Of a stretch of 64,000 nt of DNA, positions 1 to 64,000 are shown in pieces. Source of the DNA: a virus (lineage: Duplodnaviria; Caudoviricetes); the IMG/VR virus record IMGVR_UViG_2909979649_000004; one strand, 5' to 3'. The notes beneath the pieces were generated by a model, which was not told the origin of the DNA, did not search any database, and saw only the letters and a program-made list of their open reading frames with translations. The translations under genes and the position numbers were made by a program. How positions within the stretch are numbered: position 1 is the stretch's first letter; the number at the start of each line of letters is the position of its first letter.

Positions 1-50
1 CGGGATTTAATGACGGCCTTATGTTCGCAGTGAGGACAATTAATTTGCAT
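1..50 (-). CDS. ogr: Ogr/Delta-like zinc-finger late activator (5' part, runs off the window)
   Basis: Reverse complement reads MQINCPHCEHKAVIKSR, the CPxC start of the Ogr family; lies downstream of the portal gene. Confidence 0.8.
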   Translation of the reverse strand, partial: MQINCPHCEHKAVIKS

Positions 51-111
51 GGGGGTTGTTCCCTTTTGTTAGTTATACAACAGTATCGTTATTTAACTTC
101 ACCATCCCGGT

Positions 112-1137
112 TCACGATTCATTATACAGGCTATTAGGCAAGTCAAATTGAATTTGGTTTCCTGATAAATATTCGTTCAATTGCAAAAAAGTTTCCGATA
201 AGGGACGAATTTCATTATCGGTATACACCTGGCTGATTTTTTGGATATCCCCAAAGCCACCCGTATTTTCGGGCATAATACCCGCGAGGGCAGGGGGCAT
301 TCGCCAGGCACTGATAATGTCATTGCGGCTGATATTTTTAATCCGCTCAAATTCATCCTTAGTGGCAATATCGCCAACGGGAATTATTTTTACCGAATGC
401 TCGTTACCGTTAGGAATATGTAAAAATAAACTCCGAAAGTTGCCGACACCTTTGGAGTGCTTGAGTTTATTTTGCATCATGGCCACGCCTTCAGGGCTTA
501 AACCCGGGTCATTGGTATAAAAAATAAAACCCGCATGGGCACCATTATCATAATAACGACGCCGAAATAAGGTGGCGGATTCATTTAATAATACCGAATG
601 CATGGCACTGAGATATTCAGGGATGCCATACAACTGTTGATTGACGTCGTATTCCATTAATCCAATAATTTCCCCCTTTTTAAATGACGTGAGTTTTCTA
701 TCAGGGTTGAGCCAGTAATATTGATCCGGTTTTACCCCTTTGCGGATATTAATCGCAGGCACATGTTGTAAACGGATAGTTTGTTTAAAAGGATTAAGCA
801 GGCGCTTAAAGTAACAGTTACCAAACACATTAAAATCATAGCAAGCCCTATACATCGCTTGTCGGGGTAATAAGTCGCAGGGCTTATAATGTTTGACTAG
901 CATATTGCGTTTAAATCCAGCACAGGCACTGTGATGGGGGTTAGCCCGTAATAACTTAGCCAAGCCTGTTAAGCTTACCGGGGGCTCGTAATACTCGCCG
1001 TTATGGTTGGCAAACACCCCTAAAAAATCCTGTAGGTGGGTAGCCAGCACCGATTCAGGATCACCAAAACTGAACACCGTGGCTTCTTGGGGAATAGGTA
1101 GGTTCGGCTTATTTTTTTGTGTTGTTTGGCTCGACAT
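112..1137 (-). CDS. Portal protein, PBSX/P2 gpQ family
   Basis: FSFGDPE, YGIPEY, FRRRYYDNGAH, KDEFERIKN motifs; position next to terminase. Confidence 0.95.
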   Translation of the reverse strand: MSSQTTQKNKPNLPIPQEATVFSFGDPESVLATHLQDFLGVFANHNGEYYEPPVSLTGLAKLLRANPHHSACAGFKRNMLVKHYKPCDLLPRQAMYRACYDFNVFGNCYFKRLLNPFKQTIRLQHVPAINIRKGVKPDQYYWLNPDRKLTSFKKGEIIGLMEYDVNQQLYGIPEYLSAMHSVLLNESATLFRRRYYDNGAHAGFIFYTNDPGLSPEGVAMMQNKLKHSKGVGNFRSLFLHIPNGNEHSVKIIPVGDIATKDEFERIKNISRNDIISAWRMPPALAGIMPENTGGFGDIQKISQVYTDNEIRPLSETFLQLNEYLSGNQIQFDLPNSLYNES

Positions 1138-1139
1138 GA

Positions 1140-2894
1140 TTAATCCTCAAAGGCCCAAGTGGAAGCTTGCTGGTATTCGGTGTTAATGGGTTCGTTGAAT
1201 AACGCATGTAAAATGGCAAAGGCGACATCCGCATGACCGGTTTCCTGGGTGCGATTGGCGCTATAGGTAATTTGTCCACTGGGTGTTGTGGTTTGTTTGA
1301 TGGTTAAAAAGGCATGGGGAATATCCTGCATTTCCGCATCAAAGGCCAGGCGGCCTTTCCGGATGACATCTAAGCCTTTTAATACCAATTGGTTTTTCGT
1401 ATCGACACTGTAATTGATGGCCCGGGCATAGGGGAAAAAGCCCCGCACTAAATCATAGACACCCCGACCAATGCCGGTGATATCAATGCCAATATGCTGG
1501 ACATTAAAGCGTTGCGTCAGTTGTCGGATTTGCTGGGCTTGATAAGAAAAGTCAGCGTTATACCACTGGTGTTTTTCCAATACCCGGAACTTGTCGCCAT
1601 AGGCGGGGTTCGGTGGGGCAACGACCACACAGGTGGCGGCGTCCTGGGTGCAGCTAGGATCAAAGCCCAACCATACGGCATTATCACCAAAGGGGCGGGT
1701 TTCGTGGGGTTCATAATCCAACCAGAATAATCGGTCTGAGCAGCACTTTTCTAAATCGCTAAGCTTGAAGACACTTTGCTTATCATCAATAAACTGGCAC
1801 ATCAGCAAGTTGTTGAATTCATCCTCGGAATATTCCAAGCGTAATTGCTCAATATCAAATAAATCACAGCCACCGGCTAAGGCATCCTCAATGGTAATGA
1901 TTTGCCGGTATTGACCATCCGGGCATAACGCCCCCTTGGCTAATTCATCATTGGTCGGAAAGGCCATGTCTTTATGTTTCTTTTTAAAGGCTGTGGCCGT
2001 CCAGAACGGGTAAGCATCATGACCCACGGCACTGGGTGTGGAAAAATACGTCTTACGCCATTTTTTGTGCATGGCCATGCCGGAGGCGACGGTATTAATC
2101 TTTTTAAATTTGGGTATCCAAAAATACTCATCGGTATACACATGGCCGTGATAACTTTGGGCAGTACTGGCATTGGTCGACACAAAACGTAATTCGGCGC
2201 CATTGCTTAAGGTAATCGGATCACCTTTTAATTCCAGGTCAAACCAATCCTTGGCAAACTGAGTAATATAGCTGCGGAACATTTCAGCCTGGGCACGGCT
2301 GGCGGATAAAAAGATTTGGTTATCGCCCGTCAGTACCGCATCCTCAAAGGCTTCCCCTGCAAAGTAATAGGTGAGCCCGATCTGACGGCTTTTTAAAATA
2401 TTACGAATCCGGTTTAAGCTGGGATCATTTTTTACGGCCCGTAACGCCCGTTGATAATCAAATAGCTGACTGATAAATTTTTGCTGAAAATCCTCAGCCG
2501 TGAGTTTACTGATATCATTTTTAATTTGCTTACGTTTCTTACGGGGCTTATCTGAACGGCTGTTGTCACTCTCGTTACCCATTGGTTCTATATGAGATAC
2601 GACACTGGCTTTAGGCTTCTGCAATTTAGCTAACTGGCTGACTAGCCGATCCATTTCGTTAAGTTCCCGATCGGTCTTATTTTCCCGGCTGGATAAGATA
2701 ATTAAGCGACGGGATAGGGCAGACTCGGCGGTTTCACTTTGAATTAAATCGGTCCAGCCTTCCTGGGCGGCCCAATAATAAATAATCCGTTTCGATTCAA
2801 TGCCTAATTGTTTGGCAATTTCAGGGACGCGGTGGCGTTGTAAATATAATTGTTTGGCTTGTTGTTTGGTGTCATCAGAATATTTCATAGGCAA
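1140..2894 (-). CDS. Terminase ATPase subunit, P2 gpP family
   Basis: N-terminal HTH, LKSRQIG Walker A, YTDEYFW Walker B, GFDPS and HADVAFA nuclease motifs. Confidence 0.95.
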   Translation of the reverse strand: MPMKYSDDTKQQAKQLYLQRHRVPEIAKQLGIESKRIIYYWAAQEGWTDLIQSETAESALSRRLIILSSRENKTDRELNEMDRLVSQLAKLQKPKASVVSHIEPMGNESDNSRSDKPRKKRKQIKNDISKLTAEDFQQKFISQLFDYQRALRAVKNDPSLNRIRNILKSRQIGLTYYFAGEAFEDAVLTGDNQIFLSASRAQAEMFRSYITQFAKDWFDLELKGDPITLSNGAELRFVSTNASTAQSYHGHVYTDEYFWIPKFKKINTVASGMAMHKKWRKTYFSTPSAVGHDAYPFWTATAFKKKHKDMAFPTNDELAKGALCPDGQYRQIITIEDALAGGCDLFDIEQLRLEYSEDEFNNLLMCQFIDDKQSVFKLSDLEKCCSDRLFWLDYEPHETRPFGDNAVWLGFDPSCTQDAATCVVVAPPNPAYGDKFRVLEKHQWYNADFSYQAQQIRQLTQRFNVQHIGIDITGIGRGVYDLVRGFFPYARAINYSVDTKNQLVLKGLDVIRKGRLAFDAEMQDIPHAFLTIKQTTTPSGQITYSANRTQETGHADVAFAILHALFNEPINTEYQQASTWAFED

Positions 2895-3107
2895 ATATCA
2901 GTGGCAAGGTTAAGGTGTGCGTTAATAATAAAAGACCTTGAGCAAAAAATAATTCAGTGGATTTGCTGGTTTTTCCTAAAATTACCTCGCTATGCAAAAA
3001 CAGCAAAATAGCGAAAATCATCCCGTTGCTCGCCTGTCAAAAAGCCATTAATTTTAAATCCAACCTTAGGGGAATGACTGAAATAACCAACCGGAAAACG
3101 TATTAAG

Positions 3108-3971
3108 ATGGCAACCACTGATTGGCTTTGTATCATGAAAAGCGGCCCGACAATTGATGGTCGGGAGATTGAGCCGCAAGCCATTATGGATATGGCAGCG
3201 TCGTATAATCCAGCGGAATATACCGCCATGATTTGGTATGAGCATTTCCGCTTTTATGGCAATTTCGGTCAGGTGGTAGAATTGAAAACGGAGACGGATG
3301 ATCAAGACCGGCAATGCTTGTTTGCGAAAATCAAACCCAACCAGAAGCTGTATACACTGAATGAACAGCAGCAACAATTATTTTTCTCGGGTGAAATTTT
3401 GCCGGATTTTCGTAAGACAGGTAAGGCTTATTTATTTGGCTTAGCCATTACGGATCAACCTGCCAGTGTGGGCACCTCGCAGTTACATTTTAGCCATCGC
3501 CGTCAAGCGTCAGAGAGTTATTTCAGTCAACCCCTGCAATTCAGTTATGAGGACATCGCTGAGCCAGAGTCCTGGTTTAGCCGTGTCTTTAATCGCGATA
3601 AATCCGTTCAGGAACAAGGCAAACCAATGGATGAAAAGCAATTTACCCAACTGATGGACAGCCAGCAAAAAAACGCGGATGCCATCAAACAACTAACGGA
3701 AACGTTAGCGACATTCAATGCAGCATCACCAGCACAACAAGAGGCATCTACTGCAGAAACATCCTCAACCACTGAAAAGCCTGCTGATAACCCGGCGAAT
3801 AACACAGAGGAAGAGACTGACAAGAATACAAGTGGTGTCTCTGCAGAAGAGTTTAACTGCCTTAAGCAGTCCTTTGAAAAACTACAAGGCGTCATTAAAC
3901 AATTGTCGGTTGAGGGTACTGTTGTCCCTCTGGGTGCTGGCCCTGCAGATGATTATGAAGAGGTGCTGTAA
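3108..3971 (+). CDS. Capsid scaffolding protein/protease, gpO family
   Basis: SGPTIDGREI, IWYEH, GLAITDQPASVGT motifs. Confidence 0.93.
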   Translation: MATTDWLCIMKSGPTIDGREIEPQAIMDMAASYNPAEYTAMIWYEHFRFYGNFGQVVELKTETDDQDRQCLFAKIKPNQKLYTLNEQQQQLFFSGEILPDFRKTGKAYLFGLAITDQPASVGTSQLHFSHRRQASESYFSQPLQFSYEDIAEPESWFSRVFNRDKSVQEQGKPMDEKQFTQLMDSQQKNADAIKQLTETLATFNAASPAQQEASTAETSSTTEKPADNPANNTEEETDKNTSGVSAEEFNCLKQSFEKLQGVIKQLSVEGTVVPLGAGPADDYEEVL

Positions 3972-4984
3972 TGCGCACGGAAACCCAACAAAAATTTAAT
4001 AAACTCAAGCGCGACCTGGCGCATACCTACAACGTTAGCAATGTTGCGCATAAATTTAATGTCACCCCAACCGTTAGCCAAAAACTGAATGATAAAATTG
4101 TTGCCAGCAATCCCTTGCTGCAAAAAATCAATGTGATTCCAGTGGATGAATTACAAGGGGAAAAGGTTTTTTTAGGGGTATCAAGTTCAGTTACGGGTCG
4201 TACTAACACCAAAGAAAACGACCGCCAGCCAAAAAACTTAGTGCAGTTAGATAACGATGGTTATCAATTGTATAAGACTGAATCTGACGTCTGTATTAGC
4301 TATGAGCAGATGGATGTGTGGGCGAAGTTTAAAGACTTTGCTAGCCGTTATAGCAATGCGGTACAGCATCAAATGGGCGTGGATCGGATTAAAGTCGGCT
4401 GGTATGGCAAAGAAGCAGCCCCGCAGACTGATCCAAAAAAACACCCACTCTTACAGGATGTGAATAAAGGCTGGCTGCAAATCATGCGGGAAAAAGCCCC
4501 AGGCCAAATCTTATCAAAAGGGGATGATAAACCGATTATTTTAGGGACCGATTACCCGAACTTAGATGCGTTAGCCATTGATTTAAAGTACATGATTGGT
4601 GAACCGTTTCAGGCGGATTCTGATTTAGTGTTTTTAGTGGGCAGTGAATTAATTGGCCATTACCACATGCGGCTATACCACTTGCAAGGGGAAACCCCAT
4701 CGGAAAAAGAGCGCATCGAAAATCAACAGGTGATCCAAACCATTGGCGGCCTACCATCGTATAGCTTCCCGGGGATGCCCTCACGGTTAGCGATGGTGAC
4801 CAGTTTCAACAATCTATCGTTGTATTTTCAAAGCAGCTCCTGGCGTAAGCAAGTGGTGGATAATCCACGACGGGATCAGGTGGAGGATTACAACTCGCGT
4901 AATGAAGGCTATGTAGTCGAGCAATACGAAAAAGTCGCCTTTATTGAGCCAGACCAAATCCAGTTTAAGGGTGAGTCTGAATAA
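3971..4984 (+). CDS. Major capsid protein, P2 gpN family
   Basis: PLLQDVNKGWLQ, NLSLYFQ, SRNEGYVVE motifs. Confidence 0.95.
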   Translation: MRTETQQKFNKLKRDLAHTYNVSNVAHKFNVTPTVSQKLNDKIVASNPLLQKINVIPVDELQGEKVFLGVSSSVTGRTNTKENDRQPKNLVQLDNDGYQLYKTESDVCISYEQMDVWAKFKDFASRYSNAVQHQMGVDRIKVGWYGKEAAPQTDPKKHPLLQDVNKGWLQIMREKAPGQILSKGDDKPIILGTDYPNLDALAIDLKYMIGEPFQADSDLVFLVGSELIGHYHMRLYHLQGETPSEKERIENQQVIQTIGGLPSYSFPGMPSRLAMVTSFNNLSLYFQSSSWRKQVVDNPRRDQVEDYNSRNEGYVVEQYEKVAFIEPDQIQFKGESE

Positions 4985-5658
4985 TGTTAAGCCTCGCCAT
5001 GCGCCAAAAACAGCAGCAAGCCCAGGCGATCCAGACGGCGGAACGGGTGCCGTATAGTCCCGAAACCGCCTTTGCCACCCTGGCCAATGCCAAGCAGTTA
5101 TGCCAGTTACAATTGCGTGGGCTACGGGTGGATTTAGAGGCGTTAAAAAAACTGCAGGGGTATCACACGAAAGCCGATTATAAACGCCAGTTGATCCCTA
5201 AATACCTGGATTATATTGACCGCTATTTAGCGTCTAACTGGCAACACCCTAATGAAGTATTGGTGTATTTGGTGATATGGCATTTTGATACCAATCAATT
5301 AGCCAAAGGCTTAGCCCTGGCTGAAATTGCTATACAACAACAGCAACCCATGCCTGAACATTTTAGACGCCGGGACATGGCCACCTTTGTGTGTGATGAG
5401 GTGTTACAGAAAGTAGAGAGGCAAATAGATGGTGCTGACGCCCTTTATATACAAACCCTGGCGTATATCGAAACCGGCCAGTGGGACGTCGTGCGAGAAG
5501 TCAAAGCCCGGTTTTTTAAATTAGCGGCGATTCAAGCAGAAGAAAAAAACCAGCTGGAAACGGCGTTAGCCTATTTCGAAAAAGCCCATGGCTGTTGGGA
5601 AAAAATTCAAGTGAAAACCAAATTGGAAAAATTACGGAAAAAATTAACGAACCATTAA
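4984..5658 (+). CDS. Terminase endonuclease subunit, gpM family
   Basis: KRQLIPKY, IWHFD, QPMPEHF motifs; follows capsid gene. Confidence 0.9.
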   Translation: MLSLAMRQKQQQAQAIQTAERVPYSPETAFATLANAKQLCQLQLRGLRVDLEALKKLQGYHTKADYKRQLIPKYLDYIDRYLASNWQHPNEVLVYLVIWHFDTNQLAKGLALAEIAIQQQQPMPEHFRRRDMATFVCDEVLQKVERQIDGADALYIQTLAYIETGQWDVVREVKARFFKLAAIQAEEKNQLETALAYFEKAHGCWEKIQVKTKLEKLRKKLTNH

Positions 5659-5770
5659 TTAACCGGCTCTCCCCCAACCGGCCGGGCCACCCAACCAAAA
5701 AGCAACGCTAGTTTACCTTTTTGGATTGGGTTGTGCCTTGGCCGCCTAATTCGAAGATACAAAACAGATT

Positions 5771-6229
5771 ATGAGTATTCGAGACAGTTTATATCAACCC
5801 GCCACCGCCGTGATCACCAGCGAGGCATTTTACCCGACGGTATCGGTAGGGGAATTTCAACAACATTACCGGTTGCATGAATACACTGAGGATTTAATTG
5901 AGAGCGAATTAATTCAAGCCGTCATTACAATTAATGGTCAGCTGGAAGCGTTTAAAAATCAATTAATAAAAAAGGGATATAAAACCCTCGCTGAACGACC
6001 TAGCCCCGATTTAAATGGTCAACACCGGGACGTGTTTTTATACCAACGGGCCGTCATGAGTTTAGCGAAAGCCCATGTGTTAAAACAATACCAGGTGATT
6101 TTTACCAGTGAAAAAGCCGAGCATGTGGCCAAAACCAATGAAGACACTTACGACTTTTGGTTAGCCATTTCGCAACGCTCCTTGTGTCAGTTACAAGGCC
6201 AGTCATTTATAACGGCAGAGTTATTATGA
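5771..6229 (+). CDS. Head completion protein, gpL family
   Basis: FYPTVS, YQRAVMSLAKA, C-terminal AELL; synteny. Confidence 0.88.
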   Translation: MSIRDSLYQPATAVITSEAFYPTVSVGEFQQHYRLHEYTEDLIESELIQAVITINGQLEAFKNQLIKKGYKTLAERPSPDLNGQHRDVFLYQRAVMSLAKAHVLKQYQVIFTSEKAEHVAKTNEDTYDFWLAISQRSLCQLQGQSFITAELL

Positions 6230-6678
6230 AAAAACTCACGGCCTTAAAAAACTATTTAATTCAGCTACAGGTGGTCACACCAGAAAAACTTGTGGCTTAC
6301 CCGGAAAATAACCGGATTGATATTATTAGTAAACCCGGTGAAAAAGGGCTGGAAATTAGCCAAGTGACTTATGATGCCATCTTTGAAATGGATCAGGTCA
6401 AAGTCAGTTATACGGCGCTGGTCGCGATTATCAGTGCCTGGTTAGCCGAGCAGGATACAGCGCGAAATAATCAAGCCGTAGGGCAGCCCCAGTTTGATTA
6501 TGATCCGACGGATAATCACACCGCTGATATTCAGCTCAGTATCGAATTTTGTGAGCCGGTGTATTTAGTGGAAACCGAACACGGCCCGATTAATTATGAT
6601 CATCAACGTTATGACACCGGCGATTATGATTTATGGGTTGCTGAAACCGGAGAGGTAACCGATGGCAGCACCCGTTAA
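6226..6678 (+). CDS. Tail completion protein, gpR-like
   Basis: MKKLTALKNYL start overlapping the gpL stop; IEFCEPVYL; synteny. Confidence 0.8.
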   Translation: MKKLTALKNYLIQLQVVTPEKLVAYPENNRIDIISKPGEKGLEISQVTYDAIFEMDQVKVSYTALVAIISAWLAEQDTARNNQAVGQPQFDYDPTDNHTADIQLSIEFCEPVYLVETEHGPINYDHQRYDTGDYDLWVAETGEVTDGSTR

Positions 6679-7324
6679 TCCTATTCAAGTGCAGCACAAC
6701 GGGCTGAGTATTCGCCAGCAATTAGCGGTGTTACAGCTGCCGCCCAACAAACAACGCCAATTGTTGTGGAAAGCCGGAAAAGCCGTACAAAAAAACAGTC
6801 GCCAGCGGATTCGGTTACAAAAAACATTATCCGGCCAGGGGATGGCTGCCCGGAAAGATCGCCGGAATCGCAAAAAAATGTTGCGGGGATTAGGGCGTAA
6901 AATGGGGGTAACGGCGGATAGCCGACAAGCGGTGATTGGTTGGCAAAATGCACTCACAGCCAACATTGCCAAACGGCAACAAGAAGGCTTGAGCCAGCCC
7001 GTCAGTAAAAACGATCTGCCGCGCATTTCCCGGGCGACCTATGACGGCCCTTGTACCAAAGGGATGGCCAGGGCATTAATTCAACATGGCTTTACCATTA
7101 AGCGTGCCAGTGGCAATGGTCGAAAACGGCCCACGCAAAATTGGATTAAGCAGCATTTAACCTTTGGTATGGCAGGGGCCATATTGCGGGAATTATTAAA
7201 TAAACCGCAGCAATCCCGGTGGCGGATTCCTTTGGAAGCACGGCCTTTTTTAGGTGCCACCGACAACGAAATTAATCAAATTCTTGACCAGCAATTACAC
7301 CAATTAATGCAAGCAATGAGGTAA
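6662..7324 (+). CDS. Virion morphogenesis protein, gpS-like
   Basis: RQRIRLQKTLSG, KKML, ARPFLG motifs. Confidence 0.85.
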   Translation: MAAPVNPIQVQHNGLSIRQQLAVLQLPPNKQRQLLWKAGKAVQKNSRQRIRLQKTLSGQGMAARKDRRNRKKMLRGLGRKMGVTADSRQAVIGWQNALTANIAKRQQEGLSQPVSKNDLPRISRATYDGPCTKGMARALIQHGFTIKRASGNGRKRPTQNWIKQHLTFGMAGAILRELLNKPQQSRWRIPLEARPFLGATDNEINQILDQQLHQLMQAMR

Positions 7325-7329
7325 TCACC

Positions 7330-8445
7330 ATGGCACTGGGACGGGTCACGGTTAACAATTTAAATCTCTATCAGGGACCCATTACCGCGATTGAGCGGAC
7401 GTTTTTATTTATGGGTCCTGCCCCCAAAAAACACGGCGAGGTATTAAGCCTTAATACCCAAACTGATCTTGATCAATTATTGGGTGAGGGCATTTCCGAT
7501 TTAAAAACCCAATTAACAGCGGCCCAAGCCAATGGCGGGCAACACTGGTCGGCTTATGCCATTGCACTGGATGAAGCGACTAGTTGGCAGGATGCTTTTA
7601 AACAAGCGATGGCTGAAGATGTATCACCGGAAGCGGTGGTGATCACCAGCCCCATTACTAGCAACACGGACCTGCAGGCGATGCACGCGGCTTCATTAAG
7701 TGCCATTAATAAACATGGACGACGGGTGATTTTTATTGCCACCACACCGGGTATTGCTCCCGAACAAAGCTGGTCCGATTATTTATTAGCGCAAAAACAA
7801 TTAGTGAATGAAGTGGCCGCCCCTCGGGTGTGTGTGGTGCCGCAATTACACGGCAATAACGTGGGTGTGTTAGCGGGTCGATTATGCGACAGCAAGGTCA
7901 GTATTGCTGATAGTCCTATGCGGGTGGCAACTGGGCCGTTAATTACGTTAGGGCCTACCCCAGGCGATAAAGAAAGTCAACGACTCCCCAGTGCGATTAT
8001 TGCAGAGCTGGATAAAGTACGCCTCTCAGTTCCTCAAACGTATCCCGATTACCCCGGCACCTATTGGGGTGATGCCAATATGTTGGAACAGCCCGGCGGT
8101 GATTATCAGGTTATCGAGCATGTGCGGATTGTGGATAAGGCGGCCCGAGCCATACGACTCCTGGCGATTAGTCGCATTGCCAACCGATTATTAAACAGCA
8201 CTGCCGCGTCGATTGCTTTTAATAAAAATTATTTTATGAAACCGCTGCGGGAAATGAGTCGCTCAGTAAATTTTATGGACCGGGTATTTCCGGCGGCCAT
8301 TCATCCCCCGAAAGACAGTGATATTGAAATCCTCTGGAAAAATAAAACCGATGTGGAGATTTATTTAAGTCTACAGCCGTATAACTCGCCGAAATCCATC
8401 ACCGTCAATATTGCCTTGGATTTATCAACCGAAAAGGAAAAATAA
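7330..8445 (+). CDS. Tail sheath, HP1-type (DUF2586)
   Basis: VNNLNLYQG, SIADSPMRVATG, YPDYPGTYWGD motifs. Confidence 0.9.
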   Translation: MALGRVTVNNLNLYQGPITAIERTFLFMGPAPKKHGEVLSLNTQTDLDQLLGEGISDLKTQLTAAQANGGQHWSAYAIALDEATSWQDAFKQAMAEDVSPEAVVITSPITSNTDLQAMHAASLSAINKHGRRVIFIATTPGIAPEQSWSDYLLAQKQLVNEVAAPRVCVVPQLHGNNVGVLAGRLCDSKVSIADSPMRVATGPLITLGPTPGDKESQRLPSAIIAELDKVRLSVPQTYPDYPGTYWGDANMLEQPGGDYQVIEHVRIVDKAARAIRLLAISRIANRLLNSTAASIAFNKNYFMKPLREMSRSVNFMDRVFPAAIHPPKDSDIEILWKNKTDVEIYLSLQPYNSPKSITVNIALDLSTEKEK

Positions 8446-8448
8446 CCT

Positions 8449-8895
8449 ATGCGTATTTCTGGAAAAAGTTTTGATGTCAGCTTAGGCGACTTCATGGTGC
8501 ATGTGGAAAAGGCCTCACTGGATATTACCGATAACCGTTCACCCGTCTATAACCGTGGGGTACCGAATGGCTATGTCGATGGGGATGTGTCGGCGACTGG
8601 GGAAATCGAACTGGATGCAGCAAATTTTAAGTTAGTGTTGGATGCGGCTAGCCAAGCAGGGAGTTTTAGGGGATTAGAACCATTCGACATGGTGTATTTT
8701 GCCAAGGCGGGTGAGGAAGAATTACGGGTCGAAGCCTTTGGGTGTTTAATTAAAATCACTAATTTATTGGATATTGATAGCAAAGGCGGTGAAAAATCCT
8801 TAATTAAATTACCCTACGATGTCACCAGCCCGGATTTTATAAAAATTAATGGCCTCTCCTATTTACGCCCGGATGAAACGGAGAATCTGGTGTAA
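8449..8895 (+). CDS. Tail tube, HP1-type (DUF2597)
   Basis: RISGKSFD, GVPNGYVDGDV, VTSPDFIKING motifs. Confidence 0.9.
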   Translation: MRISGKSFDVSLGDFMVHVEKASLDITDNRSPVYNRGVPNGYVDGDVSATGEIELDAANFKLVLDAASQAGSFRGLEPFDMVYFAKAGEEELRVEAFGCLIKITNLLDIDSKGGEKSLIKLPYDVTSPDFIKINGLSYLRPDETENLV

Positions 8896-8897
8896 CC

Positions 8898-9272
8898 ATG
8901 GCTTACCGTTATTTTACCGACCAGGAATTAACTTGTCGTTGTGGTTGCGGACAACAGCACATGCAACCGGCATTTATGCAGTCATTAATACAGCTACGTG
9001 AGGCGTGCAATTTTCCGCTACCGGTAACCAGTGGCTACCGTTGTGCTCATCATCCCGTCGAAAAAAATAAGGCCACCCCAGGTGCTCATCAATTAGGGTG
9101 TGCGGTGGATATTGCTTGTCGGGGAGAACACGCATTAATTATTTTACGTCTGGCGCTGCAGCTGGGGTTTACTGGTGTTGGGATTAATCAAAAAGGCAGG
9201 ACTCGTTTTATTCATTTGGATAGGGCGCCTGCTACTCATACACGGCCCCGGCCTTGGATATGGAGTTATTAA
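8898..9272 (+). CDS. Endolysin, peptidase M15A family
   Basis: CRCGCG, TSGYRC, H-x6-D (HQLGCAVD), FIHLD zinc motifs. Confidence 0.88.
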   Translation: MAYRYFTDQELTCRCGCGQQHMQPAFMQSLIQLREACNFPLPVTSGYRCAHHPVEKNKATPGAHQLGCAVDIACRGEHALIILRLALQLGFTGVGINQKGRTRFIHLDRAPATHTRPRPWIWSY

Positions 9273-9275
9273 ACA

Positions 9276-9758
9276 ATGCTCAATAAATTATGGGAAAAAT
9301 TTATATCGGTAACCGGTAGCGGCTTAGTCGATAAAATTATTGATGTAGCGAAAACGTATTTTCCGCCGGACTTATCGCCGGAGCAGCAAATGCAATTTAA
9401 AATAGCGTGCCGAAAACTACAAATCGAACATGAAAACCAAACTCAAAAACTGATTAATCAAGCAGAAAAACAATTAACCCAACGGATTAGCCAGTTAGAA
9501 GGCACGGCCAGTGATTTATTGGCGTTGCCTGTTGTTGGTCGGGTGTTGTTATTTCTGCGCGGTGCTCAGCGACCCATATGGGGTTTTGCCACGTTGTACC
9601 TGGATTGGTGTTGGTTTGCCTCTTGGCAGCTGAGCGAACAACAAGAAACCGCCTTAACCGTTATTAATGTGTTAGTGCTGGGTTTCTTGTTTGGTGAACG
9701 GGCCATGAAAAATGTCATGCCCTTACTAAAGCAGGTAACACGGAATGCTATTCGATAA
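9276..9758 (+). CDS. Holin-like membrane protein
   Basis: RPIWGF and VLGFLFGER TM motifs next to the endolysin. Confidence 0.65.
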   Translation: MLNKLWEKFISVTGSGLVDKIIDVAKTYFPPDLSPEQQMQFKIACRKLQIEHENQTQKLINQAEKQLTQRISQLEGTASDLLALPVVGRVLLFLRGAQRPIWGFATLYLDWCWFASWQLSEQQETALTVINVLVLGFLFGERAMKNVMPLLKQVTRNAIR

Positions 9759-10041
9759 CCATCCTGAGTTACGGCATAAGCTCTCTCTGACGTTAGTCAG
9801 TTTGTTTTTTACCAATTTGATTGGTTGGAATATTTATATTTACAACAAAATCCTCAGTAATGAGCGGGCGTTGTTTAATCAAAAAACCTGGATTACCGAA
9901 GAGTTTGCTAAAAAATCCACCATCAAGCGACTAGAAACCAAAATCGATAATAAATTTGAGGCAATGACCCAACGGTTTGATGATATCAACAAGCGCCTGG
10001 ATTTTATTATCTTATTAAACAAAGGAAAAAAAGAACCATGA
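9745..10041 (+). CDS. Single-TM coiled-coil protein of the lysis module
   Basis: One hydrophobic segment plus RLETKID coiled coil. Confidence 0.55.
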   Translation: MLFDNHPELRHKLSLTLVSLFFTNLIGWNIYIYNKILSNERALFNQKTWITEEFAKKSTIKRLETKIDNKFEAMTQRFDDINKRLDFIILLNKGKKEP

Positions 10042-10322
10042 GCAATAACACTTTTACTGTCGAAGTCGGCGACCAAGCGTTTACCTTTACGATTACGGTC
10101 GATGATTACAGTAGTTTTATTAATAAATTCAGCGAAAAAAATAAAATTGCACCGGCTTATAACTTTTGTATGCAAACGGTTTCGAAGGACGATAAACCCG
10201 CGCTAAAAGAATTATTGGCCCATCCCAGTGTAGCCCCGCAAATTGCGAGCGCGCTAATGGAGCAATACGTACCGCAGTTAAATATTGTGGTAAAGCCAGT
10301 GAGGCCGTCGGCGAGCAATTAA
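10038..10322 (+). CDS. Tail assembly chaperone
   Basis: NKIAPAYNF motif; precedes tape measure gene. Confidence 0.8.
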   Translation: MSNNTFTVEVGDQAFTFTITVDDYSSFINKFSEKNKIAPAYNFCMQTVSKDDKPALKELLAHPSVAPQIASALMEQYVPQLNIVVKPVRPSASN

Positions 10323-10486
10323 AGGAGAATTCTTTATTGCAACTGATGTGGCTGGCGAAAAAACATTTTCCACACCAGCCCGTCACCGCCGACACCATGG
10401 GTGCCGCTTTATTTTTTGAACAGCAATATTGGGAGCATATGCAAATCGCGGTTGCCAATGGCATCAGTCAAGCATTTAAGGGTTAA
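10292..10486 (+). CDS. -1 frame extension of the tail assembly chaperone (E'-like)
   Basis: Open -1 frame ending WEHMQIAVANGISQAFKG; candidate shift site G GTA AAG at 10289-10295. Confidence 0.65.
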   Translation, partial: KASEAVGEQLKENSLLQLMWLAKKHFPHQPVTADTMGAALFFEQQYWEHMQIAVANGISQAFKG

Positions 10487-10497
10487 TCAATTTAATT

Positions 10498-12510
10498 ATG
10501 ACCAGCACGGCCACTGGGCATTTACATTTTATTATCTCGCTGACGAATCATTTAACGTCACCGATTGCCGGCATACAAAACCAAATCAATCAACTGACGG
10601 ATGGCGCTAGCCGTGCGTTTGGCATGATTGGCATGGGGGTAGCCGGTTTAATCGGTGCCGGTTATGCGATTAAAGCCGCATTGGAACCGGCCATTGATAT
10701 GGATCGGGCGATGGGTGAAGTGCGTTCGCTCGGTGTCGTCGAAGCAGACTTGCTGCAATTAAAAAATACGGCCATGGATTTTGCGGTGGAATACGGCAAG
10801 TCAGCGGCGGATTTTGTGCGGGCGAGTTATGACATTCAATCGGCGATCAGTGGCTTAACTGGTCAGGAATTAGGGGATTTTACCAAAGCCAGTGGTATTT
10901 TAGCGGCGGCCACCAAAGCGGATACGGCCACCATTACCAGCTACATGGGCACAATGTACGGTATTTTTAAACAGCAAGCGGCCGTGATGGGCAATGCTGA
11001 CTGGGTGGAAAGGGTCGCCGGACAAACGGCCAGTGCGGTACAAATGTTTAAAACCACCGGCAGTGAAATGTCATCCGCGTTTAGTTCCTTGGGTGCGGGG
11101 GCAACAGCGGTCGGTGTGTCCATGAATGAGCAAATGGCGATCCTCGGCACCCTGCAATCCAGTCTTTCCGGCTCAGAAGCGGGTACCCAATACAACGCCT
11201 TTTTAGCGGGATTATCCAAAGCGGAATCTGCATTAGGCTTACAGTTTACCGATGCGGCGGGCATGGCATTACCTGTTGTGGAGGTGCTGGACAAGATCAA
11301 AGCCAAATACGGTGAATTAAGTCTGGTGGATCAGGCGGATTTAACCAAAGCCTTTGGTACCGATTTAGCCACTAAATTTATTGTGTCTCTCAGTAATGAC
11401 GTAGACGGCTTGCGTAGCAGTATTAATAAGCTGGGAGATATTAAAGGGATGGACACCGCCTTAGCCATGGCCCGCGCCCAAGTGGATGCCTGGGAACGGT
11501 TAGGCGCGGCGGTGGATGTGGTCAGGATTGGCTTTGGTTCGGCGTTATTACCGGTGATTAATCCCTTAGTGGATACCCTGGCAGATATGGGATTTACCCT
11601 GCAACGCTGGACCCAATTATTTCCCAACCTTACCCGCTGGGTGGGGTATTTCTTTTTAGGGTTAATGGGGCTGATTGCGGTGATGTCGCTATTAACGCTT
11701 ACGGCTGGTTTAGCCTTTGGGTCTTTTGTCGTCTTAACCAATCCGATTACTTGGGTGCTGGCTGCTTTAGCCGGGCTTGCCTATATCATTTACCAACTGC
11801 TCTTTAATTGGGATGGATTTAAAGACACCTTGCGCAGTGTCGCCGATGCTTTGAGTTTTTTACCATTGCCAGTGGGGTTAATTGTGGAAGCCTTTATCTG
11901 GTTGGTGGATCACCTGTATTTAGTGGGGGATGCTTGGGACTGGTTAAAAGCGAGCTGGCAAAATGTTGTCAGTTATTTATCGGATACCAGCGTTTTTCAA
12001 ATGCTAATGCAGGTGTTTTCGTTTTTTAATCCGGTACTGGGATTGGTGGCCCAGGGTTTTCATTGGCTATCCACCTTATGGCAACAATTTACCCATTACC
12101 TGGCAGAGGTTGGCCCTTTTGAAGCAATACTAAAAATCTTTTCGTTATTTAATCCATTACTCGGATTAGTGATTAAAGCGATTCAAGGACTCGGCGACTG
12201 GTGGGAACACCTGAAAAAAACCTTTGCTGACGTGGGTGTGTTTGAGTTTTTAGCCAGCATTGTGGATTGGGTGATCGATAAAATTAATAGGATCCCCGGG
12301 ATTAATATTGAAATTGATAAAGAAGCCTTAAAGCCAAACATTGCCAGCTTAAAACGCCCGATACAATCCCAGGTACCGACAGGCGGGTTATTAAAAACTA
12401 TTAATAACAATCAGCAGCATAACCAAAATAATTATCAAACCAACCATATTTACACCCAAACCGTCGACAGTCAGTTTTTACACAACCAAATTGAAATGGA
12501 AGCGCCCTAA
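10498..12510 (+). CDS. Tail tape measure protein
   Basis: SYDIQSAI, AVQMFKTTG, SGSEAGTQY core and Trp/Phe repeats. Confidence 0.93.
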   Translation: MTSTATGHLHFIISLTNHLTSPIAGIQNQINQLTDGASRAFGMIGMGVAGLIGAGYAIKAALEPAIDMDRAMGEVRSLGVVEADLLQLKNTAMDFAVEYGKSAADFVRASYDIQSAISGLTGQELGDFTKASGILAAATKADTATITSYMGTMYGIFKQQAAVMGNADWVERVAGQTASAVQMFKTTGSEMSSAFSSLGAGATAVGVSMNEQMAILGTLQSSLSGSEAGTQYNAFLAGLSKAESALGLQFTDAAGMALPVVEVLDKIKAKYGELSLVDQADLTKAFGTDLATKFIVSLSNDVDGLRSSINKLGDIKGMDTALAMARAQVDAWERLGAAVDVVRIGFGSALLPVINPLVDTLADMGFTLQRWTQLFPNLTRWVGYFFLGLMGLIAVMSLLTLTAGLAFGSFVVLTNPITWVLAALAGLAYIIYQLLFNWDGFKDTLRSVADALSFLPLPVGLIVEAFIWLVDHLYLVGDAWDWLKASWQNVVSYLSDTSVFQMLMQVFSFFNPVLGLVAQGFHWLSTLWQQFTHYLAEVGPFEAILKIFSLFNPLLGLVIKAIQGLGDWWEHLKKTFADVGVFEFLASIVDWVIDKINRIPGINIEIDKEALKPNIASLKRPIQSQVPTGGLLKTINNNQQHNQNNYQTNHIYTQTVDSQFLHNQIEMEAP

Positions 12511-12836
12511 TGGACTATATCGATTTATTAATTAATGAAAATGATCTGGTGTTAACTATAGCCGGTGAACCACAATTAACCAGTGACCGAGCCAGTATTG
12601 CCCAAGATATTCAACATGCGATCCGGGAAAGCGGTTTATTAGTGGACATGATCGGCGAGCGCCACCCGGAACAACGCCAACGGCTGATTCAGGAACTCAC
12701 CTTACTGGTAGAAGACGACGAGCGATTAATACCCGGCACCATTATTTTTCATGAATCCCGCCAAGGCCGTTATTTATTGACGGCGGATACTTACGACTAC
12801 GGTCCTGTGGAAATTCAGAATGCGCTCGCTGTTTAA
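12510..12836 (+). CDS. Baseplate protein, DUF2590-like
   Basis: YIDLLI, SIAQDIQHAIRESGL, DERLIPGT motifs. Confidence 0.85.
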   Translation: MDYIDLLINENDLVLTIAGEPQLTSDRASIAQDIQHAIRESGLLVDMIGERHPEQRQRLIQELTLLVEDDERLIPGTIIFHESRQGRYLLTADTYDYGPVEIQNALAV

Positions 12837-13992
12837 ACGCCTGGTGGCGGATGCCAATATACCCACTGAGGAAACCCAATTAAAAAGCCGGTTTAAACAA
12901 CTGGCGAAAGAACAGGGTAGTCAACTCAGTAATGACAGTCGCTATTCGCCATTCTGGCGGATTATTACCGCGTTAGTCATTCGACCAGTGTTGTGGTTAA
13001 TGGATTTACTGATTGACCAGGTGTTACCGAATGCGTTTTTACAAACGGCCCGAGGCCGCTATTTGGATTTATTAGCCTGGGCGGTACACGTTGAACGTAA
13101 ACCCGCGACACAAGCTGAAGGCATAATCGAATTTCACCGAGCCAGTAGCGATTTAGCGGTGACAATTCCCGCGAATATGGCCATTCAATCGGTGGCCATT
13201 AATGGCACCGTGTATGAAGTCAGAACCACGACAGAAACTACCTTTGCAGCGGGTGAGTTAATCGCTACAGCGCCAGTAAAAGCGACACAAGCCGGTAAAG
13301 CCTTTAACCTGGCACCGGGTTATTATGCGATTTTACCCGAGCCAATTAATGGCATAATCCAGGTGACGAACCCTGACGGGTGGTTGACGACACCCGGTGC
13401 TGATGAAGAAGCCGACGAGGCGTTACGCTGGCGGGCCCGTAATCAATTTGGGGCGGTCAATCAGTGGCATACGGATAGTGTCTACCGCAGCTTAATTGCG
13501 CAGTTTGCGGGGATTGATAGCCGCCATATTTATTTTGAGCATAACGCACCCCGGGGGCCGGGCACCGCGAATGCCTTTATTTTATTTGCGGCCGATGCCC
13601 CTGCAGATGAGTACCTAGAAAAAATAAATCAGTATATTCAGGCGGAAGGTAATCACGGTCATGGGGATGACCTGCAGGTATTTGCCCTACCGGAAAAATC
13701 ATTCGACATTACATTGAATGTGTGGCCTAACCCATTTTTAACAGAAGACAATAAACAGCAATTAAAAACCAATATTGAACACTTTATTAAAACGGCTTTT
13801 CGGGAAAGCACCACCGATAATTATCAACCTACCCAAGTCAGCCCACGCAGCCGGTTTAGTTTTTCCAAACTCACCCAGGAGTTACACCGACAATTTAGTG
13901 AGATTGATTCGTTACAGTTTGAGAATACCGATATTGTCAGCGAGTTATGGTTACCGCAAATCAAGACATTGACGGTGATGCTGCATGATTAA
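12820..13992 (+). CDS. Baseplate J-like protein
   Basis: SPFWRII, PGADEE, APRGPGTANA, GNHGHGDD motifs. Confidence 0.9.
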   Translation: MRSLFKRLVADANIPTEETQLKSRFKQLAKEQGSQLSNDSRYSPFWRIITALVIRPVLWLMDLLIDQVLPNAFLQTARGRYLDLLAWAVHVERKPATQAEGIIEFHRASSDLAVTIPANMAIQSVAINGTVYEVRTTTETTFAAGELIATAPVKATQAGKAFNLAPGYYAILPEPINGIIQVTNPDGWLTTPGADEEADEALRWRARNQFGAVNQWHTDSVYRSLIAQFAGIDSRHIYFEHNAPRGPGTANAFILFAADAPADEYLEKINQYIQAEGNHGHGDDLQVFALPEKSFDITLNVWPNPFLTEDNKQQLKTNIEHFIKTAFRESTTDNYQPTQVSPRSRFSFSKLTQELHRQFSEIDSLQFENTDIVSELWLPQIKTLTVMLHD

Positions 13993-14581
13993 ATTAAAGT
14001 TACCCTTTTGGTTAGGTGGATCAGAGTTAAATAAATTAACCCGCATATGTGAACAGTTTTATGGTGAGGTGGAAAGCTGGTTACGTTGGCCTTTATCGCA
14101 ATTAGACCCATCCACCTGCAGCGAAGGGGTTTTAAATTTACTCGCCTGGCAACGGGATATTAGCCGGTTTAAAGGCGAGCCCTTAAGCCTATTTCGAAAG
14201 CGGGTGCAGTATGCCTTTATTAATAATGTCGATGCCGGTTCAACGGCTGGGGTTAAACGGATACTCGAACGGTTAGGCGTGGGCTATTGTGAGGTAGATG
14301 AACGTACCCCGGGATTAGATTGGGACATTATCACCTTAAAATTATCTGATAGTCAGCTCGCCCAACACCCCGAATTACTCAGCATTATTTTACAGATGTA
14401 TGGCCGCACCTGTCGGCGTTATGTGTTTAGCACCATTACCCCAGTGAAGTTATTTATTGGCGTTAATGAATTTAGTCATGACCAGGTGACCCAAGTTGCA
14501 CAATTACATAATACCGCCCATTTATACGGCCAAAGTCAATTACTAGACCACTCACAACAAGTGTTATGTGCTCAGTTATAA
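13985..14581 (+). CDS. Baseplate/tail protein, gpI-like
   Basis: LLAWQRDI, DAGSTAG, YGRTCRRY motifs. Confidence 0.85.
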   Translation: MIKLKLPFWLGGSELNKLTRICEQFYGEVESWLRWPLSQLDPSTCSEGVLNLLAWQRDISRFKGEPLSLFRKRVQYAFINNVDAGSTAGVKRILERLGVGYCEVDERTPGLDWDIITLKLSDSQLAQHPELLSIILQMYGRTCRRYVFSTITPVKLFIGVNEFSHDQVTQVAQLHNTAHLYGQSQLLDHSQQVLCAQL

Positions 14582-14611
14582 AGAAAAATTCAGAAATAAA
14601 AGGAAAATAAT

Positions 14612-16327
14612 ATGCCTGTCATTACCCATGCCGGTGAACGGCTTATCGCTGAAAAACAAGGGATGCAAAGCCCTTTAATTATTAAACACTTTGTGTTGGC
14701 CAATGTGCCGGATTTAACTGATACCGACCCAGAGAACCGGCACGAGCTGTTGCCGAGTGATGATTTAATTCAATACCAAGCCCCAGTGACGCAAGCCGGG
14801 TTTATTAATCCGAATGCGGTGGTGTATTCGTTAGTGATGGACACCCGTATTGGTGACTTTGAATTTAACTGGTTGGGTTTGGTGGCAGAGGATAATACTT
14901 TAGTCGCCGTCAGTTATGTACCGAAACAGTGGAAACGCAAAACCCAGGGTAGCCAAGCGGGAAACAGTTTAACCCGTAATTTTATGTTGGCGTTTAGTGG
15001 TGCTCAGGATATTACCCAAATCGATGTTAACGCCGACACCTGGCAAATTGATTTCAGTGCTCGACTCAATGGCATTGATGAACGACAACGGTTGGCCAAT
15101 CTGGATTTATACGGTCATGACGTATTTTTTAGTGACGGCTTTAAAGTCATTCGACAGGATGCCCACTATTTAATTACGGCGGGTGTCGGCTATGTGGGTG
15201 GTGTTCGGGTTACCACCGAAAAACATTTAATTAAAGTCACCGAACAGCCCTCTGCCATTTGGGTGGATGTATGCCAACAAGGCAGTGTCACCAGTAATAT
15301 TGAAACGGTAGTGGCGTTTAATGTCGTGGCTGAATTATCGGATTATGTTGACCGATTTGAACGCCCACACTGGGTAGCCAAACTCGCGGAGATTAATAGC
15401 CAAGGGGAAGTGATTGACACACGACGAGTCACGGACGGTTTTGCCGAGCATTTTATTAGTGATAATCCCCATAACCAGTATTTAACCAAAGCCTTGGCAT
15501 TACAATTACCTATAATGCCGGAAGTGTTAACCCCCACGAATCGGTTAGCGGTCATTATTGAGCATCAACAACTCACTATTGTGAAAAATCAGGTGATTCG
15601 TTGGCGGGGTTGGCAGGATTTTAATACGTCAGGTTATTCTGAAAATCAGAGACAGTTTTTTATTGATTCAGATAAAACCTATCATTTGCGATGGTCGCCA
15701 CTAGGTGGGTTTGATTTAAAGGATTTAAATGATACTCCCTATAATCCCAATAGTTTGGTTGAATATGACTTATCCTTTGATACCACCTATGACGATGTGT
15801 TGTTAGGAAAAATTGAGGCCGGTGATTATTACCCTTCCATTATCGCTACTAAACGTTTATATCGTCCAAAAATTTCCGGCAATGGTACGCTATGGTTGCC
15901 GCTAGGTTATCGTGATCGTTCTTTTCGTTTATTAGTCACAATTAGAAATCAACTGCAGCAGGGAAATGTTTTGTTTAAATCAGTTGATAAAGCACATACT
16001 GCATTATTTACCATGAGAGGAAACAATCATGGTGACAACATGAATGTTGAATTAGATAGTGATGATGAATTTTGGTTGACAAGCAATAATAGTAACGGTG
16101 AAGTCAGTATTAGTACATTAACCGGCGATATCATTGATGACTTGCTGTATATGCAAAACCATCAAAGCGAATATGTGAAAAAAATTCAACCAGGCAATAC
16201 GATTGATGGTGATGAAGAGCTTTTTTCGATGGGAATAAAGCGTTTAACGACTGAAGACGTTCAAAAAGGGTTACCACTGGATTATGCAAATATTGAAAGT
16301 GCTTCAATCGTATTTGAAGTGTTTTAA
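14612..16327 (+). CDS. Tail fibre / receptor-binding protein
   Basis: HP1-type N-terminus (VVYSL, GDFEFNWLGL, TWQIDF); C-terminal half homologous to the fibre at 56621-57937. Confidence 0.9.
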   Translation: MPVITHAGERLIAEKQGMQSPLIIKHFVLANVPDLTDTDPENRHELLPSDDLIQYQAPVTQAGFINPNAVVYSLVMDTRIGDFEFNWLGLVAEDNTLVAVSYVPKQWKRKTQGSQAGNSLTRNFMLAFSGAQDITQIDVNADTWQIDFSARLNGIDERQRLANLDLYGHDVFFSDGFKVIRQDAHYLITAGVGYVGGVRVTTEKHLIKVTEQPSAIWVDVCQQGSVTSNIETVVAFNVVAELSDYVDRFERPHWVAKLAEINSQGEVIDTRRVTDGFAEHFISDNPHNQYLTKALALQLPIMPEVLTPTNRLAVIIEHQQLTIVKNQVIRWRGWQDFNTSGYSENQRQFFIDSDKTYHLRWSPLGGFDLKDLNDTPYNPNSLVEYDLSFDTTYDDVLLGKIEAGDYYPSIIATKRLYRPKISGNGTLWLPLGYRDRSFRLLVTIRNQLQQGNVLFKSVDKAHTALFTMRGNNHGDNMNVELDSDDEFWLTSNNSNGEVSISTLTGDIIDDLLYMQNHQSEYVKKIQPGNTIDGDEELFSMGIKRLTTEDVQKGLPLDYANIESASIVFEVF

Positions 16328-16329
16328 TC

Positions 16330-17208
16330 ATGAAGGCTATCCATATTAAAACCCCACCCACGCTGGGAAATGTAAAAGAAAAACAAGCATCAGTAATAGT
16401 AAAGGCCAACGCCCCATTACAGGCGTCGGCCTCTAAAGTAATGCTCTTACACGATAATTATATTGAAAATAAAAATAAAGCTTCCGCTCAGACTATTTTG
16501 GACTTAAGAGTCGATTTTAATAAACATTTACAGAACAATATCCATTGTTGTGTTGTGCACCCTTACCAACATACGGTAGGTGAAGGGGAGGGACACCACC
16601 GGTATTTATCGGCACCCAATGCGATTAAAGCGTTGCAGCAAAAATACCAGGATCAACGGGACCAGCAGCAGCCACACAACAACCAGGCAGCAATTGTGGT
16701 ATTAATCACCGCCTCGCATTTAACGCCGTTCTATCAAACCCTAACGGCATTTAATCAGGTGATGCCAGTACCGGAGTTGCAACAACTGACCCGGCGGGTA
16801 AAAGCGTTAATTGAGTTGGAAACGACTAAATGGGAGCAGCCCAAAGCACCCCAGATGCCGTATTGGCGACAATTGCAATTGACCCAGTGGCAAAGCCCAC
16901 AAAATTATTTAAAGCAACTGGGAGCAACTCAGGCAGCGATAGAAGCGATGGCCGATGATCAATCACCGAAAGCCATCTTAACCGAGCTGATTAATAAAAA
17001 ACGCCAATACCTCAATCAGTTGTATGTCGATTGGCAACAAACCACCCAAGCACTACAAAATGTAGTAGGGCAGTATTTGGCGGGAAATATCAGCCAGCAG
17101 TTAACCCAACTGAACGCGCCGGGTCATGACCAGGTATTAACGGCGGGTGTCTTACTCTCGGGTACGGCAGACGCCTTACACACGCTCAAGGAAACCTTTA
17201 ACTTATGA
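16330..17208 (+). CDS. HP1-type tail-region protein
   Basis: VHPYQHTVG, YLSAPNAI motifs; synteny after the fibre. Confidence 0.7.
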   Translation: MKAIHIKTPPTLGNVKEKQASVIVKANAPLQASASKVMLLHDNYIENKNKASAQTILDLRVDFNKHLQNNIHCCVVHPYQHTVGEGEGHHRYLSAPNAIKALQQKYQDQRDQQQPHNNQAAIVVLITASHLTPFYQTLTAFNQVMPVPELQQLTRRVKALIELETTKWEQPKAPQMPYWRQLQLTQWQSPQNYLKQLGATQAAIEAMADDQSPKAILTELINKKRQYLNQLYVDWQQTTQALQNVVGQYLAGNISQQLTQLNAPGHDQVLTAGVLLSGTADALHTLKETFNL

Positions 17209-17783
17209 TGATTGGTGACTATCAGGTCCAAGGTAGCAACCTGCAGGTGGTGGGGGGGTTACGGATCAGCAATGAAGAATTAAGTGGTGCCAGTAGCGCC
17301 ACCGATCGTGCCCATAAAGGGTTTAAACCCAAAACCCTAACCGTGTCGCTGCAGATCAAACAAAGCCAGCCCGAGCAATTAACCCGGTTGATTGAGTTAG
17401 CCGAGGGTGTGGATAAAGCCGGTAAACAAACGGTTTACACGCTGGTGGATAATACCGCGAAAGCGATGAATATCCGCCAGGTGCAGTTTAACGACAATTT
17501 GAGTGCGCGAGAATCCGCCGATAAACGCTTATGGCAGGTGCAATTTACCTTAGCGGAATACCGCTCTGTACCGGAAAAGGTTGAGCAACGCCAACCGAAA
17601 AAAGACCCAAAAAAACAGCAAGCCGATGGCCAGCCTATTGGGTCAGATAATCAAGCAAGCAACGAACCGGCATTAACCGAGTTTGAGCAGCTGTTAAAAC
17701 AAATAGACGAGCAAATAGGCCCCCGTGAAACTGAACAGCCAGCTGATGATCAATCAGCAGATAATACCGCTAGTGCGGCATGA
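17205..17783 (+). CDS. HP1-type baseplate-region protein
   Basis: KGFKPKTLTVS, WQVQFTLAEYRSVPEKVE motifs. Confidence 0.7.
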   Translation: MMIGDYQVQGSNLQVVGGLRISNEELSGASSATDRAHKGFKPKTLTVSLQIKQSQPEQLTRLIELAEGVDKAGKQTVYTLVDNTAKAMNIRQVQFNDNLSARESADKRLWQVQFTLAEYRSVPEKVEQRQPKKDPKKQQADGQPIGSDNQASNEPALTEFEQLLKQIDEQIGPRETEQPADDQSADNTASAA

Positions 17784-18408
17784 TATCCGCTTAGCCTTAA
17801 ATACCCCTGGTCGTGCCACCTTTGTGGTACGGCCTAAAGTCCCATTAACAGCAAAAACCGTAGTAAAAATAGCCATGGGTTATGGTGATAATTTACAGCA
17901 GGTATTTGTAGGCTATATCGAAAAAATCACCCCAGTGGATAAACACCAACAGCAATTATTCTGCAGGGAATTAACCGGGATTTTGCATTACCCGTTACCC
18001 ATGAGTTTACGGCATGTGCATTTAAATGAGGTATTAAACCAAATCGCCCAGCAAACCCGACTGACGTTTATTACTCCTGAACAAGCCTACTGCACTACTA
18101 AAATCCCTTATTTTTACAGCCTGAATAATGGGCTGTTTGCCATGAGTTCAATCGCGCAGGCATTTGCTATTGATGATTATTGTTGGCAGCAACAAGGGAA
18201 TGGACAGGTGTATGTGGGGAGTTGGCAGCACAGTTATTGGCAGGATAAACCGATAAAAATCCCTGAACAATTTTTTATTAACCATCAATCCCATAACAGT
18301 GCGCAAATTGCAGCAATACCCCAAATACGCCCTGGGGTGTTATTAGACGATGGCAGCCGGATAAAACAAACCCAAATTAATAACAATCAAATGGTCATAT
18401 CATGGTAG
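17725..18408 (+). CDS. HP1-type baseplate hub-like protein
   Basis: PGRATF, FCRE, WQQQGNGQVYVGSW motifs. Confidence 0.7.
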   Translation: MKLNSQLMINQQIIPLVRHDIRLALNTPGRATFVVRPKVPLTAKTVVKIAMGYGDNLQQVFVGYIEKITPVDKHQQQLFCRELTGILHYPLPMSLRHVHLNEVLNQIAQQTRLTFITPEQAYCTTKIPYFYSLNNGLFAMSSIAQAFAIDDYCWQQQGNGQVYVGSWQHSYWQDKPIKIPEQFFINHQSHNSAQIAAIPQIRPGVLLDDGSRIKQTQINNNQMVISW

Positions 18409-19352
18409 AAGCCATTAAACGCATTGTATTAAGTTTATTTCCAGAACTGGCGGGTAATTATCATTTACCCCGCTTTGGTCGGGTGGTGGCCATCAGTGAT
18501 TTACCCAAACAAGGGAGTCTCTGTGATGAGTTTAGGCCTCACTATGCGGTGGATATTGAGGTATTAAACGCACAAGGCAAGCCGGATAAAAAATTACCGA
18601 TATTATCGAGTGTAACCGTACCCATGGCACTAGCAGGCCAGGAAAAAGGCTTTTATGGCTTACCGGAAGTGGGTACTTGGGTGGTGGTCGGGTTTGCATA
18701 TGGTCTGCCTAATAAGCCATTCATACAACAGTTATTACCGAATGGCTTATCACTCCCCAACCTTGAGCAAAAAGAGCAGCGTTGGCAGCCTAATCCGTCA
18801 AGCTACCAACGTTGCGATCACAAGGGCGCCTGGGAACGAACCTCAGACAGTAGTATCAGGGATGAGAGCTTAAGTTATCAGCTGGAAACCCTACACCAGG
18901 AAACCACAGCCCAAACCAGCCAAACGACAGTTACCGAGCACAGCACTGAAACGATTGGCGGCACCAAAGCCATTGAGGCAATGGGAGCTCTTAAACTCCA
19001 TTCCGGTGGTACAGCTGAATTAGCCGCTATTGATAATTTAAAGGTAGCTACAGGCAATGATAGTCATACTGTCGTAGGTAACGATATGCAAGAGCATATC
19101 AACGGGATTAAACACAGCCTGGCCAAACTGAAGCAAATCGCCCAAGTCAAAGACGGAGGCAAAGTCTGGTTGGGGAATGAAAGTGACAATGTGTTGCAAC
19201 TGCTGTCGGAATTTATGGCGGTGGTTGAGCAAGCGTTTTTAGACTTATCCACCCATGGCCATACGCCTGCTGGACCAACTAATAAACATAGCCTGATACA
19301 GCAGGCGGGTACAGTTAATCAGCAGAATACTCATCTTAAAACAATGCTTTAA
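18402..19352 (+). CDS. Baseplate spike/gpV-like protein, last tail gene
   Basis: FRPHYAVD, PEVGTWVVVGFAYG OB-fold, beta repeats, HxH tip motif. Confidence 0.75.
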   Translation: MVEAIKRIVLSLFPELAGNYHLPRFGRVVAISDLPKQGSLCDEFRPHYAVDIEVLNAQGKPDKKLPILSSVTVPMALAGQEKGFYGLPEVGTWVVVGFAYGLPNKPFIQQLLPNGLSLPNLEQKEQRWQPNPSSYQRCDHKGAWERTSDSSIRDESLSYQLETLHQETTAQTSQTTVTEHSTETIGGTKAIEAMGALKLHSGGTAELAAIDNLKVATGNDSHTVVGNDMQEHINGIKHSLAKLKQIAQVKDGGKVWLGNESDNVLQLLSEFMAVVEQAFLDLSTHGHTPAGPTNKHSLIQQAGTVNQQNTHLKTML

Positions 19353-19365
19353 GAGAAATAATAAT

Positions 19366-19484
19366 CTAGTAGTCTAACAATAGAGTCTTTTCACCTTGAC
19401 TTATGCTGTATCTCTAAGAAAGAGCCTGTATATCAAAGCAGACAGGCATCACCTGTTGCCTTGAGTAGTGAAAGAAGCACTAGT
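19366..19484. repeat. Structured non-coding repeat, copy 1
   Basis: 111 bp match to 40446-40556 with 4 mismatches; bounded by CTAGT on both sides. Confidence 0.9.
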
Positions 19485-19582
19485 AATGAAAAATACAAAC
19501 GATAGGCATGTGACCTAGAACTTGCTACAGGAGCAAACTTTATCTGTAGCAAAGCCCTAGGAGACTGATTTGTAAAGGGTGT

Positions 19583-19619
19583 ACTGGTTAGCTTTTATAC
19601 AAAAAGTTAACCAGTTTTT
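19583..19619. terminator. Intrinsic terminator between the tail operon and the convergent ORF
   Basis: ACTGGTTAGCTTTT/AAAAGTTAACCAGT stem followed by T run. Confidence 0.6.
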
Positions 19620-19634
19620 AGAGTAATGAGCTGG

Positions 19635-20126
19635 TTAAATACCTGTTCTTACTTCTTTTGAAGAGCTTTCATTATTTGGTTCTATAAAATAGCGCTTAAC
19701 CTCATTCATTTTATCTACTAATGCCTGCTTTTTATTCATAGTTTCTCGATGATTAAACCTAATGCCTGTCTTACTGTTTACTCTATTAAGGTTTTGGGTA
19801 AACGATTCAATTGCATGGTTAAGCTTATAAATAGTTTTTTTATCAAGATAACTGAGATTGGATAAAGTGAAGTTAGCCTCAGATATAATCTCTGGCAACA
19901 TCTCTAGCAAATGGTATTCAGATGATCTGTGCTTAAGAGTCTGTCTTTCTTTAAGCCAAAGTTCCAATTCTTCGATTTCTTTTATAGTGAGCTTCGCGGC
20001 CACGTGAGGAGCGACCTGAGTTAAATGACTATCAAATGATGCCACTACTTTTTCACTCAATATATTATCTTTACTCACTTGCTCGCGAATGCATTGGACT
20101 CGTGAACCAATAATTTTAAAGTACAT
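19635..20126 (-). CDS. Hypothetical protein divergent from the Hsp20 cluster
   Basis: 163-aa ORF with AAGGAG ribosome-binding site; no recognised family. Confidence 0.7.
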   Translation of the reverse strand: MYFKIIGSRVQCIREQVSKDNILSEKVVASFDSHLTQVAPHVAAKLTIKEIEELELWLKERQTLKHRSSEYHLLEMLPEIISEANFTLSNLSYLDKKTIYKLNHAIESFTQNLNRVNSKTGIRFNHRETMNKKQALVDKMNEVKRYFIEPNNESSSKEVRTGI

Positions 20127-20436
20127 AATAATGCTCCTTTATTAATGAATAATTAAAAGGTAAATAAAAGTTTAATAAAAAAGCAGTTTTTTTGATTTAG
20201 GGATTGTAAATTTTCATATGATTAATAAGCCACTTACAATCAACAAAAACTAGCGCTGATTAGATATGGTTCTGTATATAATGTGTACAGGGTATTGGTA
20301 GTAATCAAAAACACCCTGCTGATGTAAATAATATTAATTTTGACTTAGGCTTTGTCAAGTCCTAAGTAAGCTGCAATTTTATAAATATAATTTATATGTA
20401 AAAAACTGCTTATTAAAATAAATTATTTATCTGGGT

Positions 20437-20467
20437 GTTGAACTCTTTAAAATAGAACCCATCATAT
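20437..20467 (+). promoter_or_regulatory. Putative sigma32 (RpoH) promoter
   Basis: GTTGAA-N15-CCCATCATAT, close to CTTGAA...CCCCATNT, upstream of an ibpA-like gene. Confidence 0.6.
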
Positions 20468-20519
20468 GTATTGAAAAAAGGAGTTACTTTTAAATCTACA
20501 ACTGTAAATTGACTGTATG

Positions 20520-20553
20520 ATCTCGTATTGCTTCTAATGGAGGATATGAAATG
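20520..20553 (+). promoter_or_regulatory. ROSE-like RNA thermometer hairpin
   Basis: TATTGCT (UUGCU motif at 20528-20532) pairs with SD AGGATA (20541-20546) leaving a bulged G. Confidence 0.65.
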
Positions 20554-21015
20554 ACTACACTAGATTTATCTCCCTTATATCGTAGCAGCATAGGGTTTGA
20601 TCAATTAGCATCAGTATTTGACACAGCTTTTCGCAGTGAGCAAACTGGTTACCCCCCTTATAATATCGAAACAATTGATGAAAACCACTATGGTATAACA
20701 CTAGCTGTAGCTGGCTTCGAAGAGCGTGAGTTAAGCATTCAGGTAGAGCAAGGAGTGCTCACTGTTAGTGGCAAAAAAAATAAAAATAATGAATCTAAAA
20801 AGTTCCTTTATCAAGGAATTGCTACTCGTTCATTTGAACGAAAATTTAATTTAGCTGACCATGTTGAAGTGACTGATGCCAGTCTAAGTAATGGGTTACT
20901 TAGCATTAGTTTGGTTAGAGAAGTGCCTGAGGCAATGAAACCAAAAACTATCCCTATTAGTCAGGGGAACCATAACGTTCTAGAGCATAAAAAAAAGGAG
21001 GGAAAAGTAGCCTAA
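20551..21015 (+). CDS. ibpA: Small heat-shock protein, IbpA-type
   Basis: DLSPLYRSSIGFD, GYPPYNIE, LAVAGF, YQGIATRSFERKF, NGLLSI. Confidence 0.95.
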   Translation: MTTLDLSPLYRSSIGFDQLASVFDTAFRSEQTGYPPYNIETIDENHYGITLAVAGFEERELSIQVEQGVLTVSGKKNKNNESKKFLYQGIATRSFERKFNLADHVEVTDASLSNGLLSISLVREVPEAMKPKTIPISQGNHNVLEHKKKEGKVA

Positions 21016-21083
21016 GTAAAAAGCCATAATAATCTTAAGCGTCTAGCGTCTTCTTTTAAGGAGGTAAAATATTAACACATAAA

Positions 21084-21107
21084 AGGTGGGTGATTACTCG
21101 CCCACCT
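21084..21107. terminator. Hairpin after ibpA
   Basis: AGGTGGGTGA/TCGCCCACCT inverted repeat. Confidence 0.45.
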
Positions 21108-21227
21108 AGCTATGATGGATAAGTGTAATGATTTCTCTTTAATAGTATTTCAAATCTTGCATTGTAAGCACTACTTAAAACTCATCATTAGTTTTTGAAT
21201 AATCGTGATTTTAAGGAGGTGATACTA

Positions 21228-21815
21228 GTGTTCGACTTAAAAAACTATAAATTCTTATACTTAATTATTAGTTTGTGCATCACTATCATTGGCGTATTAG
21301 CCTTTACTACATGGAGATTGTCCTCAGAGCTTAAAACTGTGGAAGGTAATACCCCTATAGCGTCAAGTGACATAATTAAACCGCTTCCAGCACCTTGGCC
21401 TAAAGATATAGATCCATGGTTAGATAGCTGGGACCCATCTGGTAATTTTTCAGCACTGCAAAAGCGTATGGATGAAATGATGCAAGTGATGTTACCAGAT
21501 ATGTCCTTCTTTAATATGCAGGGCTTTGGTTACTCTAGCTCTAATCCTAAGATCAGAATGGATGAAACAGATACTGAATATAGGGTCACTGTATCAGTTC
21601 CAGAAGCCCAGAATATTGAAGTTAACACAGAGCTAAAGAACAATATATTAACTATCAATGGTAAAGTAAAACAACAGGAAAGCAGTCAGCAAAGTAAGCT
21701 TTTTTATACAAGTCAGTTTTCTCAGTCTGTTACTTTACTTGAACCAGTAGATAGCACAAATATGAGGGTTGACAATAAAAATCATAAAGTGGTTATTACG
21801 ATTCAAAAAACATAA
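21228..21815 (+). CDS. Hsp20/alpha-crystallin protein with N-terminal membrane anchor
   Basis: GTG start after AAGGAGGT; hydrophobic FLYLIISLCITIIGVLAF; C-terminal ETDTEYRVTVSVP, ILTINGK, FSQSVTL. Confidence 0.8.
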   Translation: MFDLKNYKFLYLIISLCITIIGVLAFTTWRLSSELKTVEGNTPIASSDIIKPLPAPWPKDIDPWLDSWDPSGNFSALQKRMDEMMQVMLPDMSFFNMQGFGYSSSNPKIRMDETDTEYRVTVSVPEAQNIEVNTELKNNILTINGKVKQQESSQQSKLFYTSQFSQSVTLLEPVDSTNMRVDNKNHKVVITIQKT

Positions 21816-21955
21816 AACTATTTCAGCAAAATAAACTGTAAAAATATGACAGTTTTAAAGTATAAGTATTTACCTATAAGGAGGATAAAAAATCTGATAT
21901 TTAATAGTATGCCTTGGCTTTAATAGATTTAACAATTGTCAAAGGAGACCATGTC

Positions 21956-22501
21956 ATGAATGTAAAAGACTTAATCCCTTGGAACTGGCTAAAAAATGAA
22001 GAAGAGAGGGAAAATAAACAGTTAAAAGCAAGTAATATCTATGATCCAACGGCAAATCCATTGGTACAATTTCATAGAGAAGTTGACCGACTATTTGACA
22101 ACATGTTCAAAGGAGTTGGCTTTCCTGGCTTCTCAGAAGGATAGTCAAAGCTACCAAATAGTTTGTTTAAACCTAGCGTAGATATTAGCGCAAAGGATAT
22201 AGAATATCTAATTAGCGTGGAGGTACCTGGTGTTGAAGAAAAAGATATTAAACTTGAAATAAAGGATCATACACTCGTTATTAGTGGTGAAAAGAAACAA
22301 GAAAAGGAAGACAAAGAGGAGCATCATTACCGAGTTGAGCGCAGCTATGGCTGTTTTCAAAGGGTTTTAGCGATTCCAGAAGATGCAAGCACTGAAGAAA
22401 TTAATGCATCATTTAAGAATGGTGTTTTATCCATTACATTACCTAGAAGAGAATTACCAAATAGAAAGGCTAAACAAATAGAAATTAAGAAAGCTAGTTA
22501 A
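21956..22501 (+). pseudogene. Hsp20 gene interrupted by an in-frame TAG (22142-22144)
   Basis: Track ORFs 21914-22144 and 22163-22501 share a frame; LIPWNW...REVDRLFD and PSVDI...ERSYGCFQR...FKNGVLSI form one Hsp20. Confidence 0.85.
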
Positions 22502-22509
22502 AAGTATTT

Positions 22510-22561
22510 GGGTCATGCTTGTTGCAGTTCAATTGCATTCACTTGCAACAAGACACGACCC
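22510..22561. terminator. Long hairpin after the Hsp20 cluster
   Basis: GGGTCATGCTTGTTGCA/TGCAACAAGACACGACCC inverted repeat. Confidence 0.45.
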
Positions 22562-22861
22562 GATGTGTATTATTAACAGGCTTCCAAGGCCCTCTATGCT
22601 TGTCGTCAGTCCAAGCACAGCAGATAATGTATGTTATCAAGATGGGGCTTGTTCTCAGTATTGTCTTACAGTTTGTTATCTGTATTTAGTAACTCATTGC
22701 TTTTCTTTCTTTAATATTACCCCACTACTTCATTAACACCTACCTTTACTTATGTCAGATTATTTTCTTATTTGTGTCAGAGACTGGTTATCATCACTTC
22801 CATTCTGCAGGCGCCTGGGAGTGTGCCGGCAGAGCCACCAGAATCCAAAAGGCTGGAAAAA

Positions 22862-22930
22862 AGCACTCATCCTCCCCACCTGCGGGTTTTGCGTCATAAA
22901 AGTTTTGTGTAATTGAAGTTATGGCAATGC
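22862..22930. other. Probable cos (packaging) region of prophage 1
   Basis: GCACTCATCCTCCCCACCTGCGGG resembles the reverse complement of P2 cos (GTGCTTTCCCCGCCTCGCC); position after the tail genes is HP1-like. Confidence 0.55.
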
Positions 22931-23040
22931 TTAGTAGCTAAGCTTTATTGTATAAGGTCTTTAAGAGTTAATTGTTGTTTTCTCAAAATGAAAAATTATC
23001 TTAGTTTAAGCAAAAAAATACATTTTCAGTGCAAATTATT

Positions 23041-23155
23041 TATGTTAAGAAAACAAAAGTATTGTCGTATTCAATATAGGTAGCATTTTTAGTTTTAGGC
23101 TGTAGTGTCTAACCCTAATTTCTTTTCTTACTTTCTCAAGTAATGGACATGCCAT
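23041..23155 (-). pseudogene. intI: Integron integrase 5' fragment (frameshifted, truncated)
   Basis: GAGGTG SD; MACPLLEKVRKEIRVRHYSLK, then after frameshifts YLY*IRQYFCF, matching the IntI N-terminal RHYSxxTExAYxxWI pattern. Confidence 0.8.
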
Positions 23156-23199
23156 AATCACCTCTACATACATCACATAGCTATTAAGGTGAAATGATG

Positions 23200-23215
23200 C
23201 TGTATATAAATACAG
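23200..23215. promoter_or_regulatory. LexA (SOS) box upstream of the intI fragment
   Basis: CTGTATATAAATACAG fits CTGT-N8-ACAG; about 45 nt upstream of the intI ATG. Confidence 0.9.
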
Positions 23216-23269
23216 CGTTAATGGATGAACGTCAAAGTATTATTTGATTTACAAACAATTATATGTGAA

Positions 23270-23401
23270 TCAGTTAGTTGGGTGAGTCCTATCAACATTA
23301 TTCTAGTAATAAGTTTGTGCCTTGGTTAAAATATACTCGATTGTTATACGTCAATGCGACGTAGTACTTTGCGTCAGAGTGACGCTCATTAATAGTTAGT
23401 A
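23270..23401 (+). other. Candidate attI region
   Basis: Non-coding stretch between intI promoter and first cassette; candidate cores GTTATAC (23343) and GTTAGTA (23395). Confidence 0.45.
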
Positions 23402-23406
23402 CCACT

Positions 23407-23781
23407 ATGAGCGCAGAAAACGCATTAATAATATCTAGTGAGGAGATTTCAAAGGATTCCTATATCGAGTTCTTTGAGACTTTGGGTTGCCATTGATATT
23501 CTTGACACAAGGATGAAGCCATTGTTCTCGATGAGTACACACAAGTTGGTGTGTGCCTTATGGACTCAAGCTACATCGAGATGTTTGATGACGATGACTT
23601 AAAAAAACTACAGAATGCTTTGGGTGCTCCGCCTAAAACGTTCTTTGAAGTAAACCGTACAAAAGCAGACGACCCGAATGAGCTATATCTGGCTGTAGCC
23701 AAGAAGATGGCAAAGATGTGGCCTGTGGCTGTTCGGGATACACATGAAAAAATGGTGCCTTATAGTGAACTCATGTCGTAA
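23407..23781 (+). pseudogene. Integron cassette gene of unknown function with two in-frame TGA stops
   Basis: ATG 23407 is in frame with track ORF 23551-23781; TGA at 23494 and 23503; attC starts 6 nt after the stop. Confidence 0.7.
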
Positions 23782-23786
23782 ATTAA

Positions 23787-23847
23787 AGCTAACAAGCGCG
23801 TTAATTAGAGCGCTCGAAGGGTTGCGTCTATTACGCGGGCGTTATGT
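23787..23847 (+). other. attC site (59-base element), 61 nt
   Basis: AGCTAAC...GTTATGT cores; GCGT[T]AAT[T]AGA pairs with TCTATTACGC leaving two extrahelical bases; unpaired spacer AAGC/GGGC. Confidence 0.85.
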
Positions 23848-23903
23848 TTAGTTGAGCTTCATTGTTCTAAGTCCACTTCCTACAAAAAATCAGAGTATAA
23901 ATT

Positions 23904-24776
23904 ATGGACAATATTGTGCGAGAGGTCCTGAAAACAAAAATTATGGGGCTCAAAGCGACAGCCTTCCAAGATGCATTGGATAGAATTTATCTTAGCATTT
24001 ACGGTGAGGGAAACTTCCAGAGAGTAAAGCAGAAGCACGATGGTGGTTCGGATGGAATCATAAATGGTGAAACGGTTTTGGCAGTGTATGCTCCAGAAAA
24101 ATATATCTTGAATGATTTTAAGAGGAAGGTTAGAGCAGATTTTGAGTCTTACACGAAAAACTGGGAAGCTACACACAGCAAGTGGGAGGTTGTAACCAAT
24201 TTGGAATCGACCGCACAAATGATACAGTTTGTGAACATGCTTAAGAATGGTGCATCTCTTATATGTATTGATGGTTTGTTGCAGAAAATTGGTAAGCAGA
24301 CGTGGACGGTGAAAACGGCGATTTTTAGAGCGCTAGATATCCCTGACCATTACTTATCTAACGATGTGATCTCAACAGTAATTGAAGACTTAATTCAAAT
24401 AAGCACCCAAGATGATCCTTTTGAGCCCTATGAAAAACCAGCCTATATACAAGATAAAATCGAACTAAATGTTAGTGAGGAACACGTGGCTACGTTTATG
24501 GATGAGTATGAAGACTCGCTGGCCATTTTTCCTATAGTATCGACGGTCGTCAAGTCAAAATCGAACGCTGATGTTGCTGCTATAAGAAACAAAGTAAGGT
24601 CCACTTATACATCCTTGTCTGGGAAATTTGAAAAGCGGCTTGATGAGCTTGTAAAGATTATGTGTCAAAGTAAGTCAATAGATGATTACTATAGTCATAA
24701 TATGCGCATCGTAATGGTATATTTTTTTGAACAGTGTCTGTTTGGTAAAAAGCCAAAATCAGAGGTTAATAGATGA
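23904..24776 (+). CDS. lmuA: Lamassu/ABC-three-component effector: Mrr-like nuclease plus C-terminal domain
   Basis: AFQD...DGGSDG...AVYAP restriction-fold N-terminus; KIELN and YFFEQCLFG C-terminal motifs. Confidence 0.75.
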   Translation: MDNIVREVLKTKIMGLKATAFQDALDRIYLSIYGEGNFQRVKQKHDGGSDGIINGETVLAVYAPEKYILNDFKRKVRADFESYTKNWEATHSKWEVVTNLESTAQMIQFVNMLKNGASLICIDGLLQKIGKQTWTVKTAIFRALDIPDHYLSNDVISTVIEDLIQISTQDDPFEPYEKPAYIQDKIELNVSEEHVATFMDEYEDSLAIFPIVSTVVKSKSNADVAAIRNKVRSTYTSLSGKFEKRLDELVKIMCQSKSIDDYYSHNMRIVMVYFFEQCLFGKKPKSEVNR

Positions 24777-25006
24777 TTAATGCGCATGTCGAAATGGATT
24801 TAAATCAGCATGTTTCAGTTGTTTCCGCAAAAATTATTGATTTGGTTGAAGCTGGAAACGAAGTGATTTTAGAAACTTTAATGAGGAAGTTTCTAAAAAA
24901 ATATGAGTTCTATACCCCTGATCAGTTTATGGAAGGGCTGACCTTCTTGTTCTCTATAGATTGTTTGAATGTTCAGGACTACAGGGTGATATTAAAAAAT
25001 GTTTAA
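24773..25006 (+). CDS. lmuC: Lamassu small middle component
   Basis: 77 aa, overlaps both neighbours, LTFLFSID wHTH-like motif. Confidence 0.7.
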   Translation: MINAHVEMDLNQHVSVVSAKIIDLVEAGNEVILETLMRKFLKKYEFYTPDQFMEGLTFLFSIDCLNVQDYRVILKNV

Positions 25007-26759
25007 GCTCATTGCATTGTCTTCGCCATCAGGTCTTTTTAAAGATATTGTATTTAGGGATGGTCTGAACATAATTCTCGGAAGGTATTCAAGATCGGGA
25101 AAAGATATCAATGGAATTGGAAAAACTACAATAATTAACCTTATCGATTACTGTCTTTTAGCGGATGGTGTCAAGTCTGAGCTATTTAAAGAAAAGTATG
25201 ATTTTCTGAGGCATGAACGTATTCGGCTCGACTTCATGCTTGGTGGTAAGAAATATTCAATTGAACGAGGCTTTGAGGATAAGAAAAAGGTATTTTTCAC
25301 AACAAATGGAGAGGATGCTAAGGAGTTCATTGATAGTGATCTTAGATTGATACTAGGCTCAGAAATGGGGAAGGGGCAGGCTGGTATATATGAACCAATT
25401 TGGTTTAGGACGCTGATGTCGTTTTTTGTACAGAATGACCATAATTTTTTGCAAAGAGATGCAACGAATGTTCTGAAATTTACTATTGGTAAGCGCCAAC
25501 CTGAGCTTTTCACCTATATTTTTTTAATTTTAGGCATTGATAATAGTCTTATATGGGATTTTGACAATAGCAGTGTTGAATTGAAGAGATTGCGAGCAGA
25601 TCAAACGCGCATTAATAAACAAATAGTAGAGCAAACAGGAAAATCAATAGAGGACTTTAGAGGCGAGTGTGACTCTGTTGCAAGGAAAATTGATAAGCTA
25701 GAAGAGGGATTGGATAACTATCAATTCGATGATAATAGCGCCGCCCTCGAAGATAAGCTGCAAGCACTCAGTGAACAAATATCAGGTTTAAATAAAAAGT
25801 ATATATATCTAGTAAGCAAGCACAGAGATATTCAAGAGAGCCTCCAGATTGATGTCGATGTAGACCCTGATGAGGTTTCTGGATTTTACTCGGAAATTCA
25901 TTCTGAGTTTTCTAGCTTTATAAGAAAGAGTCTCAATGAAGTTATTGAGTTTAGGAAGGAAATAGCTACAAATAGACGAAAATTTCTTAAGGAACGCGAG
26001 GCTCAATACCAAGGGCAATTGAGCGAGATAAAGAATAAACTAATTTCACTTGAAGCAGAGCGATCTAGGATTTTTAAAATGCTAGATGAAAAATCCGCAT
26101 TTGATGCACTAAAGTCTGCTTATACTAATCTAATCGAGGAGAAAGCTCACCTTTCTAGTCAGTTTTCTTATATTGAGCAATTGGATCATATAGAAGAATC
26201 AATTGCCAGCAAGAAATCATTGGTTAGCTCTACAGTTGCAAAACTTGTGGCGAAGAAGAATGAAAACATACAAACGGTAGATGAAATAAAAAGTATATTT
26301 CTAGATTTGGTAGAAGGTTCGGTAGATATTGATAGTTCAGATGTAAGTCCGTATTTCAATATTGAATTCAAATCAATTCAAAACAGTCCAATCAAGCTAT
26401 CGCTAGAAGTACCTAGAGGTAGTTCTTTAGGTAAGGGGCGATTCAAAATATTAGCTTTTGATCTCACTGTATTTATCACTTCTGTTTTAAGAAAGACCGA
26501 ATTCCCAAGCTTTTTAATTCATGATGGTGTTTTCCATGCGATAGCACACAAAACACGAATTAAATTTCTTAATTACATCAACAGTAAACTCGGTGAATTG
26601 GGTGGCGCTCAATATATTATTACTGTAAACGAGGATGAAATCATATTTCCTGAAAGTGAAGGCGTTTCAATAGATTTGGACTTTAAATTGGAAGATAAAA
26701 CATTAATAACTCTTGAAGACAATCCTGATCATATGTTTTTAGGCAAAGAGTTTGGATGA
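24999..26759 (+). CDS. lmuB: Lamassu SMC-like ABC ATPase (DUF2326-type)
   Basis: GLNIILG, NGIGKTT Walker A, coiled coil, AFD, FLIHDG Walker B, QYIIT. Confidence 0.85.
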   Translation: MFKLIALSSPSGLFKDIVFRDGLNIILGRYSRSGKDINGIGKTTIINLIDYCLLADGVKSELFKEKYDFLRHERIRLDFMLGGKKYSIERGFEDKKKVFFTTNGEDAKEFIDSDLRLILGSEMGKGQAGIYEPIWFRTLMSFFVQNDHNFLQRDATNVLKFTIGKRQPELFTYIFLILGIDNSLIWDFDNSSVELKRLRADQTRINKQIVEQTGKSIEDFRGECDSVARKIDKLEEGLDNYQFDDNSAALEDKLQALSEQISGLNKKYIYLVSKHRDIQESLQIDVDVDPDEVSGFYSEIHSEFSSFIRKSLNEVIEFRKEIATNRRKFLKEREAQYQGQLSEIKNKLISLEAERSRIFKMLDEKSAFDALKSAYTNLIEEKAHLSSQFSYIEQLDHIEESIASKKSLVSSTVAKLVAKKNENIQTVDEIKSIFLDLVEGSVDIDSSDVSPYFNIEFKSIQNSPIKLSLEVPRGSSLGKGRFKILAFDLTVFITSVLRKTEFPSFLIHDGVFHAIAHKTRIKFLNYINSKLGELGGAQYIITVNEDEIIFPESEGVSIDLDFKLEDKTLITLEDNPDHMFLGKEFG

Positions 26760-26781
26760 AATTGAGGCGACAACTATTCTG

Positions 26782-26842
26782 ACATAAGGGGCTGGCATTT
26801 CTTACCTCAAAGCAATTCAATCGCATTCTTTAGTTGTTAGGT
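26782..26842 (+). other. Degenerate attC closing the Lamassu cassette
   Basis: ACATAAG is a 6/7 inverse of the cassette-opening GTTATGT; the 61-nt span ends in GTTAGGT; internal pairing is poor. Confidence 0.45.
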
Positions 26843-26935
26843 AAACCTGTTCAAGACTTTCTCTATCAAGCAATTTGTGTGATTGGTTGCTGGTAGAGTG
26901 ATTCCTATCAACACACATTATATAGAGAAGCATTC

Positions 26936-27211
26936 ATGAAAATGTACGTTGGCAACCTGTCATATAATGTCACAGCTGAAGATTTAAAAGAAACCTTTTC
27001 CACTTATGGTGCCGTAGCAGATGTAACGCTGATTACTGACCGGGATTCTGGTCAGTCTAAAGGCTTTGGCTTTGTTGAAATGGAGAATAACTCTGAAGCG
27101 GATGCGGCGATCAAAGGACTAAATGGTAGTAACCTACAAGGTCGAGATATGAAAGTGAATCAAGCTCAGCCAAAATCTAACAGTCGTCCACAACGTAGAC
27201 CAAGGTATTAA
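26936..27211 (+). CDS. RRM RNA-binding protein, copy 1
   Basis: RNP2 MYVGNL and RNP1 KGFGFVEM. Confidence 0.95.
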   Translation: MKMYVGNLSYNVTAEDLKETFSTYGAVADVTLITDRDSGQSKGFGFVEMENNSEADAAIKGLNGSNLQGRDMKVNQAQPKSNSRPQRRPRY

Positions 27212-27333
27212 TAACGAATTTAGCTTCAAGCACTGAAGGTATTAAGTGGTGTAACTTTTGCCTTTAGTGATTAACCAAATTGTCACGAAGTTTTCATACT
27301 GACGAGCAAATCTTTTCCTTTGATTTGGGTTTT

Positions 27334-27421
27334 GAGTGCGAAACGAGTGCGAAAATTGTCCCCAATTACACACAAAACCTCACCCTGTAAGGTTTTCAGG
27401 TAATGTTATAAGTAATTGATT
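27334..27421. promoter_or_regulatory. Phage att arm: integrase arm-type repeats and IHF site
   Basis: GAGTGCGAAA twice (27334, 27345); TAAGTAATTGATT at 27409-27421 is the reverse of WATCAANNNNTTR. Confidence 0.6.
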
Positions 27422-27457
27422 TTAAAGGGATTTTAGGAAATTTAAGGTGAGTGGAAT

Positions 27458-27483
27458 TGGTGGAGGCGGCGGGAATTGAACCC
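27458..27483 (-). other. att core: 3'-terminal 26 nt of a tmRNA (or tRNA-Ala-like) gene
   Basis: Reverse complement GGGTTCAATTCCCGCCGCCTCCACCA gives T loop, acceptor strand and CCA; the rest of the gene is absent. Confidence 0.85.
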
Positions 27484-27730
27484 TGTAGCAATAAAAGCTT
27501 AAACATTTATTCTTAAAGGTTATTTATGACTAAGCTGTAACGTTGGGGTGAATAATGGGGACGGTGATTCCTCCTACTTTACACATTTAGACCTGCCTAG
27601 AGTATTGATTTCATTTAAATTTTTAGCAGGTTCAAACTATTCTAATCAGTGTAAAAGATGAATCAACATCTGACCAATTTGGTGAGATAAAAAGTGCTTC
27701 CTCACCAAATTAAATTTAAAGCTCTAAGTA

Positions 27731-28006
27731 CTAATACCTAGGTCTACGCTGTGGGCGGCTGTTAGATTTTGGTTGAGCCTGATTCACTTTCATATCCCGG
27801 CCTTGCAAGTTACTACCATTCAGGCCTTTGATTGCGGCGTCCGCTTCCGAGTTATTCTCCATTTCCACAAAGCCAAAGCCTTTAGACTGGCCAGAATCCC
27901 GGTCAGTAATCAGCGTTACATCTGCTACGGTACCATAAACTGAAAAGGTTTCTTTTAAATCTTCGGCTGTGACATTGTATGACAGGTTGCCAACGTACAT
28001 TTTCAT
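27731..28006 (-). CDS. RRM RNA-binding protein, copy 2
   Basis: 89/91 aa identical to copy 1; inverted orientation. Confidence 0.95.
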   Translation of the reverse strand: MKMYVGNLSYNVTAEDLKETFSVYGTVADVTLITDRDSGQSKGFGFVEMENNSEADAAIKGLNGSNLQGRDMKVNQAQPKSNSRPQRRPRY

Positions 28007-28412
28007 GAATGCTTCTCTATATAATGTGTGTTGATAGGAATCACTCTACCAGCAGCCAACCACACAAACTGCTTGATAGAGAACAAGGATTGACAGGTTC
28101 ATGGAAACAGCAAAGATTTACAGTTCTGAAATTTCAGGAAAGAGAAAGTAGCGGATAGGTTCGCTAAGCTTCTATCAAGCCAGGACTTACTAATGAACTT
28201 AGTCAAAGCCCGATGCTATCATGGTTTTATAGCAATATCTCTTGAAATCTGTGTTGGTAGATAAAATATGCCTGATAAAGCTGTATAGAAATAAACGACG
28301 ACCAACTTTTGCGTTACGTGTTGATTAAAATTTAAACAGTTGTTAGTATCTTGCTCCAGCTTACTAAGCACGATAGTTCTTTAATCTGGCTAGTTATAAC
28401 CTGGAGTTCTTT

Positions 28413-28907
28413 ATGAGTGTTGACCAAAGCCCGTATGCAGTTCCTAATGCTAATCTAGTAGCTGATTCCTCGAAAGATAATGGTATTTCTCAGTTACCCC
28501 GTTTTAGTGCATGGGGAGTATTTTTTTTAACACTAATTACACTTGGAATTTATTACTATATCTGGATGTATAAAAGGACAAAGGTAATCAATACTGTTTG
28601 TAATAAAAAAATTCCAACTGGGTTAACAAATACAGCTATTTCGCTATATATAATAAATTTTCTGATGAATATTTATATAGGTGCTGTCGGAGAAGGAGTT
28701 GACAGCTCGGTAATCATGGTAGAAAACATAATTAGTATAGTCGCAGTAATTCTTTCAATTATTTGGCTGTATACAATTAGAAATAGATTGCATGTTATTG
28801 AGAATGTATCTAAAGACAGCAAGTTTTGGATAGGCGGTATATTAACCTTTTTCTTCTCCACTATTTATCTACAGTACAAGATTAACCAAATGATTGATGA
28901 AAAATAG
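28413..28907 (+). CDS. Membrane protein, DUF4234-like
   Basis: SPYAVP, LITLGIYYYIW, YLQYKIN; four hydrophobic segments. Confidence 0.75.
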   Translation: MSVDQSPYAVPNANLVADSSKDNGISQLPRFSAWGVFFLTLITLGIYYYIWMYKRTKVINTVCNKKIPTGLTNTAISLYIINFLMNIYIGAVGEGVDSSVIMVENIISIVAVILSIIWLYTIRNRLHVIENVSKDSKFWIGGILTFFFSTIYLQYKINQMIDEK

Positions 28908-28926
28908 TCTTAAAAATAGCTTCTTA

Positions 28927-28952
28927 ACCCAGCTAATTTTAGCTGGGTTTTA
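28927..28952 (+). terminator. Intrinsic terminator
   Basis: AACCCAGCTA/TAGCTGGGTT followed by T run. Confidence 0.7.
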
Positions 28953-28986
28953 TCTTTTGGTATTAGACAAGTTAATAAACGAGCAA

Positions 28987-29166
28987 CTAAAATAATTTTG
29001 CCGAAACATCTGCGAACCCTTGTTTTAACCTTTCCCCGCTTTGCTCAATAAACGCACCATAATGTCTGTTAAGCATCTCGATTCCTTTATGGCCTAATTG
29101 ACCTGCAAGCCAGAATAGGTTTTCATTTTGAGCAATCATCAGACAGGCAAAGCTGTGTCTAGCTTG
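28987..29166 (-). pseudogene. Orphan alternative 3' end of the integrase (60 codons)
   Basis: QARHSFACLMIAQ...LGHKG...RHYGAFIEQSGERLKQGFADVSAKLF*; 29030-29167 matches 30852-30989 at 129/138 nt. Confidence 0.9.
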
Positions 29167-29333
29167 GAAAAAAATTCGTTTAGATTTTATATCTAGAATA
29201 CCCAGTCAACTATATACTATAACAGTACGCTTTTATATAAAAAAGAGTTATATTTTAATATCTTTATAAGACATTATACATATGTCAGTATTGTAATCTT
29301 ATCATGGATTGATTAGATAAAAGGGAATTTTAT

Positions 29334-30392
29334 ATGTTAAATTGGCAATATCTAAAATTCAAAGATATTAATTTAGAGGATAGTTTTTTTGATTCTTTGA
29401 AAGAAGATTACAGCGAGTTTTCTGACTGGTTTGAGCGAAAATGTGAAAATAACGCTTATGTTTTTAAAAACGATAATAATGAAATTGATGGGTTTCTTTA
29501 TCATAAAATAGAGGAGGAGGCTGTTACAGATATAAGCCCTCCTTTGCCCCCTAAAAAAAGACTTAAAATCGGCACCTTTAAAGTTAATGCTCATGGTACG
29601 AGACTAGGCGAACGCTTTATAAAAAAATCGTTAGACTTTGCTCTGCTCGAAGGGGTTAGTGAAGTTTATGTAACTATTTTCCCTAAACACGAAGCTTTAA
29701 TTGATTCTTTTAAGAGATATGGTTTTCGAGAGGTTGCTGATAAAACGACTACTAATGGCGTCGAACTGGTTTTATTGAAACAAATGGGAGTGTATATAGG
29801 TGAAGTAAAGTCTGATTATCCTTATATAGATAACACTGGCAGGAAGTTTATTTTATCTTTGTACCCTGAATGGCATAGTAGGTTATTACCTGATTCAATA
29901 TTAAACACTGAAAGTAAAGATGCAGTTGTAAAAGATATATCACATACAAACAGTATTCATAAAGTTTACTTGACTGCTATGTCGGGTGTTGAAAGTTTGT
30001 GTAAAGGCGATATATTAGTAATTTATAGAACTTCTGATAAAAAAGGTCCTGCACACTATAGATCGGTTGCAACATCTATCTGTGTAGTTGAAGAAACTAA
30101 GGATATTAGTTGCTTTTCAACTTTAGATGAGTTTATTGGTTATACAGCGTCATATAGTATATTTAAAAAGAGAGAGTTAGAAGCGTTCTATTCAGAAAAG
30201 AAATACCCTACTATTATCAAGTTTTGCTATAATGTTGCATTAAGTAAAAGAGTTACTCGAGGTGAGATGATAGATGATTTGGGTATGAGTGCTAACCAAT
30301 ACTGGGGTTTCTTCGAGTTAACAGAAAGTCAGTTTGAAGGTATTATTAAAAAAGGCAAAGTAAATGAAAGTCTTATTATCAATAAAGCCTGA
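29334..30392 (+). CDS. GNAT acetyltransferase fused to a PUA/EVE-like domain
   Basis: LKIGTFKVNAHGTRLGERF acetyl-CoA loop, YGF motif; KVY...GDILVIYRT C-terminal domain. Confidence 0.8.
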   Translation: MLNWQYLKFKDINLEDSFFDSLKEDYSEFSDWFERKCENNAYVFKNDNNEIDGFLYHKIEEEAVTDISPPLPPKKRLKIGTFKVNAHGTRLGERFIKKSLDFALLEGVSEVYVTIFPKHEALIDSFKRYGFREVADKTTTNGVELVLLKQMGVYIGEVKSDYPYIDNTGRKFILSLYPEWHSRLLPDSILNTESKDAVVKDISHTNSIHKVYLTAMSGVESLCKGDILVIYRTSDKKGPAHYRSVATSICVVEETKDISCFSTLDEFIGYTASYSIFKKRELEAFYSEKKYPTIIKFCYNVALSKRVTRGEMIDDLGMSANQYWGFFELTESQFEGIIKKGKVNESLIINKA

Positions 30393-30738
30393 ATATGCAG
30401 AAAAAATACTTTCTGGAATTAAAAAGTATGAATTTAGAAAGTCTATATTTAAAGACCAAAGGGTTACAACAGTAGTTATATATGCAACAAAACCAGTTGG
30501 GAAAATTATTGGCGAGTTTGAAATAGATGATATATTACAAGATAAACCGACTTTAATATGGAGGAAAACTAAGAGGTATTCAGGTATAAGTAAGGAGTTT
30601 TTTGAGAAGTATTTTAATGGAAGAAATAAGGCTTTTGCTATAAAAGTTAAAAATCCATCAGCTTATAATGTACCTTATGAACTAACGAAGCTGATTCCGC
30701 ACGGTGTTCCACCGCAATCATTTTGCTATCTTCGCTAA
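30364..30738 (+). CDS. ASCH domain protein
   Basis: LLSIKPEYAEKILSGIKKYEFRK (GxKxxExR), PPQSFCY. Confidence 0.9.
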   Translation: MKVLLSIKPEYAEKILSGIKKYEFRKSIFKDQRVTTVVIYATKPVGKIIGEFEIDDILQDKPTLIWRKTKRYSGISKEFFEKYFNGRNKAFAIKVKNPSAYNVPYELTKLIPHGVPPQSFCYLR

Positions 30739-30802
30739 AAATTTTATTTGTATCATGCTATTACTAATAGTATCTGCATGATACATGCTCTAAAAAGTCC
30801 AC

Positions 30803-32056
30803 TTAGAAAATTTTTTTTGCAACATTAGAATAGTTTTGTTTTGGTTGATATCTTTCCCCGCTTTGCTCAATAAATGCACCATAATGTCTGTTAAGCATCT
30901 CGATTCCTTTATGGCCTAATTGACCTGCAAGCCAGAACAGGTTTTCATTTTGAGCAATCATAAGACAAGCGAAGCTATGCCTTGTTTGGTATGGGTTTCT
31001 ATATCGTATCCCTGACCTCTTGATTGCTGGCATCCAGCCAGTCATTCTTAGCTGTTTATCGTTTGTCCATGGCTTATTTTGGGTAGGGTGGTGGAATACA
31101 TAGGCATCTTGGTTAAGCGTATAGTTAGCTTGATCTTCCAAGGCTTTGACCACAGGCTCTAACATGATCACCTTGCGGATACCTTTCTTGCCAGTTTTGG
31201 TGCCTTTCATAACACCATCAACTTTAGCCTGGTCTACCAAGATATAGCCTTCTCTGAAGTTTATCTTTTCCCAAGTAAGCCCAATCAATTCGCTCGTGCG
31301 CATGCCAGTAAAAAAGGCTGTTGTAAAAATGTTTCGAACCTGGCCATCCATATGAGATAAGATTTGTTCAATTTCCTGTATATTGAAAGGGTCGCATTCA
31401 TACTCACTTTCTTTGGCTTCCTTGACAATCTCCTGGTCAATATCAATGTCATCAAGAGGGCTGCGCAGTATGACTTTATCTGCTACAGCTTGCTTTAGTA
31501 TCTGCTTAAGGGGGATTAGGTTGTTAACAATAGTTTTGCGCTTACACGACAAGCTTTTGTTATACATCCACTCCCGTATGTGTTTTGGCTTTAGCTCCTG
31601 AACGGGAGTATCACGGAAGTAGGGCATCAGTTGACCCGTAATAGCTTTTTTGTAATTTCTGGCTGTACTTCTTTCCTTAAGCTTGTCAACTTTTTGCAAG
31701 TACTCTTCCAGCAAGTCTCCTACAGTAACACTGTCATGGTATGTTTCACCGAACAGGGTGCATCGCTTTGATTCAGGAAAGTGGTTGGAGTACTTAAATG
31801 TTCGACGCTGAATTTCGTATATGATTGACCCACGTTTACTGTCGGCATAAACAATGTCTTTCTTGATATCATTGGTAAAGTGCTTCTTGTGGGTAGGTGT
31901 TTCTAACTTAGGTATTTTTCTGCATGTAATCGTTTCGCGGCATTTGACTCCTTTGTAAGAAAAGTAAATTCTGCAGCTCACGGTAGACTTAAGTACTCGA
32001 AGCTCCAGGCCAGCAGGAACTTCGATATTTTTAATGATTTCGTCAATTTCACTCAT
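30803..32056 (-). CDS. int: Tyrosine integrase with arm-binding domain
   Basis: TGMRTSELIGL, YQTRHSFA, LGH, HY catalytic motifs. Confidence 0.95.
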   Translation of the reverse strand: MSEIDEIIKNIEVPAGLELRVLKSTVSCRIYFSYKGVKCRETITCRKIPKLETPTHKKHFTNDIKKDIVYADSKRGSIIYEIQRRTFKYSNHFPESKRCTLFGETYHDSVTVGDLLEEYLQKVDKLKERSTARNYKKAITGQLMPYFRDTPVQELKPKHIREWMYNKSLSCKRKTIVNNLIPLKQILKQAVADKVILRSPLDDIDIDQEIVKEAKESEYECDPFNIQEIEQILSHMDGQVRNIFTTAFFTGMRTSELIGLTWEKINFREGYILVDQAKVDGVMKGTKTGKKGIRKVIMLEPVVKALEDQANYTLNQDAYVFHHPTQNKPWTNDKQLRMTGWMPAIKRSGIRYRNPYQTRHSFACLMIAQNENLFWLAGQLGHKGIEMLNRHYGAFIEQSGERYQPKQNYSNVAKKIF

Positions 32057-32062
32057 GGTGGT

Positions 32063-32449
32063 TTATCTATATGTATAAGTACTTTTTGCAGCAAAGTTAT
32101 TCACTTCTTTGAGGTTAACCCAGATAACACCATCTGCTGCTTTCCGATATTCACAACCTTCTTTCCATATGCCCCTACTTTTTTTATGGTAGAAGGCATT
32201 TGCAGTATCACCTGATAATTCATAATATTTTTTTAGTTTAACCCACTGTAACATGTCTTGATCTAGCCCCTGTATTTCGTGGTCAGTATGTTCGTAAAGG
32301 TAAGCGAAATTTACCCAAAAATTACCATCTGCTGCTTTTCGATATTCTCGCCCTTCCAACCATTCTCCTTTGTTTCTTCGTTGGTTAAACTCAATAACGC
32401 TTACATTGAATAATTGCCGATATTTAGTAGCCCTTATCCACTTAAGCAC
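32063..32449 (-). CDS. Excisionase-like protein with two repeated domains
   Basis: Two copies of W..GxWxEGxEYRKAADGxxWVN; directly upstream of int. Confidence 0.75.
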   Translation of the reverse strand: MLKWIRATKYRQLFNVSVIEFNQRRNKGEWLEGREYRKAADGNFWVNFAYLYEHTDHEIQGLDQDMLQWVKLKKYYELSGDTANAFYHKKSRGIWKEGCEYRKAADGVIWVNLKEVNNFAAKSTYTYR

Positions 32450-32459
32450 GATATTCTCC

Positions 32460-32795
32460 TTAACTCATTACTCCAATAAATGGCTGATTGGTTTTAGTGT
32501 TTCGACAAAAGCCTGTTTCAATTTCATCACGTTCGACTTTTATGTGTTTAGGTGCACTAACACTTAGCTTTGCCTGCCCTATTGACTTAGATAAACTCTC
32601 CCTATTGCTAGGGTAGGGGTAAACAGTTATCTCGTGATTCAACTTAAGGGGGTGGCCAAACTCAATGTCTTTAATACTTATATGACCTCGATGCAAGGTA
32701 GTGAGCGTTACTCCGCCCACTCTTCTCGCTCGCATTACCAGCCGGTAATCCCCAACCTTCAGGGATTCACCGATACGACGTGTTACAGTCAACAT
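32460..32795 (-). CDS. CsrA-like protein, about twice the normal length
   Basis: MLTVTRRIGESLKVGD and QAKLSVSAPKHIKVERDEI match the CsrA N- and C-terminal motifs. Confidence 0.75.
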   Translation of the reverse strand: MLTVTRRIGESLKVGDYRLVMRARRVGGVTLTTLHRGHISIKDIEFGHPLKLNHEITVYPYPSNRESLSKSIGQAKLSVSAPKHIKVERDEIETGFCRNTKTNQPFIGVMS

Positions 32796-32797
32796 AA

Positions 32798-33199
32798 TTA
32801 AACAGCTCCTAAATAGTGCGTGTACATTACCCCTCGGAAATTTTTAGGGGGTGAGATTCCAGCTTTTCTGCAATCACTTTTTATACTTCTTATCTGGTCG
32901 TGAGTAAGCCAAATAAAGTGTGGCTTACGACCTTTATTCGCCTCAAAAACTTGAATGTATTGGTAAATTTTATTAACTAGCTTTTGGTTATCTTTACTCA
33001 ATTTTTCAGCATCAAAGTCATTATTTTTTAATTTATTTGAGGCAACCATTTTAGCTATTGCCTGGTTAGCGATACCTGCAGACTGATCAAGAATAAACTC
33101 AGTGACGCCTATTTCATTACTATTAGCATCAATACGACGATAATTAAACACCCTGGTGCGTGGTTTCCATGGTTGTAAGTCCAGTTCGTTATTGATCAT
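32798..33199 (-). CDS. Hypothetical early protein
   Basis: ORF in the leftward early operon; C-terminal half resembles the next ORF. Confidence 0.7.
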   Translation of the reverse strand: MINNELDLQPWKPRTRVFNYRRIDANSNEIGVTEFILDQSAGIANQAIAKMVASNKLKNNDFDAEKLSKDNQKLVNKIYQYIQVFEANKGRKPHFIWLTHDQIRSIKSDCRKAGISPPKNFRGVMYTHYLGAV

Positions 33200-33216
33200 G
33201 GTTATCGGCGTCTTCC

Positions 33217-33432
33217 TTAGTTTAAGGGTATAAGCCGCACGCCATTAATGGTATACGGCGGCTTGCAATTGTATTTAATTAAGTTCGTTTTAAAGGCTTC
33301 CAACTGCTCTTTAGTAATATGTAATTGTCTTGGTTTTCTATTTTTAGCGAGGGTGTAATACTCAATATATTGTTTGGCTTTCTCGTATATCTTTAAATTC
33401 TTTTTAGTTAACTCCATTCGATTGATTTCCAT
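33217..33432 (-). CDS. Hypothetical early protein
   Basis: GGAG SD; similar to the C-terminus of 32798-33199. Confidence 0.7.
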   Translation of the reverse strand: MEINRMELTKKNLKIYEKAKQYIEYYTLAKNRKPRQLHITKEQLEAFKTNLIKYNCKPPYTINGVRLIPLN

Positions 33433-33461
33433 GTCAATTTCTCCATAATAGATAGTATTAG

Positions 33462-33956
33462 CTACTTAATGAGGTCAACTGGCATAAATATTTCGTCAAT
33501 TCTTGGTTTTTCTAAAAAGCTTTCTTTGATAGTAAATCGATAGCCTTCCCCTAATGTTCTAAATAAGCCATAAGACTTCCAGTCACACGCTTTACCTTCT
33601 TTTGACTTCACACCAGAATTACACTCATAAGGATTAGTTGAAATACCATTGCATGCAGGGCACTTGAAAGCGACTGTTTTTATTGCAGCTTTCAAGTCTT
33701 CTAGTGTTTCATATACATCAACACCTTCTAGACTGGGAAAGTTTGACTCTTGATAATAGTTAATGGCTGAATAATTTCTGGTTTTTTCGATAGCAGAGAT
33801 AATTTCGTACTCGGAGTAGCCAAGTTTTTCTGAGTATTCGGTAAGCATTTTATTCAAAAAGGACTCAAGTTTAACTGCTCTGTCTTCACCGACTTTTCCT
33901 TCCCAACTACCTCTAGCCTTCTCTTTAAGTTCATTGATGATGGTTTGGGTATTCAT
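33462..33956 (-). CDS. Hypothetical protein with putative zinc site
   Basis: CPAC...YEC...CDWKSYGLF; AAGGAG SD. Confidence 0.75.
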   Translation of the reverse strand: MNTQTIINELKEKARGSWEGKVGEDRAVKLESFLNKMLTEYSEKLGYSEYEIISAIEKTRNYSAINYYQESNFPSLEGVDVYETLEDLKAAIKTVAFKCPACNGISTNPYECNSGVKSKEGKACDWKSYGLFRTLGEGYRFTIKESFLEKPRIDEIFMPVDLIK

Positions 33957-34032
33957 TAATTATCTCCTTTCTTCAGGCAATAAGGTGCCGTGGCTCAAAA
34001 TTGAGCGTTTAAAAAACTATTGCTTAATTAAT

Positions 34033-34239
34033 TTAAAAACTTGCTGGTTCTACAAATAACTTATGCCGGGTTTTATCAAGCACATATCGCATACGACAAC
34101 GCAGACGGTTATGAGTGGCCAAATCAGCTTGATATTTTTCGGTTATTTTATCCCATAGTAAGTCGGCTTCTGTTTTTCTCCTCCTTAGCTGTTGATTATT
34201 AATTATTTCGTTTTGAGGTAATCGAGTAGCCATAGTCAT
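34033..34239 (-). CDS. Hypothetical early protein
   Basis: Overlaps the stop of the rdgC-like gene. Confidence 0.55.
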   Translation of the reverse strand: MTMATRLPQNEIINNQQLRRRKTEADLLWDKITEKYQADLATHNRLRCRMRYVLDKTRHKLFVEPASF

Positions 34240-34742
34240 GCGGCTACCGTATTTGCTAGCGTCATGGATGTTTTCCCTCTACCAACCATTTGAATAAATA
34301 ATTGTAGAAATAACTTATTTACATCGATATCTTGGTTGTTAACAACTAAGCAGCCTCGCTCCGTATCAATATAAACCTCAACGACTGTAGTTATTTTGGG
34401 TGCCCGAGGAATCAGCCCGGTTCTAATTTCTTTCCATACACATTCAATTTGCTGTTTAGTCAAACGTTCTCCCGTAAGGTCTTTATGGTCTTCAACAGCT
34501 TCAATGACACGCTGTCTTAAAACCGTAGGTGATAATACCTTTTTCTCTAATTTAACTTTGAATACGGCTAATTTTTTTCGTGTCTCCAGATAACTACCTT
34601 TTTTAACCGGTACAAAACCATAACTTAATTCTTGATATTTACTACAAGGGGTAAACTCCGCATCTCTAACCCCACCTAATAACCGCTCAACAACATAATC
34701 AGCATTAGCATTTAGCTGATATACATTTGCGTTTTCATACAT
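34236..34742 (-). CDS. RdgC-like protein (N-terminal half only)
   Basis: FTPC, GFVP, EKKVL, LIPRA, YID...LVVN motifs; 168 aa. Confidence 0.75.
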   Translation of the reverse strand: MYENANVYQLNANADYVVERLLGGVRDAEFTPCSKYQELSYGFVPVKKGSYLETRKKLAVFKVKLEKKVLSPTVLRQRVIEAVEDHKDLTGERLTKQQIECVWKEIRTGLIPRAPKITTVVEVYIDTERGCLVVNNQDIDVNKLFLQLFIQMVGRGKTSMTLANTVAA

Positions 34743-35152
34743 AGCTCGTCTCCTTTTGAGTTATCTAATGGCAAATACTCCAGCCGTCTTCCCGTCCGTT
34801 GTACTATGCGGACTTGCCTGGGTTTATCAGGGTTATCATTCATCACCATCGGCACACTATTAACGAGAAATGCAGCTAATAACATCATCACCACTGGCGA
34901 AACATTAAGGGTGACGATCTTCAGCCGTATTAACTCGGCCACTAAATGCGCTCGATTAGCAGTTTTAAGCTTGTAATGTACGTTTTTTATTCTGCTGCTC
35001 ACTGAGTTGGGTTCTACACCCTGCTCACGAGCAATGACTTTATCAGTCTTGCCGGATAGTAAACCTAAGCAGTATTCAGTCTCACGTGGGGCTAAATATG
35101 GGTTGTCCAAGTGAGCTTGCCAGTGTCCATCTGTAGTTATTGTGCTGTCCAT
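34712..35152 (-). CDS. LuxR-type HTH regulator
   Basis: LAPRE...GKTDKVIA...VHYKLKTANRAHLV. Confidence 0.85.
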   Translation of the reverse strand: MDSTITTDGHWQAHLDNPYLAPRETEYCLGLLSGKTDKVIAREQGVEPNSVSSRIKNVHYKLKTANRAHLVAELIRLKIVTLNVSPVVMMLLAAFLVNSVPMVMNDNPDKPRQVRIVQRTGRRLEYLPLDNSKGDELCMKTQMYIS

Positions 35153-35319
35153 AGCGTTGTAATCAGAAATAAAATATGAGTCCTTAAGTAAATTTTGAAT
35201 TCATATTTATATTTGTATATGGTTGCAAGGAAGTATAGTTGTATATATCTATTAGAGGGTTGACTACTAATAGGTATTAGCTATTTTCTGGGTGGGAGAC
35301 TGGGGCGGATACAGGTGGG

Positions 35320-35988
35320 CTATTTGGCTTTTTCTCTTCGCTCAATAACATCAAGCAATGAGTTGATCATTTGAAGGTCGTACTGGCTTAGCTTATGTTC
35401 TAGCGCTAATTGTGTGACTCTTATAGAGGTTTTACTTGCTCCTTCAACCACTTTATTTCGTGAGCTGCTTTCACTATCGGGTTTAGTAGTTGGTTGGTCA
35501 TCATCGGCATCATCTAGCCATTCTTTTGTAACGATACCTTCATCTGATTTAAGCCACCCATAAGGGCAATCTAAAACTTCACTTAATCGTTTAACTACAA
35601 GTTTTTTTGGTTTGTTACGCCCTGACTCCCAAGCTGCAAATGTCGGGGTTGAAACGCCTAATTTTTCTGCAATCTCTTTCTGAGTTAGGTTGCGATACTT
35701 GCGGACAGCCTTCAGTCGGTCTTTGAAGTCACTATTCTTATCAAACCCTGTCTCAAGCCAATCATCAGTTATGTATGTTTCATCAGAAGCAAGCCATTCT
35801 ATGGGTATGTCAAATATATTTGACATCTCTCTAAGCACTATCTGTGATGGGCTTGTTCTTCCTGTCTCCCAAGCACCTACAGCAGACTTAGTCACACCTA
35901 GCTTGTCAGCAAGCTCCTGTTGTGACAGGTGTGTAGCCTGTCTTGATACTCTGAGTCTATCTTTTAGCTCGCTATTTTTAGTATTCAT
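35320..35988 (-). CDS. Prophage repressor with two tandem XRE HTH domains
   Basis: LSQQELADKLGVTKSAVGAWETG and LTQKEIAEKLGVSTPTFAAWESG; CI position; no S24 peptidase motifs seen; start chosen at MNTKN. Confidence 0.8.
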   Translation of the reverse strand: MNTKNSELKDRLRVSRQATHLSQQELADKLGVTKSAVGAWETGRTSPSQIVLREMSNIFDIPIEWLASDETYITDDWLETGFDKNSDFKDRLKAVRKYRNLTQKEIAEKLGVSTPTFAAWESGRNKPKKLVVKRLSEVLDCPYGWLKSDEGIVTKEWLDDADDDQPTTKPDSESSSRNKVVEGASKTSIRVTQLALEHKLSQYDLQMINSLLDVIERREKAK

Positions 35989-36040
35989 TCTTGCATATAA
36001 AAATTTTAATGAAAAATAGTAACCAAAATCGTTGCCTGTA

Positions 36041-36069
36041 TTGACAACAAAGTATTCAGTTAATAATAT
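36041..36069 (+). promoter_or_regulatory. Strong sigma70 promoter, PR-like
   Basis: TTGACA-17-TAATAT, divergent from the repressor. Confidence 0.75.
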
Positions 36070-36328
36070 TCTAGACATATAAAAAAAGCCGGACCTCCTT
36101 CACAGGAAGCCCGGCCTCATAATAAACCCTTATCAACACTAACACTAGTGCTTGAGAGGCACCCTTACGCCAAAGTTTGGGGGTGAGTGTTAAAGGAGAC
36201 GGGAACACCCGGCTCTCGTCGTTCTAGCGCTCATGTTGTGTAAAAACTATACCGAGTTTCTGTTTAGCTGTCATTGAAACTAACAAGTATGTCTACTTAT
36301 ACAGTATCCAATATAAAGGAGAGCTGAT

Positions 36329-36379
36329 ATGGAAGTAGTAAAACCACGATGCATTAATCCAAAGTCCCAGTCTGGGTAA
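36329..36379 (+). CDS. Candidate 16-aa peptide MEVVKPRCINPKSQSG
   Basis: AAGGAG SD upstream of ATG; no other support. Confidence 0.3.
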   Translation: MEVVKPRCINPKSQSG

Positions 36380-36528
36380 CTTAACCGTTATCAATTATTG
36401 GGTTTAACGCTCAATAAACTTAATTAAAACCTAATTTAGTGGCTAGCAAATCAATTGTTTTTGCTGGCAGGGTCTTTTTACGCGCTGATTTTCTTAGCTG
36501 TAGATTGGCGGGGATAAATTTCAGGCAT

Positions 36529-36568
36529 AAAAAAACTGCTTTACCCGTCAAAGCGAAGCAGTTTTTTT
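36529..36568. terminator. Bidirectional terminator before the replication genes
   Basis: AAAAAAACTGCTT/AAGCAGTTTTTTT. Confidence 0.7.
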
Positions 36569-36647
36569 AACAACAAAAGGATGTAGATATTATGCAGAAA
36601 ACTGCCGAAAAAATCAACACCAATGCAGTAATTCAGGAGGGGTGTTT

Positions 36648-37517
36648 ATGAGTGTACAAGCGATTGCTTGGGCGTTTACCCTCTCAAACCTTGAACCCAA
36701 TAAAAAAATAGTTTTATTAGCGTTGGCAGATAATGCGAATGATCAGGGTTACTGCTGGCCGGCTATGGATACAATTGCGGAAAAAACATCATTATCACGT
36801 TCAACAGTCAAACGACATATCAAGTCTTTAGCAAAATTAGGTGTATTAACAAAGTTTGAACGAGCCGCTGCTAGTGGTGCAAGCACATCCAATTATTTTT
36901 ATTTACATGTAGGCTGCCAAATTAATTTAAATACCCTCTCTGAAACTGAAGAAAATGAGGGGGATCAAAATGACCCGCCCTTGAATATTGAGGGAGTTCA
37001 AAATGAACTACCTGAAAATATAGGGGGTTCACCAGTGAACCGGGAGGGGTGCACTAGTGACCTGGGGAGGGGTTCACCTGTGACCCCCAAACCATCATTA
37101 GAATCATCATCTACAACGACAACAACTTCGCGCGAGGTCAAAAATTCAGAGCCTGATATTTTTCAAAAAAAATACGAAACCCGAATAAAACCCCAGGGTG
37201 ATCCCATGACGGAGGATTGGAGTCCTGACTGGAAACGAGTAAAAGCCAGTTTAATCCGAGCAGGGATTAATCCTGACTTTGCCAACTTAAAACTTGATGA
37301 GTTTAAGCTCTACTGGATTGGTCGGGGTGATTTGCATCCAGCTTGGACAGCCCGTTTTATTCAACATTTGATAGATCAGTGGCCACGCCATCAAAGGCAA
37401 CAACAGCTTGATCAAGCTTTGGATCAAAAAACCGAGCAGCAAGTAAAACAAATCCAGAAGCAGTGCGAAAACATGCAGTCAGGAGAAGGCTGGATCAACG
37501 ACTTAGGAGACTTTTAG
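36648..37517 (+). CDS. Replication initiator (HTH N-terminus, DnaT-like C-terminus)
   Basis: KIVLLALADNANDQGYCWP, MTEDWSPD, EFKLYW; internal iterons. Confidence 0.85.
   Translation: MSVQAIAWAFTLSNLEPNKKIVLLALADNANDQGYCWPAMDTIAEKTSLSRSTVKRHIKSLAKLGVLTKFERAAASGASTSNYFYLHVGCQINLNTLSETEENEGDQNDPPLNIEGVQNELPENIGGSPVNREGCTSDLGRGSPVTPKPSLESSSTTTTTSREVKNSEPDIFQKKYETRIKPQGDPMTEDWSPDWKRVKASLIRAGINPDFANLKLDEFKLYWIGRGDLHPAWTARFIQHLIDQWPRHQRQQQLDQALDQKTEQQVKQIQKQCENMQSGEGWINDLGDF
36958..37088. repeat. Replication-origin iterons inside the initiator gene
   Basis: Five imperfect GGGGTTCA-N3/4-TGA(A/C)C palindromic repeats. Confidence 0.7.
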
Positions 37518-37519
37518 TC

Positions 37520-38251
37520 ATGGAACAAGTAAACCAAATCGTTTCAAAAATCAATTTTAAACCTGTGCAACAGGATATACACCACAACCAGCAACAAACA
37601 ATCAACCGAGAGCAAACTGAAAAAATCATTAATCAGGTTTTTGAGCGAATGAAATCCATCAGACCCGCTTGGCGGTTGTCATTGCCTGATGATCGAGCAG
37701 AGGCCGTTGCTAAAAAAGAATGGACCAAAGCATTTATCAAAAATGGCATTTTGAGTTTTGAGCAGTTACGCCATGGGTTTGATAAAGCTCGGTCAATTGA
37801 TGATAAATATTTTCCTGCTCCTGGCACGTTCATCAAATGGTGTACACCTCAACCTGAAGATTTGGGATTACCTGAGCCAGAAACGGCTTACCTTGAAGCA
37901 TGCAAGCATGCTCATGAGCTTAACCCTGGCAAAGCTAAATGGACTCACCAAGCCGTATACGAAGCCGCAAAACAAACGGGTTTCTTTGAATTAAAGTCAA
38001 TGGCAGAAAAACACATACTGCCTGTCTTCACCAGAAACTACGACTTTATCACCAAGAAAATACTCAAGGGCGAGCCCATCAGTGATATACCCAAAGCGTT
38101 ACCTGGCCAAGTACAACAAACCATTGCTGAACGAAACAAGGCTTACCACGATGATCAGCAAAAAAAGCAGTTACAAGAAAAAGGGCTGGATCAATTAAAT
38201 AACCCAAAGGACGCAATGAACGAAATATATCGGATGTTGGGCAGGAATTAA
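37520..38251 (+). CDS. Replication protein P-like
   Basis: PAWR, KKEWTKAF, FPAPGTFIKWC, GLPEPETAY motifs. Confidence 0.85.
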   Translation: MEQVNQIVSKINFKPVQQDIHHNQQQTINREQTEKIINQVFERMKSIRPAWRLSLPDDRAEAVAKKEWTKAFIKNGILSFEQLRHGFDKARSIDDKYFPAPGTFIKWCTPQPEDLGLPEPETAYLEACKHAHELNPGKAKWTHQAVYEAAKQTGFFELKSMAEKHILPVFTRNYDFITKKILKGEPISDIPKALPGQVQQTIAERNKAYHDDQQKKQLQEKGLDQLNNPKDAMNEIYRMLGRN

Positions 38252-38400
38252 AAAAAGCACTGCTTCGTCAACGCAGGTTGAGGGAGTAGTGAGTAAAACG
38301 AAGCAATGCACACGGGGGCTACCGTGCAATCAATATGACCCAAGCCAATTATAGAAGTTCACATCTTGTGCTTTATGATTACAAAATGAGGACATGCACC

Positions 38401-38745
38401 ATGTCGATAATGAATGAACTAACTGAAACCATTGGAGAACAAGCAGCTATAAAGCTAGGTCAGTGTCTTGGGGGGGCTAGGGTATACATCCCCCGTGTTA
38501 TAGGCAAGGACCACCTTATCACTTTGGCAGTGGGGCAGGAGTTAGCCAGTAAGATCGCAGTCCGTTTTAAAGGCCAAACCATTAACTTGCCAGCTAAGAA
38601 TGAGTTTAAGACGCTTAGAAACCGAATGGTAAGGCAAGAGTATGAAAAGGTAAAACCAAGGTCAGGTGCTTCTAGAGGAGACCTTATTGCGATTAAGTAT
38701 GGGCTTTCACGAAGACAAGTATTTAATATTACGAAAAATAAATAA
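38401..38745 (+). CDS. Mor/C-family transcription activator
   Basis: GGARVYIP, RN, IAIKYGLSRRQVFNI HTH. Confidence 0.8.
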   Translation: MSIMNELTETIGEQAAIKLGQCLGGARVYIPRVIGKDHLITLAVGQELASKIAVRFKGQTINLPAKNEFKTLRNRMVRQEYEKVKPRSGASRGDLIAIKYGLSRRQVFNITKNK

Positions 38746-38799
38746 AATTTTTATAGATAACTTCTCCTATTCTAAAGCAGTTAATAACATAAAATTGAG

Positions 38800-39612
38800 T
38801 TACGCTAACTTTTGTGTATCAGATGGAGGTGTAGGGCCTTCCATAATTACTAGCACACTCTTTGTATCATTATTTGTTTTTAAATATTGTAAATTGAATT
38901 CTTTAACCCATATTAAATCCATTTTACAATGATGTAGATTAGCTCCTTCTAGATTGGCTCCTTCTAGATTAGCTCCTTCCAGATTAGCCCCTGCTAGGTT
39001 AGCTCCTGCTAGGTTAGCTGCATTTAGTTTAGCTTTGTTTAGGTTAGCTTCTTCTAGGTCAGCTTCTATTAAGTTAGCCAATCTTAGTTTAGCCATCTTT
39101 AGGTTCGCCATCTTTAGGTTCGCCATATTTAGGTTAACTCTTATTAAGAAAGCTCTTTCTAGATTAGCATTGTTTAGGTTAGCTTTATTTAGGTTGGCTT
39201 TGTTTAGTCTAGCCATCTTTAGGTTCGCCATCTTTAGGTTCGCCATATTTAGGTTAGCTCTTATTAAGAAAGCTCTTTCTAGATTAGCATTGTTTAGGTT
39301 AGCATTGATTAGATTAGCATTGTTTAGGTTAGCATTGTTTAGGTTAGCCATTTTTAGGTTCGCTTCTTCTAGATCAGCATTTTCTAAGTCAGCTTTTACT
39401 AGATTAGCTTCTATTAAGTTAGTCATTTTTAGGTTGGCTTCTTTTAGATAAGCCTTTCTCATATTTTCTTTACAAAGATCAATCTGGCTTAAGTTATCTA
39501 AACTTAAACCCCACGCTTCAAGCGCTTCATTGAAAGAAACTTCTGAATTATGTTCTAGTTTATTTACTATTTTCTCAAGTTCGTCGAATAATTCTTTAGG
39601 ATTTGTCAGCAT
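38800..39612 (-). CDS. Pentapeptide-repeat protein
   Basis: More than 30 A(N/D)Lxx repeats; internal DNA duplication 39090-39183 versus 39210-39303. Confidence 0.95.
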   Translation of the reverse strand: MLTNPKELFDELEKIVNKLEHNSEVSFNEALEAWGLSLDNLSQIDLCKENMRKAYLKEANLKMTNLIEANLVKADLENADLEEANLKMANLNNANLNNANLINANLNNANLERAFLIRANLNMANLKMANLKMARLNKANLNKANLNNANLERAFLIRVNLNMANLKMANLKMAKLRLANLIEADLEEANLNKAKLNAANLAGANLAGANLEGANLEGANLEGANLHHCKMDLIWVKEFNLQYLKTNNDTKSVLVIMEGPTPPSDTQKLA

Positions 39613-39637
39613 TAGCTATCCTTCTATCTATAGCAAT

Positions 39638-40363
39638 TTATTGAGAATTTTCAAGATAATACTCATGAGATTTATTGCTGATTAGCTTTGAGATTTTGTT
39701 TCTTAAATATACCTTCACTAAACCACTAAAAGGTATTTTGTACTTAGGGTAATGAGTTATAATAATGTCATTACAATAAACTATAAAGCTCGAATGATAT
39801 TCTAGTGAATGTTCTTCACTCCTAACTATACCTAATTTTTTTTTAGTCAATTTGCCTGACAAAGGATGATTAATCTTTGTAGACTTAAAGCGCCACTCAG
39901 GCTTTTTAGGATTTGATGAGTTTCTCTCAATTATACAAAAATGATTATCGTATTCATATCCTCTAAAGTTACATTCACTAATAGACTTTTTATCCATGCC
40001 TTTATTATCAAAATAAGGTTTTACCCCTTTTATTCCTAGCCCTGTATTTGCTTCGTGAGTCGAAGATCTTTCAGTTGCATTATTTTCATTAAGTTTGTAT
40101 GTCATTTCTAAATCTAGCATATAACTTAATTCGTCTTCAGAATGAATATCAAATTTTGCATTTTTTAATGATAAAACTAAGGTAGCAGCAGTTAATTGAA
40201 AACGGATAGCTCTATCAGTGAGCTTGTTATTTTCTTTGTTTGACCATTTAGCCTCGCAAAATTCCAAGCTGATTTTTAAATGATGTATTTTTTTATGAGG
40301 TACCTTTTCAGAAATAATACTATGATTCACACCTATGTCGCTAGTTGTCGTGTTAGGGGCCAT
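39638..40363 (-). CDS. Hypothetical moron protein upstream of the pentapeptide gene
   Basis: 241-aa AT-rich ORF on the strand opposite the phage operon. Confidence 0.75.
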   Translation of the reverse strand: MAPNTTTSDIGVNHSIISEKVPHKKIHHLKISLEFCEAKWSNKENNKLTDRAIRFQLTAATLVLSLKNAKFDIHSEDELSYMLDLEMTYKLNENNATERSSTHEANTGLGIKGVKPYFDNKGMDKKSISECNFRGYEYDNHFCIIERNSSNPKKPEWRFKSTKINHPLSGKLTKKKLGIVRSEEHSLEYHSSFIVYCNDIIITHYPKYKIPFSGLVKVYLRNKISKLISNKSHEYYLENSQ

Positions 40364-40426
40364 TATTTATATTGCCTTTTAAGAATTATTCTTATAAGTG
40401 GTATAGTCGAATAACATCCAAGGTTC

Positions 40427-40596
40427 AATTTATAATTGATTGATACTAGTAGTCTAACAATAAAGTTTTTTCACCTTGACTTATGCTGTATCTCTAAGAA
40501 TGAGCCAGTATATCAAAGCAGACAGGCATCACCTGTTGCCTTGAGTAGTGAAAGAACTTTTTGGTTGAAGCACTAGTCTACTGTCAATTATAAATT
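40427..40596. repeat. Structured non-coding repeat, copy 2 (full length)
   Basis: Core 40446-40577 matches 19366-19484; flanked by perfect 13-bp inverted repeats AATTTATAATTGA/TCAATTATAAATT. Confidence 0.9.
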
Positions 40597-40614
40597 TACT
40601 ATAATGTAGCTAAA

Positions 40615-40658
40615 GTGCAATATTGCACCTAAACATGCCTTTTTTTTCCCTTCATAAT
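40615..40658 (+). promoter_or_regulatory. Candidate Mor-activated promoter
   Basis: Perfect palindrome GTGCAATATTGCAC centred at -43.5 if CATAAT (40653-40658) is the -10; no -35. Confidence 0.55.
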
Positions 40659-40718
40659 TTACCTAAGCCTCAGTTTTAAACTGGTTTCTTTTTTCAATTT
40701 AGATTCAGGAGCAATAAA

Positions 40719-41081
40719 TTGCTATCTGGACGTACAGTAACCAAAGAGCAGAAACAATTTCATGATACCCTGGCAGAACACGTCGGCTGTATTGCATGCA
40801 GAAAAGCAGGCAGCTACAACAACTGGGTATCAATCCACCATATCGATGGCAGAACTAAAGACCACGCTCATTGGTATGTATTACCCCTATGTGCTGGACA
40901 CCACCAAGACGGAACCGGCCATAACATATTAAAAGGCTGGGCAATCCACCCATACAAGGCACGTTTTGAAAAGCGCTACGGCACCCAACATCAGTCGTAT
41001 ATCGAATGCTTACACCTACTTGCTAAAAACCACTGTCCTCTACCAGAAGGATTAAAAACTTGGATAAGGGAAACAAAATGA
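40719..41081 (+). CDS. Ref-like HNH nuclease
   Basis: GCIACR, IHHIDGR, LPLCAGHHQ, FEKRYG motifs. Confidence 0.8.
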   Translation: MLSGRTVTKEQKQFHDTLAEHVGCIACRKAGSYNNWVSIHHIDGRTKDHAHWYVLPLCAGHHQDGTGHNILKGWAIHPYKARFEKRYGTQHQSYIECLHLLAKNHCPLPEGLKTWIRETK

Positions 41082-41341
41082 CAAGCATCAACTTGCCACT
41101 CATAAAACAGCAGTTTCCAAAATCAATGTTTAAGCAGTTAGTCAAGCCCGCTGTCAGTAAAACCGCAATAAACGTAAAGCCCGGTCAGTGGGTATGGGAA
41201 GACGGAAAAGGCAACACATACAGCCTAGATGGAATAGTTGAATGGCACACCCGCAGTGGACCAGACAATGAAGCTCAAGCCATGTACGAAGTTTATTTAA
41301 AACTAAGCCAATTACATGGCCACGCAGTAGAAAGGTGTTAA
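41078..41341 (+). CDS. Hypothetical protein
   Basis: ATGA overlap with the previous gene. Confidence 0.6.
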   Translation: MTSINLPLIKQQFPKSMFKQLVKPAVSKTAINVKPGQWVWEDGKGNTYSLDGIVEWHTRSGPDNEAQAMYEVYLKLSQLHGHAVERC

Positions 41342-41373
41342 TCAACTAAGGACATAAATAACGGGGGTGAGGT

Positions 41374-41619
41374 ATGAACTGGAAAAAATCAATTTGTCAG
41401 TGTGGATTGGGTGAACAGCATTATCGCTATGATCGAGAAGATTGGGCCGGTGTTACTTACTGTCATGGAAATGACGGTAAAACACTGACTAAGAAATGGA
41501 TCGGTTTTACTCCTGATGGGCAAACCACTAGAGCATACAGGATTCCTGAAAACCTTATGAAAAAGATTGATGATCTTTTCCCTATAACAAAAAAAGAGCT
41601 AATCAGTGAGCAAGCTTGA
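41374..41619 (+). CDS. Hypothetical protein
   Basis: GAGG SD; in operon. Confidence 0.65.
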   Translation: MNWKKSICQCGLGEQHYRYDREDWAGVTYCHGNDGKTLTKKWIGFTPDGQTTRAYRIPENLMKKIDDLFPITKKELISEQA

Positions 41620-41923
41620 AACCACTTTAGAATTTTACTTAAAAGCACACAAGCTACCTAAGCCACTCACTGAATATAGATTCCACCCAACTAGAAAATG
41701 GCGCTTTGACTTCGCCTGGCCAGATAAAAAGTTAGCCGTTGAGGTAGAAGGCGGTGGATGGGTAAACGGAAGACACAACCGAGGCAAGGGCTTTGCCAAC
41801 GACATGGAGAAATACCACGAAGCAATGAGCCTCGGCTGGAACATCTACCGCTGCAACAGCGAGCTAATCCACAGTGGCCGAGCGGTAGAGCTTATACAAA
41901 AGCTGTTGTCTGCTAGTTCCTAG
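41606..41923 (+). CDS. PD-(D/E)xK endonuclease, Vsr/DUF559-like
   Basis: EYRFHPTRKWRFDFAWP, AVEVEGG, DMEKY motifs. Confidence 0.85.
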   Translation: MSKLETTLEFYLKAHKLPKPLTEYRFHPTRKWRFDFAWPDKKLAVEVEGGGWVNGRHNRGKGFANDMEKYHEAMSLGWNIYRCNSELIHSGRAVELIQKLLSASS

Positions 41924-42162
41924 TAGGCGTGCTAGACAGTCTGAGACCGAATTAGGGGGTGAGACACACAACAAACTAAGTACAACGCATTAAGTCTAAA
42001 TCAGTCGCTAATACCTGAATTAGAGCGGCTAACACCAAATCAACAAGCATAAATCAAGAAAACCAACAACAAGAATAAAGCCTCCAATTTGCCGCTACTT
42101 ATCGTGCTAGAGAGGCTAAGACCATATTAGTAAGAACGAATAAACCCTTGAAGGAGTGAAGT

Positions 42163-42735
42163 ATGGTAAATGCAAACGTAATGGCATTATTAGCCCATGG
42201 CAGTATCAATTACGAAGGTGTGCCTGGTGGTACTCCCCAATTAACCGCTGAAGATGTTGCTGGTGCATTAGGTATGGGTAACCTACCACGAGAGGCGTAC
42301 TTATTAGGATTGTTAAAGTATGCAGGTGATAAGACTGTGTTGTATGAGTTGGATACCCTGGTTCAAAAGTATGTGATAGGTGTGGGGGTGAAGGAGAAAT
42401 GGCGCGAACCATGGCCAAATGACAAAAAGCGTTCCCTAATTTTCTTTAAACAATTTGCAAGACAGATGATTAATGAAGTGATAACAGAAAACATTTGTAA
42501 TTCCTGTAAAGGAACAGGTGTTGATCGTCGTTCAAATAAGTATAGAAAATGTAATTGTAATAATGGAAAACGGGAGCCGTTAAAAAAAGACTTAGCTAAA
42601 TTTTGTGGTATGAGTGATAAATGTTGGCGTGAGCGCTGGCACACACGTTATACAGAAACATTAAAGCAAATTCATTATTGGCATGGTCAGGTGCTTTGGC
42701 ATTTAAATGAATTTGTTGAAAAAAAATCAGAATAA
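42163..42735 (+). CDS. Late antiterminator, Q-like
   Basis: CNSCKGTG...CNCNNG zinc finger and C-terminal HTH; precedes a promoter-terminator and the lysis genes. Confidence 0.75.
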   Translation: MVNANVMALLAHGSINYEGVPGGTPQLTAEDVAGALGMGNLPREAYLLGLLKYAGDKTVLYELDTLVQKYVIGVGVKEKWREPWPNDKKRSLIFFKQFARQMINEVITENICNSCKGTGVDRRSNKYRKCNCNNGKREPLKKDLAKFCGMSDKCWRERWHTRYTETLKQIHYWHGQVLWHLNEFVEKKSE

Positions 42736-42738
42736 GTT

Positions 42739-42767
42739 TTGACAGGGTGCGCTGAATTGTGTACTCT
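42739..42767 (+). promoter_or_regulatory. Late promoter, PR'-like
   Basis: TTGACA-17-TACTCT just after Q. Confidence 0.7.
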
Positions 42768-42827
42768 AACTCCAGAATGTATTTTTATGTCTAAATTAAA
42801 GTGCATTCAAGTATAGAAAGTTTCGGG

Positions 42828-42858
42828 AAAAGCCTCATCATTCGATGGGGCTTTTTTT
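42828..42858 (+). terminator. tR'-like terminator
   Basis: AAAAGCCTCATC/GATGGGGCTTTTTTT. Confidence 0.75.
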
Positions 42859-42895
42859 ATGCCTGCAGAAAACCATTTCCCTACTAGATATCACT

Positions 42896-43069
42896 ATGGA
42901 CACTACTAATTTATACGCTGGCTCGCTTGTTAGATTAAAATCAGGCGGGCCAGTAATGACTGTTATTAATGTAAATACTTCAACTGTCGAATGCCGTTGG
43001 TTTGATGGTGCTACCCCACATAAAGACGTATTCCCTAAATCTACTTTAGAGCAAGTTAATTCTTTTTAA
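42896..43069 (+). CDS. YodC/DUF2158 family protein
   Basis: VRLKSGGPVMTV, CRWFDG motifs. Confidence 0.8.
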   Translation: MDTTNLYAGSLVRLKSGGPVMTVINVNTSTVECRWFDGATPHKDVFPKSTLEQVNSF

Positions 43070-43071
43070 CT

Positions 43072-43494
43072 ATGAAAATCACTAAACTCGTTGTGCATTG
43101 TTCTGATACACCAGACGATAGAGATATATCAGCTGAGGATATCCATCGCTGGCATAAAGAACGGGGGTGGGATGGCATCGGATACCATAAAGTGATTAAA
43201 CGTGATGGCACCGTTGAGAATGGACGCCCTGAGTTCTGGCCTGGTGCACATGTTAAAGGCCATAATCAATGTAGCCTGGGTGTTTGCTTAATTGGCCGTA
43301 ACTGCATTACTTCCGGTCAGTTAATTAGCTTAGGAAAAGTAATTGACGATTGGCTATTGAAATATCCTGATGCTGAAGTAGTTGGCCATTGTGGTTTAGA
43401 CCCTGGGAAAACCTGCCCTAACTTTGATGTGCCTGAGTGGTGGATTTCGGTTAAGGATATTAGGAAATATAGCCAGAATGGAGTTAACGATTAG
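43072..43494 (+). CDS. Endolysin, N-acetylmuramoyl-L-alanine amidase (T7 lysozyme-like)
   Basis: VVHCS, IGYH, GAHVKGHN, GH...KTCP motifs. Confidence 0.92.
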   Translation: MKITKLVVHCSDTPDDRDISAEDIHRWHKERGWDGIGYHKVIKRDGTVENGRPEFWPGAHVKGHNQCSLGVCLIGRNCITSGQLISLGKVIDDWLLKYPDAEVVGHCGLDPGKTCPNFDVPEWWISVKDIRKYSQNGVND

Positions 43495-43648
43495 CTTTTT
43501 CATTATTCTTGCAGCCACCTTTATTGGCACTGCATTACCTGCCATTGGTTTATTAATTTACTGTAATCACCAACGCAATAAGTATTCCCAAGACTACTTA
43601 AATAGAAAGTGCAAACTAAATGATAGCCACTATCATCACAGCCGTTAG
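43478..43648 (+). CDS. Small single-TM protein of the lysis module
   Basis: Hydrophobic N-terminus; overlaps both neighbours. Confidence 0.5.
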   Translation: MELTISFFIILAATFIGTALPAIGLLIYCNHQRNKYSQDYLNRKCKLNDSHYHHSR

Positions 43649-44012
43649 TAGTTTATTTCAATCCTATTTAACCAACAAACAACACAAAGCCGAACTTAAG
43701 CAAGCCATCCACCAAAAGCAATTAGACGAAATTCAGCAAGGTAATATCAGTGCTTCAGAGCTAGATTCGTTGAGTATTCAGTCGCGAGGCTGGAAAGATG
43801 ACTTTTTGTTGATTATTACGGTTTTACCCCTAGTCATTTGTTTTTTGCCTGACATGAGTATTTATATTCAGGATGGCTTTGATGCCTTAAAAGCTAGCGT
43901 GCCTGAGTGGTACTTATATGCCTTAGCCCTTGTTTTTATCGATACCTTTGGATTTAGAAGAATACTGCGTAGTGTGTTAGTTCAGTATTTAACGAATAAA
44001 TTTGGTAAATAA
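43620..44012 (+). CDS. Holin-like membrane protein
   Basis: GWKDD, PEWY, FGFR motifs with TM segments. Confidence 0.65.
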   Translation: MIATIITAVSSLFQSYLTNKQHKAELKQAIHQKQLDEIQQGNISASELDSLSIQSRGWKDDFLLIITVLPLVICFLPDMSIYIQDGFDALKASVPEWYLYALALVFIDTFGFRRILRSVLVQYLTNKFGK

Positions 44013-44032
44013 CTGACAACACGGTTAACCAG

Positions 44033-44254
44033 ATGGTAACTGACAAAATCATATCCAATGCCCCTTATGTCGCCAGTGCTGCCACTGTGATTGCAGGTCT
44101 AACACTTAAAGACTGGGGTGTGATAATCGGTATTATTCTGACCACGACTACTGTTGTTGTTAATTGGGTGTATAAGCACCGGCAGGATAAACGAGAGACG
44201 GTTTTGTTTTATCAGCAGGTAAATCGAGGTGGTGCTGATATAGATAAAGAGTAA
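44033..44254 (+). CDS. Holin (two TM segments)
   Basis: DWGVIIGIILT...VNWVYK with charged tail. Confidence 0.7.
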   Translation: MVTDKIISNAPYVASAATVIAGLTLKDWGVIIGIILTTTTVVVNWVYKHRQDKRETVLFYQQVNRGGADIDKE

Positions 44255-44326
44255 GGCTTCCTACAACCCCCAACCTTGCTCACTCTTGTGGGCTTTTTTT
44301 AAAACAATAAAGAAGATAGGTAATTT

Positions 44327-45058
44327 ATGAATATTATTCCTTTCGAATTTAATCACTCATCAATTCGTGTTATCGACAAAAATGGTGAACCTTGGTTTGT
44401 GGCTAAAGATGTTGCAAAACTATTAGGTTATAGCAATCCAAACGCTACAATAGGTCGTCATTGTAAGGGGGTAACGAAACGTTACCTCCCCACCACTAGT
44501 GGAGTTCAAGAGTTAGCGATCATTCCGGAAAGTGATATATTTAGGTTAATTGTTAAATCTAAACTTCCAGAGGCTCAAAAGTTTGAAGAGTGGGTAATGG
44601 GAGAAGTATTGCCAAGTATTCGCAAAACTGGCAGCTATGGACTAACTCAAATTGATTGGTCTAATCCACAACAAATTGCAGGTATCTTGGCTCAATCAAT
44701 GGAAAAAATACAAGAACAAAGCCTGCAAATAGAAGTAATGAAACCGCAAGCAGAGGCCTATCATCGCATTGCTGAATCCGATGGTGCATTGTGCATTACT
44801 AATGCAGCTAAAGACTTACAAGTGAGGCCAAAAGATTTATTTAATTGGTTATCTGAAAATAAATGGATATATCGCCGGACCGGTAATGCCAACTGGATAG
44901 CGTATCAGGATAAAATTCAACGTGGCCTGTTAGAACATAAAGTGACTGAAGTATACCGTTCCGATGGAACAGAAAAGATAGTTGAGCAAGTTAGGGTTAC
45001 CCCAAAAGGACTAACATTTCTAGCAAAACAGTTGAATCAAGCATTATTAGTGCATTAA
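44327..45058 (+). CDS. Bro-N plus ANT/KilA-C antirepressor-family protein
   Basis: GEPWFVAKDV, EVLPSIRKTGSY, AAKDL, QVRVTPKGL motifs. Confidence 0.9.
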   Translation: MNIIPFEFNHSSIRVIDKNGEPWFVAKDVAKLLGYSNPNATIGRHCKGVTKRYLPTTSGVQELAIIPESDIFRLIVKSKLPEAQKFEEWVMGEVLPSIRKTGSYGLTQIDWSNPQQIAGILAQSMEKIQEQSLQIEVMKPQAEAYHRIAESDGALCITNAAKDLQVRPKDLFNWLSENKWIYRRTGNANWIAYQDKIQRGLLEHKVTEVYRSDGTEKIVEQVRVTPKGLTFLAKQLNQALLVH

Positions 45059-45212
45059 TTTAACCAGTAAACTCAAAAGGAAGCTTGCCCACTTCGGTGG
45101 GCTTTTTTTTAGGTATTTATTATGCGATTTATCTTATTAGTCGTTTTAGTCTCTTCACTATTTAATTACTCACTAACTACTACTGACGTAGATAGCAACA
45201 CTAAAGAACATC

Positions 45213-45578
45213 ATGCCTAAGCGCACACCTCGTCCTTGTCGATCATTAGGTTGCAATGGTTTAACCCGAGAAAAACACGGTTATTGTGAGCAACATAAAC
45301 AACAAGCATCAGGCTGGACTCAGTGGCAAAAGAACAAAGGTAATCGTCACCAGCGTGGCTATGGTAAGCCATGGGAAAGACTGCGCAAGCTAGTACTAGA
45401 ACGTGATACTTACTTATGCCAAGCGTGTTTATTAATGAATAAATACACACCTGCGAATAGTGTTGACCACATTAAACCCAAGAGCCAAGGCGGTGATGAT
45501 GCACTTGAAAATCTACAAGCCATTTGTCGTCCTTGTCACCAGAAAAAAACCGATCAAGAAAAAAATTATCGTCGCTAA
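45213..45578 (+). CDS. Packaging-associated HNH endonuclease
   Basis: RGYG, LCQAC, VDHIKP, NLQAICRPCH; precedes terminase. Confidence 0.9.
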   Translation: MPKRTPRPCRSLGCNGLTREKHGYCEQHKQQASGWTQWQKNKGNRHQRGYGKPWERLRKLVLERDTYLCQACLLMNKYTPANSVDHIKPKSQGGDDALENLQAICRPCHQKKTDQEKNYRR

Positions 45579-45646
45579 GACTGCCTGAGAGCCTTTCTAA
45601 GCAATGCTGCCCACAATTAATGGCAAGGTATTAATAATAATGCCAT

Positions 45647-45730
45647 AGGGGGGCGGGGTTAATCTCTGTGGCTTGTAGCTAGGTATCGAGCGTTTCAAGA
45701 ATTTTTTTATTTCCGCGAAATTAAAAATTA
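45647..45730. other. Probable cos region of prophage 2
   Basis: GGGGGGCGGGG...TTTTTATTTCCGCGAAATT between HNH and small terminase, as in HK97-type phages. Confidence 0.5.
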
Positions 45731-45739
45731 CAACATGCG

Positions 45740-46192
45740 ATGGCTAGAGGTCGAAAACCAAAGCCCACCCAGCAGAAGTTACTCGCGGGGAATCCCGGCA
45801 AACGGGCTTTAAATCATGATGAACCGAGTTATGGTGCACTGACTAATGTTGACCCACCTGCCTGGTTGGATGCTACTGCTACAGAGTTGTGGGGCTATCT
45901 AGCCCCGAAGTTAATCAAGAGTGGTGTATTAACTGAAGTTGACTTTCATAACCTGGAAATCTTTTGTACGGCATACGCGCGCTGGCGGGCCGCTGAAGCA
46001 GCGATAGAACAACACGGCATTATGGTCACAGATAACAACGGTAACTTAAAGAAAAGCCCGGCTTGTACCGTGGCGAACGAATCCATTAAACAGGTGGATA
46101 GCTACGGTGCCAAGTTGGGTCTTGATCCTGCCAGTCGTGCTCGATTAGCGGTTGGCCAGCCAGCGGAAGAAACCAACGAATTTAATCTATGA
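45740..46192 (+). CDS. Terminase small subunit, P27 family
   Basis: GRKPKPT, GNPGKR, PPAWL, GLDPASR motifs. Confidence 0.92.
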   Translation: MARGRKPKPTQQKLLAGNPGKRALNHDEPSYGALTNVDPPAWLDATATELWGYLAPKLIKSGVLTEVDFHNLEIFCTAYARWRAAEAAIEQHGIMVTDNNGNLKKSPACTVANESIKQVDSYGAKLGLDPASRARLAVGQPAEETNEFNL

Positions 46193-47886
46193 CGAATTAC
46201 GAGCGAGCTGAACATTATGCGAAAGCGGTGGTCTCTGGTGACATACCGGCTTGCCAATACGTTATTCAAGCGTGTCAGCGCCATTTAACTGACTTAACCC
46301 AAGTTGATGATCCTGATTTCCCTTATTATTTTGATGAGGAAAAAGCCGAGCGCATTTGTAAATTTGTTCAGCTACTGCCGCATACCAAAGGCAAGTGGGC
46401 CTCTAAAAAGCAAAATATTCATTTAGAGCCCTGGCAGTGTTTTGCGTTTGGTGTGCCATTTGGCTGGTGCAGAAAAAAAGACCACACCCGCCGTTATCGT
46501 GAGGTGTATTACGAAGTCCCCCGTAAAAACGGCAAGTCCATTTTGGCGGCAGGCGTTGGCTTATATTGCTTTGCCATGGATGGTGAGTTTGGTGCAGAGG
46601 TTTACTCAGGCGCTACCACTGAAAAACAAGCCTGGGAGGTGTTTCGACCAGCCAAAATCATGGTCGAGAAAAGGCCGAAGCTGCAGGAACATGCGGGCAT
46701 TCAAATCAATGCGAAAAACATGCATATTGTATTAGATCATGCCCGCTTTGAACCGTTGATTGGTAATCCGGGTGATGGTGCTTCACCCAGTTGTGCATTA
46801 ATTGATGAGTACCACGAACACCAAACCAGTGATTTATACGACACCATGCGTTCAGGTATGGGCGCTAGAGAGCAGCCATTATTATTTGTGATTACCACGG
46901 CAGGCTTTAACATTGCTGGGCCTTGTTATGATAAACGACAAGAAGTGATTAATATCCTTAACGGTTCCGTGCCGAATGATGAACTGTGGGGGCTGATTTA
47001 TACCATTGATGAAGACGACGACTGGACCCAACCGGAAGCATTAATCAAAGCCAATCCGAATTACAATGTATCGGTATTGGAGGATTTTTTATTATCCCAG
47101 CAAGCCAGTGCTGTCGCCAATGCCAGCCGCCAAAATCCATTTAAAACGAAGCACCTGAATGTTTGGGTCAATGCCCGTGAAGCCTGGATTAATTTAGTCG
47201 ATTGGCATCGTTGCTGTGATAAAAGGTTATCCCTTGACGATTTTAAAGGCGATGAGGCTGTTTTTGCCATTGACTTATCCTCACACATTGATATTTGTTC
47301 TTTTGTGCAGGTATTTACCCGTCAAGTCGCAGATAAACAGCATTATTATGCCTTTTCTCGTCACTATTTACCGGAAGACACGATCTATGACGAGAATAAT
47401 AAAAACCACTCTGCGTATCAGCAGTGGTTAAACGAGGGTTATTTAACGAAAACTGATGGGGCTGAAATTGATTACAGTCAAGTCAGGCAAGATATTCTAG
47501 AACTATCCGAGCAACATCAAGTCAGGGAAATTCCCCATGACCCTTGGGGCGCGGTACAACTGGCACAAGAACTGGATCAATACCATTTAAATCCGGTTAA
47601 ATTTCCTCAAACCACCTCTAACTTTTCACCGGCGATGAAAGAGTTAGAAGCCGCGATAAAAGCCCAACGACTTCACCACGATGGCAACCCCATTTTAACC
47701 TGGATGATGTCGAACGTAACGGTGAAAGAAGACGCTAACGAAAATATCTTTCCGCGCAAAGAAAAACCCCATAACAAAATTGATGGTGCCGTTGCATTAA
47801 TTATGGGTATTGGCCGCTCGATGCTCGACGATGACAACCCTTCATTAAATAAAGTGTACGAAAACCACGGCATTCGTTTTCTATGA
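46189..47886 (+). CDS. Terminase large subunit
   Basis: PRKNGKS, IDEYHEH, ITTAG, KIDGAVA motifs. Confidence 0.95.
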   Translation: MTNYERAEHYAKAVVSGDIPACQYVIQACQRHLTDLTQVDDPDFPYYFDEEKAERICKFVQLLPHTKGKWASKKQNIHLEPWQCFAFGVPFGWCRKKDHTRRYREVYYEVPRKNGKSILAAGVGLYCFAMDGEFGAEVYSGATTEKQAWEVFRPAKIMVEKRPKLQEHAGIQINAKNMHIVLDHARFEPLIGNPGDGASPSCALIDEYHEHQTSDLYDTMRSGMGAREQPLLFVITTAGFNIAGPCYDKRQEVINILNGSVPNDELWGLIYTIDEDDDWTQPEALIKANPNYNVSVLEDFLLSQQASAVANASRQNPFKTKHLNVWVNAREAWINLVDWHRCCDKRLSLDDFKGDEAVFAIDLSSHIDICSFVQVFTRQVADKQHYYAFSRHYLPEDTIYDENNKNHSAYQQWLNEGYLTKTDGAEIDYSQVRQDILELSEQHQVREIPHDPWGAVQLAQELDQYHLNPVKFPQTTSNFSPAMKELEAAIKAQRLHHDGNPILTWMMSNVTVKEDANENIFPRKEKPHNKIDGAVALIMGIGRSMLDDDNPSLNKVYENHGIRFL

Positions 47887-49091
47887 GTTTTTTTAAAAAA
47901 CTGTTTACCAAAAGTCAGGCGGTCCCATTTGATTCCCATGCTTTGCTGCAAGCGTTAGGCATGGGTTATGAAACTGATACCAATATCACGGTTACGCCTG
48001 AGAGTGCCATGCGTTGTTGCACGGTGTTTTCCTGTATTCGGGTATTGGCTGAATCAGTTGGCCAGTTACCGCTGAATTATTTTGTGCAGCAAGGTGAAAA
48101 ACGGGTAAAAGCCACTGGGAGTCGTCTTTATCACCTACTTAAACTGTCGCCGAACAGTTATATGACCTCCCAAGAGTTATGGGAGTTGTGCATTACCCAT
48201 TTATGTTTGCGAGGTAATTTTTACGCCTATAAAAATACGGTAAAGGGTGAGCTACGGGAACTACTACCCTTAAACCCAGATAACGTAGAACCCAAATTAC
48301 TGGACAATTACACCCTGGTTTACGATGTCACCTTCGCTAATGGTAGCCGCGACATTCTTACCGCTGATGAAGTCTTCCATGTAAAGGGGTTTTCCGTTGA
48401 TGGCATCAAAGGCGTGTCACCCATTAGCTATGCCCGCAATGCCATTGGCTTGGGTTTAGCCACGGAAAAACACGGTTCTAAATTATTCAGTAATGGGGCG
48501 CGTCCTGGGGGCATTTTAAGCACGGATCAGCAGTTAACGGATGATGTGGTTAAGCGGGTTAAACAAAGCTGGGATGATCAATATCAAGGATTAGATAACG
48601 CCCATAAAGTCGCGATTTTAGAGGCGGGTTTACAATGGGTGAGTGTGGGCATGACGTCAGATGATGCTCAGTTTTTAGAAACCCGCAAATACCAACGCTC
48701 GGAAATTTGTGGGTTATTTCGCGTGCCACCCCATATGGTGGGTGATTTAGAAAAAGCCACGTTTTCCAATATTGAACATCAAGCCCAAGAATTTGTGGTC
48801 AATGCACTGGTGCCGTATTTAACCCGGATTGAGCAGCGGATTCAGGTGAGTTTAATTCCTGAAGTCAAACGTGCCAGCCACTTTGCCAAGTTTAATGTGA
48901 ATAGCCTGTTGCGAGGGGATATGAAATCCCGTGCCGAGTTTTACACCAAGCTGCAACAAACCGGCTCACTATCGCCCAATGAAATTCGGGCACTGGAAGA
49001 TTTAGACCCAAGGGATGGCGGCGATATTTATTTAACCCCCATGAATATGCTGATTAATGGTAAAGAGCCAGAGAAAAATGAAACTCACTAA
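47883..49091 (+). CDS. Portal protein, HK97 family
   Basis: DAQFLETRK, FRVPPHMVG, PNEIR motifs. Confidence 0.95.
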   Translation: MSFFKKLFTKSQAVPFDSHALLQALGMGYETDTNITVTPESAMRCCTVFSCIRVLAESVGQLPLNYFVQQGEKRVKATGSRLYHLLKLSPNSYMTSQELWELCITHLCLRGNFYAYKNTVKGELRELLPLNPDNVEPKLLDNYTLVYDVTFANGSRDILTADEVFHVKGFSVDGIKGVSPISYARNAIGLGLATEKHGSKLFSNGARPGGILSTDQQLTDDVVKRVKQSWDDQYQGLDNAHKVAILEAGLQWVSVGMTSDDAQFLETRKYQRSEICGLFRVPPHMVGDLEKATFSNIEHQAQEFVVNALVPYLTRIEQRIQVSLIPEVKRASHFAKFNVNSLLRGDMKSRAEFYTKLQQTGSLSPNEIRALEDLDPRDGGDIYLTPMNMLINGKEPEKNETH

Positions 49092-49728
49092 GATTGCTAA
49101 ACCCTTTGAAATTAAATCGATAGACGAGTCAGGGGTATTTGCGGGTTATGGCTCGGTGTTTGATGTGGAAGACAGTTACGGTGATGTGGTTGAAAAAGGC
49201 GCTTTTTTACAATCACTGAATCAGTGGCAACAGAAAAATAAATTACCGGCTTTATTGTGGCAGCACCGTTATGACGAGCCTATCGGCGTCTATACCAAAA
49301 TGGTGGAAGATAATCACGGCCTGTATGTAGAGGGGAAATTATTAATAGACGATGATCCCTTAGCGAAGCGGGCGTATGCCCATTTAAAAGCCGGTTCAGT
49401 CACCGGGTTATCGATTGGCTTTACTACTCCCCAAGGTGGTGGCGAATGGGATGAAGACACCGACACCTATCGTCTAAAACAAGTGAAATTATGGGAAGTG
49501 TCCTTAGTGACGTTTCCTGCTAATGAATCGGCCACGGTGGATGGCGTTAAATCCGCCATTGACGGTGGCCCCAAAACCTTTGAGCGATTCCTGCGCGAAG
49601 CCGGTTTATCGCGAGCCCAAGCCAAAGGCTTAATGGCCGATGGTTATCACGCCTTGAATCAGCGAGACGCTGAGTTATCAAGTACCGTGAATCAATTGCA
49701 ATCCCTTATTCAAACCTTAAAAGGATAA
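49078..49728 (+). CDS. Prohead protease, HK97 family
   Basis: GYGSVF, LLWQH, GLSIGF, EVSLVTFPAN motifs. Confidence 0.95.
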   Translation: MKLTKIAKPFEIKSIDESGVFAGYGSVFDVEDSYGDVVEKGAFLQSLNQWQQKNKLPALLWQHRYDEPIGVYTKMVEDNHGLYVEGKLLIDDDPLAKRAYAHLKAGSVTGLSIGFTTPQGGGEWDEDTDTYRLKQVKLWEVSLVTFPANESATVDGVKSAIDGGPKTFERFLREAGLSRAQAKGLMADGYHALNQRDAELSSTVNQLQSLIQTLKG

Positions 49729-49732
49729 ATCA

Positions 49733-50944
49733 ATGGCTTACGCTGAAGAGATTAATAAAACAATTGAGGCATTAGGTGGTGCCTTTAATGAGTTTAAAAA
49801 AACCAATGATGAACGCTTAACGACCTTAGAAAAAGGTGACGCGCTGGATGGATTGGTGGAAGGCAAACTGAAGTCAATCAATGACAAACTCTCAGAACTG
49901 GAAAAGCTCAAAGGTCAGTTTGAAGAACTGGAAACCAAAGCGAATCGCCCCGGCAGCACGTTTGGCGGTAAACAACAAAACGCCGAATATGAAAAAGCCT
50001 TTGATCAATTTGTCAGAAAAGGTAAAACCGACCAGATCGATGATTTAAAAACCAAAACCATGCAAACCGGCAATGATGAGGATGGCGGTTATGCGGTACC
50101 GGAACAATTAGACCGGCAAATTATCGGTTTTGGCCGTGATCAAGTGGTGATGCGTTCGGTTTGCGCCAGCCAAACCTTATCAACGCCTGAGTTTAAAAAA
50201 TTACGTAAAGAAGGCCGAGCCACATCCGGCTGGGTAGGGGAAACAGACCCAAGACCACAAACGGATACCCCTAAACTCAAAACGATTACACCCATCTGGG
50301 GAGAGATTTACGCCAATCCTGAAGCCACGCAAACCATGCTGGATGATGCATTTTTTAATGTACAACAGTTTTTAGTGGGGGAAGTTGGCGAAGAATTTAG
50401 CGAACAAGAAGAAATTGCCTTTACCCGTGGTGATGGTAACGACAAGCCAAAGGGATTGTTTGCTTATCCTCGCACTTTGGAGACCGATGATAAAAGAGCG
50501 TTTGGCAAATTGCAGTATTTGGATACCGCCACCGCTAAGCTCGAAGCAGATGACCTGTTAAAGCTGTTGTACGCTTTAAAACGTAAATACCGCACCGGTG
50601 CTCGCTGGATGATGAACAGCACCAGTGTTGGGCAAGTACGGCTGATGAAGGATAATGACGGTAATTATTTATGGAGCCCTGGCTTACAAGCCGGTGAGCC
50701 TTCACGGCTACTAGGCTATTCGCTGACAGAAAATGAGCAAGTCGATGACATTGCCGCGAAAAAAGCGCCGATATCCTTTGGTAACTTTAAGCGGGCGTAT
50801 TTGATCTTAGATCGGATTGGTACCCGAGTGTTGCGCGATCCCTACACCAATAAACCCTTTGTGTCGTTTTATACCACCAAGCGGGTGGGGAATATGTTGT
50901 TGGATAGCAATGCTGTTAAGGTATTACAAATTAAAGGGGGTTAA
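49733..50944 (+). CDS. Major capsid protein, HK97 family
   Basis: DGGYAVPE, WVGE, GDGNDKPKG, FGNF, RDPYT motifs. Confidence 0.95.
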   Translation: MAYAEEINKTIEALGGAFNEFKKTNDERLTTLEKGDALDGLVEGKLKSINDKLSELEKLKGQFEELETKANRPGSTFGGKQQNAEYEKAFDQFVRKGKTDQIDDLKTKTMQTGNDEDGGYAVPEQLDRQIIGFGRDQVVMRSVCASQTLSTPEFKKLRKEGRATSGWVGETDPRPQTDTPKLKTITPIWGEIYANPEATQTMLDDAFFNVQQFLVGEVGEEFSEQEEIAFTRGDGNDKPKGLFAYPRTLETDDKRAFGKLQYLDTATAKLEADDLLKLLYALKRKYRTGARWMMNSTSVGQVRLMKDNDGNYLWSPGLQAGEPSRLLGYSLTENEQVDDIAAKKAPISFGNFKRAYLILDRIGTRVLRDPYTNKPFVSFYTTKRVGNMLLDSNAVKVLQIKGG

Positions 50945-50983
50945 CCACTTTTAATAGCCAGAACTCCTGGCTATTAATAAATG

Positions 50984-51283
50984 TTACATTTTACACACTC
51001 TAATTTTTTCAGTGACAGTTTCTAAAAATTCATCACTTGCCCCCATACGTTTTTTGGCCTCTTCAGGAGAATCAAACCTAGGTGCAGAACCTAATGATGT
51101 ATAGCCACCGCTTGTAGTCGCATAGCATCCTGAAACCCAGCCTCTACAGGTTTTATTCGATCTAACAACCCATTTAGTAACCGTTATTTCTTGCTGTTTG
51201 TATTTTGGGCAGGAATAAATATTTTCATATGCATTGGTAGTATTTATACAGATGAGGCCAAAGAATAGTAGGTATTTCTTCAT
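50984..51283 (-). CDS. Small secreted Cys-rich moron protein
   Basis: MKKYLLFFGL signal-like start; four Cys in the mature part; antisense inside the head operon. Confidence 0.7.
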   Translation of the reverse strand: MKKYLLFFGLICINTTNAYENIYSCPKYKQQEITVTKWVVRSNKTCRGWVSGCYATTSGGYTSLGSAPRFDSPEEAKKRMGASDEFLETVTEKIRVCKM

Positions 51284-51455
51284 ATAAAATATGTTCCTGG
51301 AAAGGTGCATGAATATTAAATGTTTTAAAAAAATACATTAACCATGTTACTTAAAATATGTGCAATTTCAACGTATAAAATGTGCAAATTCAGTGCAAAC
51401 TTTAGATTGGTACTCTTTACCAAATTGCTATCTACATTTCATACTTTAAATCAAG

Positions 51456-51764
51456 ATGATTAACCTTGAGTTAGTAAAAAAGCATCTCAATATTGATGAG
51501 GCGTTAACCGAAGATGACGCCTATTTGCAAGTATTAACCGAGGCGGCTATCGCTAACTTTGAAAGCACCACACAACGTCCGTTAGTGAAGGAAAACCCTA
51601 CTGATACAGCCGTGATGATCACCCGTGAAATTGAAATTGGTTTACTCATGCTAATTGGCCACTGGTATAACAACCGGGAGTCTGTAGTGATTGGAGGGGT
51701 TGTCAGCGAATTACCGTTATCGACCCAAGCTATTTGGAATAAATACCGTTTTAAATCCCTATGA
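51456..51764 (+). CDS. Head-tail connector, gp6-like
   Basis: VKKHLNID, LMLIGHWYNNRE motifs. Confidence 0.9.
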   Translation: MINLELVKKHLNIDEALTEDDAYLQVLTEAAIANFESTTQRPLVKENPTDTAVMITREIEIGLLMLIGHWYNNRESVVIGGVVSELPLSTQAIWNKYRFKSL

Positions 51765-52081
51765 GAGCCGGCCGCTTAAAACATCGTATTGCCATTGAAA
51801 AACCTGAGTTGATTAAGGATGAATTTGGCCAGCCCACTAAAAATTGGGTCGTGGTATGTACAACAAGAGCCGCCATTGATCCCATATCAGGTAAAGAGTT
51901 TTTTGCTGCCCAGCAAATTAATAACGCCATTAATTACAAAATAACGATTCGCTATCGGCCAGGGATTAAGTCACAGTATCGGGTGAAGTACAAAGATCGA
52001 GTATTTGAAATTCATGCGCCACTTAACCCCAGAGAAGCTAATCGCGAGCTACAGCTGATGTGTGAAGCGCATGAAACTTAA
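51761..52081 (+). CDS. Head closure protein
   Basis: MRAGRLKHRI, GKEFF, ITIRY motifs. Confidence 0.9.
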   Translation: MRAGRLKHRIAIEKPELIKDEFGQPTKNWVVVCTTRAAIDPISGKEFFAAQQINNAINYKITIRYRPGIKSQYRVKYKDRVFEIHAPLNPREANRELQLMCEAHET

Positions 52082-52481
52082 TCTGAATTTAACCGATGTG
52101 GAAGAGTTAACCGAGCAGTTTCGTGATATTGAAGAAAAGCTCATTAACCGGGCAGTACGGCAAGGATTGTTAGAAATTATCAAGCCGGTTAAAAAGCAGA
52201 TGAAGCAGAATGCACCGATTGATACCGGTGAACTAAAAAAAGCGCTTAATCATAAATCATTTGCTAAAGACCAATTTGCGGTGGTTTATTCCGGCATTTC
52301 GCAAAAAAAACACCAGCCATCGGTCGTACAAAAAGCGTTAGCCATGGAATATGGCAACAACCGGCAAAAAGCCAAGAAGCCCTTTATTCAACCCGCTGTT
52401 GATCAATCCAATTTTTCCAACGCTAAGCAGGAGGTTATCGAGCTGATTGAAAAAAGGCTTGATGAATTGCTAAATGATTGA
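52071..52481 (+). CDS. HK97 gp10-like protein
   Basis: APIDTGEL, EYG, PFIQPA motifs. Confidence 0.85.
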   Translation: MKLNLNLTDVEELTEQFRDIEEKLINRAVRQGLLEIIKPVKKQMKQNAPIDTGELKKALNHKSFAKDQFAVVYSGISQKKHQPSVVQKALAMEYGNNRQKAKKPFIQPAVDQSNFSNAKQEVIELIEKRLDELLND

Positions 52482-53334
52482 AATTAAAATCCAACAAGCC
52501 TTGTCCGCATTAGTGGATGATCGAGCTTACCCAACCATACTACCTGAAAAAGCCAAATACCCAGCCATCACTTACCATCGGGTGAATGCAGCTCAAGGCA
52601 GTGGCCGTATTAATACCACTGAAATCAGTGGACAAAACAGCGTATTTCAGGTGGTTGTTTGGAGCCAAAATTATGGCCAAGCACATTTGCTACAAAAGCA
52701 GTGTATAACTGAGTTTGCAAGCTTGGGGCTGCAACTGATATCCAGTGCGGATGGCTTTGAACCCGAAAAAATGCTGCACTCGGTGATTATGGAGTTTGAG
52801 TGCTGGGGTGATTTAGCCTTAGTGGCAGATCGGCAAAGCACCCCAGACAAAAGCCCAATTAAACAGTTTTTAAATAATGTACAGCAGCAGCTGTCTACGG
52901 TTTCCAATACCGCGCTGACTGATTACCAACTAGTTCAGCCGGTATTACCCGCCATTGTCCTTAAGCTACGACAAATTAAGCCTGCTAACGATTGGAGCGG
53001 GCCTGGCGCAGTAGAATGTAACTTAACTGCCTATTGTTGCCATCAAGTCGGCTACGCTGGGGATTTGGCGACTCAAGTATCATTACTGATTAATGCAAAT
53101 CAATGGGACTTAGGCGACGCGCTGGACTTCCCGAAAAACATTACCGCTGATCAAGAAGTTATGTCACTGGGTGAGACACCCTACGAGCGCTGGCAAGTGA
53201 ATTGGCAGCAAGTGATTAGAACCGAAGCATCAATCTGGCAAGACAGCGGTACACCACCAACCACTGTCTTATGCAGTGATGCCCCTGAGATTGGAATCCC
53301 CCATAAAGATGACTACCGAGTTGTTTCGCGTTAA
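52474..53334 (+). CDS. Tail terminator (DUF3168-like) with a second similar domain
   Basis: YPAITY...FQVVVW in the first half; PAIVL...WQVNWQQ...APEIG..H.DDY in the second. Confidence 0.65.
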   Translation: MIEIKIQQALSALVDDRAYPTILPEKAKYPAITYHRVNAAQGSGRINTTEISGQNSVFQVVVWSQNYGQAHLLQKQCITEFASLGLQLISSADGFEPEKMLHSVIMEFECWGDLALVADRQSTPDKSPIKQFLNNVQQQLSTVSNTALTDYQLVQPVLPAIVLKLRQIKPANDWSGPGAVECNLTAYCCHQVGYAGDLATQVSLLINANQWDLGDALDFPKNITADQEVMSLGETPYERWQVNWQQVIRTEASIWQDSGTPPTTVLCSDAPEIGIPHKDDYRVVSR

Positions 53335-53881
53335 TGAGCTTTACCGGCTTTTAGTTAACTTAATTCGCCCTGGCACCATTCACCAAGTTGACCATCAACG
53401 CACTCGCGTCAGGGTTCAAATTGATGAATTAACCTCTGGTTGGTTACCTTGGTTAACTACCAGAGCTGGTAATGACCAAAGCTGGTGGGCACCGGAAGTG
53501 GGTGAGCAAGTCATTGTGTTATCCCCCAGTGGCGAATTAGCCAATGGTTTTGTGTTACCGGCTGTCTATCAAAACAAGTACCCAACCCCTAGCCATGATC
53601 CAGATGAGTCGGTATGGCAGTTTAAAAATCATGCCCGGTTTAGCTATCACCGAGGCAATGATGAATTAATCATTGAGTTAACGGGGGCAGGTAATACCAA
53701 GCTAATTAGCCCTGAAGGTATTCATTTTGTCGGTGATTTATTGGTTGAGGGAAATATTAAAGCCACTCAAGAAATAACCGATCACACCCGCAGTATGCAG
53801 GCGGATCGGGATATTTATAACGGACACAAGCATGATGTTGTTGGCCACAGTACAGCGGTGCCAACAGGGAACAGACAGTAA
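53309..53881 (+). CDS. Baseplate assembly protein V
   Basis: NLIRPGTI, WLPW, RAG, PEVGEQV, YNGHKH motifs. Confidence 0.92.
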   Translation: MTTELFRVNELYRLLVNLIRPGTIHQVDHQRTRVRVQIDELTSGWLPWLTTRAGNDQSWWAPEVGEQVIVLSPSGELANGFVLPAVYQNKYPTPSHDPDESVWQFKNHARFSYHRGNDELIIELTGAGNTKLISPEGIHFVGDLLVEGNIKATQEITDHTRSMQADRDIYNGHKHDVVGHSTAVPTGNRQ

Positions 53882-53882
53882 A

Positions 53883-53910
53883 TTGCACAGTTAGGCTAGC
53901 TACATACTAT
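53883..53910 (+). promoter_or_regulatory. Candidate sigma70 promoter of the channel moron
   Basis: TTGCAC-16-TACTAT just after the gpV stop. Confidence 0.5.
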
Positions 53911-53948
53911 CCTTGCCTAATCATGGATGATTGATTTAGGAGATAGCT

Positions 53949-54653
53949 ATGGATAGTATGCAAGCACTAAAGCTGAGTAATAAAGATGAGCTGATAAAAC
54001 TTGCTGATTATTTAATATATGCATTTATAATTTTATCAGTCTTTACTTTCTCAATTGAAACCCTACCAGATTTATCAGCCTCTAGTCGAAAACTGTTAAG
54101 GTATCTAGAAATTGTAACAGTGATTGTTTTCACTATTGAATATGTATTGAGGATTTTCTTTGCAGATCGCAAACTAAAATATATTTTTAGTTTCTATGGT
54201 CTAATTGATTTGCTAGCAATTTTGCCGTTTTACATAGCAACCAGTCTTGACCTAAGAGCACTAAGAATTGTTAGGCTATTTAGGTTGCTAAGAGTATTAA
54301 AGATTATTAGATATTCACAAGCTATTCGGCGTTATCACCGGGCATTGATAATTGCAAAAGCCGAGTTAGTATTATTTGGTTTTACAGCAATTATTTTGTT
54401 ATATCTAGCTGCAGTGGGTATTTATTATTTTGAAAGTGTTGCTCAGCCAGAACAGTTTCAATCGATTTTTCACAGCTTGTGGTGGGCAGTAGCTACCTTA
54501 ACAACTGTCGGTTATGGAGATGTATACCCAATTACATTGGGTGGTAGGCTATTTACCTTTGTGATTTTAACCATAGGGCTTGGCTTTGTGGCGGTGCCAA
54601 CAGGTTTGCTGGCATCTGCATTATCCCAAGCAAGGAATGAAGAAGATCAATAA
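53949..54653 (+). CDS. Voltage-gated potassium channel (6 TM)
   Basis: S4 LRALRIVRLFRLLRVLK; WWAVATLTTVGYGD selectivity filter. Confidence 0.93.
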   Translation: MDSMQALKLSNKDELIKLADYLIYAFIILSVFTFSIETLPDLSASSRKLLRYLEIVTVIVFTIEYVLRIFFADRKLKYIFSFYGLIDLLAILPFYIATSLDLRALRIVRLFRLLRVLKIIRYSQAIRRYHRALIIAKAELVLFGFTAIILLYLAAVGIYYFESVAQPEQFQSIFHSLWWAVATLTTVGYGDVYPITLGGRLFTFVILTIGLGFVAVPTGLLASALSQARNEEDQ

Positions 54654-54689
54654 TTTAAGTGTTACGGGAGTTCTCGTAACGGTATTTTT

Positions 54690-55025
54690 ATGCAAGGCAC
54701 CAACCGACAAACTGGTAAACCCCTTTCTATCCTCGATCACCTCCGCCAATCCATCACCGACATTCTGACCACCCGCATTGGTACAAGACTGATGCGGCGT
54801 GATTATGGCAGTCGTTTACCTGAATTAGTGGATCGCCCCATGAATGGTCAGTGGTTAGTGGAAATCTATGCAGCGACTGCTGAAGCCTTAATCCGTTGGG
54901 AACCCCGTTTAAAGGTTACCAAGGTGCAAGCGTTTCGTGGTGAACCTGGCGAGTTATTGATTGCGTTAGAAGGGATTTATTTACCCGAAGGCAAACCCAT
55001 TACCTTGGATGGCATCATTGTATGA
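54690..55025 (+). CDS. Baseplate protein W/gp25
   Basis: HLRQSITDILTT, RRDYGS, RWEPR motifs. Confidence 0.93.
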   Translation: MQGTNRQTGKPLSILDHLRQSITDILTTRIGTRLMRRDYGSRLPELVDRPMNGQWLVEIYAATAEALIRWEPRLKVTKVQAFRGEPGELLIALEGIYLPEGKPITLDGIIV

Positions 55026-55918
55026 GCGAATTTACCGCCATTGATTTATCACAGTTACCTGCACCGGATGTGATCGAGCCGATTGATTACGAGGAAATCC
55101 TCGCTTCCATGCTGGCCGATTTACAAAAGCGCGATAGCAGCTTTACGGCACTGGTCGAATCTGACCCGGCCATGAAGATTCTAGAAGTTTGCGCTTATCG
55201 TGAAATGTTGAAGTGCCAGCAATTTAATGAGCGGACTAAAGCCGTCATGTTAGCTTATGCGCAAGGTTCGGATTTAGATCATTTGGGTGCGAATTACGGC
55301 GTTAAGCGTAAAGTCATTAAACCGGCTGATGATAATCAAGTGCCACCGACACCCGCTGTGATGGAATCTGATGAAGACTTTCGTCGTCGTATTCAATTAG
55401 GCCCCGAAGGCTATTCAACCGCTGGCCCGGTAGGTGCCTATTTAGCTCACTCGCATAATGCCCATGATCAAATTGCCGATGTCTCGGTGTATTCTGATCA
55501 GCCGGGCGAGGTGGTTATTACTTTTTTACGGCGACCATTGGCTGATGAAGCGGATATGGCACCGGATGAGGAAATAAAACAGGCGTTGTTAACCGCGTTA
55601 AATGATGAAGATGTCAGGCCATTAACTGATCATATTACTGTGCAAGCGGCGGAAATTATCGACTATGCCATTGATGCGAAACTGCATGTACAACAAGGGC
55701 CGTCTTCCAAAACCATTATGGATACGGCGACGGCTGCCTTAAATACGTATGTTGATCAGTGTTATAAGCTGGGTAAAACCGTCGCCTTATCGGGTATTTA
55801 TGATGCGTTGCATATGGGGGGCGTTACTCGCGTCGAATTAATTGCTCCAACTTCTGATATTCAAGCCAAAGTTTTTCAAGCGCCTAAAGCTAAATCTATT
55901 TTCATTACCCTCGCATAA
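55022..55918 (+). CDS. Baseplate protein J
   Basis: IDLSQLPAP, STAGPVGAY, VRPLTD motifs. Confidence 0.93.
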   Translation: MSEFTAIDLSQLPAPDVIEPIDYEEILASMLADLQKRDSSFTALVESDPAMKILEVCAYREMLKCQQFNERTKAVMLAYAQGSDLDHLGANYGVKRKVIKPADDNQVPPTPAVMESDEDFRRRIQLGPEGYSTAGPVGAYLAHSHNAHDQIADVSVYSDQPGEVVITFLRRPLADEADMAPDEEIKQALLTALNDEDVRPLTDHITVQAAEIIDYAIDAKLHVQQGPSSKTIMDTATAALNTYVDQCYKLGKTVALSGIYDALHMGGVTRVELIAPTSDIQAKVFQAPKAKSIFITLA

Positions 55919-55922
55919 CTTC

Positions 55923-56618
55923 ATGAGTTTACTACCGAATAACACCACTCCTTTAGAGGAAGGGTTAGCCGACAGTACCCGTCGTATCAGTGAAATACCC
56001 GCTTACCCTAATCACGTCTGGCATCCTGAGTCTTGCCCGGCTAATTGTTTACCCTGGTTGGCTTGGGCCTTATCGGTGGATGAATGGGACGAAGCTTGGG
56101 AAGAGCAAACCAAGCGTAATGTCATTAAGGCATCCATTGAAGTGCATCGACATAAAGGCACCCTTGGCGCGGTAAAAAAAGCGTTGGCTGCAACAGGTGT
56201 AGATATCACGGTAACCGAATGGTTTGAATATAACGGCCAGCCTTATACGTTTAAAGCCGATGTGAATTTAGAAACCCGTGGCCTTACTGAAAAAGAATAC
56301 GACAATATTAATCGGCTAATTAAGCGTACTAAAAATGTTCGGAGTCATTTTGACTTAACCGTTTATTTAACCAATAAAACAAAAATGCCGCGTGTGGCAG
56401 TGACATGTCAACAAGGTCAACAAACCACGGTTATTCCCTATTTAACCAAAGAAATGAATAGCCAGCTGTGTACTTGTTTGACGTCCGGTTACCAAAGTGC
56501 TGTGACACACCAGATTTATCCATTTATTACAACGCAACTGACAAGCAACATTTGCCGGGTACTGGTGACGGGCTATCAAGCAGTTAATACCATCACGATC
56601 TATCCCAAAGGAGCCTAA
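55923..56618 (+). CDS. Tail protein I
   Basis: SLLPNN, LPWLAWALSVDEW, HRHKGT motifs. Confidence 0.92.
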   Translation: MSLLPNNTTPLEEGLADSTRRISEIPAYPNHVWHPESCPANCLPWLAWALSVDEWDEAWEEQTKRNVIKASIEVHRHKGTLGAVKKALAATGVDITVTEWFEYNGQPYTFKADVNLETRGLTEKEYDNINRLIKRTKNVRSHFDLTVYLTNKTKMPRVAVTCQQGQQTTVIPYLTKEMNSQLCTCLTSGYQSAVTHQIYPFITTQLTSNICRVLVTGYQAVNTITIYPKGA

Positions 56619-56620
56619 AT

Positions 56621-57937
56621 TTGAATCAAGAATACTTTAGTCTGCTCACTAAGCTTGGGCAGGCCAGGATTATTAATGCCCAAGCATTGGGTAAAACGGT
56701 TAAAATCACCAAACTGAAAGTGGGTGACGGTGGTGAAGATGGCGGTAAAGAAACCAACCCCAAAGAAACGGATACATCACTGGTTAGAGAAAAATGGCAG
56801 GGGCCTATTAATAGTATTTTCCAAGACCCGGATAACGATCATTGGCTGGTGATTGAAACGGTCATCCCTGAAGAAGATGGTAACTTTTATATTACTGAAT
56901 TTGGACTGTATGATACAGATGATAATTTAATTGCCATCGGTAAATACCCGAAAACGTATAAACCCACTTTGGCTCAAGGTAGTGGTAGTAGCCTATATAT
57001 AAAGGTTATTTTTGAGCTAAGTAATACAGCGAATGTAGAACTTAAAATTGATCCTGCAATTGTATTGGCTTCTCGCTCATATGTTGAAAACTTGTTAGCC
57101 AATAGTTTTTCACAAATACCGGTTGCTGCAGAAATACTGAATGACGATAACCGGCTTAAAGTCAATCTGAGTAGCCAATTATTAACGATAAAGCCCAATC
57201 AAATTATACGCTGGCGCGGGTGGAAAAACTTCAATACGGCAAGTTATTCAGAAGGTGAACGTACATTCTCCTATGAGCAAGACAAAACCTATCACTTACG
57301 ATGGTCACCTTCTATAGGCTTCAATTTAAGAGACTTAGAGGATAGCACGTATAATACTCATGGTTTGGATGAACAACATGTATCTTTTGATTCAAGCTAT
57401 GACGATGTGTTGTTAGGGAAAATTGAAAGCAGTGAATTTTACCCAACGATCATTGCATCTAAACGGATATATCGACCACAAGTTTCCGGCAATGGTACGC
57501 TATGGTTACCGCTAGGCTATCGAGATCGTTCTTTTCGTTTATTAGTCACGATTAGAAATCAACAGCAGAAAGGAAATATTTTAATCAAGTCAGTTGATAA
57601 GGCGCATACTGCATTATTTACCATGAGAGGAAACAATCATGGTGACAACATGAATGTTGAATTAGATAGTGATGATGAATTTTGGTTGACAAGCAATAAT
57701 AGTAACGGTGAAGTCAGTATTAGTACATTAACCGGCGATATCATTGATGACTTGCTGTATATGCAAAACCATCAAAGCGAATATGTGAAAAAAATTCAAC
57801 CAGGCAATACGATTGATGGTGATGAAGAGCTTTTTTCGATGGGAATAAAGCGTTTAACGACTGAACAAGTTAAAAAAGGGCTACCACTGGAATATGAAGA
57901 TATTGAAAGTGCCACTATTACCTTCGAAGTATTTTAA
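56621..57937 (+). CDS. Tail fibre / receptor-binding protein
   Basis: P2 gpH-type N-terminus (VGDGG, EFGLYD, TYKP, IDPAIVLASR); tip shared with the prophage 1 fibre. Confidence 0.9.
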   Translation: MNQEYFSLLTKLGQARIINAQALGKTVKITKLKVGDGGEDGGKETNPKETDTSLVREKWQGPINSIFQDPDNDHWLVIETVIPEEDGNFYITEFGLYDTDDNLIAIGKYPKTYKPTLAQGSGSSLYIKVIFELSNTANVELKIDPAIVLASRSYVENLLANSFSQIPVAAEILNDDNRLKVNLSSQLLTIKPNQIIRWRGWKNFNTASYSEGERTFSYEQDKTYHLRWSPSIGFNLRDLEDSTYNTHGLDEQHVSFDSSYDDVLLGKIESSEFYPTIIASKRIYRPQVSGNGTLWLPLGYRDRSFRLLVTIRNQQQKGNILIKSVDKAHTALFTMRGNNHGDNMNVELDSDDEFWLTSNNSNGEVSISTLTGDIIDDLLYMQNHQSEYVKKIQPGNTIDGDEELFSMGIKRLTTEQVKKGLPLEYEDIESATITFEVF

Positions 57938-57996
57938 ATAAATTTACCCTACCTTGTATTTTTGACTTCATTCTTTAACCATAAAAAGGAATCCTC

Positions 57997-59193
57997 ATGC
58001 CAGGTGAATTTCTCCATGGCGTCGAGGTCGTTGAAATTGACAGCGGCCCACGCCCAATACGTACAGTAAAAAGCAGCGTGATTGGTTTAGTCGGCACAGC
58101 CCCCGACGCGAAAGACGACGTTTTTCCCTATGACACACCGATTTTATTAGCGGGTAGCTTAAAAAAGGCTAAACAATTAGGTAAACAAGGCACTTTACCT
58201 GCCGCCTTGCAAGGTATTTTTGATCAGATTGGGGCGATGGTGGTGGTTATTCGGGTTAACGATAAACCGCCTGTATCCCCAGAAACCACAGATAATGAAA
58301 ATACGGCACTGAATGCCATTATTGGTAAGCAAGGTGAACCTAATACCGGGATGTATGCCTTCCTGGATGCCAAAAGTACCGTCCATGTCGAGCCCCGGAT
58401 TTTAATTGCCCCAGAATTTTCGCATATCAAGGCTGCTGCCCAAAAATTGGTTCTCGTAGCAGAACGATTAGGTGGTATCGCGATCATTGATGGCCCTAAT
58501 ACGACCGGTGAAGAGGCGGTTAAATATCGTGATGTATTTGGTAAGCGTTATGCTTACCTAATCGACCCCTGGGTTAAAGTCTGGAATAGTGACATCAACG
58601 AAGGTAAAGGCGGCATTGTCATTGAACCCCCTTCGGCTCGTGTGGCGGGATTAATGGCTAAAATCGATAACGATCATGGCTTTTGGCATTCCCCGTCGAA
58701 TAAATTAATTAACGGTATTTTAGGCACAGCCCGACCGATTGATTTTAAATTGGGGGATAAAAACTGCCGAGCCAATTATTTAAATAGCCATGATGTCACT
58801 ACCATTATTCAGGAAGACGGCTACCGTCTTTGGGGTAACCGGACCTGTAGCGCTGATCCGAAATGGGCGTTTGTCAGTGTGGTGCGCACCGCGGAGATTA
58901 TTTATGACTCATTGCAACGGGCACATCTATGGGCGGTTGATAGAAATATCACTAAAAACTACATCGCCGATGTCACGGAAGGTGTAAATAATTATTTGCG
59001 CCGGTTAAAAAATATCGGTGCAATATTAGGTGGCACGTGCTGGGCGGACCCTGAATTAAATACCCCGGATGCGTTAGCCGATGGCAAGGTGTATTTTAAT
59101 TTTGATTTTACGCCACCCGCGCCAGCGGAACATATTACCTTCAATGCCACCTTAACCGACGATTATTTTAAGGAGGTGTTTAATGCACGCTAA
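57997..59193 (+). CDS. Tail sheath, FI-like
   Basis: FLHGVEV, GFWHSPSN, RLWGNRT, PAEHITF motifs. Confidence 0.95.
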   Translation: MPGEFLHGVEVVEIDSGPRPIRTVKSSVIGLVGTAPDAKDDVFPYDTPILLAGSLKKAKQLGKQGTLPAALQGIFDQIGAMVVVIRVNDKPPVSPETTDNENTALNAIIGKQGEPNTGMYAFLDAKSTVHVEPRILIAPEFSHIKAAAQKLVLVAERLGGIAIIDGPNTTGEEAVKYRDVFGKRYAYLIDPWVKVWNSDINEGKGGIVIEPPSARVAGLMAKIDNDHGFWHSPSNKLINGILGTARPIDFKLGDKNCRANYLNSHDVTTIIQEDGYRLWGNRTCSADPKWAFVSVVRTAEIIYDSLQRAHLWAVDRNITKNYIADVTEGVNNYLRRLKNIGAILGGTCWADPELNTPDALADGKVYFNFDFTPPAPAEHITFNATLTDDYFKEVFNAR

Positions 59194-59686
59194 TCACGTC
59201 GCTTATGCCACGTTATTTATTGATGGGGCCAGCCAAGCGGGACGGGTTCAATCCATTACCTTGCCCAAGCTTACCGTTAAAACTGAAGAGTTTCGAGGCG
59301 GTGGCATGGATGGGGTCACTCATTTAGATATGGGAATGGAAGCCATGGAGCTGAGCTTCACCATTGATGACTGTAATACCGACGTCCTTAAGCATTTTGG
59401 TTTCCAAAAAGGCAAACAAGTGCCGTTTAATATTAAAGGCGTCCTGCGCAATCCTGGTCAGGGTGAACAAGGGATTGATGCGGTTTGCCGAGGATTGGTG
59501 AGTGAGCTGGATTTTGGGGAGTGGAAGCAAGCGGAATTATCCAGCTTAACCGCCACCCTCAAACTGGATTACTACAAACTCACCATTAACAACCAACTGA
59601 TTTACGAGATTGATGTGGTTAACCATGTGCGTAATGTGGAAGGCACTGACCACATGCAGAATATTCGAGAATTATTAGGCTTATAA
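59183..59686 (+). CDS. Tail tube, FII-like
   Basis: LPKL, RGGGMDG, YYKL, EIDVVN motifs. Confidence 0.93.
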   Translation: MHANHVAYATLFIDGASQAGRVQSITLPKLTVKTEEFRGGGMDGVTHLDMGMEAMELSFTIDDCNTDVLKHFGFQKGKQVPFNIKGVLRNPGQGEQGIDAVCRGLVSELDFGEWKQAELSSLTATLKLDYYKLTINNQLIYEIDVVNHVRNVEGTDHMQNIRELLGL

Positions 59687-59745
59687 AAAAACAACTATCT
59701 CAATCAGCTGACAAGCAAACAAACACACAACACAATAGGAATACC

Positions 59746-60018
59746 ATGAGCGAAATTATTACTTTACATTACCCCATCGAAATCAATGGCGAAGTGATTA
59801 ACGAAGTTACTTTACGCCGCCCTAAAACCAAAGACATGAAAAACATTGAAAAGCGGGGTGGCGGTGAAATTAGTCAAAGCATTCATATGATTGCGGATTT
59901 ATCCGGCTTGGATATTAACACCATAGAAGAGCTGGACGCTGCAGACTTTCAACGCTTGAATGAGGTGGTGGCTGGTTTTTTAGACTCGACTGGCGATCGG
60001 TCCAGCAAATCTGTTTAA
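59746..60018 (+). CDS. Tail assembly chaperone, gpE-like
   Basis: LRRPK, LDAADF; slippery T TTT TTA at 59976-59982. Confidence 0.88.
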   Translation: MSEIITLHYPIEINGEVINEVTLRRPKTKDMKNIEKRGGGEISQSIHMIADLSGLDINTIEELDAADFQRLNEVVAGFLDSTGDRSSKSV

Positions 60019-60116
60019 ACCTGTCGTATTATCTGCGAGGTACCCCATTGTCCGAACTGTTAGACATGGACCTCGACGACCTGCTTGATTGGTACAAATC
60101 CCTTCCTAAACAATAA
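59976..60116 (+). CDS. gpE' -1 frameshift extension
   Basis: Canonical slippery heptamer; -1 frame gives ...SELLDMDLDDLLDW..., the E' pattern. Confidence 0.8.
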   Translation, partial: FFRLDWRSVQQICLNLSYYLRGTPLSELLDMDLDDLLDWYKSLPKQ

Positions 60117-60244
60117 CCATGATAATCAAAGGGAATCGTTTTTAGGGGCGGCATCAAATGATGAAGCGAAGGAGCTTATAAAAAATAAGTGACTGAGCTG
60201 AAGAATGCAGATAACAAACCCTAAAAATTATTCACGAAGAGTAT

Positions 60245-62245
60245 ATGGCGAATAAACTCAACATTGCTATCGGCGCTTATATTGATAAGTCGCTGGCAAA
60301 GTCCTTTAAAAAAACCGAATCCGCTGCCAGTAAATTAGGTAAAGCCTACCGGGAAACCAATAAAAAACTGGCCGCTGTACGACAGGTAGATCGGTATCGC
60401 CAACGCTTAGCTCAATTACGTCGGCAACAGCAACAAGCCGGGGGAAGTAATCAACAGTTAGCCAATGCGATTCGGCGTACCGAGCAATCCTTATCACGGG
60501 CCTCTCGCTCTGCACAACGCTATGGAGTCAATTTAAATAACCTGGCCCGCACCCAGCGACAGTTGCAGCGTACTGCCCGTTTTCAAGGACTTCAGCAATC
60601 GGGGATGCGACGGCTTGGCCAGTTAAAAACCGCCGGTAAATGGGCCGCCGGTGGATTAGCCGGGGCGGCTGGCGGACTGTTAGCCATGGTAAAATCCACG
60701 GCTGATCGAGGTGACCCAATTGCCAAACATGCCGCCAAACTGGGATTTACTATTGAAGGACTCCAAGAGTATCAATATGCCGCTGAACGCTCTGGGGTAT
60801 CGACGGCACAGTTTAATACCGCCTCACAACGGATGGTACGACGGGTGTCGGAAGCCGCTGCCGGGATTGGTAAAACCGGTAAAGCACTCAAAGAATTAGG
60901 GTTGGATGCTAAGTGGTTAAACTCACTGAAACCTGAAGAGCAGTTTGAGCAAATCTCAGAAGCGATGAAGCATATCCCCAATAAAGCGGATCGTGTACGA
61001 CTGGCCATGAAGCTATTCGATACCGAAGGTGTCGGCCTGGTGAATATGCTCAATGGAGGAAAAGCGGGCCTTGAAGCATTAAGAAAAGATGCCAGAGCCA
61101 CTGGCAATATAATTTCAAAAGAAGATGCTAAAAATGCCGAGGATTTTCAGGATGCCTTTTTAGACTTTAAACAAATCATAGGCAGTGTCAGTACATCCAT
61201 TGGGGCCAAGTTTATGCCCTTGGTTACCCGCATGATGATTAAGTTTAAAGCCTTTCATGAAAAATACGGCGCTCGCTTTAATCGATTGCTAATCCAGGTG
61301 GCGGATTCCTTAGTGAATGTGGGTCGCTTTATGTGGAGCCTGGGTAAAACGGTATTTACCGTTGCCAGTCAAATTAATCATTTTATTGAGGCTACCATTG
61401 GCTGGAAAAATATCGCGGCTGTCGTCGCTGCTTTAGTTGGGGTGAAATTAGTGGGTGCGGTATTAGCCGCTGGTACCGCCATAATGGCATTAATTCCAGC
61501 CATTAAAGCAGTGGGCTTAGCGATGATGGCCAATCCGATTGGCCTTATCATTAAAATCATTGCTGTTGGTGCCACATTAATTATTACTAACTGGAGTACG
61601 GTTTCTACCTTTTTAGGGGATACCTTTGATGCCATTGCTAATGCTTGCAGCTATGCATTTGAAATAATTAAAAAATACTTTCTCAACTTTACGCCACTCG
61701 GTTACATCGTTTCCAACTGGGATGGCATCAGTAATTTTTTTAGCAAACTATGGGATGGGATTGGTAAGGCGTTTGATGGTGGTGTGGCGGGTATTGCTAA
61801 GAGTTTTTTAAGTTATTCCCCTTTAGGGTTAATGATGAAAATCTGGCAGCCCGCCATTGACTGGCTACGTAGTAAATTTAAATGGATTAATACCGCCATT
61901 GAAAAACTAAAAGGTATTAAGCGCTGGTTTACGGGCGATGATGAGGAAGACAAACAAACCGCTGCAGGCAAAGTCAATCAACGGATGCAACAACGCCGAG
62001 CCCAGATACAAGCGACACAAGGCGTCAATGCCAAGCAAATCGAAAAGCGGCTACAGCAAATCAACCAACAGAAAAACATGAATGTTACCACTCATCTCAA
62101 TGCACCGATCACAATACAAGGTGCAACAGGCATGTCAGCCGAAGAAATTGCCCAGCAGGTTAATGCCAAGCTAGAAGAGCGTGAACAGGAAGCCGAAGCC
62201 AGGCAGCGAAGTGCTTTATACGATATGGATATGGCTACCCTATGA
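60245..62245 (+). CDS. Tail tape measure protein
   Basis: Long helical protein after E; ANPIG motif and Trp repeats. Confidence 0.9.
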   Translation: MANKLNIAIGAYIDKSLAKSFKKTESAASKLGKAYRETNKKLAAVRQVDRYRQRLAQLRRQQQQAGGSNQQLANAIRRTEQSLSRASRSAQRYGVNLNNLARTQRQLQRTARFQGLQQSGMRRLGQLKTAGKWAAGGLAGAAGGLLAMVKSTADRGDPIAKHAAKLGFTIEGLQEYQYAAERSGVSTAQFNTASQRMVRRVSEAAAGIGKTGKALKELGLDAKWLNSLKPEEQFEQISEAMKHIPNKADRVRLAMKLFDTEGVGLVNMLNGGKAGLEALRKDARATGNIISKEDAKNAEDFQDAFLDFKQIIGSVSTSIGAKFMPLVTRMMIKFKAFHEKYGARFNRLLIQVADSLVNVGRFMWSLGKTVFTVASQINHFIEATIGWKNIAAVVAALVGVKLVGAVLAAGTAIMALIPAIKAVGLAMMANPIGLIIKIIAVGATLIITNWSTVSTFLGDTFDAIANACSYAFEIIKKYFLNFTPLGYIVSNWDGISNFFSKLWDGIGKAFDGGVAGIAKSFLSYSPLGLMMKIWQPAIDWLRSKFKWINTAIEKLKGIKRWFTGDDEEDKQTAAGKVNQRMQQRRAQIQATQGVNAKQIEKRLQQINQQKNMNVTTHLNAPITIQGATGMSAEEIAQQVNAKLEEREQEAEARQRSALYDMDMATL

Positions 62246-62649
62246 GCTATACACTGCTTAAGCTGGGTGATTTTATCTTCTCGATCAAAACAGCCAGCTA
62301 TCAACAGCTGCGCCAACAATGGCAATTTAAATGGGCTAGTCAGCCTATTATTGGTGGTTATCCTCAGCAGCAGTATACCGGAGAAACCGTGCGAACCATG
62401 ACCTTAACCGGCACCATGTACCCTGGTCAGTATGGCAGTCGTGACAGCCTGCTTCATATGGTTGAGCTAGCCGGTACAGGTGCGCCTTTTATCCTGGTAG
62501 CCGGCACTGGCGAAATACTCGGCTACTGGTGTATTACCCAAGTCAATGAAAACGGCTCTTACCCAGATAAAGAAGGCAAGTGCCGTAAAATAGAATTCAG
62601 TGTGAGCATAACCTACTATGGCGACAGTCTACCGAACAAAGGACGGTGA
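62242..62649 (+). CDS. Tail protein U-like
   Basis: LGDFIFS, QYTG, LVAGTG motifs. Confidence 0.9.
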   Translation: MSYTLLKLGDFIFSIKTASYQQLRQQWQFKWASQPIIGGYPQQQYTGETVRTMTLTGTMYPGQYGSRDSLLHMVELAGTGAPFILVAGTGEILGYWCITQVNENGSYPDKEGKCRKIEFSVSITYYGDSLPNKGR

Positions 62650-62821
62650 TACCCTGGATTGGATTTGTAAACAATATTATGACGATGAAGTTTATGTGCT
62701 GCAGGTGTTAGATGCCAATCCGAGGTTAGTGGAGCAAGGGCCTGTATTCACAGCTGGTATTGAGGTCTTTTTACCTGAAGTTAGCAGAATACCTAAGATA
62801 AATGAGGCATTATTTCAGTAA
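62618..62821 (+). CDS. Tail protein X-like (LysM-like)
   Basis: GDTLDWIC, VLDANP motifs. Confidence 0.9.
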   Translation: MATVYRTKDGDTLDWICKQYYDDEVYVLQVLDANPRLVEQGPVFTAGIEVFLPEVSRIPKINEALFQ

Positions 62822-62825
62822 TACA

Positions 62826-62860
62826 TTGACTTAATCAGTTAATACTCATAGTATGCGCTC
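62826..62860 (+). promoter_or_regulatory. Stable-RNA-type sigma70 promoter
   Basis: TTGACT-17-TAGTAT followed by a GC-rich discriminator GCGCTC. Confidence 0.8.
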
Positions 62861-62868
62861 CACGCTGA

Positions 62869-62945
<77 letters not shown>

Positions 62946-63067
62946 ACCGATTTAAACTCACTTCGATTTTATCCTTCTAAACAAAACCCTTTTTTAAATA
63001 TCTTCTATTTTATTCATTCCATTTTTTAAAACATTCCTTTATCAATAAAATAATACTGCTACCAACA

Positions 63068-64000
63068 GTGATTAATTGTCAAATCAAAATTAATTCCCAG
63101 TTAATAGACTTCAGTCGTCATCTAATCAGTCTCGAACTCACCGACGAAGCGGGTATCAAGTCCGATAGCGTAACCCTCAAGCTTTCTGACCCTGAAGGTA
63201 ACTTACCCATACCCGCCAAAGGCACCAAGCTATCAGTCGCTATTCAGAATATTCATATGGGTGATTTTATTATTGATGAGGTGTCACTCTCTGGCCCACC
63301 TAATCAAATGACCATTCAGGCTAAAGGTGCCAACCTTCGCGATCAGCTCCGTAGCCCTAAATCACGCTCATGGCATCAAAAAAAGTTGGTAGATATTGTT
63401 ACCACAGTGGCTAATGACAATGGTTTGAAGCCTAAAATTGCAGAAGTATTTACTTCTATTGTCATTGATCATATAGACCAGACAGAAGAATCTGATATTA
63501 ATTTTTTAAGTCGAATTGCGTTAGATCATGGGGCAATTGTTAAGCCAATGATGGAACATTTAGTGTTTGTCGAGCGAGGGAAAACCAAAACAGCAACCGG
63601 TAAACAATTGTCAGCAATAACAATTTCTAAAATTAACAAATGGAATTTAAAAGCCCCTGACAGGCAATATTATAAAAGTGTTGCGGCTAAATATCACAGT
63701 GCTGAAGGTGGTAAGACAGAGCATGTAAAGGTGGGTAATGGTGAACCGATCTATACTATTAAAATGGTATATCCAACCAGGGAAGCAGCCAAAGCCAGCG
63801 CTAAAGCCAAGTTAAGTGGGTTAAATGATACAGAAGCCAGTTTAAGTATAACTGTGGTAGGTAATCCTGAATTGATAGCTGAGCGGCCAGTGGTTATTCA
63901 AGGCATAAGGACATGTGTTGATGGTCGGTGGGTGGTGAAGCAGGCAAAGCATTCGGTGAGTGCTTCTGGGTATACGACGAGTGTTAGTTTAATTAAGTAA
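63068..64000 (+). CDS. Late control/baseplate hub protein D
   Basis: TDEAGIKSD, HIDQTEESDINFL, GNPEL, GYTT motifs. Confidence 0.92.
   Translation: MINCQIKINSQLIDFSRHLISLELTDEAGIKSDSVTLKLSDPEGNLPIPAKGTKLSVAIQNIHMGDFIIDEVSLSGPPNQMTIQAKGANLRDQLRSPKSRSWHQKKLVDIVTTVANDNGLKPKIAEVFTSIVIDHIDQTEESDINFLSRIALDHGAIVKPMMEHLVFVERGKTKTATGKQLSAITISKINKWNLKAPDRQYYKSVAAKYHSAEGGKTEHVKVGNGEPIYTIKMVYPTREAAKASAKAKLSGLNDTEASLSITVVGNPELIAERPVVIQGIRTCVDGRWVVKQAKHSVSASGYTTSVSLIK

Follow-up and report, generated by a model that had tools for sequence, protein, structure and literature searches.

An integrase-less integron head with an ABC-3C/Lamassu-like defence cassette in the cos–attP interval of a likely HP1-type prophage

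Rousset et al. (2022) reportedly described defence hotspots in P2-like phages and in P4 satellites. Fragments of integrons have been found in the temperate Vibrio anguillarum phages p16 and p42, and the Shewanella prophage M16-3 carries a complete integron as well as a CALIN, each led by attI (Qi et al. 2023, Front Microbiol, PMC9892861). Two preprints that emphasise streamlined systems deal with sedentary and mobile integrons and their anti-phage cassettes (bioRxiv 10.1101/2024.07.02.601686, 10.1101/2024.07.02.601719). Both kinds of finding, parts of integrons on temperate phages and defence systems as integron cassettes, have thus been published, and the locus described here is a well-supported variant. 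It lies in a 64,000-nt stretch of DNA that was analysed as a whole (the window, to which positions refer unless a contig is named), and we consider it likely to be an integrase-less integron head that forms accessory DNA inside an HP1-type temperate prophage integrated at ssrA. The prophage, designated E2, and its parts outside the integron block are as follows.

G000:C1:1326914-1363728, HP1/P2-like prophage E2, about 36.8 kb, integrated into the 3' end of ssrA (the tmRNA gene)
G000:C1:1326914-1336248, early half of E2 (integrase, repressor, replication), left of the window
1-19352, plus strand, structural half of E2 (capsid, sheath, tape measure, baseplate; PHROGs), ending with HP1 orf35 homologues at 17725-19352
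112-2894, leftward, portal and large terminase genes (PHROGs)
19353-22837, plus strand, cargo region that follows the last tail gene and precedes cos
19366-19476, MITE-like repeat of 111 nt, with further copies detected by blastn
19635-20126, minus strand, gene for a 163-aa protein with no assigned function
20551-21015, 21195-21815 and 21914-22501, three Hsp20 genes (Pfam HSP20), the third a split copy
22838-22912, plus strand, cos site, predicted cleavage near 22868 (alignment to HP1 cos)
26936-27211 (region 26791-27330), plus strand, gene for an RRM RNA-binding protein (Pfam RRM_1, 3e-23), the last gene before attR
27331-27480, plus strand, attR (P arm and core)
27338-27360, two GTGCGAAA arm-type repeats in the P arm of attR
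27458-27480, 23-nt core TGGTGGAGGCGGCGGGAATTGAA, reverse complement of the tmRNA 3' end

The head and tail modules are of the P2 family, with the leftward portal and terminase genes of HP1-type Peduoviridae. PHROGs matches comprised portal, terminase, major head, sheath, tape measure and baseplate, and the terminase is 51–58% identical to those of Pseudomonas and Vibrio P2/HP1-like phages. The early half (L028) encodes an integrase, a CI-like repressor and O-like and P-like replication genes. At 36.8 kb the prophage, which may be defective, is larger than HP1 (32.4 kb); its Vibrio relatives reach 34–37.6 kb. A search for sequencing runs of this strain returned none.

The original prediction placed an integron platform inside a P2/HP1-like prophage, between a cos-like site at 22.87 kb and an att arm at 27.33 kb, and this placement is supported by the cos, att core and arm-repeat evidence. 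The cos site aligns across the annotated end/start (cosR/cosL) of the HP1 genome (NC_001697), and a 31-nt stretch of it has a 93.5% match in the Vibrio HP1-like phage PQ189358, just after the orf35 homologues there; the HP1 order of orf35 homologues, cos, att and int is preserved. The cos core of about 75 nt is conserved in seven copies in this genome, one of which comes after the tail genes in a second related prophage. For the tmRNA core five copies were aligned, including that of the real ssrA (G000:C1:1406954-1407324), and a matching core with GTGCGAAA arm repeats lies 36.8 kb leftward at the other prophage end, where the same GTGCGAA repeats are found on the P' arm adjoining the phage integrase. 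The cos homology and the matching core and arm repeats at both ends put the block inside a single 36.8-kb prophage, with cos on one side and attR on the other. Elsewhere the ssrA array is scrambled, with one element having mismatched arm types, so that matching arms are good, not absolute, proof of a single element.

Two other delimitations of the prophage were weighed. The block might be the remnant of a chromosomal integron merely beside a phage that ends at about 19.4 kb or at cos, with the 27.4-kb repeat contributed by another element of the ssrA array. The ssrA region does hold at least five stacked elements with reshuffled arms, GC content falls at 19.4 kb, and two related integron heads in another genome (G001) have non-phage surroundings within the flanking DNA examined. 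We nevertheless regard this as unlikely, because the HP1-type cos follows the last tail gene and precedes attP, which extends the phage to at least 22.9 kb, because no copy of the tmRNA core was found between the tail genes (19.35 kb) and 27.4 kb, and because the arm repeats at 27.34 kb match those by the E2 integrase. An older resident element would, moreover, be expected on the side of the phage far from ssrA, not between phage and ssrA. Very unlikely, in our judgement, is that a separate satellite or island with a cos, now decayed, makes up the region from about 19.4 to 27.4 kb, having stacked between phage and ssrA and lost its own integrase and left att. Several remnants composed of an orf35 3' fragment, cargo and cos (C1 926.6, 932.1, 1259.7 and 1321.1 kb) could be taken for a family of small cos elements, but the prophage, which has a single cos copy within its bounds, would then have no cos of its own; in a related full prophage at 946-968 kb the same cos follows the last tail gene at a distance of 1.76 kb, and between tail genes and block there is neither an integrase nor an att core.

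Within the HP1-type prophage, the 4.4-kb interval comprises, in order, cos, 121 nt of the intI 5' end (leftward), a LexA box, attI, cassettes 1 and 2, the RRM gene and attR. The features of the integron block are as follows.

23035-23155, minus strand, intI remnant, codons 1 to ~41 with a single frameshift and a single stop (tblastn with the G005 IntI)
23200-23215, LexA box CTGTATATAAATACAG in the former intI promoter, the sole CTGT-N8-ACAG match in the window
23216-23399, plus strand, attI region with ACGTCA/TGACG palindromes and the terminal core GTTAG at 23395-23399 (homology to G005)
23396-23841, plus strand, cassette 1, a 124-codon frame at 23407-23781 followed by attC (translation; attC ends and fold)
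23788-23847, attC of cassette 1, 60 nt, with ends GCTAACAAG ... GCGTTATGT (comparison and fold)
23842-26790, plus strand, cassette 2, an intact three-gene operon (genes 23904-26759) and a truncated attC (homology, PADLOC/Pfam)
23904-24776, plus strand, effector gene, 290 aa, PD-(D/E)xK-like N-domain and helical C-domain
24773-25006, plus strand, middle gene, 77 aa, overlapping both neighbours
24999-26759, plus strand, gene for an SMC-like ABC ATPase, 586 aa
26782-26788, ACATAAG, remnant of the cassette 2 attC, cut off after the first box

This succession, which had been predicted as a canonical integron order, was confirmed by homology to a bona fide integron with intact intI in a genome of a sister genus (G005). 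The G005 IntI (320 aa) matches the window at 23155-23093 with 18 of 21 identical residues (86%, aa 1-21) and at 23088-23035 with 11 of 18 (61%, aa 24-41), where the frame is shifted and contains one stop; the tblastn E value is 5e-8 for a search of the window and 5e-6 for one of the whole genome. This match bears out the leftward intI 5' fragment and identifies it as 23035-23155 on the minus strand; a 43-aa GTG ORF at 23045-23176 was rejected as the fragment. The truncated, frameshifted stump falls short of the full-length intI of a complete integron, i.e. a tyrosine recombinase with the IntI-specific insertion. No intact IntI was found in this genome (G000), in which the best TIGR02249 match has 75.6 bits (cut-off 265) and is, by its sequence, Xer-like.

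The LexA box, predicted to be perfect, is so in the window and degraded in three other heads. CTGT-N8-ACAG occurs once in the 64 kb, and 0.6 chance occurrences of the loose pattern on its own would be expected; the box lies 45 nt upstream of the ATG of the intI remnant, the same distance as the box before the intact G005 intI. Positions 23039-23399 have 66% identity to the G005 intI 5' end and attI region, and 23298-23399 have 77% identity to the attI region, with the match ending in CATTAATAGTTAG in both. The collinear homology of the integron head to the intact intI/attI thus amounts to 360 nt and substantiates the attI-like stretch, which adjoins intI, is divergent from it and ends in a GTT core. 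Crossover would take place between G23395 and T23396. A consensus scan returned no rightward sigma-70-like site (Pc) in the attI region, and fewer sites overall than in shuffles.

Cassette 1 has the expected small rightward gene as a frame only, which is interrupted by two in-frame TGA codons (longest open piece 23551-23781, 76 aa); it is likely a pseudogene and had no match in family searches (Pfam included). Its attC, initially given as 61 nt, is present at a corrected length of 60 nt. The ends match those of attC sites in G001:C76 and behind the intact integron of G005, and the site folds as a hairpin of R-box stem, spacer and L-box stem (GCTAAC...GTTATGT), as in an attC-bounded cassette (R''/L''/L'/R'). 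Support for the site is comparative, since the fold energy by itself is without significance (z -1.0 to -1.3) and the two-block end motif shows no enrichment across the genome (39 matches vs 42–68 in shuffles). A CALIN is defined by at least two attC sites without nearby intI; with one complete attC and one truncated to its first box, next to attI and an intI stump, the block is by its sequence better described as a degraded integron.

Cassette 2 opens with GTTATGT (23841-23847) and closes with ACATAAG, a 6/7 match to its reverse complement, both as predicted. Of the Lamassu assignment, the LmuB-type ATPase and the gene order stood, whereas the closest model is another and no LmuA or LmuC match was obtained. 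The ATPase, an SMC/Rad50-like ABC protein with coiled coil, matches the PADLOC candidate PDC-M68B over its full length (5.3e-57) and LmuB over residues 15-542 (7.7e-13), as well as Pfam DUF2326 (74 bits, cut-off 28.7) and AAA_23 (28.3 bits). Because PDC-M68B (5e-57) surpasses LmuB (only 8e-13), the cassette is best called ABC-3C/Lamassu-like. The structure model of the effector (pLDDT 89.5) retrieves nuclease folds over residues 1-134 (Z 10.7–8.5), among them AF1548 (10.7), R.BspD6I (10.2) and FokI (9.8), and the modelled N-domain has the restriction-endonuclease fold, PD-(D/E)xK. The C-domain matches CTD10 with 21.3 bits, below the Pfam cut-off of 28.1. No LmuA sequence model in PADLOC matched the effector, and the solved LmuA 9nxx gave a weak Foldseek match only; the 77-aa middle protein had no match in family-model searches (PADLOC/Pfam included). 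The protein lengths of 290/77/586 aa are conserved among relatives, that of the 77-aa ORF in Vibrio, Shewanella and Methylophaga. In a Methylophaga MAG the same operon stands behind a different attC and an unrelated cassette, with homology beginning exactly at GTTATGT, and it is also present in a cassette-like array of a Vibrio sp. That the integron likeness is coincidental and the operon an ordinary phage moron would suit the attC fold energy and motif counts, which are not significant alone, but is contradicted by the genome-wide E value of the IntI N-terminus, the collinear intI/attI homology and an operon boundary that equals the attC core in other genera, including Methylophaga, and its probability is close to nil.

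Four integron heads in two genomes have a common cos/intI junction and different cassettes. E1, a remnant on the left of the prophage, repeats the succession of orf35 3' end, cargo, cos, intI remnant, a duplicated attI, cassettes, RRM locus and att core; the identity is 73–76%, and the cassettes are other ones. The proposed comparison of cos–att intervals for turnover at GTT located the break, for the three heads whose attI is complete, at the attI crossover; when the window, both E1 copies, G001:C76 and G005 are compared, homology breaks right after GTTA. The intact intI of G005 terminates at a distance of 70 nt from orf35 homologues that have decayed (77.6% identity to window positions 17852-19352), so the link between phage arm and integron spans two genera. 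The four heads with one junction and different cargo, together with the intact sister-genus relative, form a natural series for the study of cassette turnover.

As the junction is common to all four heads found, a single event probably fused the phage cos flank to intI at codon ~41: the phage may have taken the head of a chromosomal integron, or a phage-borne complete integron may have lost intI. Cassettes behind attI would have been exchanged later, by IntI in trans or by recombination with resident integrons. The suggestion that a host IntI in trans could load or swap cassettes is tenable for insertion at attI or loss of cassette 1; it does not hold for the defence cassette, which has lost its 3' attC and could not be excised as a unit. 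With no intact IntI in the genome either, the platform appears frozen in this host. Virion DNA cut at cos would carry the block at the left end of the phage chromosome, and a lysogen would express the ABC-3C operon as prophage-encoded defence, its predicted function. By analogy to Lamassu, the SMC-like ATPase and its 77-aa partner may keep the PD-(D/E)xK nuclease effector inactive until foreign DNA ends or replication intermediates lead to its release, aborting infection by other phages. More tentatively, and with less than even odds, an HP1-like phage lineage in this bacterial family may employ an attI without integrase, placed in the cos–attP interval, as a plug-in cargo slot, in which host IntI loads and swaps cassettes in trans and from which the phage shuttles cassettes, whole defence systems among them, between chromosomal integrons in different hosts; the differing cassette sets behind the common junction would be the trace of this traffic. 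If the prophage is active, attI, cassettes and a complete Lamassu-like system are packaged next to the left cohesive end, linking integron cassette exchange, prophage-encoded defence and transduction, which are usually studied apart, in a concrete, testable case of a phage as cassette vehicle without integrase.

Like the phages of Qi et al. (2023), this is a temperate phage with attI, attC-bounded cassettes and intI remnants of the sedentary chromosomal integron type, and the duplicated attI of M16-3 recurs in E1. Here, in contrast, intI is reduced to 41 codons at a cos-flank junction common to four heads, the block fills the space from cos to attP in an HP1-type phage, a defence system of several genes makes up one cassette, and the cassettes differ among related arms. 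The locus shares with integron anti-phage cassettes a defence system in cassette form, and the same operon in a Vibrio array, yet it is larger (2.9 kb, three genes) and is located on a phage instead of in an integron of a chromosome or plasmid. Lamassu (LmuA/LmuB/LmuC, DdmABC) and ABC-3C systems (Krishnan, Burroughs and Aravind 2020) have the same order of effector, small protein and SMC-like ABC ATPase, with an effector of nuclease and helical domains, the latter here a putative coupling domain, and an ATPase matching LmuB and DUF2326 models; the present operon differs in its best match, an uncharacterised PADLOC candidate, and in a compact FokI/Mrr-like nuclease domain instead of Cap4. This compact ABC-3C variant is taxonomically widespread (Vibrio, Shewanella, Methylophaga, Endozoicomonas) and suited to functional study. 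The layout of orf35, cos, attP and int and the homologous cos are shared with HP1, which has 250 nt between cos and attP where the present prophage has 4.4 kb, plus 3.5 kb of cargo before cos. As in the hotspots of P2-like phages and P4 satellites, a variable accessory slot of a P2-family prophage holds an anti-phage system, but it is bounded by an integron attI, not by conserved phage genes, and so offers a site-specific route for cargo exchange.

Judged by its homology to an intact relative, the integron head in the window is genuine. A sister genus (genome G005) carries an intact integron integrase gene (G005:C18:44570–45511; TIGR02249, 481 bits), and window positions 23039–23399 align at 66%, in inverted orientation, with the first ~100 nt of this gene and its upstream region, reaching 77% to the upstream region for 23298–23399. 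The leftward intI 5' fragment of the original prediction was recovered at the protein level: IntI residues 1–41 match at 23155–23035 (E 5e-8 within the window, 5e-6 genome-wide), with 18/21 matches for residues 1–21 at 23155–23093 and residues 24–41 following at 23088–23035 in another frame with one stop. The perfect LexA box (23200–23215) is the sole CTGT-N8-ACAG in 64 kb and lies 45 nt from the ATG of the remnant, the same distance as for the LexA box of the intact gene. The predicted attI-like stretch also holds, its 3' end being CATTAATAGTTAG in the window genome and in G005 alike. No intact IntI was found in the window genome, where the best matches are Xer-like (75 bits).

An early reading of the 74–117-nt repeat ending at 23399 as the family's attC was ruled out, and the repeat is assigned to attI, because it adjoins the intact intI in G005. 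Its last 32 nt alone recur in an array on contig C15 of that genome (locus L030, G005:C15:25700–30900), where repeats spaced 600–900 bp apart end in the right end of attI (TTGCGTCAGAGTGACGTTCATTAATAGTTAG) and have dissimilar left halves with a CTAAC/ATAAC box; these are possibly the sedentary-integron attC type of the family. Several ACGTCA-N2-3-(G)TGACG(T) palindromes in the attI region (window 23340–23390; locus L029 16300–16480) are kept across the window, the compared genome G001 and the intact G005 integron, and are candidate protein-binding sites.

Features of the prophage and its integron cassettes (window coordinates unless stated)
1–19352: P2/HP1-type structural genes; portal and large terminase leftward; capsid, sheath, tape measure and baseplate rightward
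Locus L028, just left of the window: early region; integrase (384 aa), CI-like repressor, O-like and P-like replication genes
23396–23841: cassette 1; rightward frame of 124 codons, interrupted by two in-frame TGA codons
23788–23847: attC of cassette 1; ends as in the G005 and G001:C76 sites; fold of R-box stem, short spacer and L-box stem
From the crossover in GTTATGT (23841–47): cassette 2; three overlapping genes
27403–27483, and G000:C1 (main chromosome contig of the window genome) 1254256–1254389, 1275786–1275935, 1326554–1326913 and 1406898–1406979: sites of the ssrA stack

The window spans G000:C1:1336249–1400248 of a 6.69-Mb genome. Its rightward structural genes end in two matches to the HP1 orf35 baseplate family, G+C content falls from about 45% to 33–37% between 19.4 and 31 kb, and an unrelated second prophage begins at about 27.5 kb. 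The true tmRNA gene lies on the minus strand at window-equivalent 70.7–71.1 kb; copies of its 3'-terminal 23 nt are found at 27458–27480 and at G000:C1:~1326891–1326913, the latter copy adjoining the phage integrase. Two GTGCGAAA repeats lie in the left flank of the 27.46-kb core, and GTGCGAA repeats are found in the right flank of the left-hand core as well, neighbouring elements having GTGTGAAT instead; the matching repeats fit arm-type integrase sites of one element. Positions 22838–22912, which form a conserved element, align with HP1 across the annotated junction between its genome end and start (GGAAAATCCACT|TCCTTCCCCACC versus GGAAAAAAGCACTCATCC-TCCCCACC); the order in that phage is orf35, cos, attP (251–694), int. 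A Vibrio HP1-like prophage has 31 nt of this cos core in common just past its orf35 homologues, and in a related prophage of the window genome (946–966 kb) the core lies 1.76 kb past the last tail gene and is not followed by an integron. Based on the core copies, the arm repeats, the HP1 alignment and these two prophages, a single 36.8-kb prophage extends from the left core to 27480. Its cos-attR interval is occupied by the integron block, which lies between the cos-like site and the att arm as originally predicted.

Rfam searches of 19.3–31 kb returned no family besides a sub-threshold tmRNA 3'-end fragment, and neither blastn of 22900–27300 against 50,697 phage records nor an exact cos-core pattern search of IMG/VR gave a match. 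The sole IMG/VR match of the baseplate protein was a contig that appears to be the second prophage of this genome; a sequencing-run search returned two metagenomes only (5–6% word share), with no RNA run listed.

At least five ssrA-targeting elements form a tandem stack about 200 kb upstream of ssrA with a common 23-nt end core. Their arm repeats are of two or three kinds (GTGCGAAA, GTGTGAAT and another in the second prophage); in one element the arms do not match. RRM-protein genes at 26844–27213 and 27729–28099 (91% identity over 372 nt) stand face-to-face across the att core, one at the end of the 36.8-kb prophage and the other at the start of the next; more copies are found at 1204 kb and 1254.6 kb of the chromosome contig. 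A 111-nt MITE-like repeat right after the last tail gene (19366–19476) has at least nine copies of 93–98% identity across the chromosome, and a second repeat of ~80 nt (19535–19626) also occurs on plasmid-sized contigs. Among the cargo before cos, the third of three Hsp20 genes (21914–22501) is broken into two parts of 76 and 112 aa, and the pair at 21303–22501 has 74% identity to a chromosomal locus in the compared genome G002.

Small one-gene cassettes follow both the intact G005 integron and the head on G001:C76, and the sites between them read (G/C)CTAACAA...GCGTTA(G/T)G. The attC predicted after the first cassette agrees with these in its ends and fold. Its support is comparative, because neither its DNA fold energy (z -1.0 to -1.3) nor an end-motif scan is significant by itself; TAACAA...CGTTA[GT]G is unspecific alone, with 39 matches in the chromosome contig and 42–68 in shuffled sequence. 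A strict structural attC scan overlooked the known site, a second one gave no gain over shuffles (32 real versus 38 shuffled matches per 2 Mb), and when seven attC sites of varying length were given to MAFFT, their 5' ends alone came into alignment. As for the rightward small gene that had been proposed, the 124-codon frame is present and, with its two TGA codons, is likely a pseudogene.

Both boxes proposed to bound the Lamassu operon, GTTATGT and ACATAAG, are present. The same operon occurs in a Methylophaga MAG (79% nucleotide identity), where homology starts exactly at GTTATGT and the operon directly follows a textbook attC with extrahelical G that is part of an unrelated cassette. On a Vibrio sp. 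contig it lies amid many small co-oriented genes with a left boundary identical to that of the window, and it is also present in Shewanella algae and Endozoicomonas elysicola; a single relative turned up when genome contigs were searched with the ATPase. Past the stop codon (26757–59), ACATAAG at 26782–88 matches the reverse complement of GTTATGT at 6/7 positions and is therefore read as the opening box of the attC that belongs to cassette 2. This attC is truncated, since the sequence from 26791 onwards is the 5' flank of an RRM-protein gene and recurs elsewhere in the genome; the stretch 3' of the operon has no hairpin (fold z +0.8).

The operon has the architecture of Lamassu/ABC-3C. Its 586-aa ATPase matches the PADLOC candidate PDC-M68B over the full length (5e-57), gives 8e-13 with LmuB, and contains the Pfam domains DUF2326 and AAA_23. 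The 77-aa middle protein matched no family. The 290-aa protein matched the ABC-3C effector domain CTD10 below threshold; in its AlphaFold model (pLDDT 89.5, 26 homologues as input), residues 1–134 superpose on restriction-endonuclease-type nuclease domains, namely AF1548 (Z 10.7), R.BspD6I (10.2) and the FokI cleavage domain (9.8), and on the Can2, Card1, Cdn1 and Avs4 nucleases (Z 9.5–7.6). Its invariant residues include D46, D50, E65, K73 and K75. By analogy with Lamassu/ABC-3C, the operon would act in defence through a similar mechanism.

Comparison of the cos-att interval in related copies yielded four heads, all of which have the junction between cos flank and intI codon ~41 in common and each of which has a different first cassette. 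The E1 remnant, left of the prophage, comprises an orf35 3' end, three cargo genes, cos, the intI fragment, a decayed LexA box, attI, cassettes (one YcxB-like, two without known function), an RRM fragment and the core, with 73–76% identity to the window. Two heads are from G001, one on C76 with five classical cassettes and one on C136 cut off within attI. Homology stops at GTTA in the three heads with complete attI, and the LexA box is perfect in the window and G005 only. In G005, decayed orf35 homologues lie 70 nt from the end of the intact intI, so this phage arm and this integron type were already linked before the two genera diverged. The arrangement first observed is confirmed, and its interpretation as an integron platform within the prophage is supported; either element may have captured the other.

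E1 has a second attI copy (L028 9229–9453; G000:C1:1325477–1325701; 92% identity to the window attI), fused to the RRM-gene upstream region via a common 15-nt stretch, GTGA(G/T)TCCTATCA(A/G)C. Two further cassettes and the RRM 3' end come next, an order that indicates a mini-array inside the RRM gene. The block at L028 255–4841 (Cas4-like exonuclease, helicase, three small genes and a second integrase of 393 aa) abuts the orf35 fragment of E1 and has 86–88% identity to two G002 loci. Two more cos cores in locus L038 (G000:C1:920639–920991 and 928120–928466) are followed ~230 nt on by the left part of attI-like sequence, without intI remnant, and then by runs of small co-oriented ORFs that include at least one attC-like site (L038 ~10405–10470). 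Near the right end of the prophage starting at ~27.5 kb, a short way past the right edge of the window, an attC-like site whose arms are complementary (TAACAAGTAAAGG...CTTTAGGCGTTATG; G000:C1:1402191–1402247) and an attI-like fragment (1400361–1400418) hint that this prophage may also carry integron-derived cargo.

New here are the defined position between cos and attP, the common deletion junction and the evidence of cargo turnover. Qi et al. 2023 (PMC9892861) described pieces of chromosomal integrons in functional Vibrio phages and, in a Shewanella prophage, a complete integron together with a CALIN headed by attI; two 2024 preprints (bioRxiv 10.1101/2024.07.02.601686, 10.1101/2024.07.02.601719) showed that defence systems are encoded by integron cassettes. 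Compared with these reports, both themes are here united on one HP1-type phage.

What the first reader, a model, noticed from the sequence alone, without database searches (positions are those of the whole stretch)
23841..26842. Whole three-gene Lamassu operon packaged as one 3-kb cassette with a decayed attC
Seen: three overlapping intact genes (nuclease-like effector, 77-aa middle component, SMC-like ATPase). The inverse core ACATAAG lies 22 nt after the last stop, and GTTAGGT closes a 61-nt span, the same length as the upstream attC, but the stem is poor. Known: Lamassu/DdmABC systems defend against phages and plasmids. Inference: loss of attC locked the defence operon into the phage. How the prophage avoids triggering it on induction is open.
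Basis: partly seen in the sequence, partly recalled or inferred. Interest (0 to 1): 0.7.

Follow-up and report, generated by a model that had tools for sequence, protein, structure and literature searches.

The report
Three-gene Lamassu cassette stranded in prophage
A complete three-gene Lamassu-type anti-phage system that circulates in marine bacteria as one 3-kb integron gene cassette sits here in a dead integron stub (no integrase, last recombination site cut off) carried at the tail end of a resident prophage, showing that multi-gene defence systems can travel as integron cassettes and end up as fixed phage cargo.

Summary
In detail: three overlapping intact genes (290, 77 and 586 aa) and both motifs lie at the stated coordinates. 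The main reading also holds. The proteins are a PD-(D/E)xK-fold effector with an ABC-3C CTD10-like tail, a small middle protein of no known family, and a short SMC/Rad50-like ATPase whose nearest solved folds include LmuB. In six metagenome contigs the same operon is one ~3.0-kb cassette with attC sites, and similarity to the window starts at the G|TT of the preceding attC.

One claim is wrong. The 61-nt "decayed attC" (26782-26842) is not an attC. From 26791 on it is the native upstream region of an RNA-binding-protein gene, also present in relatives that lack the operon. The attC was cut away, leaving at most ACATAA of its first box.

New here: the operon is the second cassette of a fossil integron. 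This comprises about 40 codons of intI, an attI homologous to that of a complete integron in a family relative, a pseudogene cassette with an attC, then Lamassu. The genome holds no integron integrase. The array lies between the last baseplate gene and the ssrA repeat that bounds a 36.8-kb prophage unit, and the second prophage carries an attI plus two cassettes at its tail end too. Other stretches of this scan have shown similar cases.

The parts
18402..19352 (+). Last baseplate gene of prophage 1 (context). The cargo region begins after it.
   Evidence: phrog_4011 baseplate protein, 1e-99. An 81% identical homologue ends 95 nt from a complete intI in family relative G005.
23039..23155 (-). 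Remnant of the integron integrase gene (delta-intI): start codon plus about 40 codons, with a frameshift and a stop.
   Evidence: Aligns to the first 118 nt of a true intI (TIGR02249, 481 bits) of G005 within a 398-column alignment, E 1e-27. Translation.
23282..23399 (+). attI-type site with its upstream intergenic region. It ends ..CATTAATAGTTAG, with the crossover GTT at 23395-23397.
   Evidence: Homologous to the intI-attI intergenic region of G005. There are 11 copies in the own genome, all ending at the same base. The copies examined (two in L029, one near 84 kb and one near 4.61 Mb of C1, and one after prophage 2) are followed by cassette-like ORFs and/or attC-like sites.
23396..23841 (+). 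Cassette 1: an orphan gene (23407-23784) with two in-frame stops, plus its attC (23787-23847; first box AGCTAAC, last box GTTATGT).
   Evidence: Translation. The bottom strand forms an imperfect hairpin with 19 symmetric pairs, -9.2 kcal/mol. No homologues in 5.8 billion proteins.
23842..26790 (+). Lamassu cassette, truncated at its 3' end.
   Evidence: DNA similarity to 11 loci starts at 23838-23904 and ends at 26738-26767. In six of them the unit ends with, or lies between, canonical attC sites.
23904..24776 (+). LmuA-like effector: N-terminal PD-(D/E)xK-fold nuclease domain (residues 1 to about 145) and a helical C-terminal CTD10-like domain.
   Evidence: AF2 model, pLDDT 87.9. VIA Z 9.9 to AF1548, 9.4 to R.BspD6I, 9.2 to the FokI cleavage domain and Can2, 7.5 to Avs4. 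Pfam CTD10 at 21.3 bits, below the 28.1 cut-off. Invariant D46, D50, E65, K75.
24773..25006 (+). 77-aa middle component, in the position of LmuC.
   Evidence: Conserved (55-91% identity) and always lies between the other two genes. No Pfam, PADLOC or NCBIfam match.
24999..26759 (+). LmuB-like short SMC/Rad50-type ABC ATPase (DUF2326).
   Evidence: PADLOC PDC-M68B 5e-57 and LmuB 8e-13. Pfam DUF2326 and AAA_23. Foldseek: YydD model 2e-24, then five Lamassu LmuB structures at 1e-12 to 8e-9 (ranks 2-11), interleaved from rank 6 with one Smc head and one Rad50. Walker A NGIGKT and Walker B FLIHDG are conserved.
26782..26788 (+). ACATAAG: probable remnant of the first box (ACATAAC) of the lost attC. 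The breakpoint is at 26788-26790.
   Evidence: Relatives have ACATAAC 30-31 nt after the stop. Similarity to them is lost after 26767, and native sequence starts at 26791.
26791..26935 (+). Native upstream region of the RRM RNA-binding-protein gene (26936-27211).
   Evidence: 87% identical to own-genome copy L029 4478-4601 and matched in G002. Those copies read GTTCCAT where the window reads GTTAGGT.
27458..27480 (-). Copy of the 3' end of ssrA (tmRNA): the att-type repeat that closes the 36.8-kb prophage 1 unit.
   Evidence: The tmRNA gene lies at window 70706-71076. The core is repeated at window 70728, 27480, -9335, -60313 and -81859. A 23-nt exact repeat sits within a roughly 300-nt imperfect repeat flanking the unit.

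Best explanation
The three genes form a short Lamassu (ABC-3C) anti-phage system. It was packaged as a single ~3.0-kb integron gene cassette that circulates among marine Gammaproteobacteria.

In this genome the operon is the second cassette of a fossil integron with this order: an intI stub, an attI, cassette 1 (a pseudogene with an intact-looking attC), then the Lamassu cassette. The cassette's own attC was cut off by a rearrangement that joined the first box (ACATAA) to the upstream region of a host RRM gene. The genome holds no integron integrase. The operon is therefore fixed in place for two separate reasons.

The array lies in the cargo region between the last baseplate gene and the ssrA-derived end repeat of a complete-looking temperate myovirus prophage. 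It is most likely phage cargo.

The inferred mode of action comes from solved Lamassu complexes. A dimer of the SMC-like ATPase, together with the 77-aa protein, holds the effector inactive through its C-terminal domain. Sensing of foreign DNA ends or phage replication releases the effector. Its PD-(D/E)xK nuclease domain then oligomerises and degrades DNA, aborting the infection.

Shown here: gene integrity and purifying selection, the folds, cassette status in relatives, the junctions, absence of the integrase, and the att-bounded position. Inferred only: defence activity, the sensing and activation mechanism, expression, and packaging into virions.
For: Lamassu identity. The ATPase scores PADLOC PDC-M68B 5e-57 and LmuB 8e-13 over its full length. 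Pfam finds DUF2326 and AAA_23. The AF2 model (pLDDT 86.3) matches the YydD model at 2e-24, then five LmuB cryo-EM structures at 1e-12 to 8e-9 (ranks 2-11). From rank 6 these are interleaved with one Smc head (8e-11) and one Rad50 (5e-10), and they lie ahead of the bulk of SMC and Rad50 entries. The effector's N-domain has a PD-(D/E)xK fold at Z 9.2-9.9, plus a CTD10-like tail.

Cassette status. DNA similarity to 11 loci begins at 23838-23840 in the three loci whose similarity reaches the core GTT, and ends at 26738-26767. L010, L011 and L012-L015 carry canonical attC sites, and sequences diverge right after the GTT. L015 shows four consecutive ORF+attC units. In the ATPase tree the window is sister to attC-flanked L010+L011 (support 100/99), and the non-cassette copies branch outside.

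Fossil integron. The window's 23039-23399 aligns to intI 5' end + attI of a complete integron in G005. No IntI is found in the own genome or in two genomes of the same genus.

Truncation. Native sequence begins at 26791.

Prophage position. ssrA core repeats lie at window -9335 and 27480. The unit holds an integrase, a CI-like repressor, O/P-like replication genes, and head, tail and baseplate modules. The same baseplate gene abuts intI in G005. Prophage 2 also has an attI plus two attC cassettes after its last tail gene.

Selection. dN/dS is 0.10-0.22.
Against: No PADLOC, Pfam or NCBIfam model recognises the 77-aa protein, and no PADLOC model recognises the effector. Its CTD10 hit is below Pfam's cut-off. 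A profile of the ATPase family does not reach LmuB by sequence in the PDB. Walker B reads hhhhDG rather than the hhhhD[Q/S/T/E] reported for short Lamassu (PMC12663957).

Taken alone, the upstream attC is not statistically better than shuffled sequence (z -1.1), and hundreds of equally good hairpins exist genome-wide. Its status therefore rests on the comparative evidence.

The ssrA region is a heavily rearranged tandem array with five core copies. An internal att could have been lost, in which case the island would be a separate remnant. The unit is 36.8 kb, somewhat large for a P2-type head. Nothing here shows expression or defence activity.
Confidence: 0.75

Rival explanations
1. One reading: the cassette's own attC is still in place at 26782-26842 and has decayed through point mutations.
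For: ACATAAG and GTTAGGT span 61 nt, the length of the upstream attC. A global alignment of the 3' flank to the L010 attC scores 20, against 12.2 +/- 4.2 for shuffles; 13 of 300 shuffles reach that score.
Against: 26791-26913 is 87% identical to the RRM-gene upstream region elsewhere in the genome. It is also matched in a same-genus genome without the operon, where the homology continues further left. Those copies read GTTCCAT at the supposed core. The span has no stem. With dS of about 0.3 between the window and L010, a retained attC should still be about 75% alignable, yet similarity stops 8 nt after the stop codon.
Confidence: 0.04
2. The array is not phage cargo. It is a remnant of a chromosomal integron, or of a separate island, trapped between tandemly integrated elements at ssrA. 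The repeated link to tail-gene ends reflects segmental duplication of junction regions.
For: There are five ssrA core copies and many integrase and baseplate-gene fragments in 150 kb. The RRM gene next to the core looks like host DNA and occurs next to an unrelated integrase in G002. In G005 only the last two baseplate genes remain next to the integron. Two IMG/VR contigs with IntI relatives were not clearly phage.
Against: The island lies inside a unit bounded by direct repeats, with a full lysogeny, replication and virion gene set. The tail-gene-end / (delta)intI / attI order recurs in diverged copies (73-85% DNA identity), across two genera, and behind two different prophages with unrelated last tail genes.
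Confidence: 0.25
3. The operon is an ABC-3C module with a role other than phage defence, such as plasmid exclusion, addiction or DNA repair, or it is no longer active.
For: The family is annotated only as hypothetical. PADLOC files its ATPase under an untested candidate, PDC-M68. The brc128AB Lamassu-like cassette and DdmABC differ in anti-plasmid activity.
Against: All three genes are under purifying selection. Folds and gene order match solved Lamassu complexes. The neighbourhood holds other defence candidates: PDC-M11 at 29334-30738, and a dCTP deaminase at the equivalent site in G002.
Confidence: 0.1

Closest known systems
Short Lamassu / DdmABC (LmuA-LmuC-LmuB; Vibrio cholerae and Salmonella complexes, PMC12663957, PDB 9hqx/9hqu/9nyg)
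   Same: The gene order is effector, small protein, SMC-like ATPase. The ATPase is about 600 aa with a short coiled coil and no CxxC hook. The effector has an N-terminal nuclease domain plus a C-terminal docking domain. LmuB structures are the nearest experimentally solved folds, ranks 2-5.
   Different: Sequence similarity to defined LmuB models is weak (8e-13). The best PADLOC model is the candidate PDC-M68B. The effector is a PD-(D/E)xK/Mrr-like fold rather than Cap4. Walker B reads hhhhDG. The 77-aa protein matches no LmuC model.
ABC-three-component (ABC-3C) systems, DUF2326 clade, including B. subtilis YydD (PDB 9a6c integrative model)
   Same: The ATPase has DUF2326 (1e-20) and its best fold match is YydD (2e-24, TM 0.59). 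The effector tail resembles CTD10. Distant plasmid homologues are annotated as ABC-3C ATPase plus middle component.
   Different: The CTD10 score is below Pfam's cut-off, and the middle component matches none of the Pfam MC families.
Defence systems in integron cassettes: BRiCs such as brc128AB (Kieffer et al., bioRxiv 10.1101/2024.07.02.601719) and SCI defence cassettes (Darracq et al., bioRxiv 10.1101/2024.07.02.601686)
   Same: A defence system carried as one cassette bounded by attC sites. brc128AB is a Lamassu type 1-like cassette.
   Different: This cassette has three genes in about 3.0 kb. Darracq et al. report that systems in cassettes never exceed two components. Here the cassette is stranded without an attC or an integrase.
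CALIN / In0-type degenerate integrons
   Same: An attI and cassettes without a working integrase.
   Different: A stub of intI and the attI are retained. The platform is multi-copy (11 attI copies) and sits at prophage tail ends.
Defence cargo hotspots of P2-like prophages (from memory: Rousset et al. 2022)
   Same: Variable anti-phage cargo at a fixed position of a temperate myovirus. The equivalent site in G002 holds a dCTP deaminase gene.
   Different: The position is after the last tail gene, next to attR, and the cargo is organised as integron cassettes behind an attI.

Membership tests
Lamassu (short type) | SMC/Rad50-like ABC ATPase of about 600 aa with a coiled-coil insertion and a Walker A motif | tested here: met
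   586 aa. NGIGKT is invariant in the family. The model has a long antiparallel coiled coil. Foldseek matches LmuB structures at 1e-12, and PADLOC LmuB scores 8e-13.
Lamassu (short type) | Walker B hhhhD[Q/S/T/E] (PMC12663957) | tested here: inconclusive
   FLIHDG: the Asp is invariant, but it is followed by Gly in this clade.
Lamassu (short type) | LmuA: an N-terminal effector domain plus a C-terminal domain that docks on LmuB | tested here: inconclusive
   The PD-(D/E)xK fold is clear (Z 9.2-9.9). The C-terminal helical domain gives only a sub-threshold CTD10 hit (21.3 against 28.1 bits). LmuA structures appear only as weak Foldseek rows. Docking could not be tested.
Lamassu (short type) | A small LmuC encoded with LmuA and LmuB | tested here: inconclusive
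   A conserved 77-aa gene always lies between the other two, but it matches no family.
Lamassu (short type) | Protection against phages or plasmids | not testable with these tools
   Needs cloning and plaque or plasmid-stability assays.
Integron gene cassette | The 5' boundary lies at G|TT of the preceding attC or attI | tested here: met
   Similarity to L009, L010 and L011 starts at 23838-23840, on the GTTATGT of five different upstream attC sites.
Integron gene cassette | Its own attC (RYYYAAC ... GTTRRRY imperfect palindrome) at the 3' end | tested here: not met
   This feature is met in relatives L010-L015. In the window only ACATAA remains, and native sequence follows from 26791.
Integron | An attI next to an intI gene | tested here: inconclusive
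   The attI and intergenic region are homologous to those of a complete integron in G005 (E 1e-27), but intI is reduced to about 40 codons with a frameshift.
Integron | An integron integrase (TIGR02249 over its cut-off) in the genome | tested here: not met
   The best hit in the own genome is 75.6 bits, against a cut-off of 265. No hit appears in the two same-genus genomes either, and one of three genomes of the sister genus has it at 481 bits.
Prophage cargo | Lies between the att repeats of a prophage that has a full gene set | tested here: met
   ssrA core repeats lie at window -9335 and 27480. Integrase, repressor, replication, head, tail and baseplate genes are present. Packaging was not tested.

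The most novel reading that the evidence does not exclude
Temperate myoviruses of this bacterial family carry an integron platform directly behind their last tail gene: intI plus attI in one relative, and attI alone here. They use it to draw defence cassettes, including a complete three-gene Lamassu system, from the marine cassette pool. Phages would then be both vehicles and users of integron cassettes. Loss of the integrase freezes whichever cassettes were on board.
Probability: 0.45. Interest if true: 0.75.

Novelty: new variant of a known kind. Interest (0 to 1): 0.6.

Why it matters
Published surveys describe defence systems in integron cassettes as streamlined, with at most two components. 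This operon is a three-component, 3-kb SMC-type system that moves as one cassette, seen in at least six independent metagenome contigs. The size limit is therefore softer than reported.

The locus also preserves a stepwise path from a mobile cassette to fixed cargo. The integrase was lost, the attC was cut off, and the whole array sits at the tail end of a prophage. Both prophages in the window, and a relative with an intact integrase, show the same layout: tail gene, then attI, then cassettes. This suggests that phages tap the integron cassette pool for anti-phage genes. That idea can be tested with simple induction and recombination assays.

Tried and rejected
1. RNAalifold on a MAFFT alignment of 12 attC sites gave no structure because the variable centres misalign. 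I did not build a covariance model.
2. My own attC scans were too noisy to stand alone. They use AAC..GTT pairs, a constrained fold and a count of symmetric pairs. They recover the true sites in the metagenome loci but also give hundreds of genome-wide false positives. A strict version finds none in 19-31 kb.
3. Rfam found only a 13-nt tmRNA fragment in 19-31 kb.
4. The promoter and terminator scan gave fewer promoter-like sites than shuffles.
5. A sequence profile of the ATPase family against the PDB reached only Rad50 N-termini and coiled coils.
7. No RNA holder was listed among the sequencing runs, and only small-share DNA holders appeared. I did not lay reads.
8. IMG/VR and INPHARED hold no close relative of the ATPase.
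9. Two IMG/VR contigs encode IntI relatives, but one looks like a multi-integrase island and the other may include host flank.
10. I considered that integrase cleavage at AA|C of the first box made the right junction. The base after ACATAA is G, not the expected C, so I dropped the idea.
11. I considered that the repeat ending at 23399 was an attC or an IS end. Its fold shows three small hairpins rather than a long palindrome, and its homology to the G005 intI-attI region settled it as attI.
Full report
**1. The observation**

The region holds three co-oriented, overlapping ORFs: 23904-24776 (290 aa), 24773-25006 (77 aa) and 24999-26759 (586 aa). The stop codon is at 26757-26759. ACATAAG is at 26782-26788 and GTTAGGT at 26836-26842, a span of 61 nt. 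The site between the preceding ORF and the operon (23787-23847, AGCTAAC ... GTTATGT) is also 61 nt.

The upstream site folds on its bottom strand into one imperfect hairpin with three bulged bases (-9.3 kcal/mol, 19 symmetric pairs). The downstream span does not fold (-1.9/-3.7 kcal/mol, z above 0, no symmetric pairs).

**2. What the genes are**

*ATPase.* It scores PADLOC PDC-M68B 5e-57 and LmuB 8e-13 over its full length. Pfam finds DUF2326 (1e-20) and AAA_23.
- Its family has 1233 representative clusters.
- The family conserves Walker A NGIGK[ST] and a Walker B FLIHDG, and has no CxxC hook.
- An AF2 model (pLDDT 86.3) shows an ABC head split by a long coiled coil.
- The best fold match is the B. 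subtilis YydD model (2e-24). Next come five Lamassu LmuB cryo-EM structures (1e-12 to 8e-9, ranks 2-11). From rank 6 they are interleaved with one Smc head and one Rad50, and they lie ahead of most SMC and Rad50 entries.

*Effector.* Its family has 89 proteins, all annotated hypothetical.
- The AF2 model has pLDDT 87.9.
- Residues 1 to about 145 have a PD-(D/E)xK nuclease fold: Z 9.9 to AF1548, 9.4 to R.BspD6I, 9.2 to the FokI cleavage domain and Can2, 7.5 to the Avs4 nuclease.
- D46, D50, E65 and K75 are invariant.
- The helical C-terminal half gives a sub-threshold Pfam CTD10 hit. CTD10 is the docking domain of ABC-3C effectors.

*Middle protein.* The 77-aa protein is conserved and always lies between the other two genes, but it matches no family.

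Gene order, sizes and folds fit the short Lamassu type described in PMC12663957. dN/dS against the nearest relatives is 0.10-0.22 for all three genes.

**3. The operon is an integron cassette**

Scans of genome and metagenome collections returned 11 loci with the operon, at 66-92% ATPase identity. Look-ups by protein added a Vibrio sp. and a Shewanella algae contig.

DNA similarity to the window starts at 23838-23840 in the three loci whose similarity extends that far. That is on the GTTATGT core. It ends between 26738 and 26767.

Printing the flanks gave the following picture:
- L010, L011, L014 and L015 have a different canonical attC upstream of the shared GTTATGT.
- L010/L011 have a 72-nt attC downstream, and L012-L015 an 89-90-nt attC. 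Each begins ACATAAC 30-31 nt after the stop and ends GTTAG or GTTAT. After that the contigs diverge from each other.
- L015 is an array of at least four ORF+attC units.
- The Vibrio contig is a typical array of small co-oriented genes, and its copies of the attC boxes are mutated.
- Methylophaga (L009), S. algae and the three most distant loci (L016-L018) lack a 3' attC.

In an ATPase tree the window is sister to the attC-flanked L010+L011 (support 100/99). It sits inside a 10-member clade (99/98) that holds every attC-bearing copy, and L016-L018 branch outside. Loss of the attC here is therefore secondary.

**4. The "decayed attC" is not an attC**

A search of relatives with 19300-31000 found no match to 23400-26790. 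Matches stop at 23398-23399 and resume at 26791.

From 26791 the window is 87% identical to a second copy of the RRM-gene upstream region in the same genome (L029 4478-4601). It also matches a same-genus genome (G002), where the homology continues further left into unrelated sequence.

With dS of about 0.3 to L010, an attC that had merely drifted would still align. Instead similarity ends 8 nt after the stop codon. A global alignment of the flank to the L010 attC is only marginally above shuffles, with 13 of 300 reaching the score.

The attC was therefore removed, with a breakpoint at 26788-26790. ACATAA, at the expected distance from the stop, is probably the remnant of its first box.

**5. 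The cassette sits in a fossil integron**

The sequence ending at 23399 (..CATTAATAGTTAG) has 11 copies in the genome, all ending at the same base. The copies I examined are followed by different cassette-like ORFs and/or attC-like sites.

The own genome and two same-genus genomes have no integron integrase. One genome of the sister genus (G005) has one at 481 bits. The window's 23039-23399 aligns (E 1e-27) to the first 118 nt of that intI, the intergenic region and the attI.

In the window only about 40 intI codons remain, with a frameshift and a stop. The same truncated layout is shared with the diverged copy L029 and with G001, yet their cassettes differ.

The array has this order:
- delta-intI (23039-23155, minus strand);
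- attI (to 23399, crossover GTT at 23395-23397);
- cassette 1 (23396-23841), an orphan gene with two in-frame stops and an attC;
- the Lamassu cassette (23842 to about 26790).

**6. The array lies inside a prophage unit**

The tmRNA gene is at window 70706-71076. Its 3' core recurs at window 27480, -9335, -60313 and -81859.

The 36.8-kb unit between -9335 and 27480 is flanked by a roughly 300-nt imperfect direct repeat. It holds:
- an integrase, a CI-like repressor and O/P-like replication genes;
- portal and terminase, scaffold, major head, sheath, tape measure, baseplate and fibre genes.

The island 19353-27457 contains an unknown ORF, three Hsp20 genes, the fossil integron and the RRM gene. 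It lies between the last baseplate gene and the closing repeat.

Three further observations tie the platform to phage ends:
- In G005 an 81% identical baseplate gene ends 95 nt from the complete intI.
- In the own genome, baseplate-gene fragments precede other attI copies.
- Prophage 2 has the true P2 order of tape measure, U and D. It carries an attI-like site at window 64113-64172, about 110 nt after its D-like gene, followed by two cassettes with canonical attC sites.

I rate phage carriage at about two in three. The alternative is a chromosomal remnant trapped in this very rearranged tandem array.

**7. How it most likely works**

By analogy with the solved complexes (PMC12663957), an ATPase dimer with the small protein sequesters a monomeric effector through its C-terminal domain. 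DNA ends or phage replication intermediates trigger its release. The nuclease then oligomerises and degrades DNA, which aborts the infection. None of this was tested here.

**8. Comparison with what is known, and novelty**

Defence systems in integron cassettes are published, including a two-gene Lamassu type 1-like cassette, brc128AB. The RefSeq survey states that such systems never exceed two components. This cassette has three components in about 3.0 kb. Class 1 integrons inside prophage regions have also been reported.

Earlier notes of this scan report cassette arrays in other prophages and a two-gene Lamassu cassette in Pseudoalteromonas. I did not check those. The same scan also flagged this stretch independently as an integron platform in a prophage, which agrees with my result.

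I class the finding as a new variant of a known kind, with interest 0.6.

Noticed in passing
window 64113-64172 and beyond (L040 1113-3000; just past the window end): Prophage 2 has an attI-like site about 110 nt after its gpD-like last tail gene. Two cassettes follow, with canonical attC sites at L040 1988-2082 and 2941-2997. No intI remnant was seen there.
   Followed up: partly
window 29334-30738: A gene pair next to the prophage 2 integrase matches the PADLOC candidate defence system PDC-M11, with A at 3e-143 and B at 4e-51. The second gene has an ASCH domain.
   Followed up: partly
window 27458-27480; own genome C1 1254389-1407324: Five copies of the ssrA 3' core lie within 150 kb, marking a tandem array of integrated elements. 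The array contains many integrase and baseplate-gene fragments.
   Followed up: partly
window 26936-27211 (+) and 27731-28006 (-): An RRM-type RNA-binding-protein gene (NF058537 Rbp_regulator) is duplicated as an inverted pair on either side of the ssrA core copy. The two copies are 98% identical in protein, and their upstream regions are shared.
   Followed up: partly
window 20551-22501: Three Hsp20 small heat-shock genes lie in a row in the low-GC cargo region after the baseplate gene. The third may be split (21914-22144 and 22163-22501).
   Followed up: no
window 22677-23039: A conserved non-coding stretch lies left of the intI stub. It is shared with L029 and G001. One 26-nt motif from it also occurs 2 kb after the baseplate gene of a third prophage at C1 967793. 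No Rfam match.
   Followed up: no
window 28987-29139 (-): A remnant of the C-terminus of a phage integrase, about 80% identical to the prophage 2 integrase. It marks a decayed earlier insertion.
   Followed up: no
L027 8440-9978 (G002, same genus): Immediately left of the RRM upstream region, where the window has the Lamassu cassette, G002 carries a dCTP deaminase defence gene (PADLOC 5e-168). This junction appears to be a defence hotspot.
   Followed up: partly
own genome C1 84011-83925, 2681639-2684530, 4604356-4609993: Further small groups of attC-like sites, two of them beside attI copies. They look like other integrase-less cassette stubs scattered in the genome.
   Followed up: no
window 19366-19476: The 111 nt right after the last baseplate gene are 98% identical to a distant place in the genome, C1 1777003-1777113 on the minus strand. 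I have no explanation for this.
   Followed up: no
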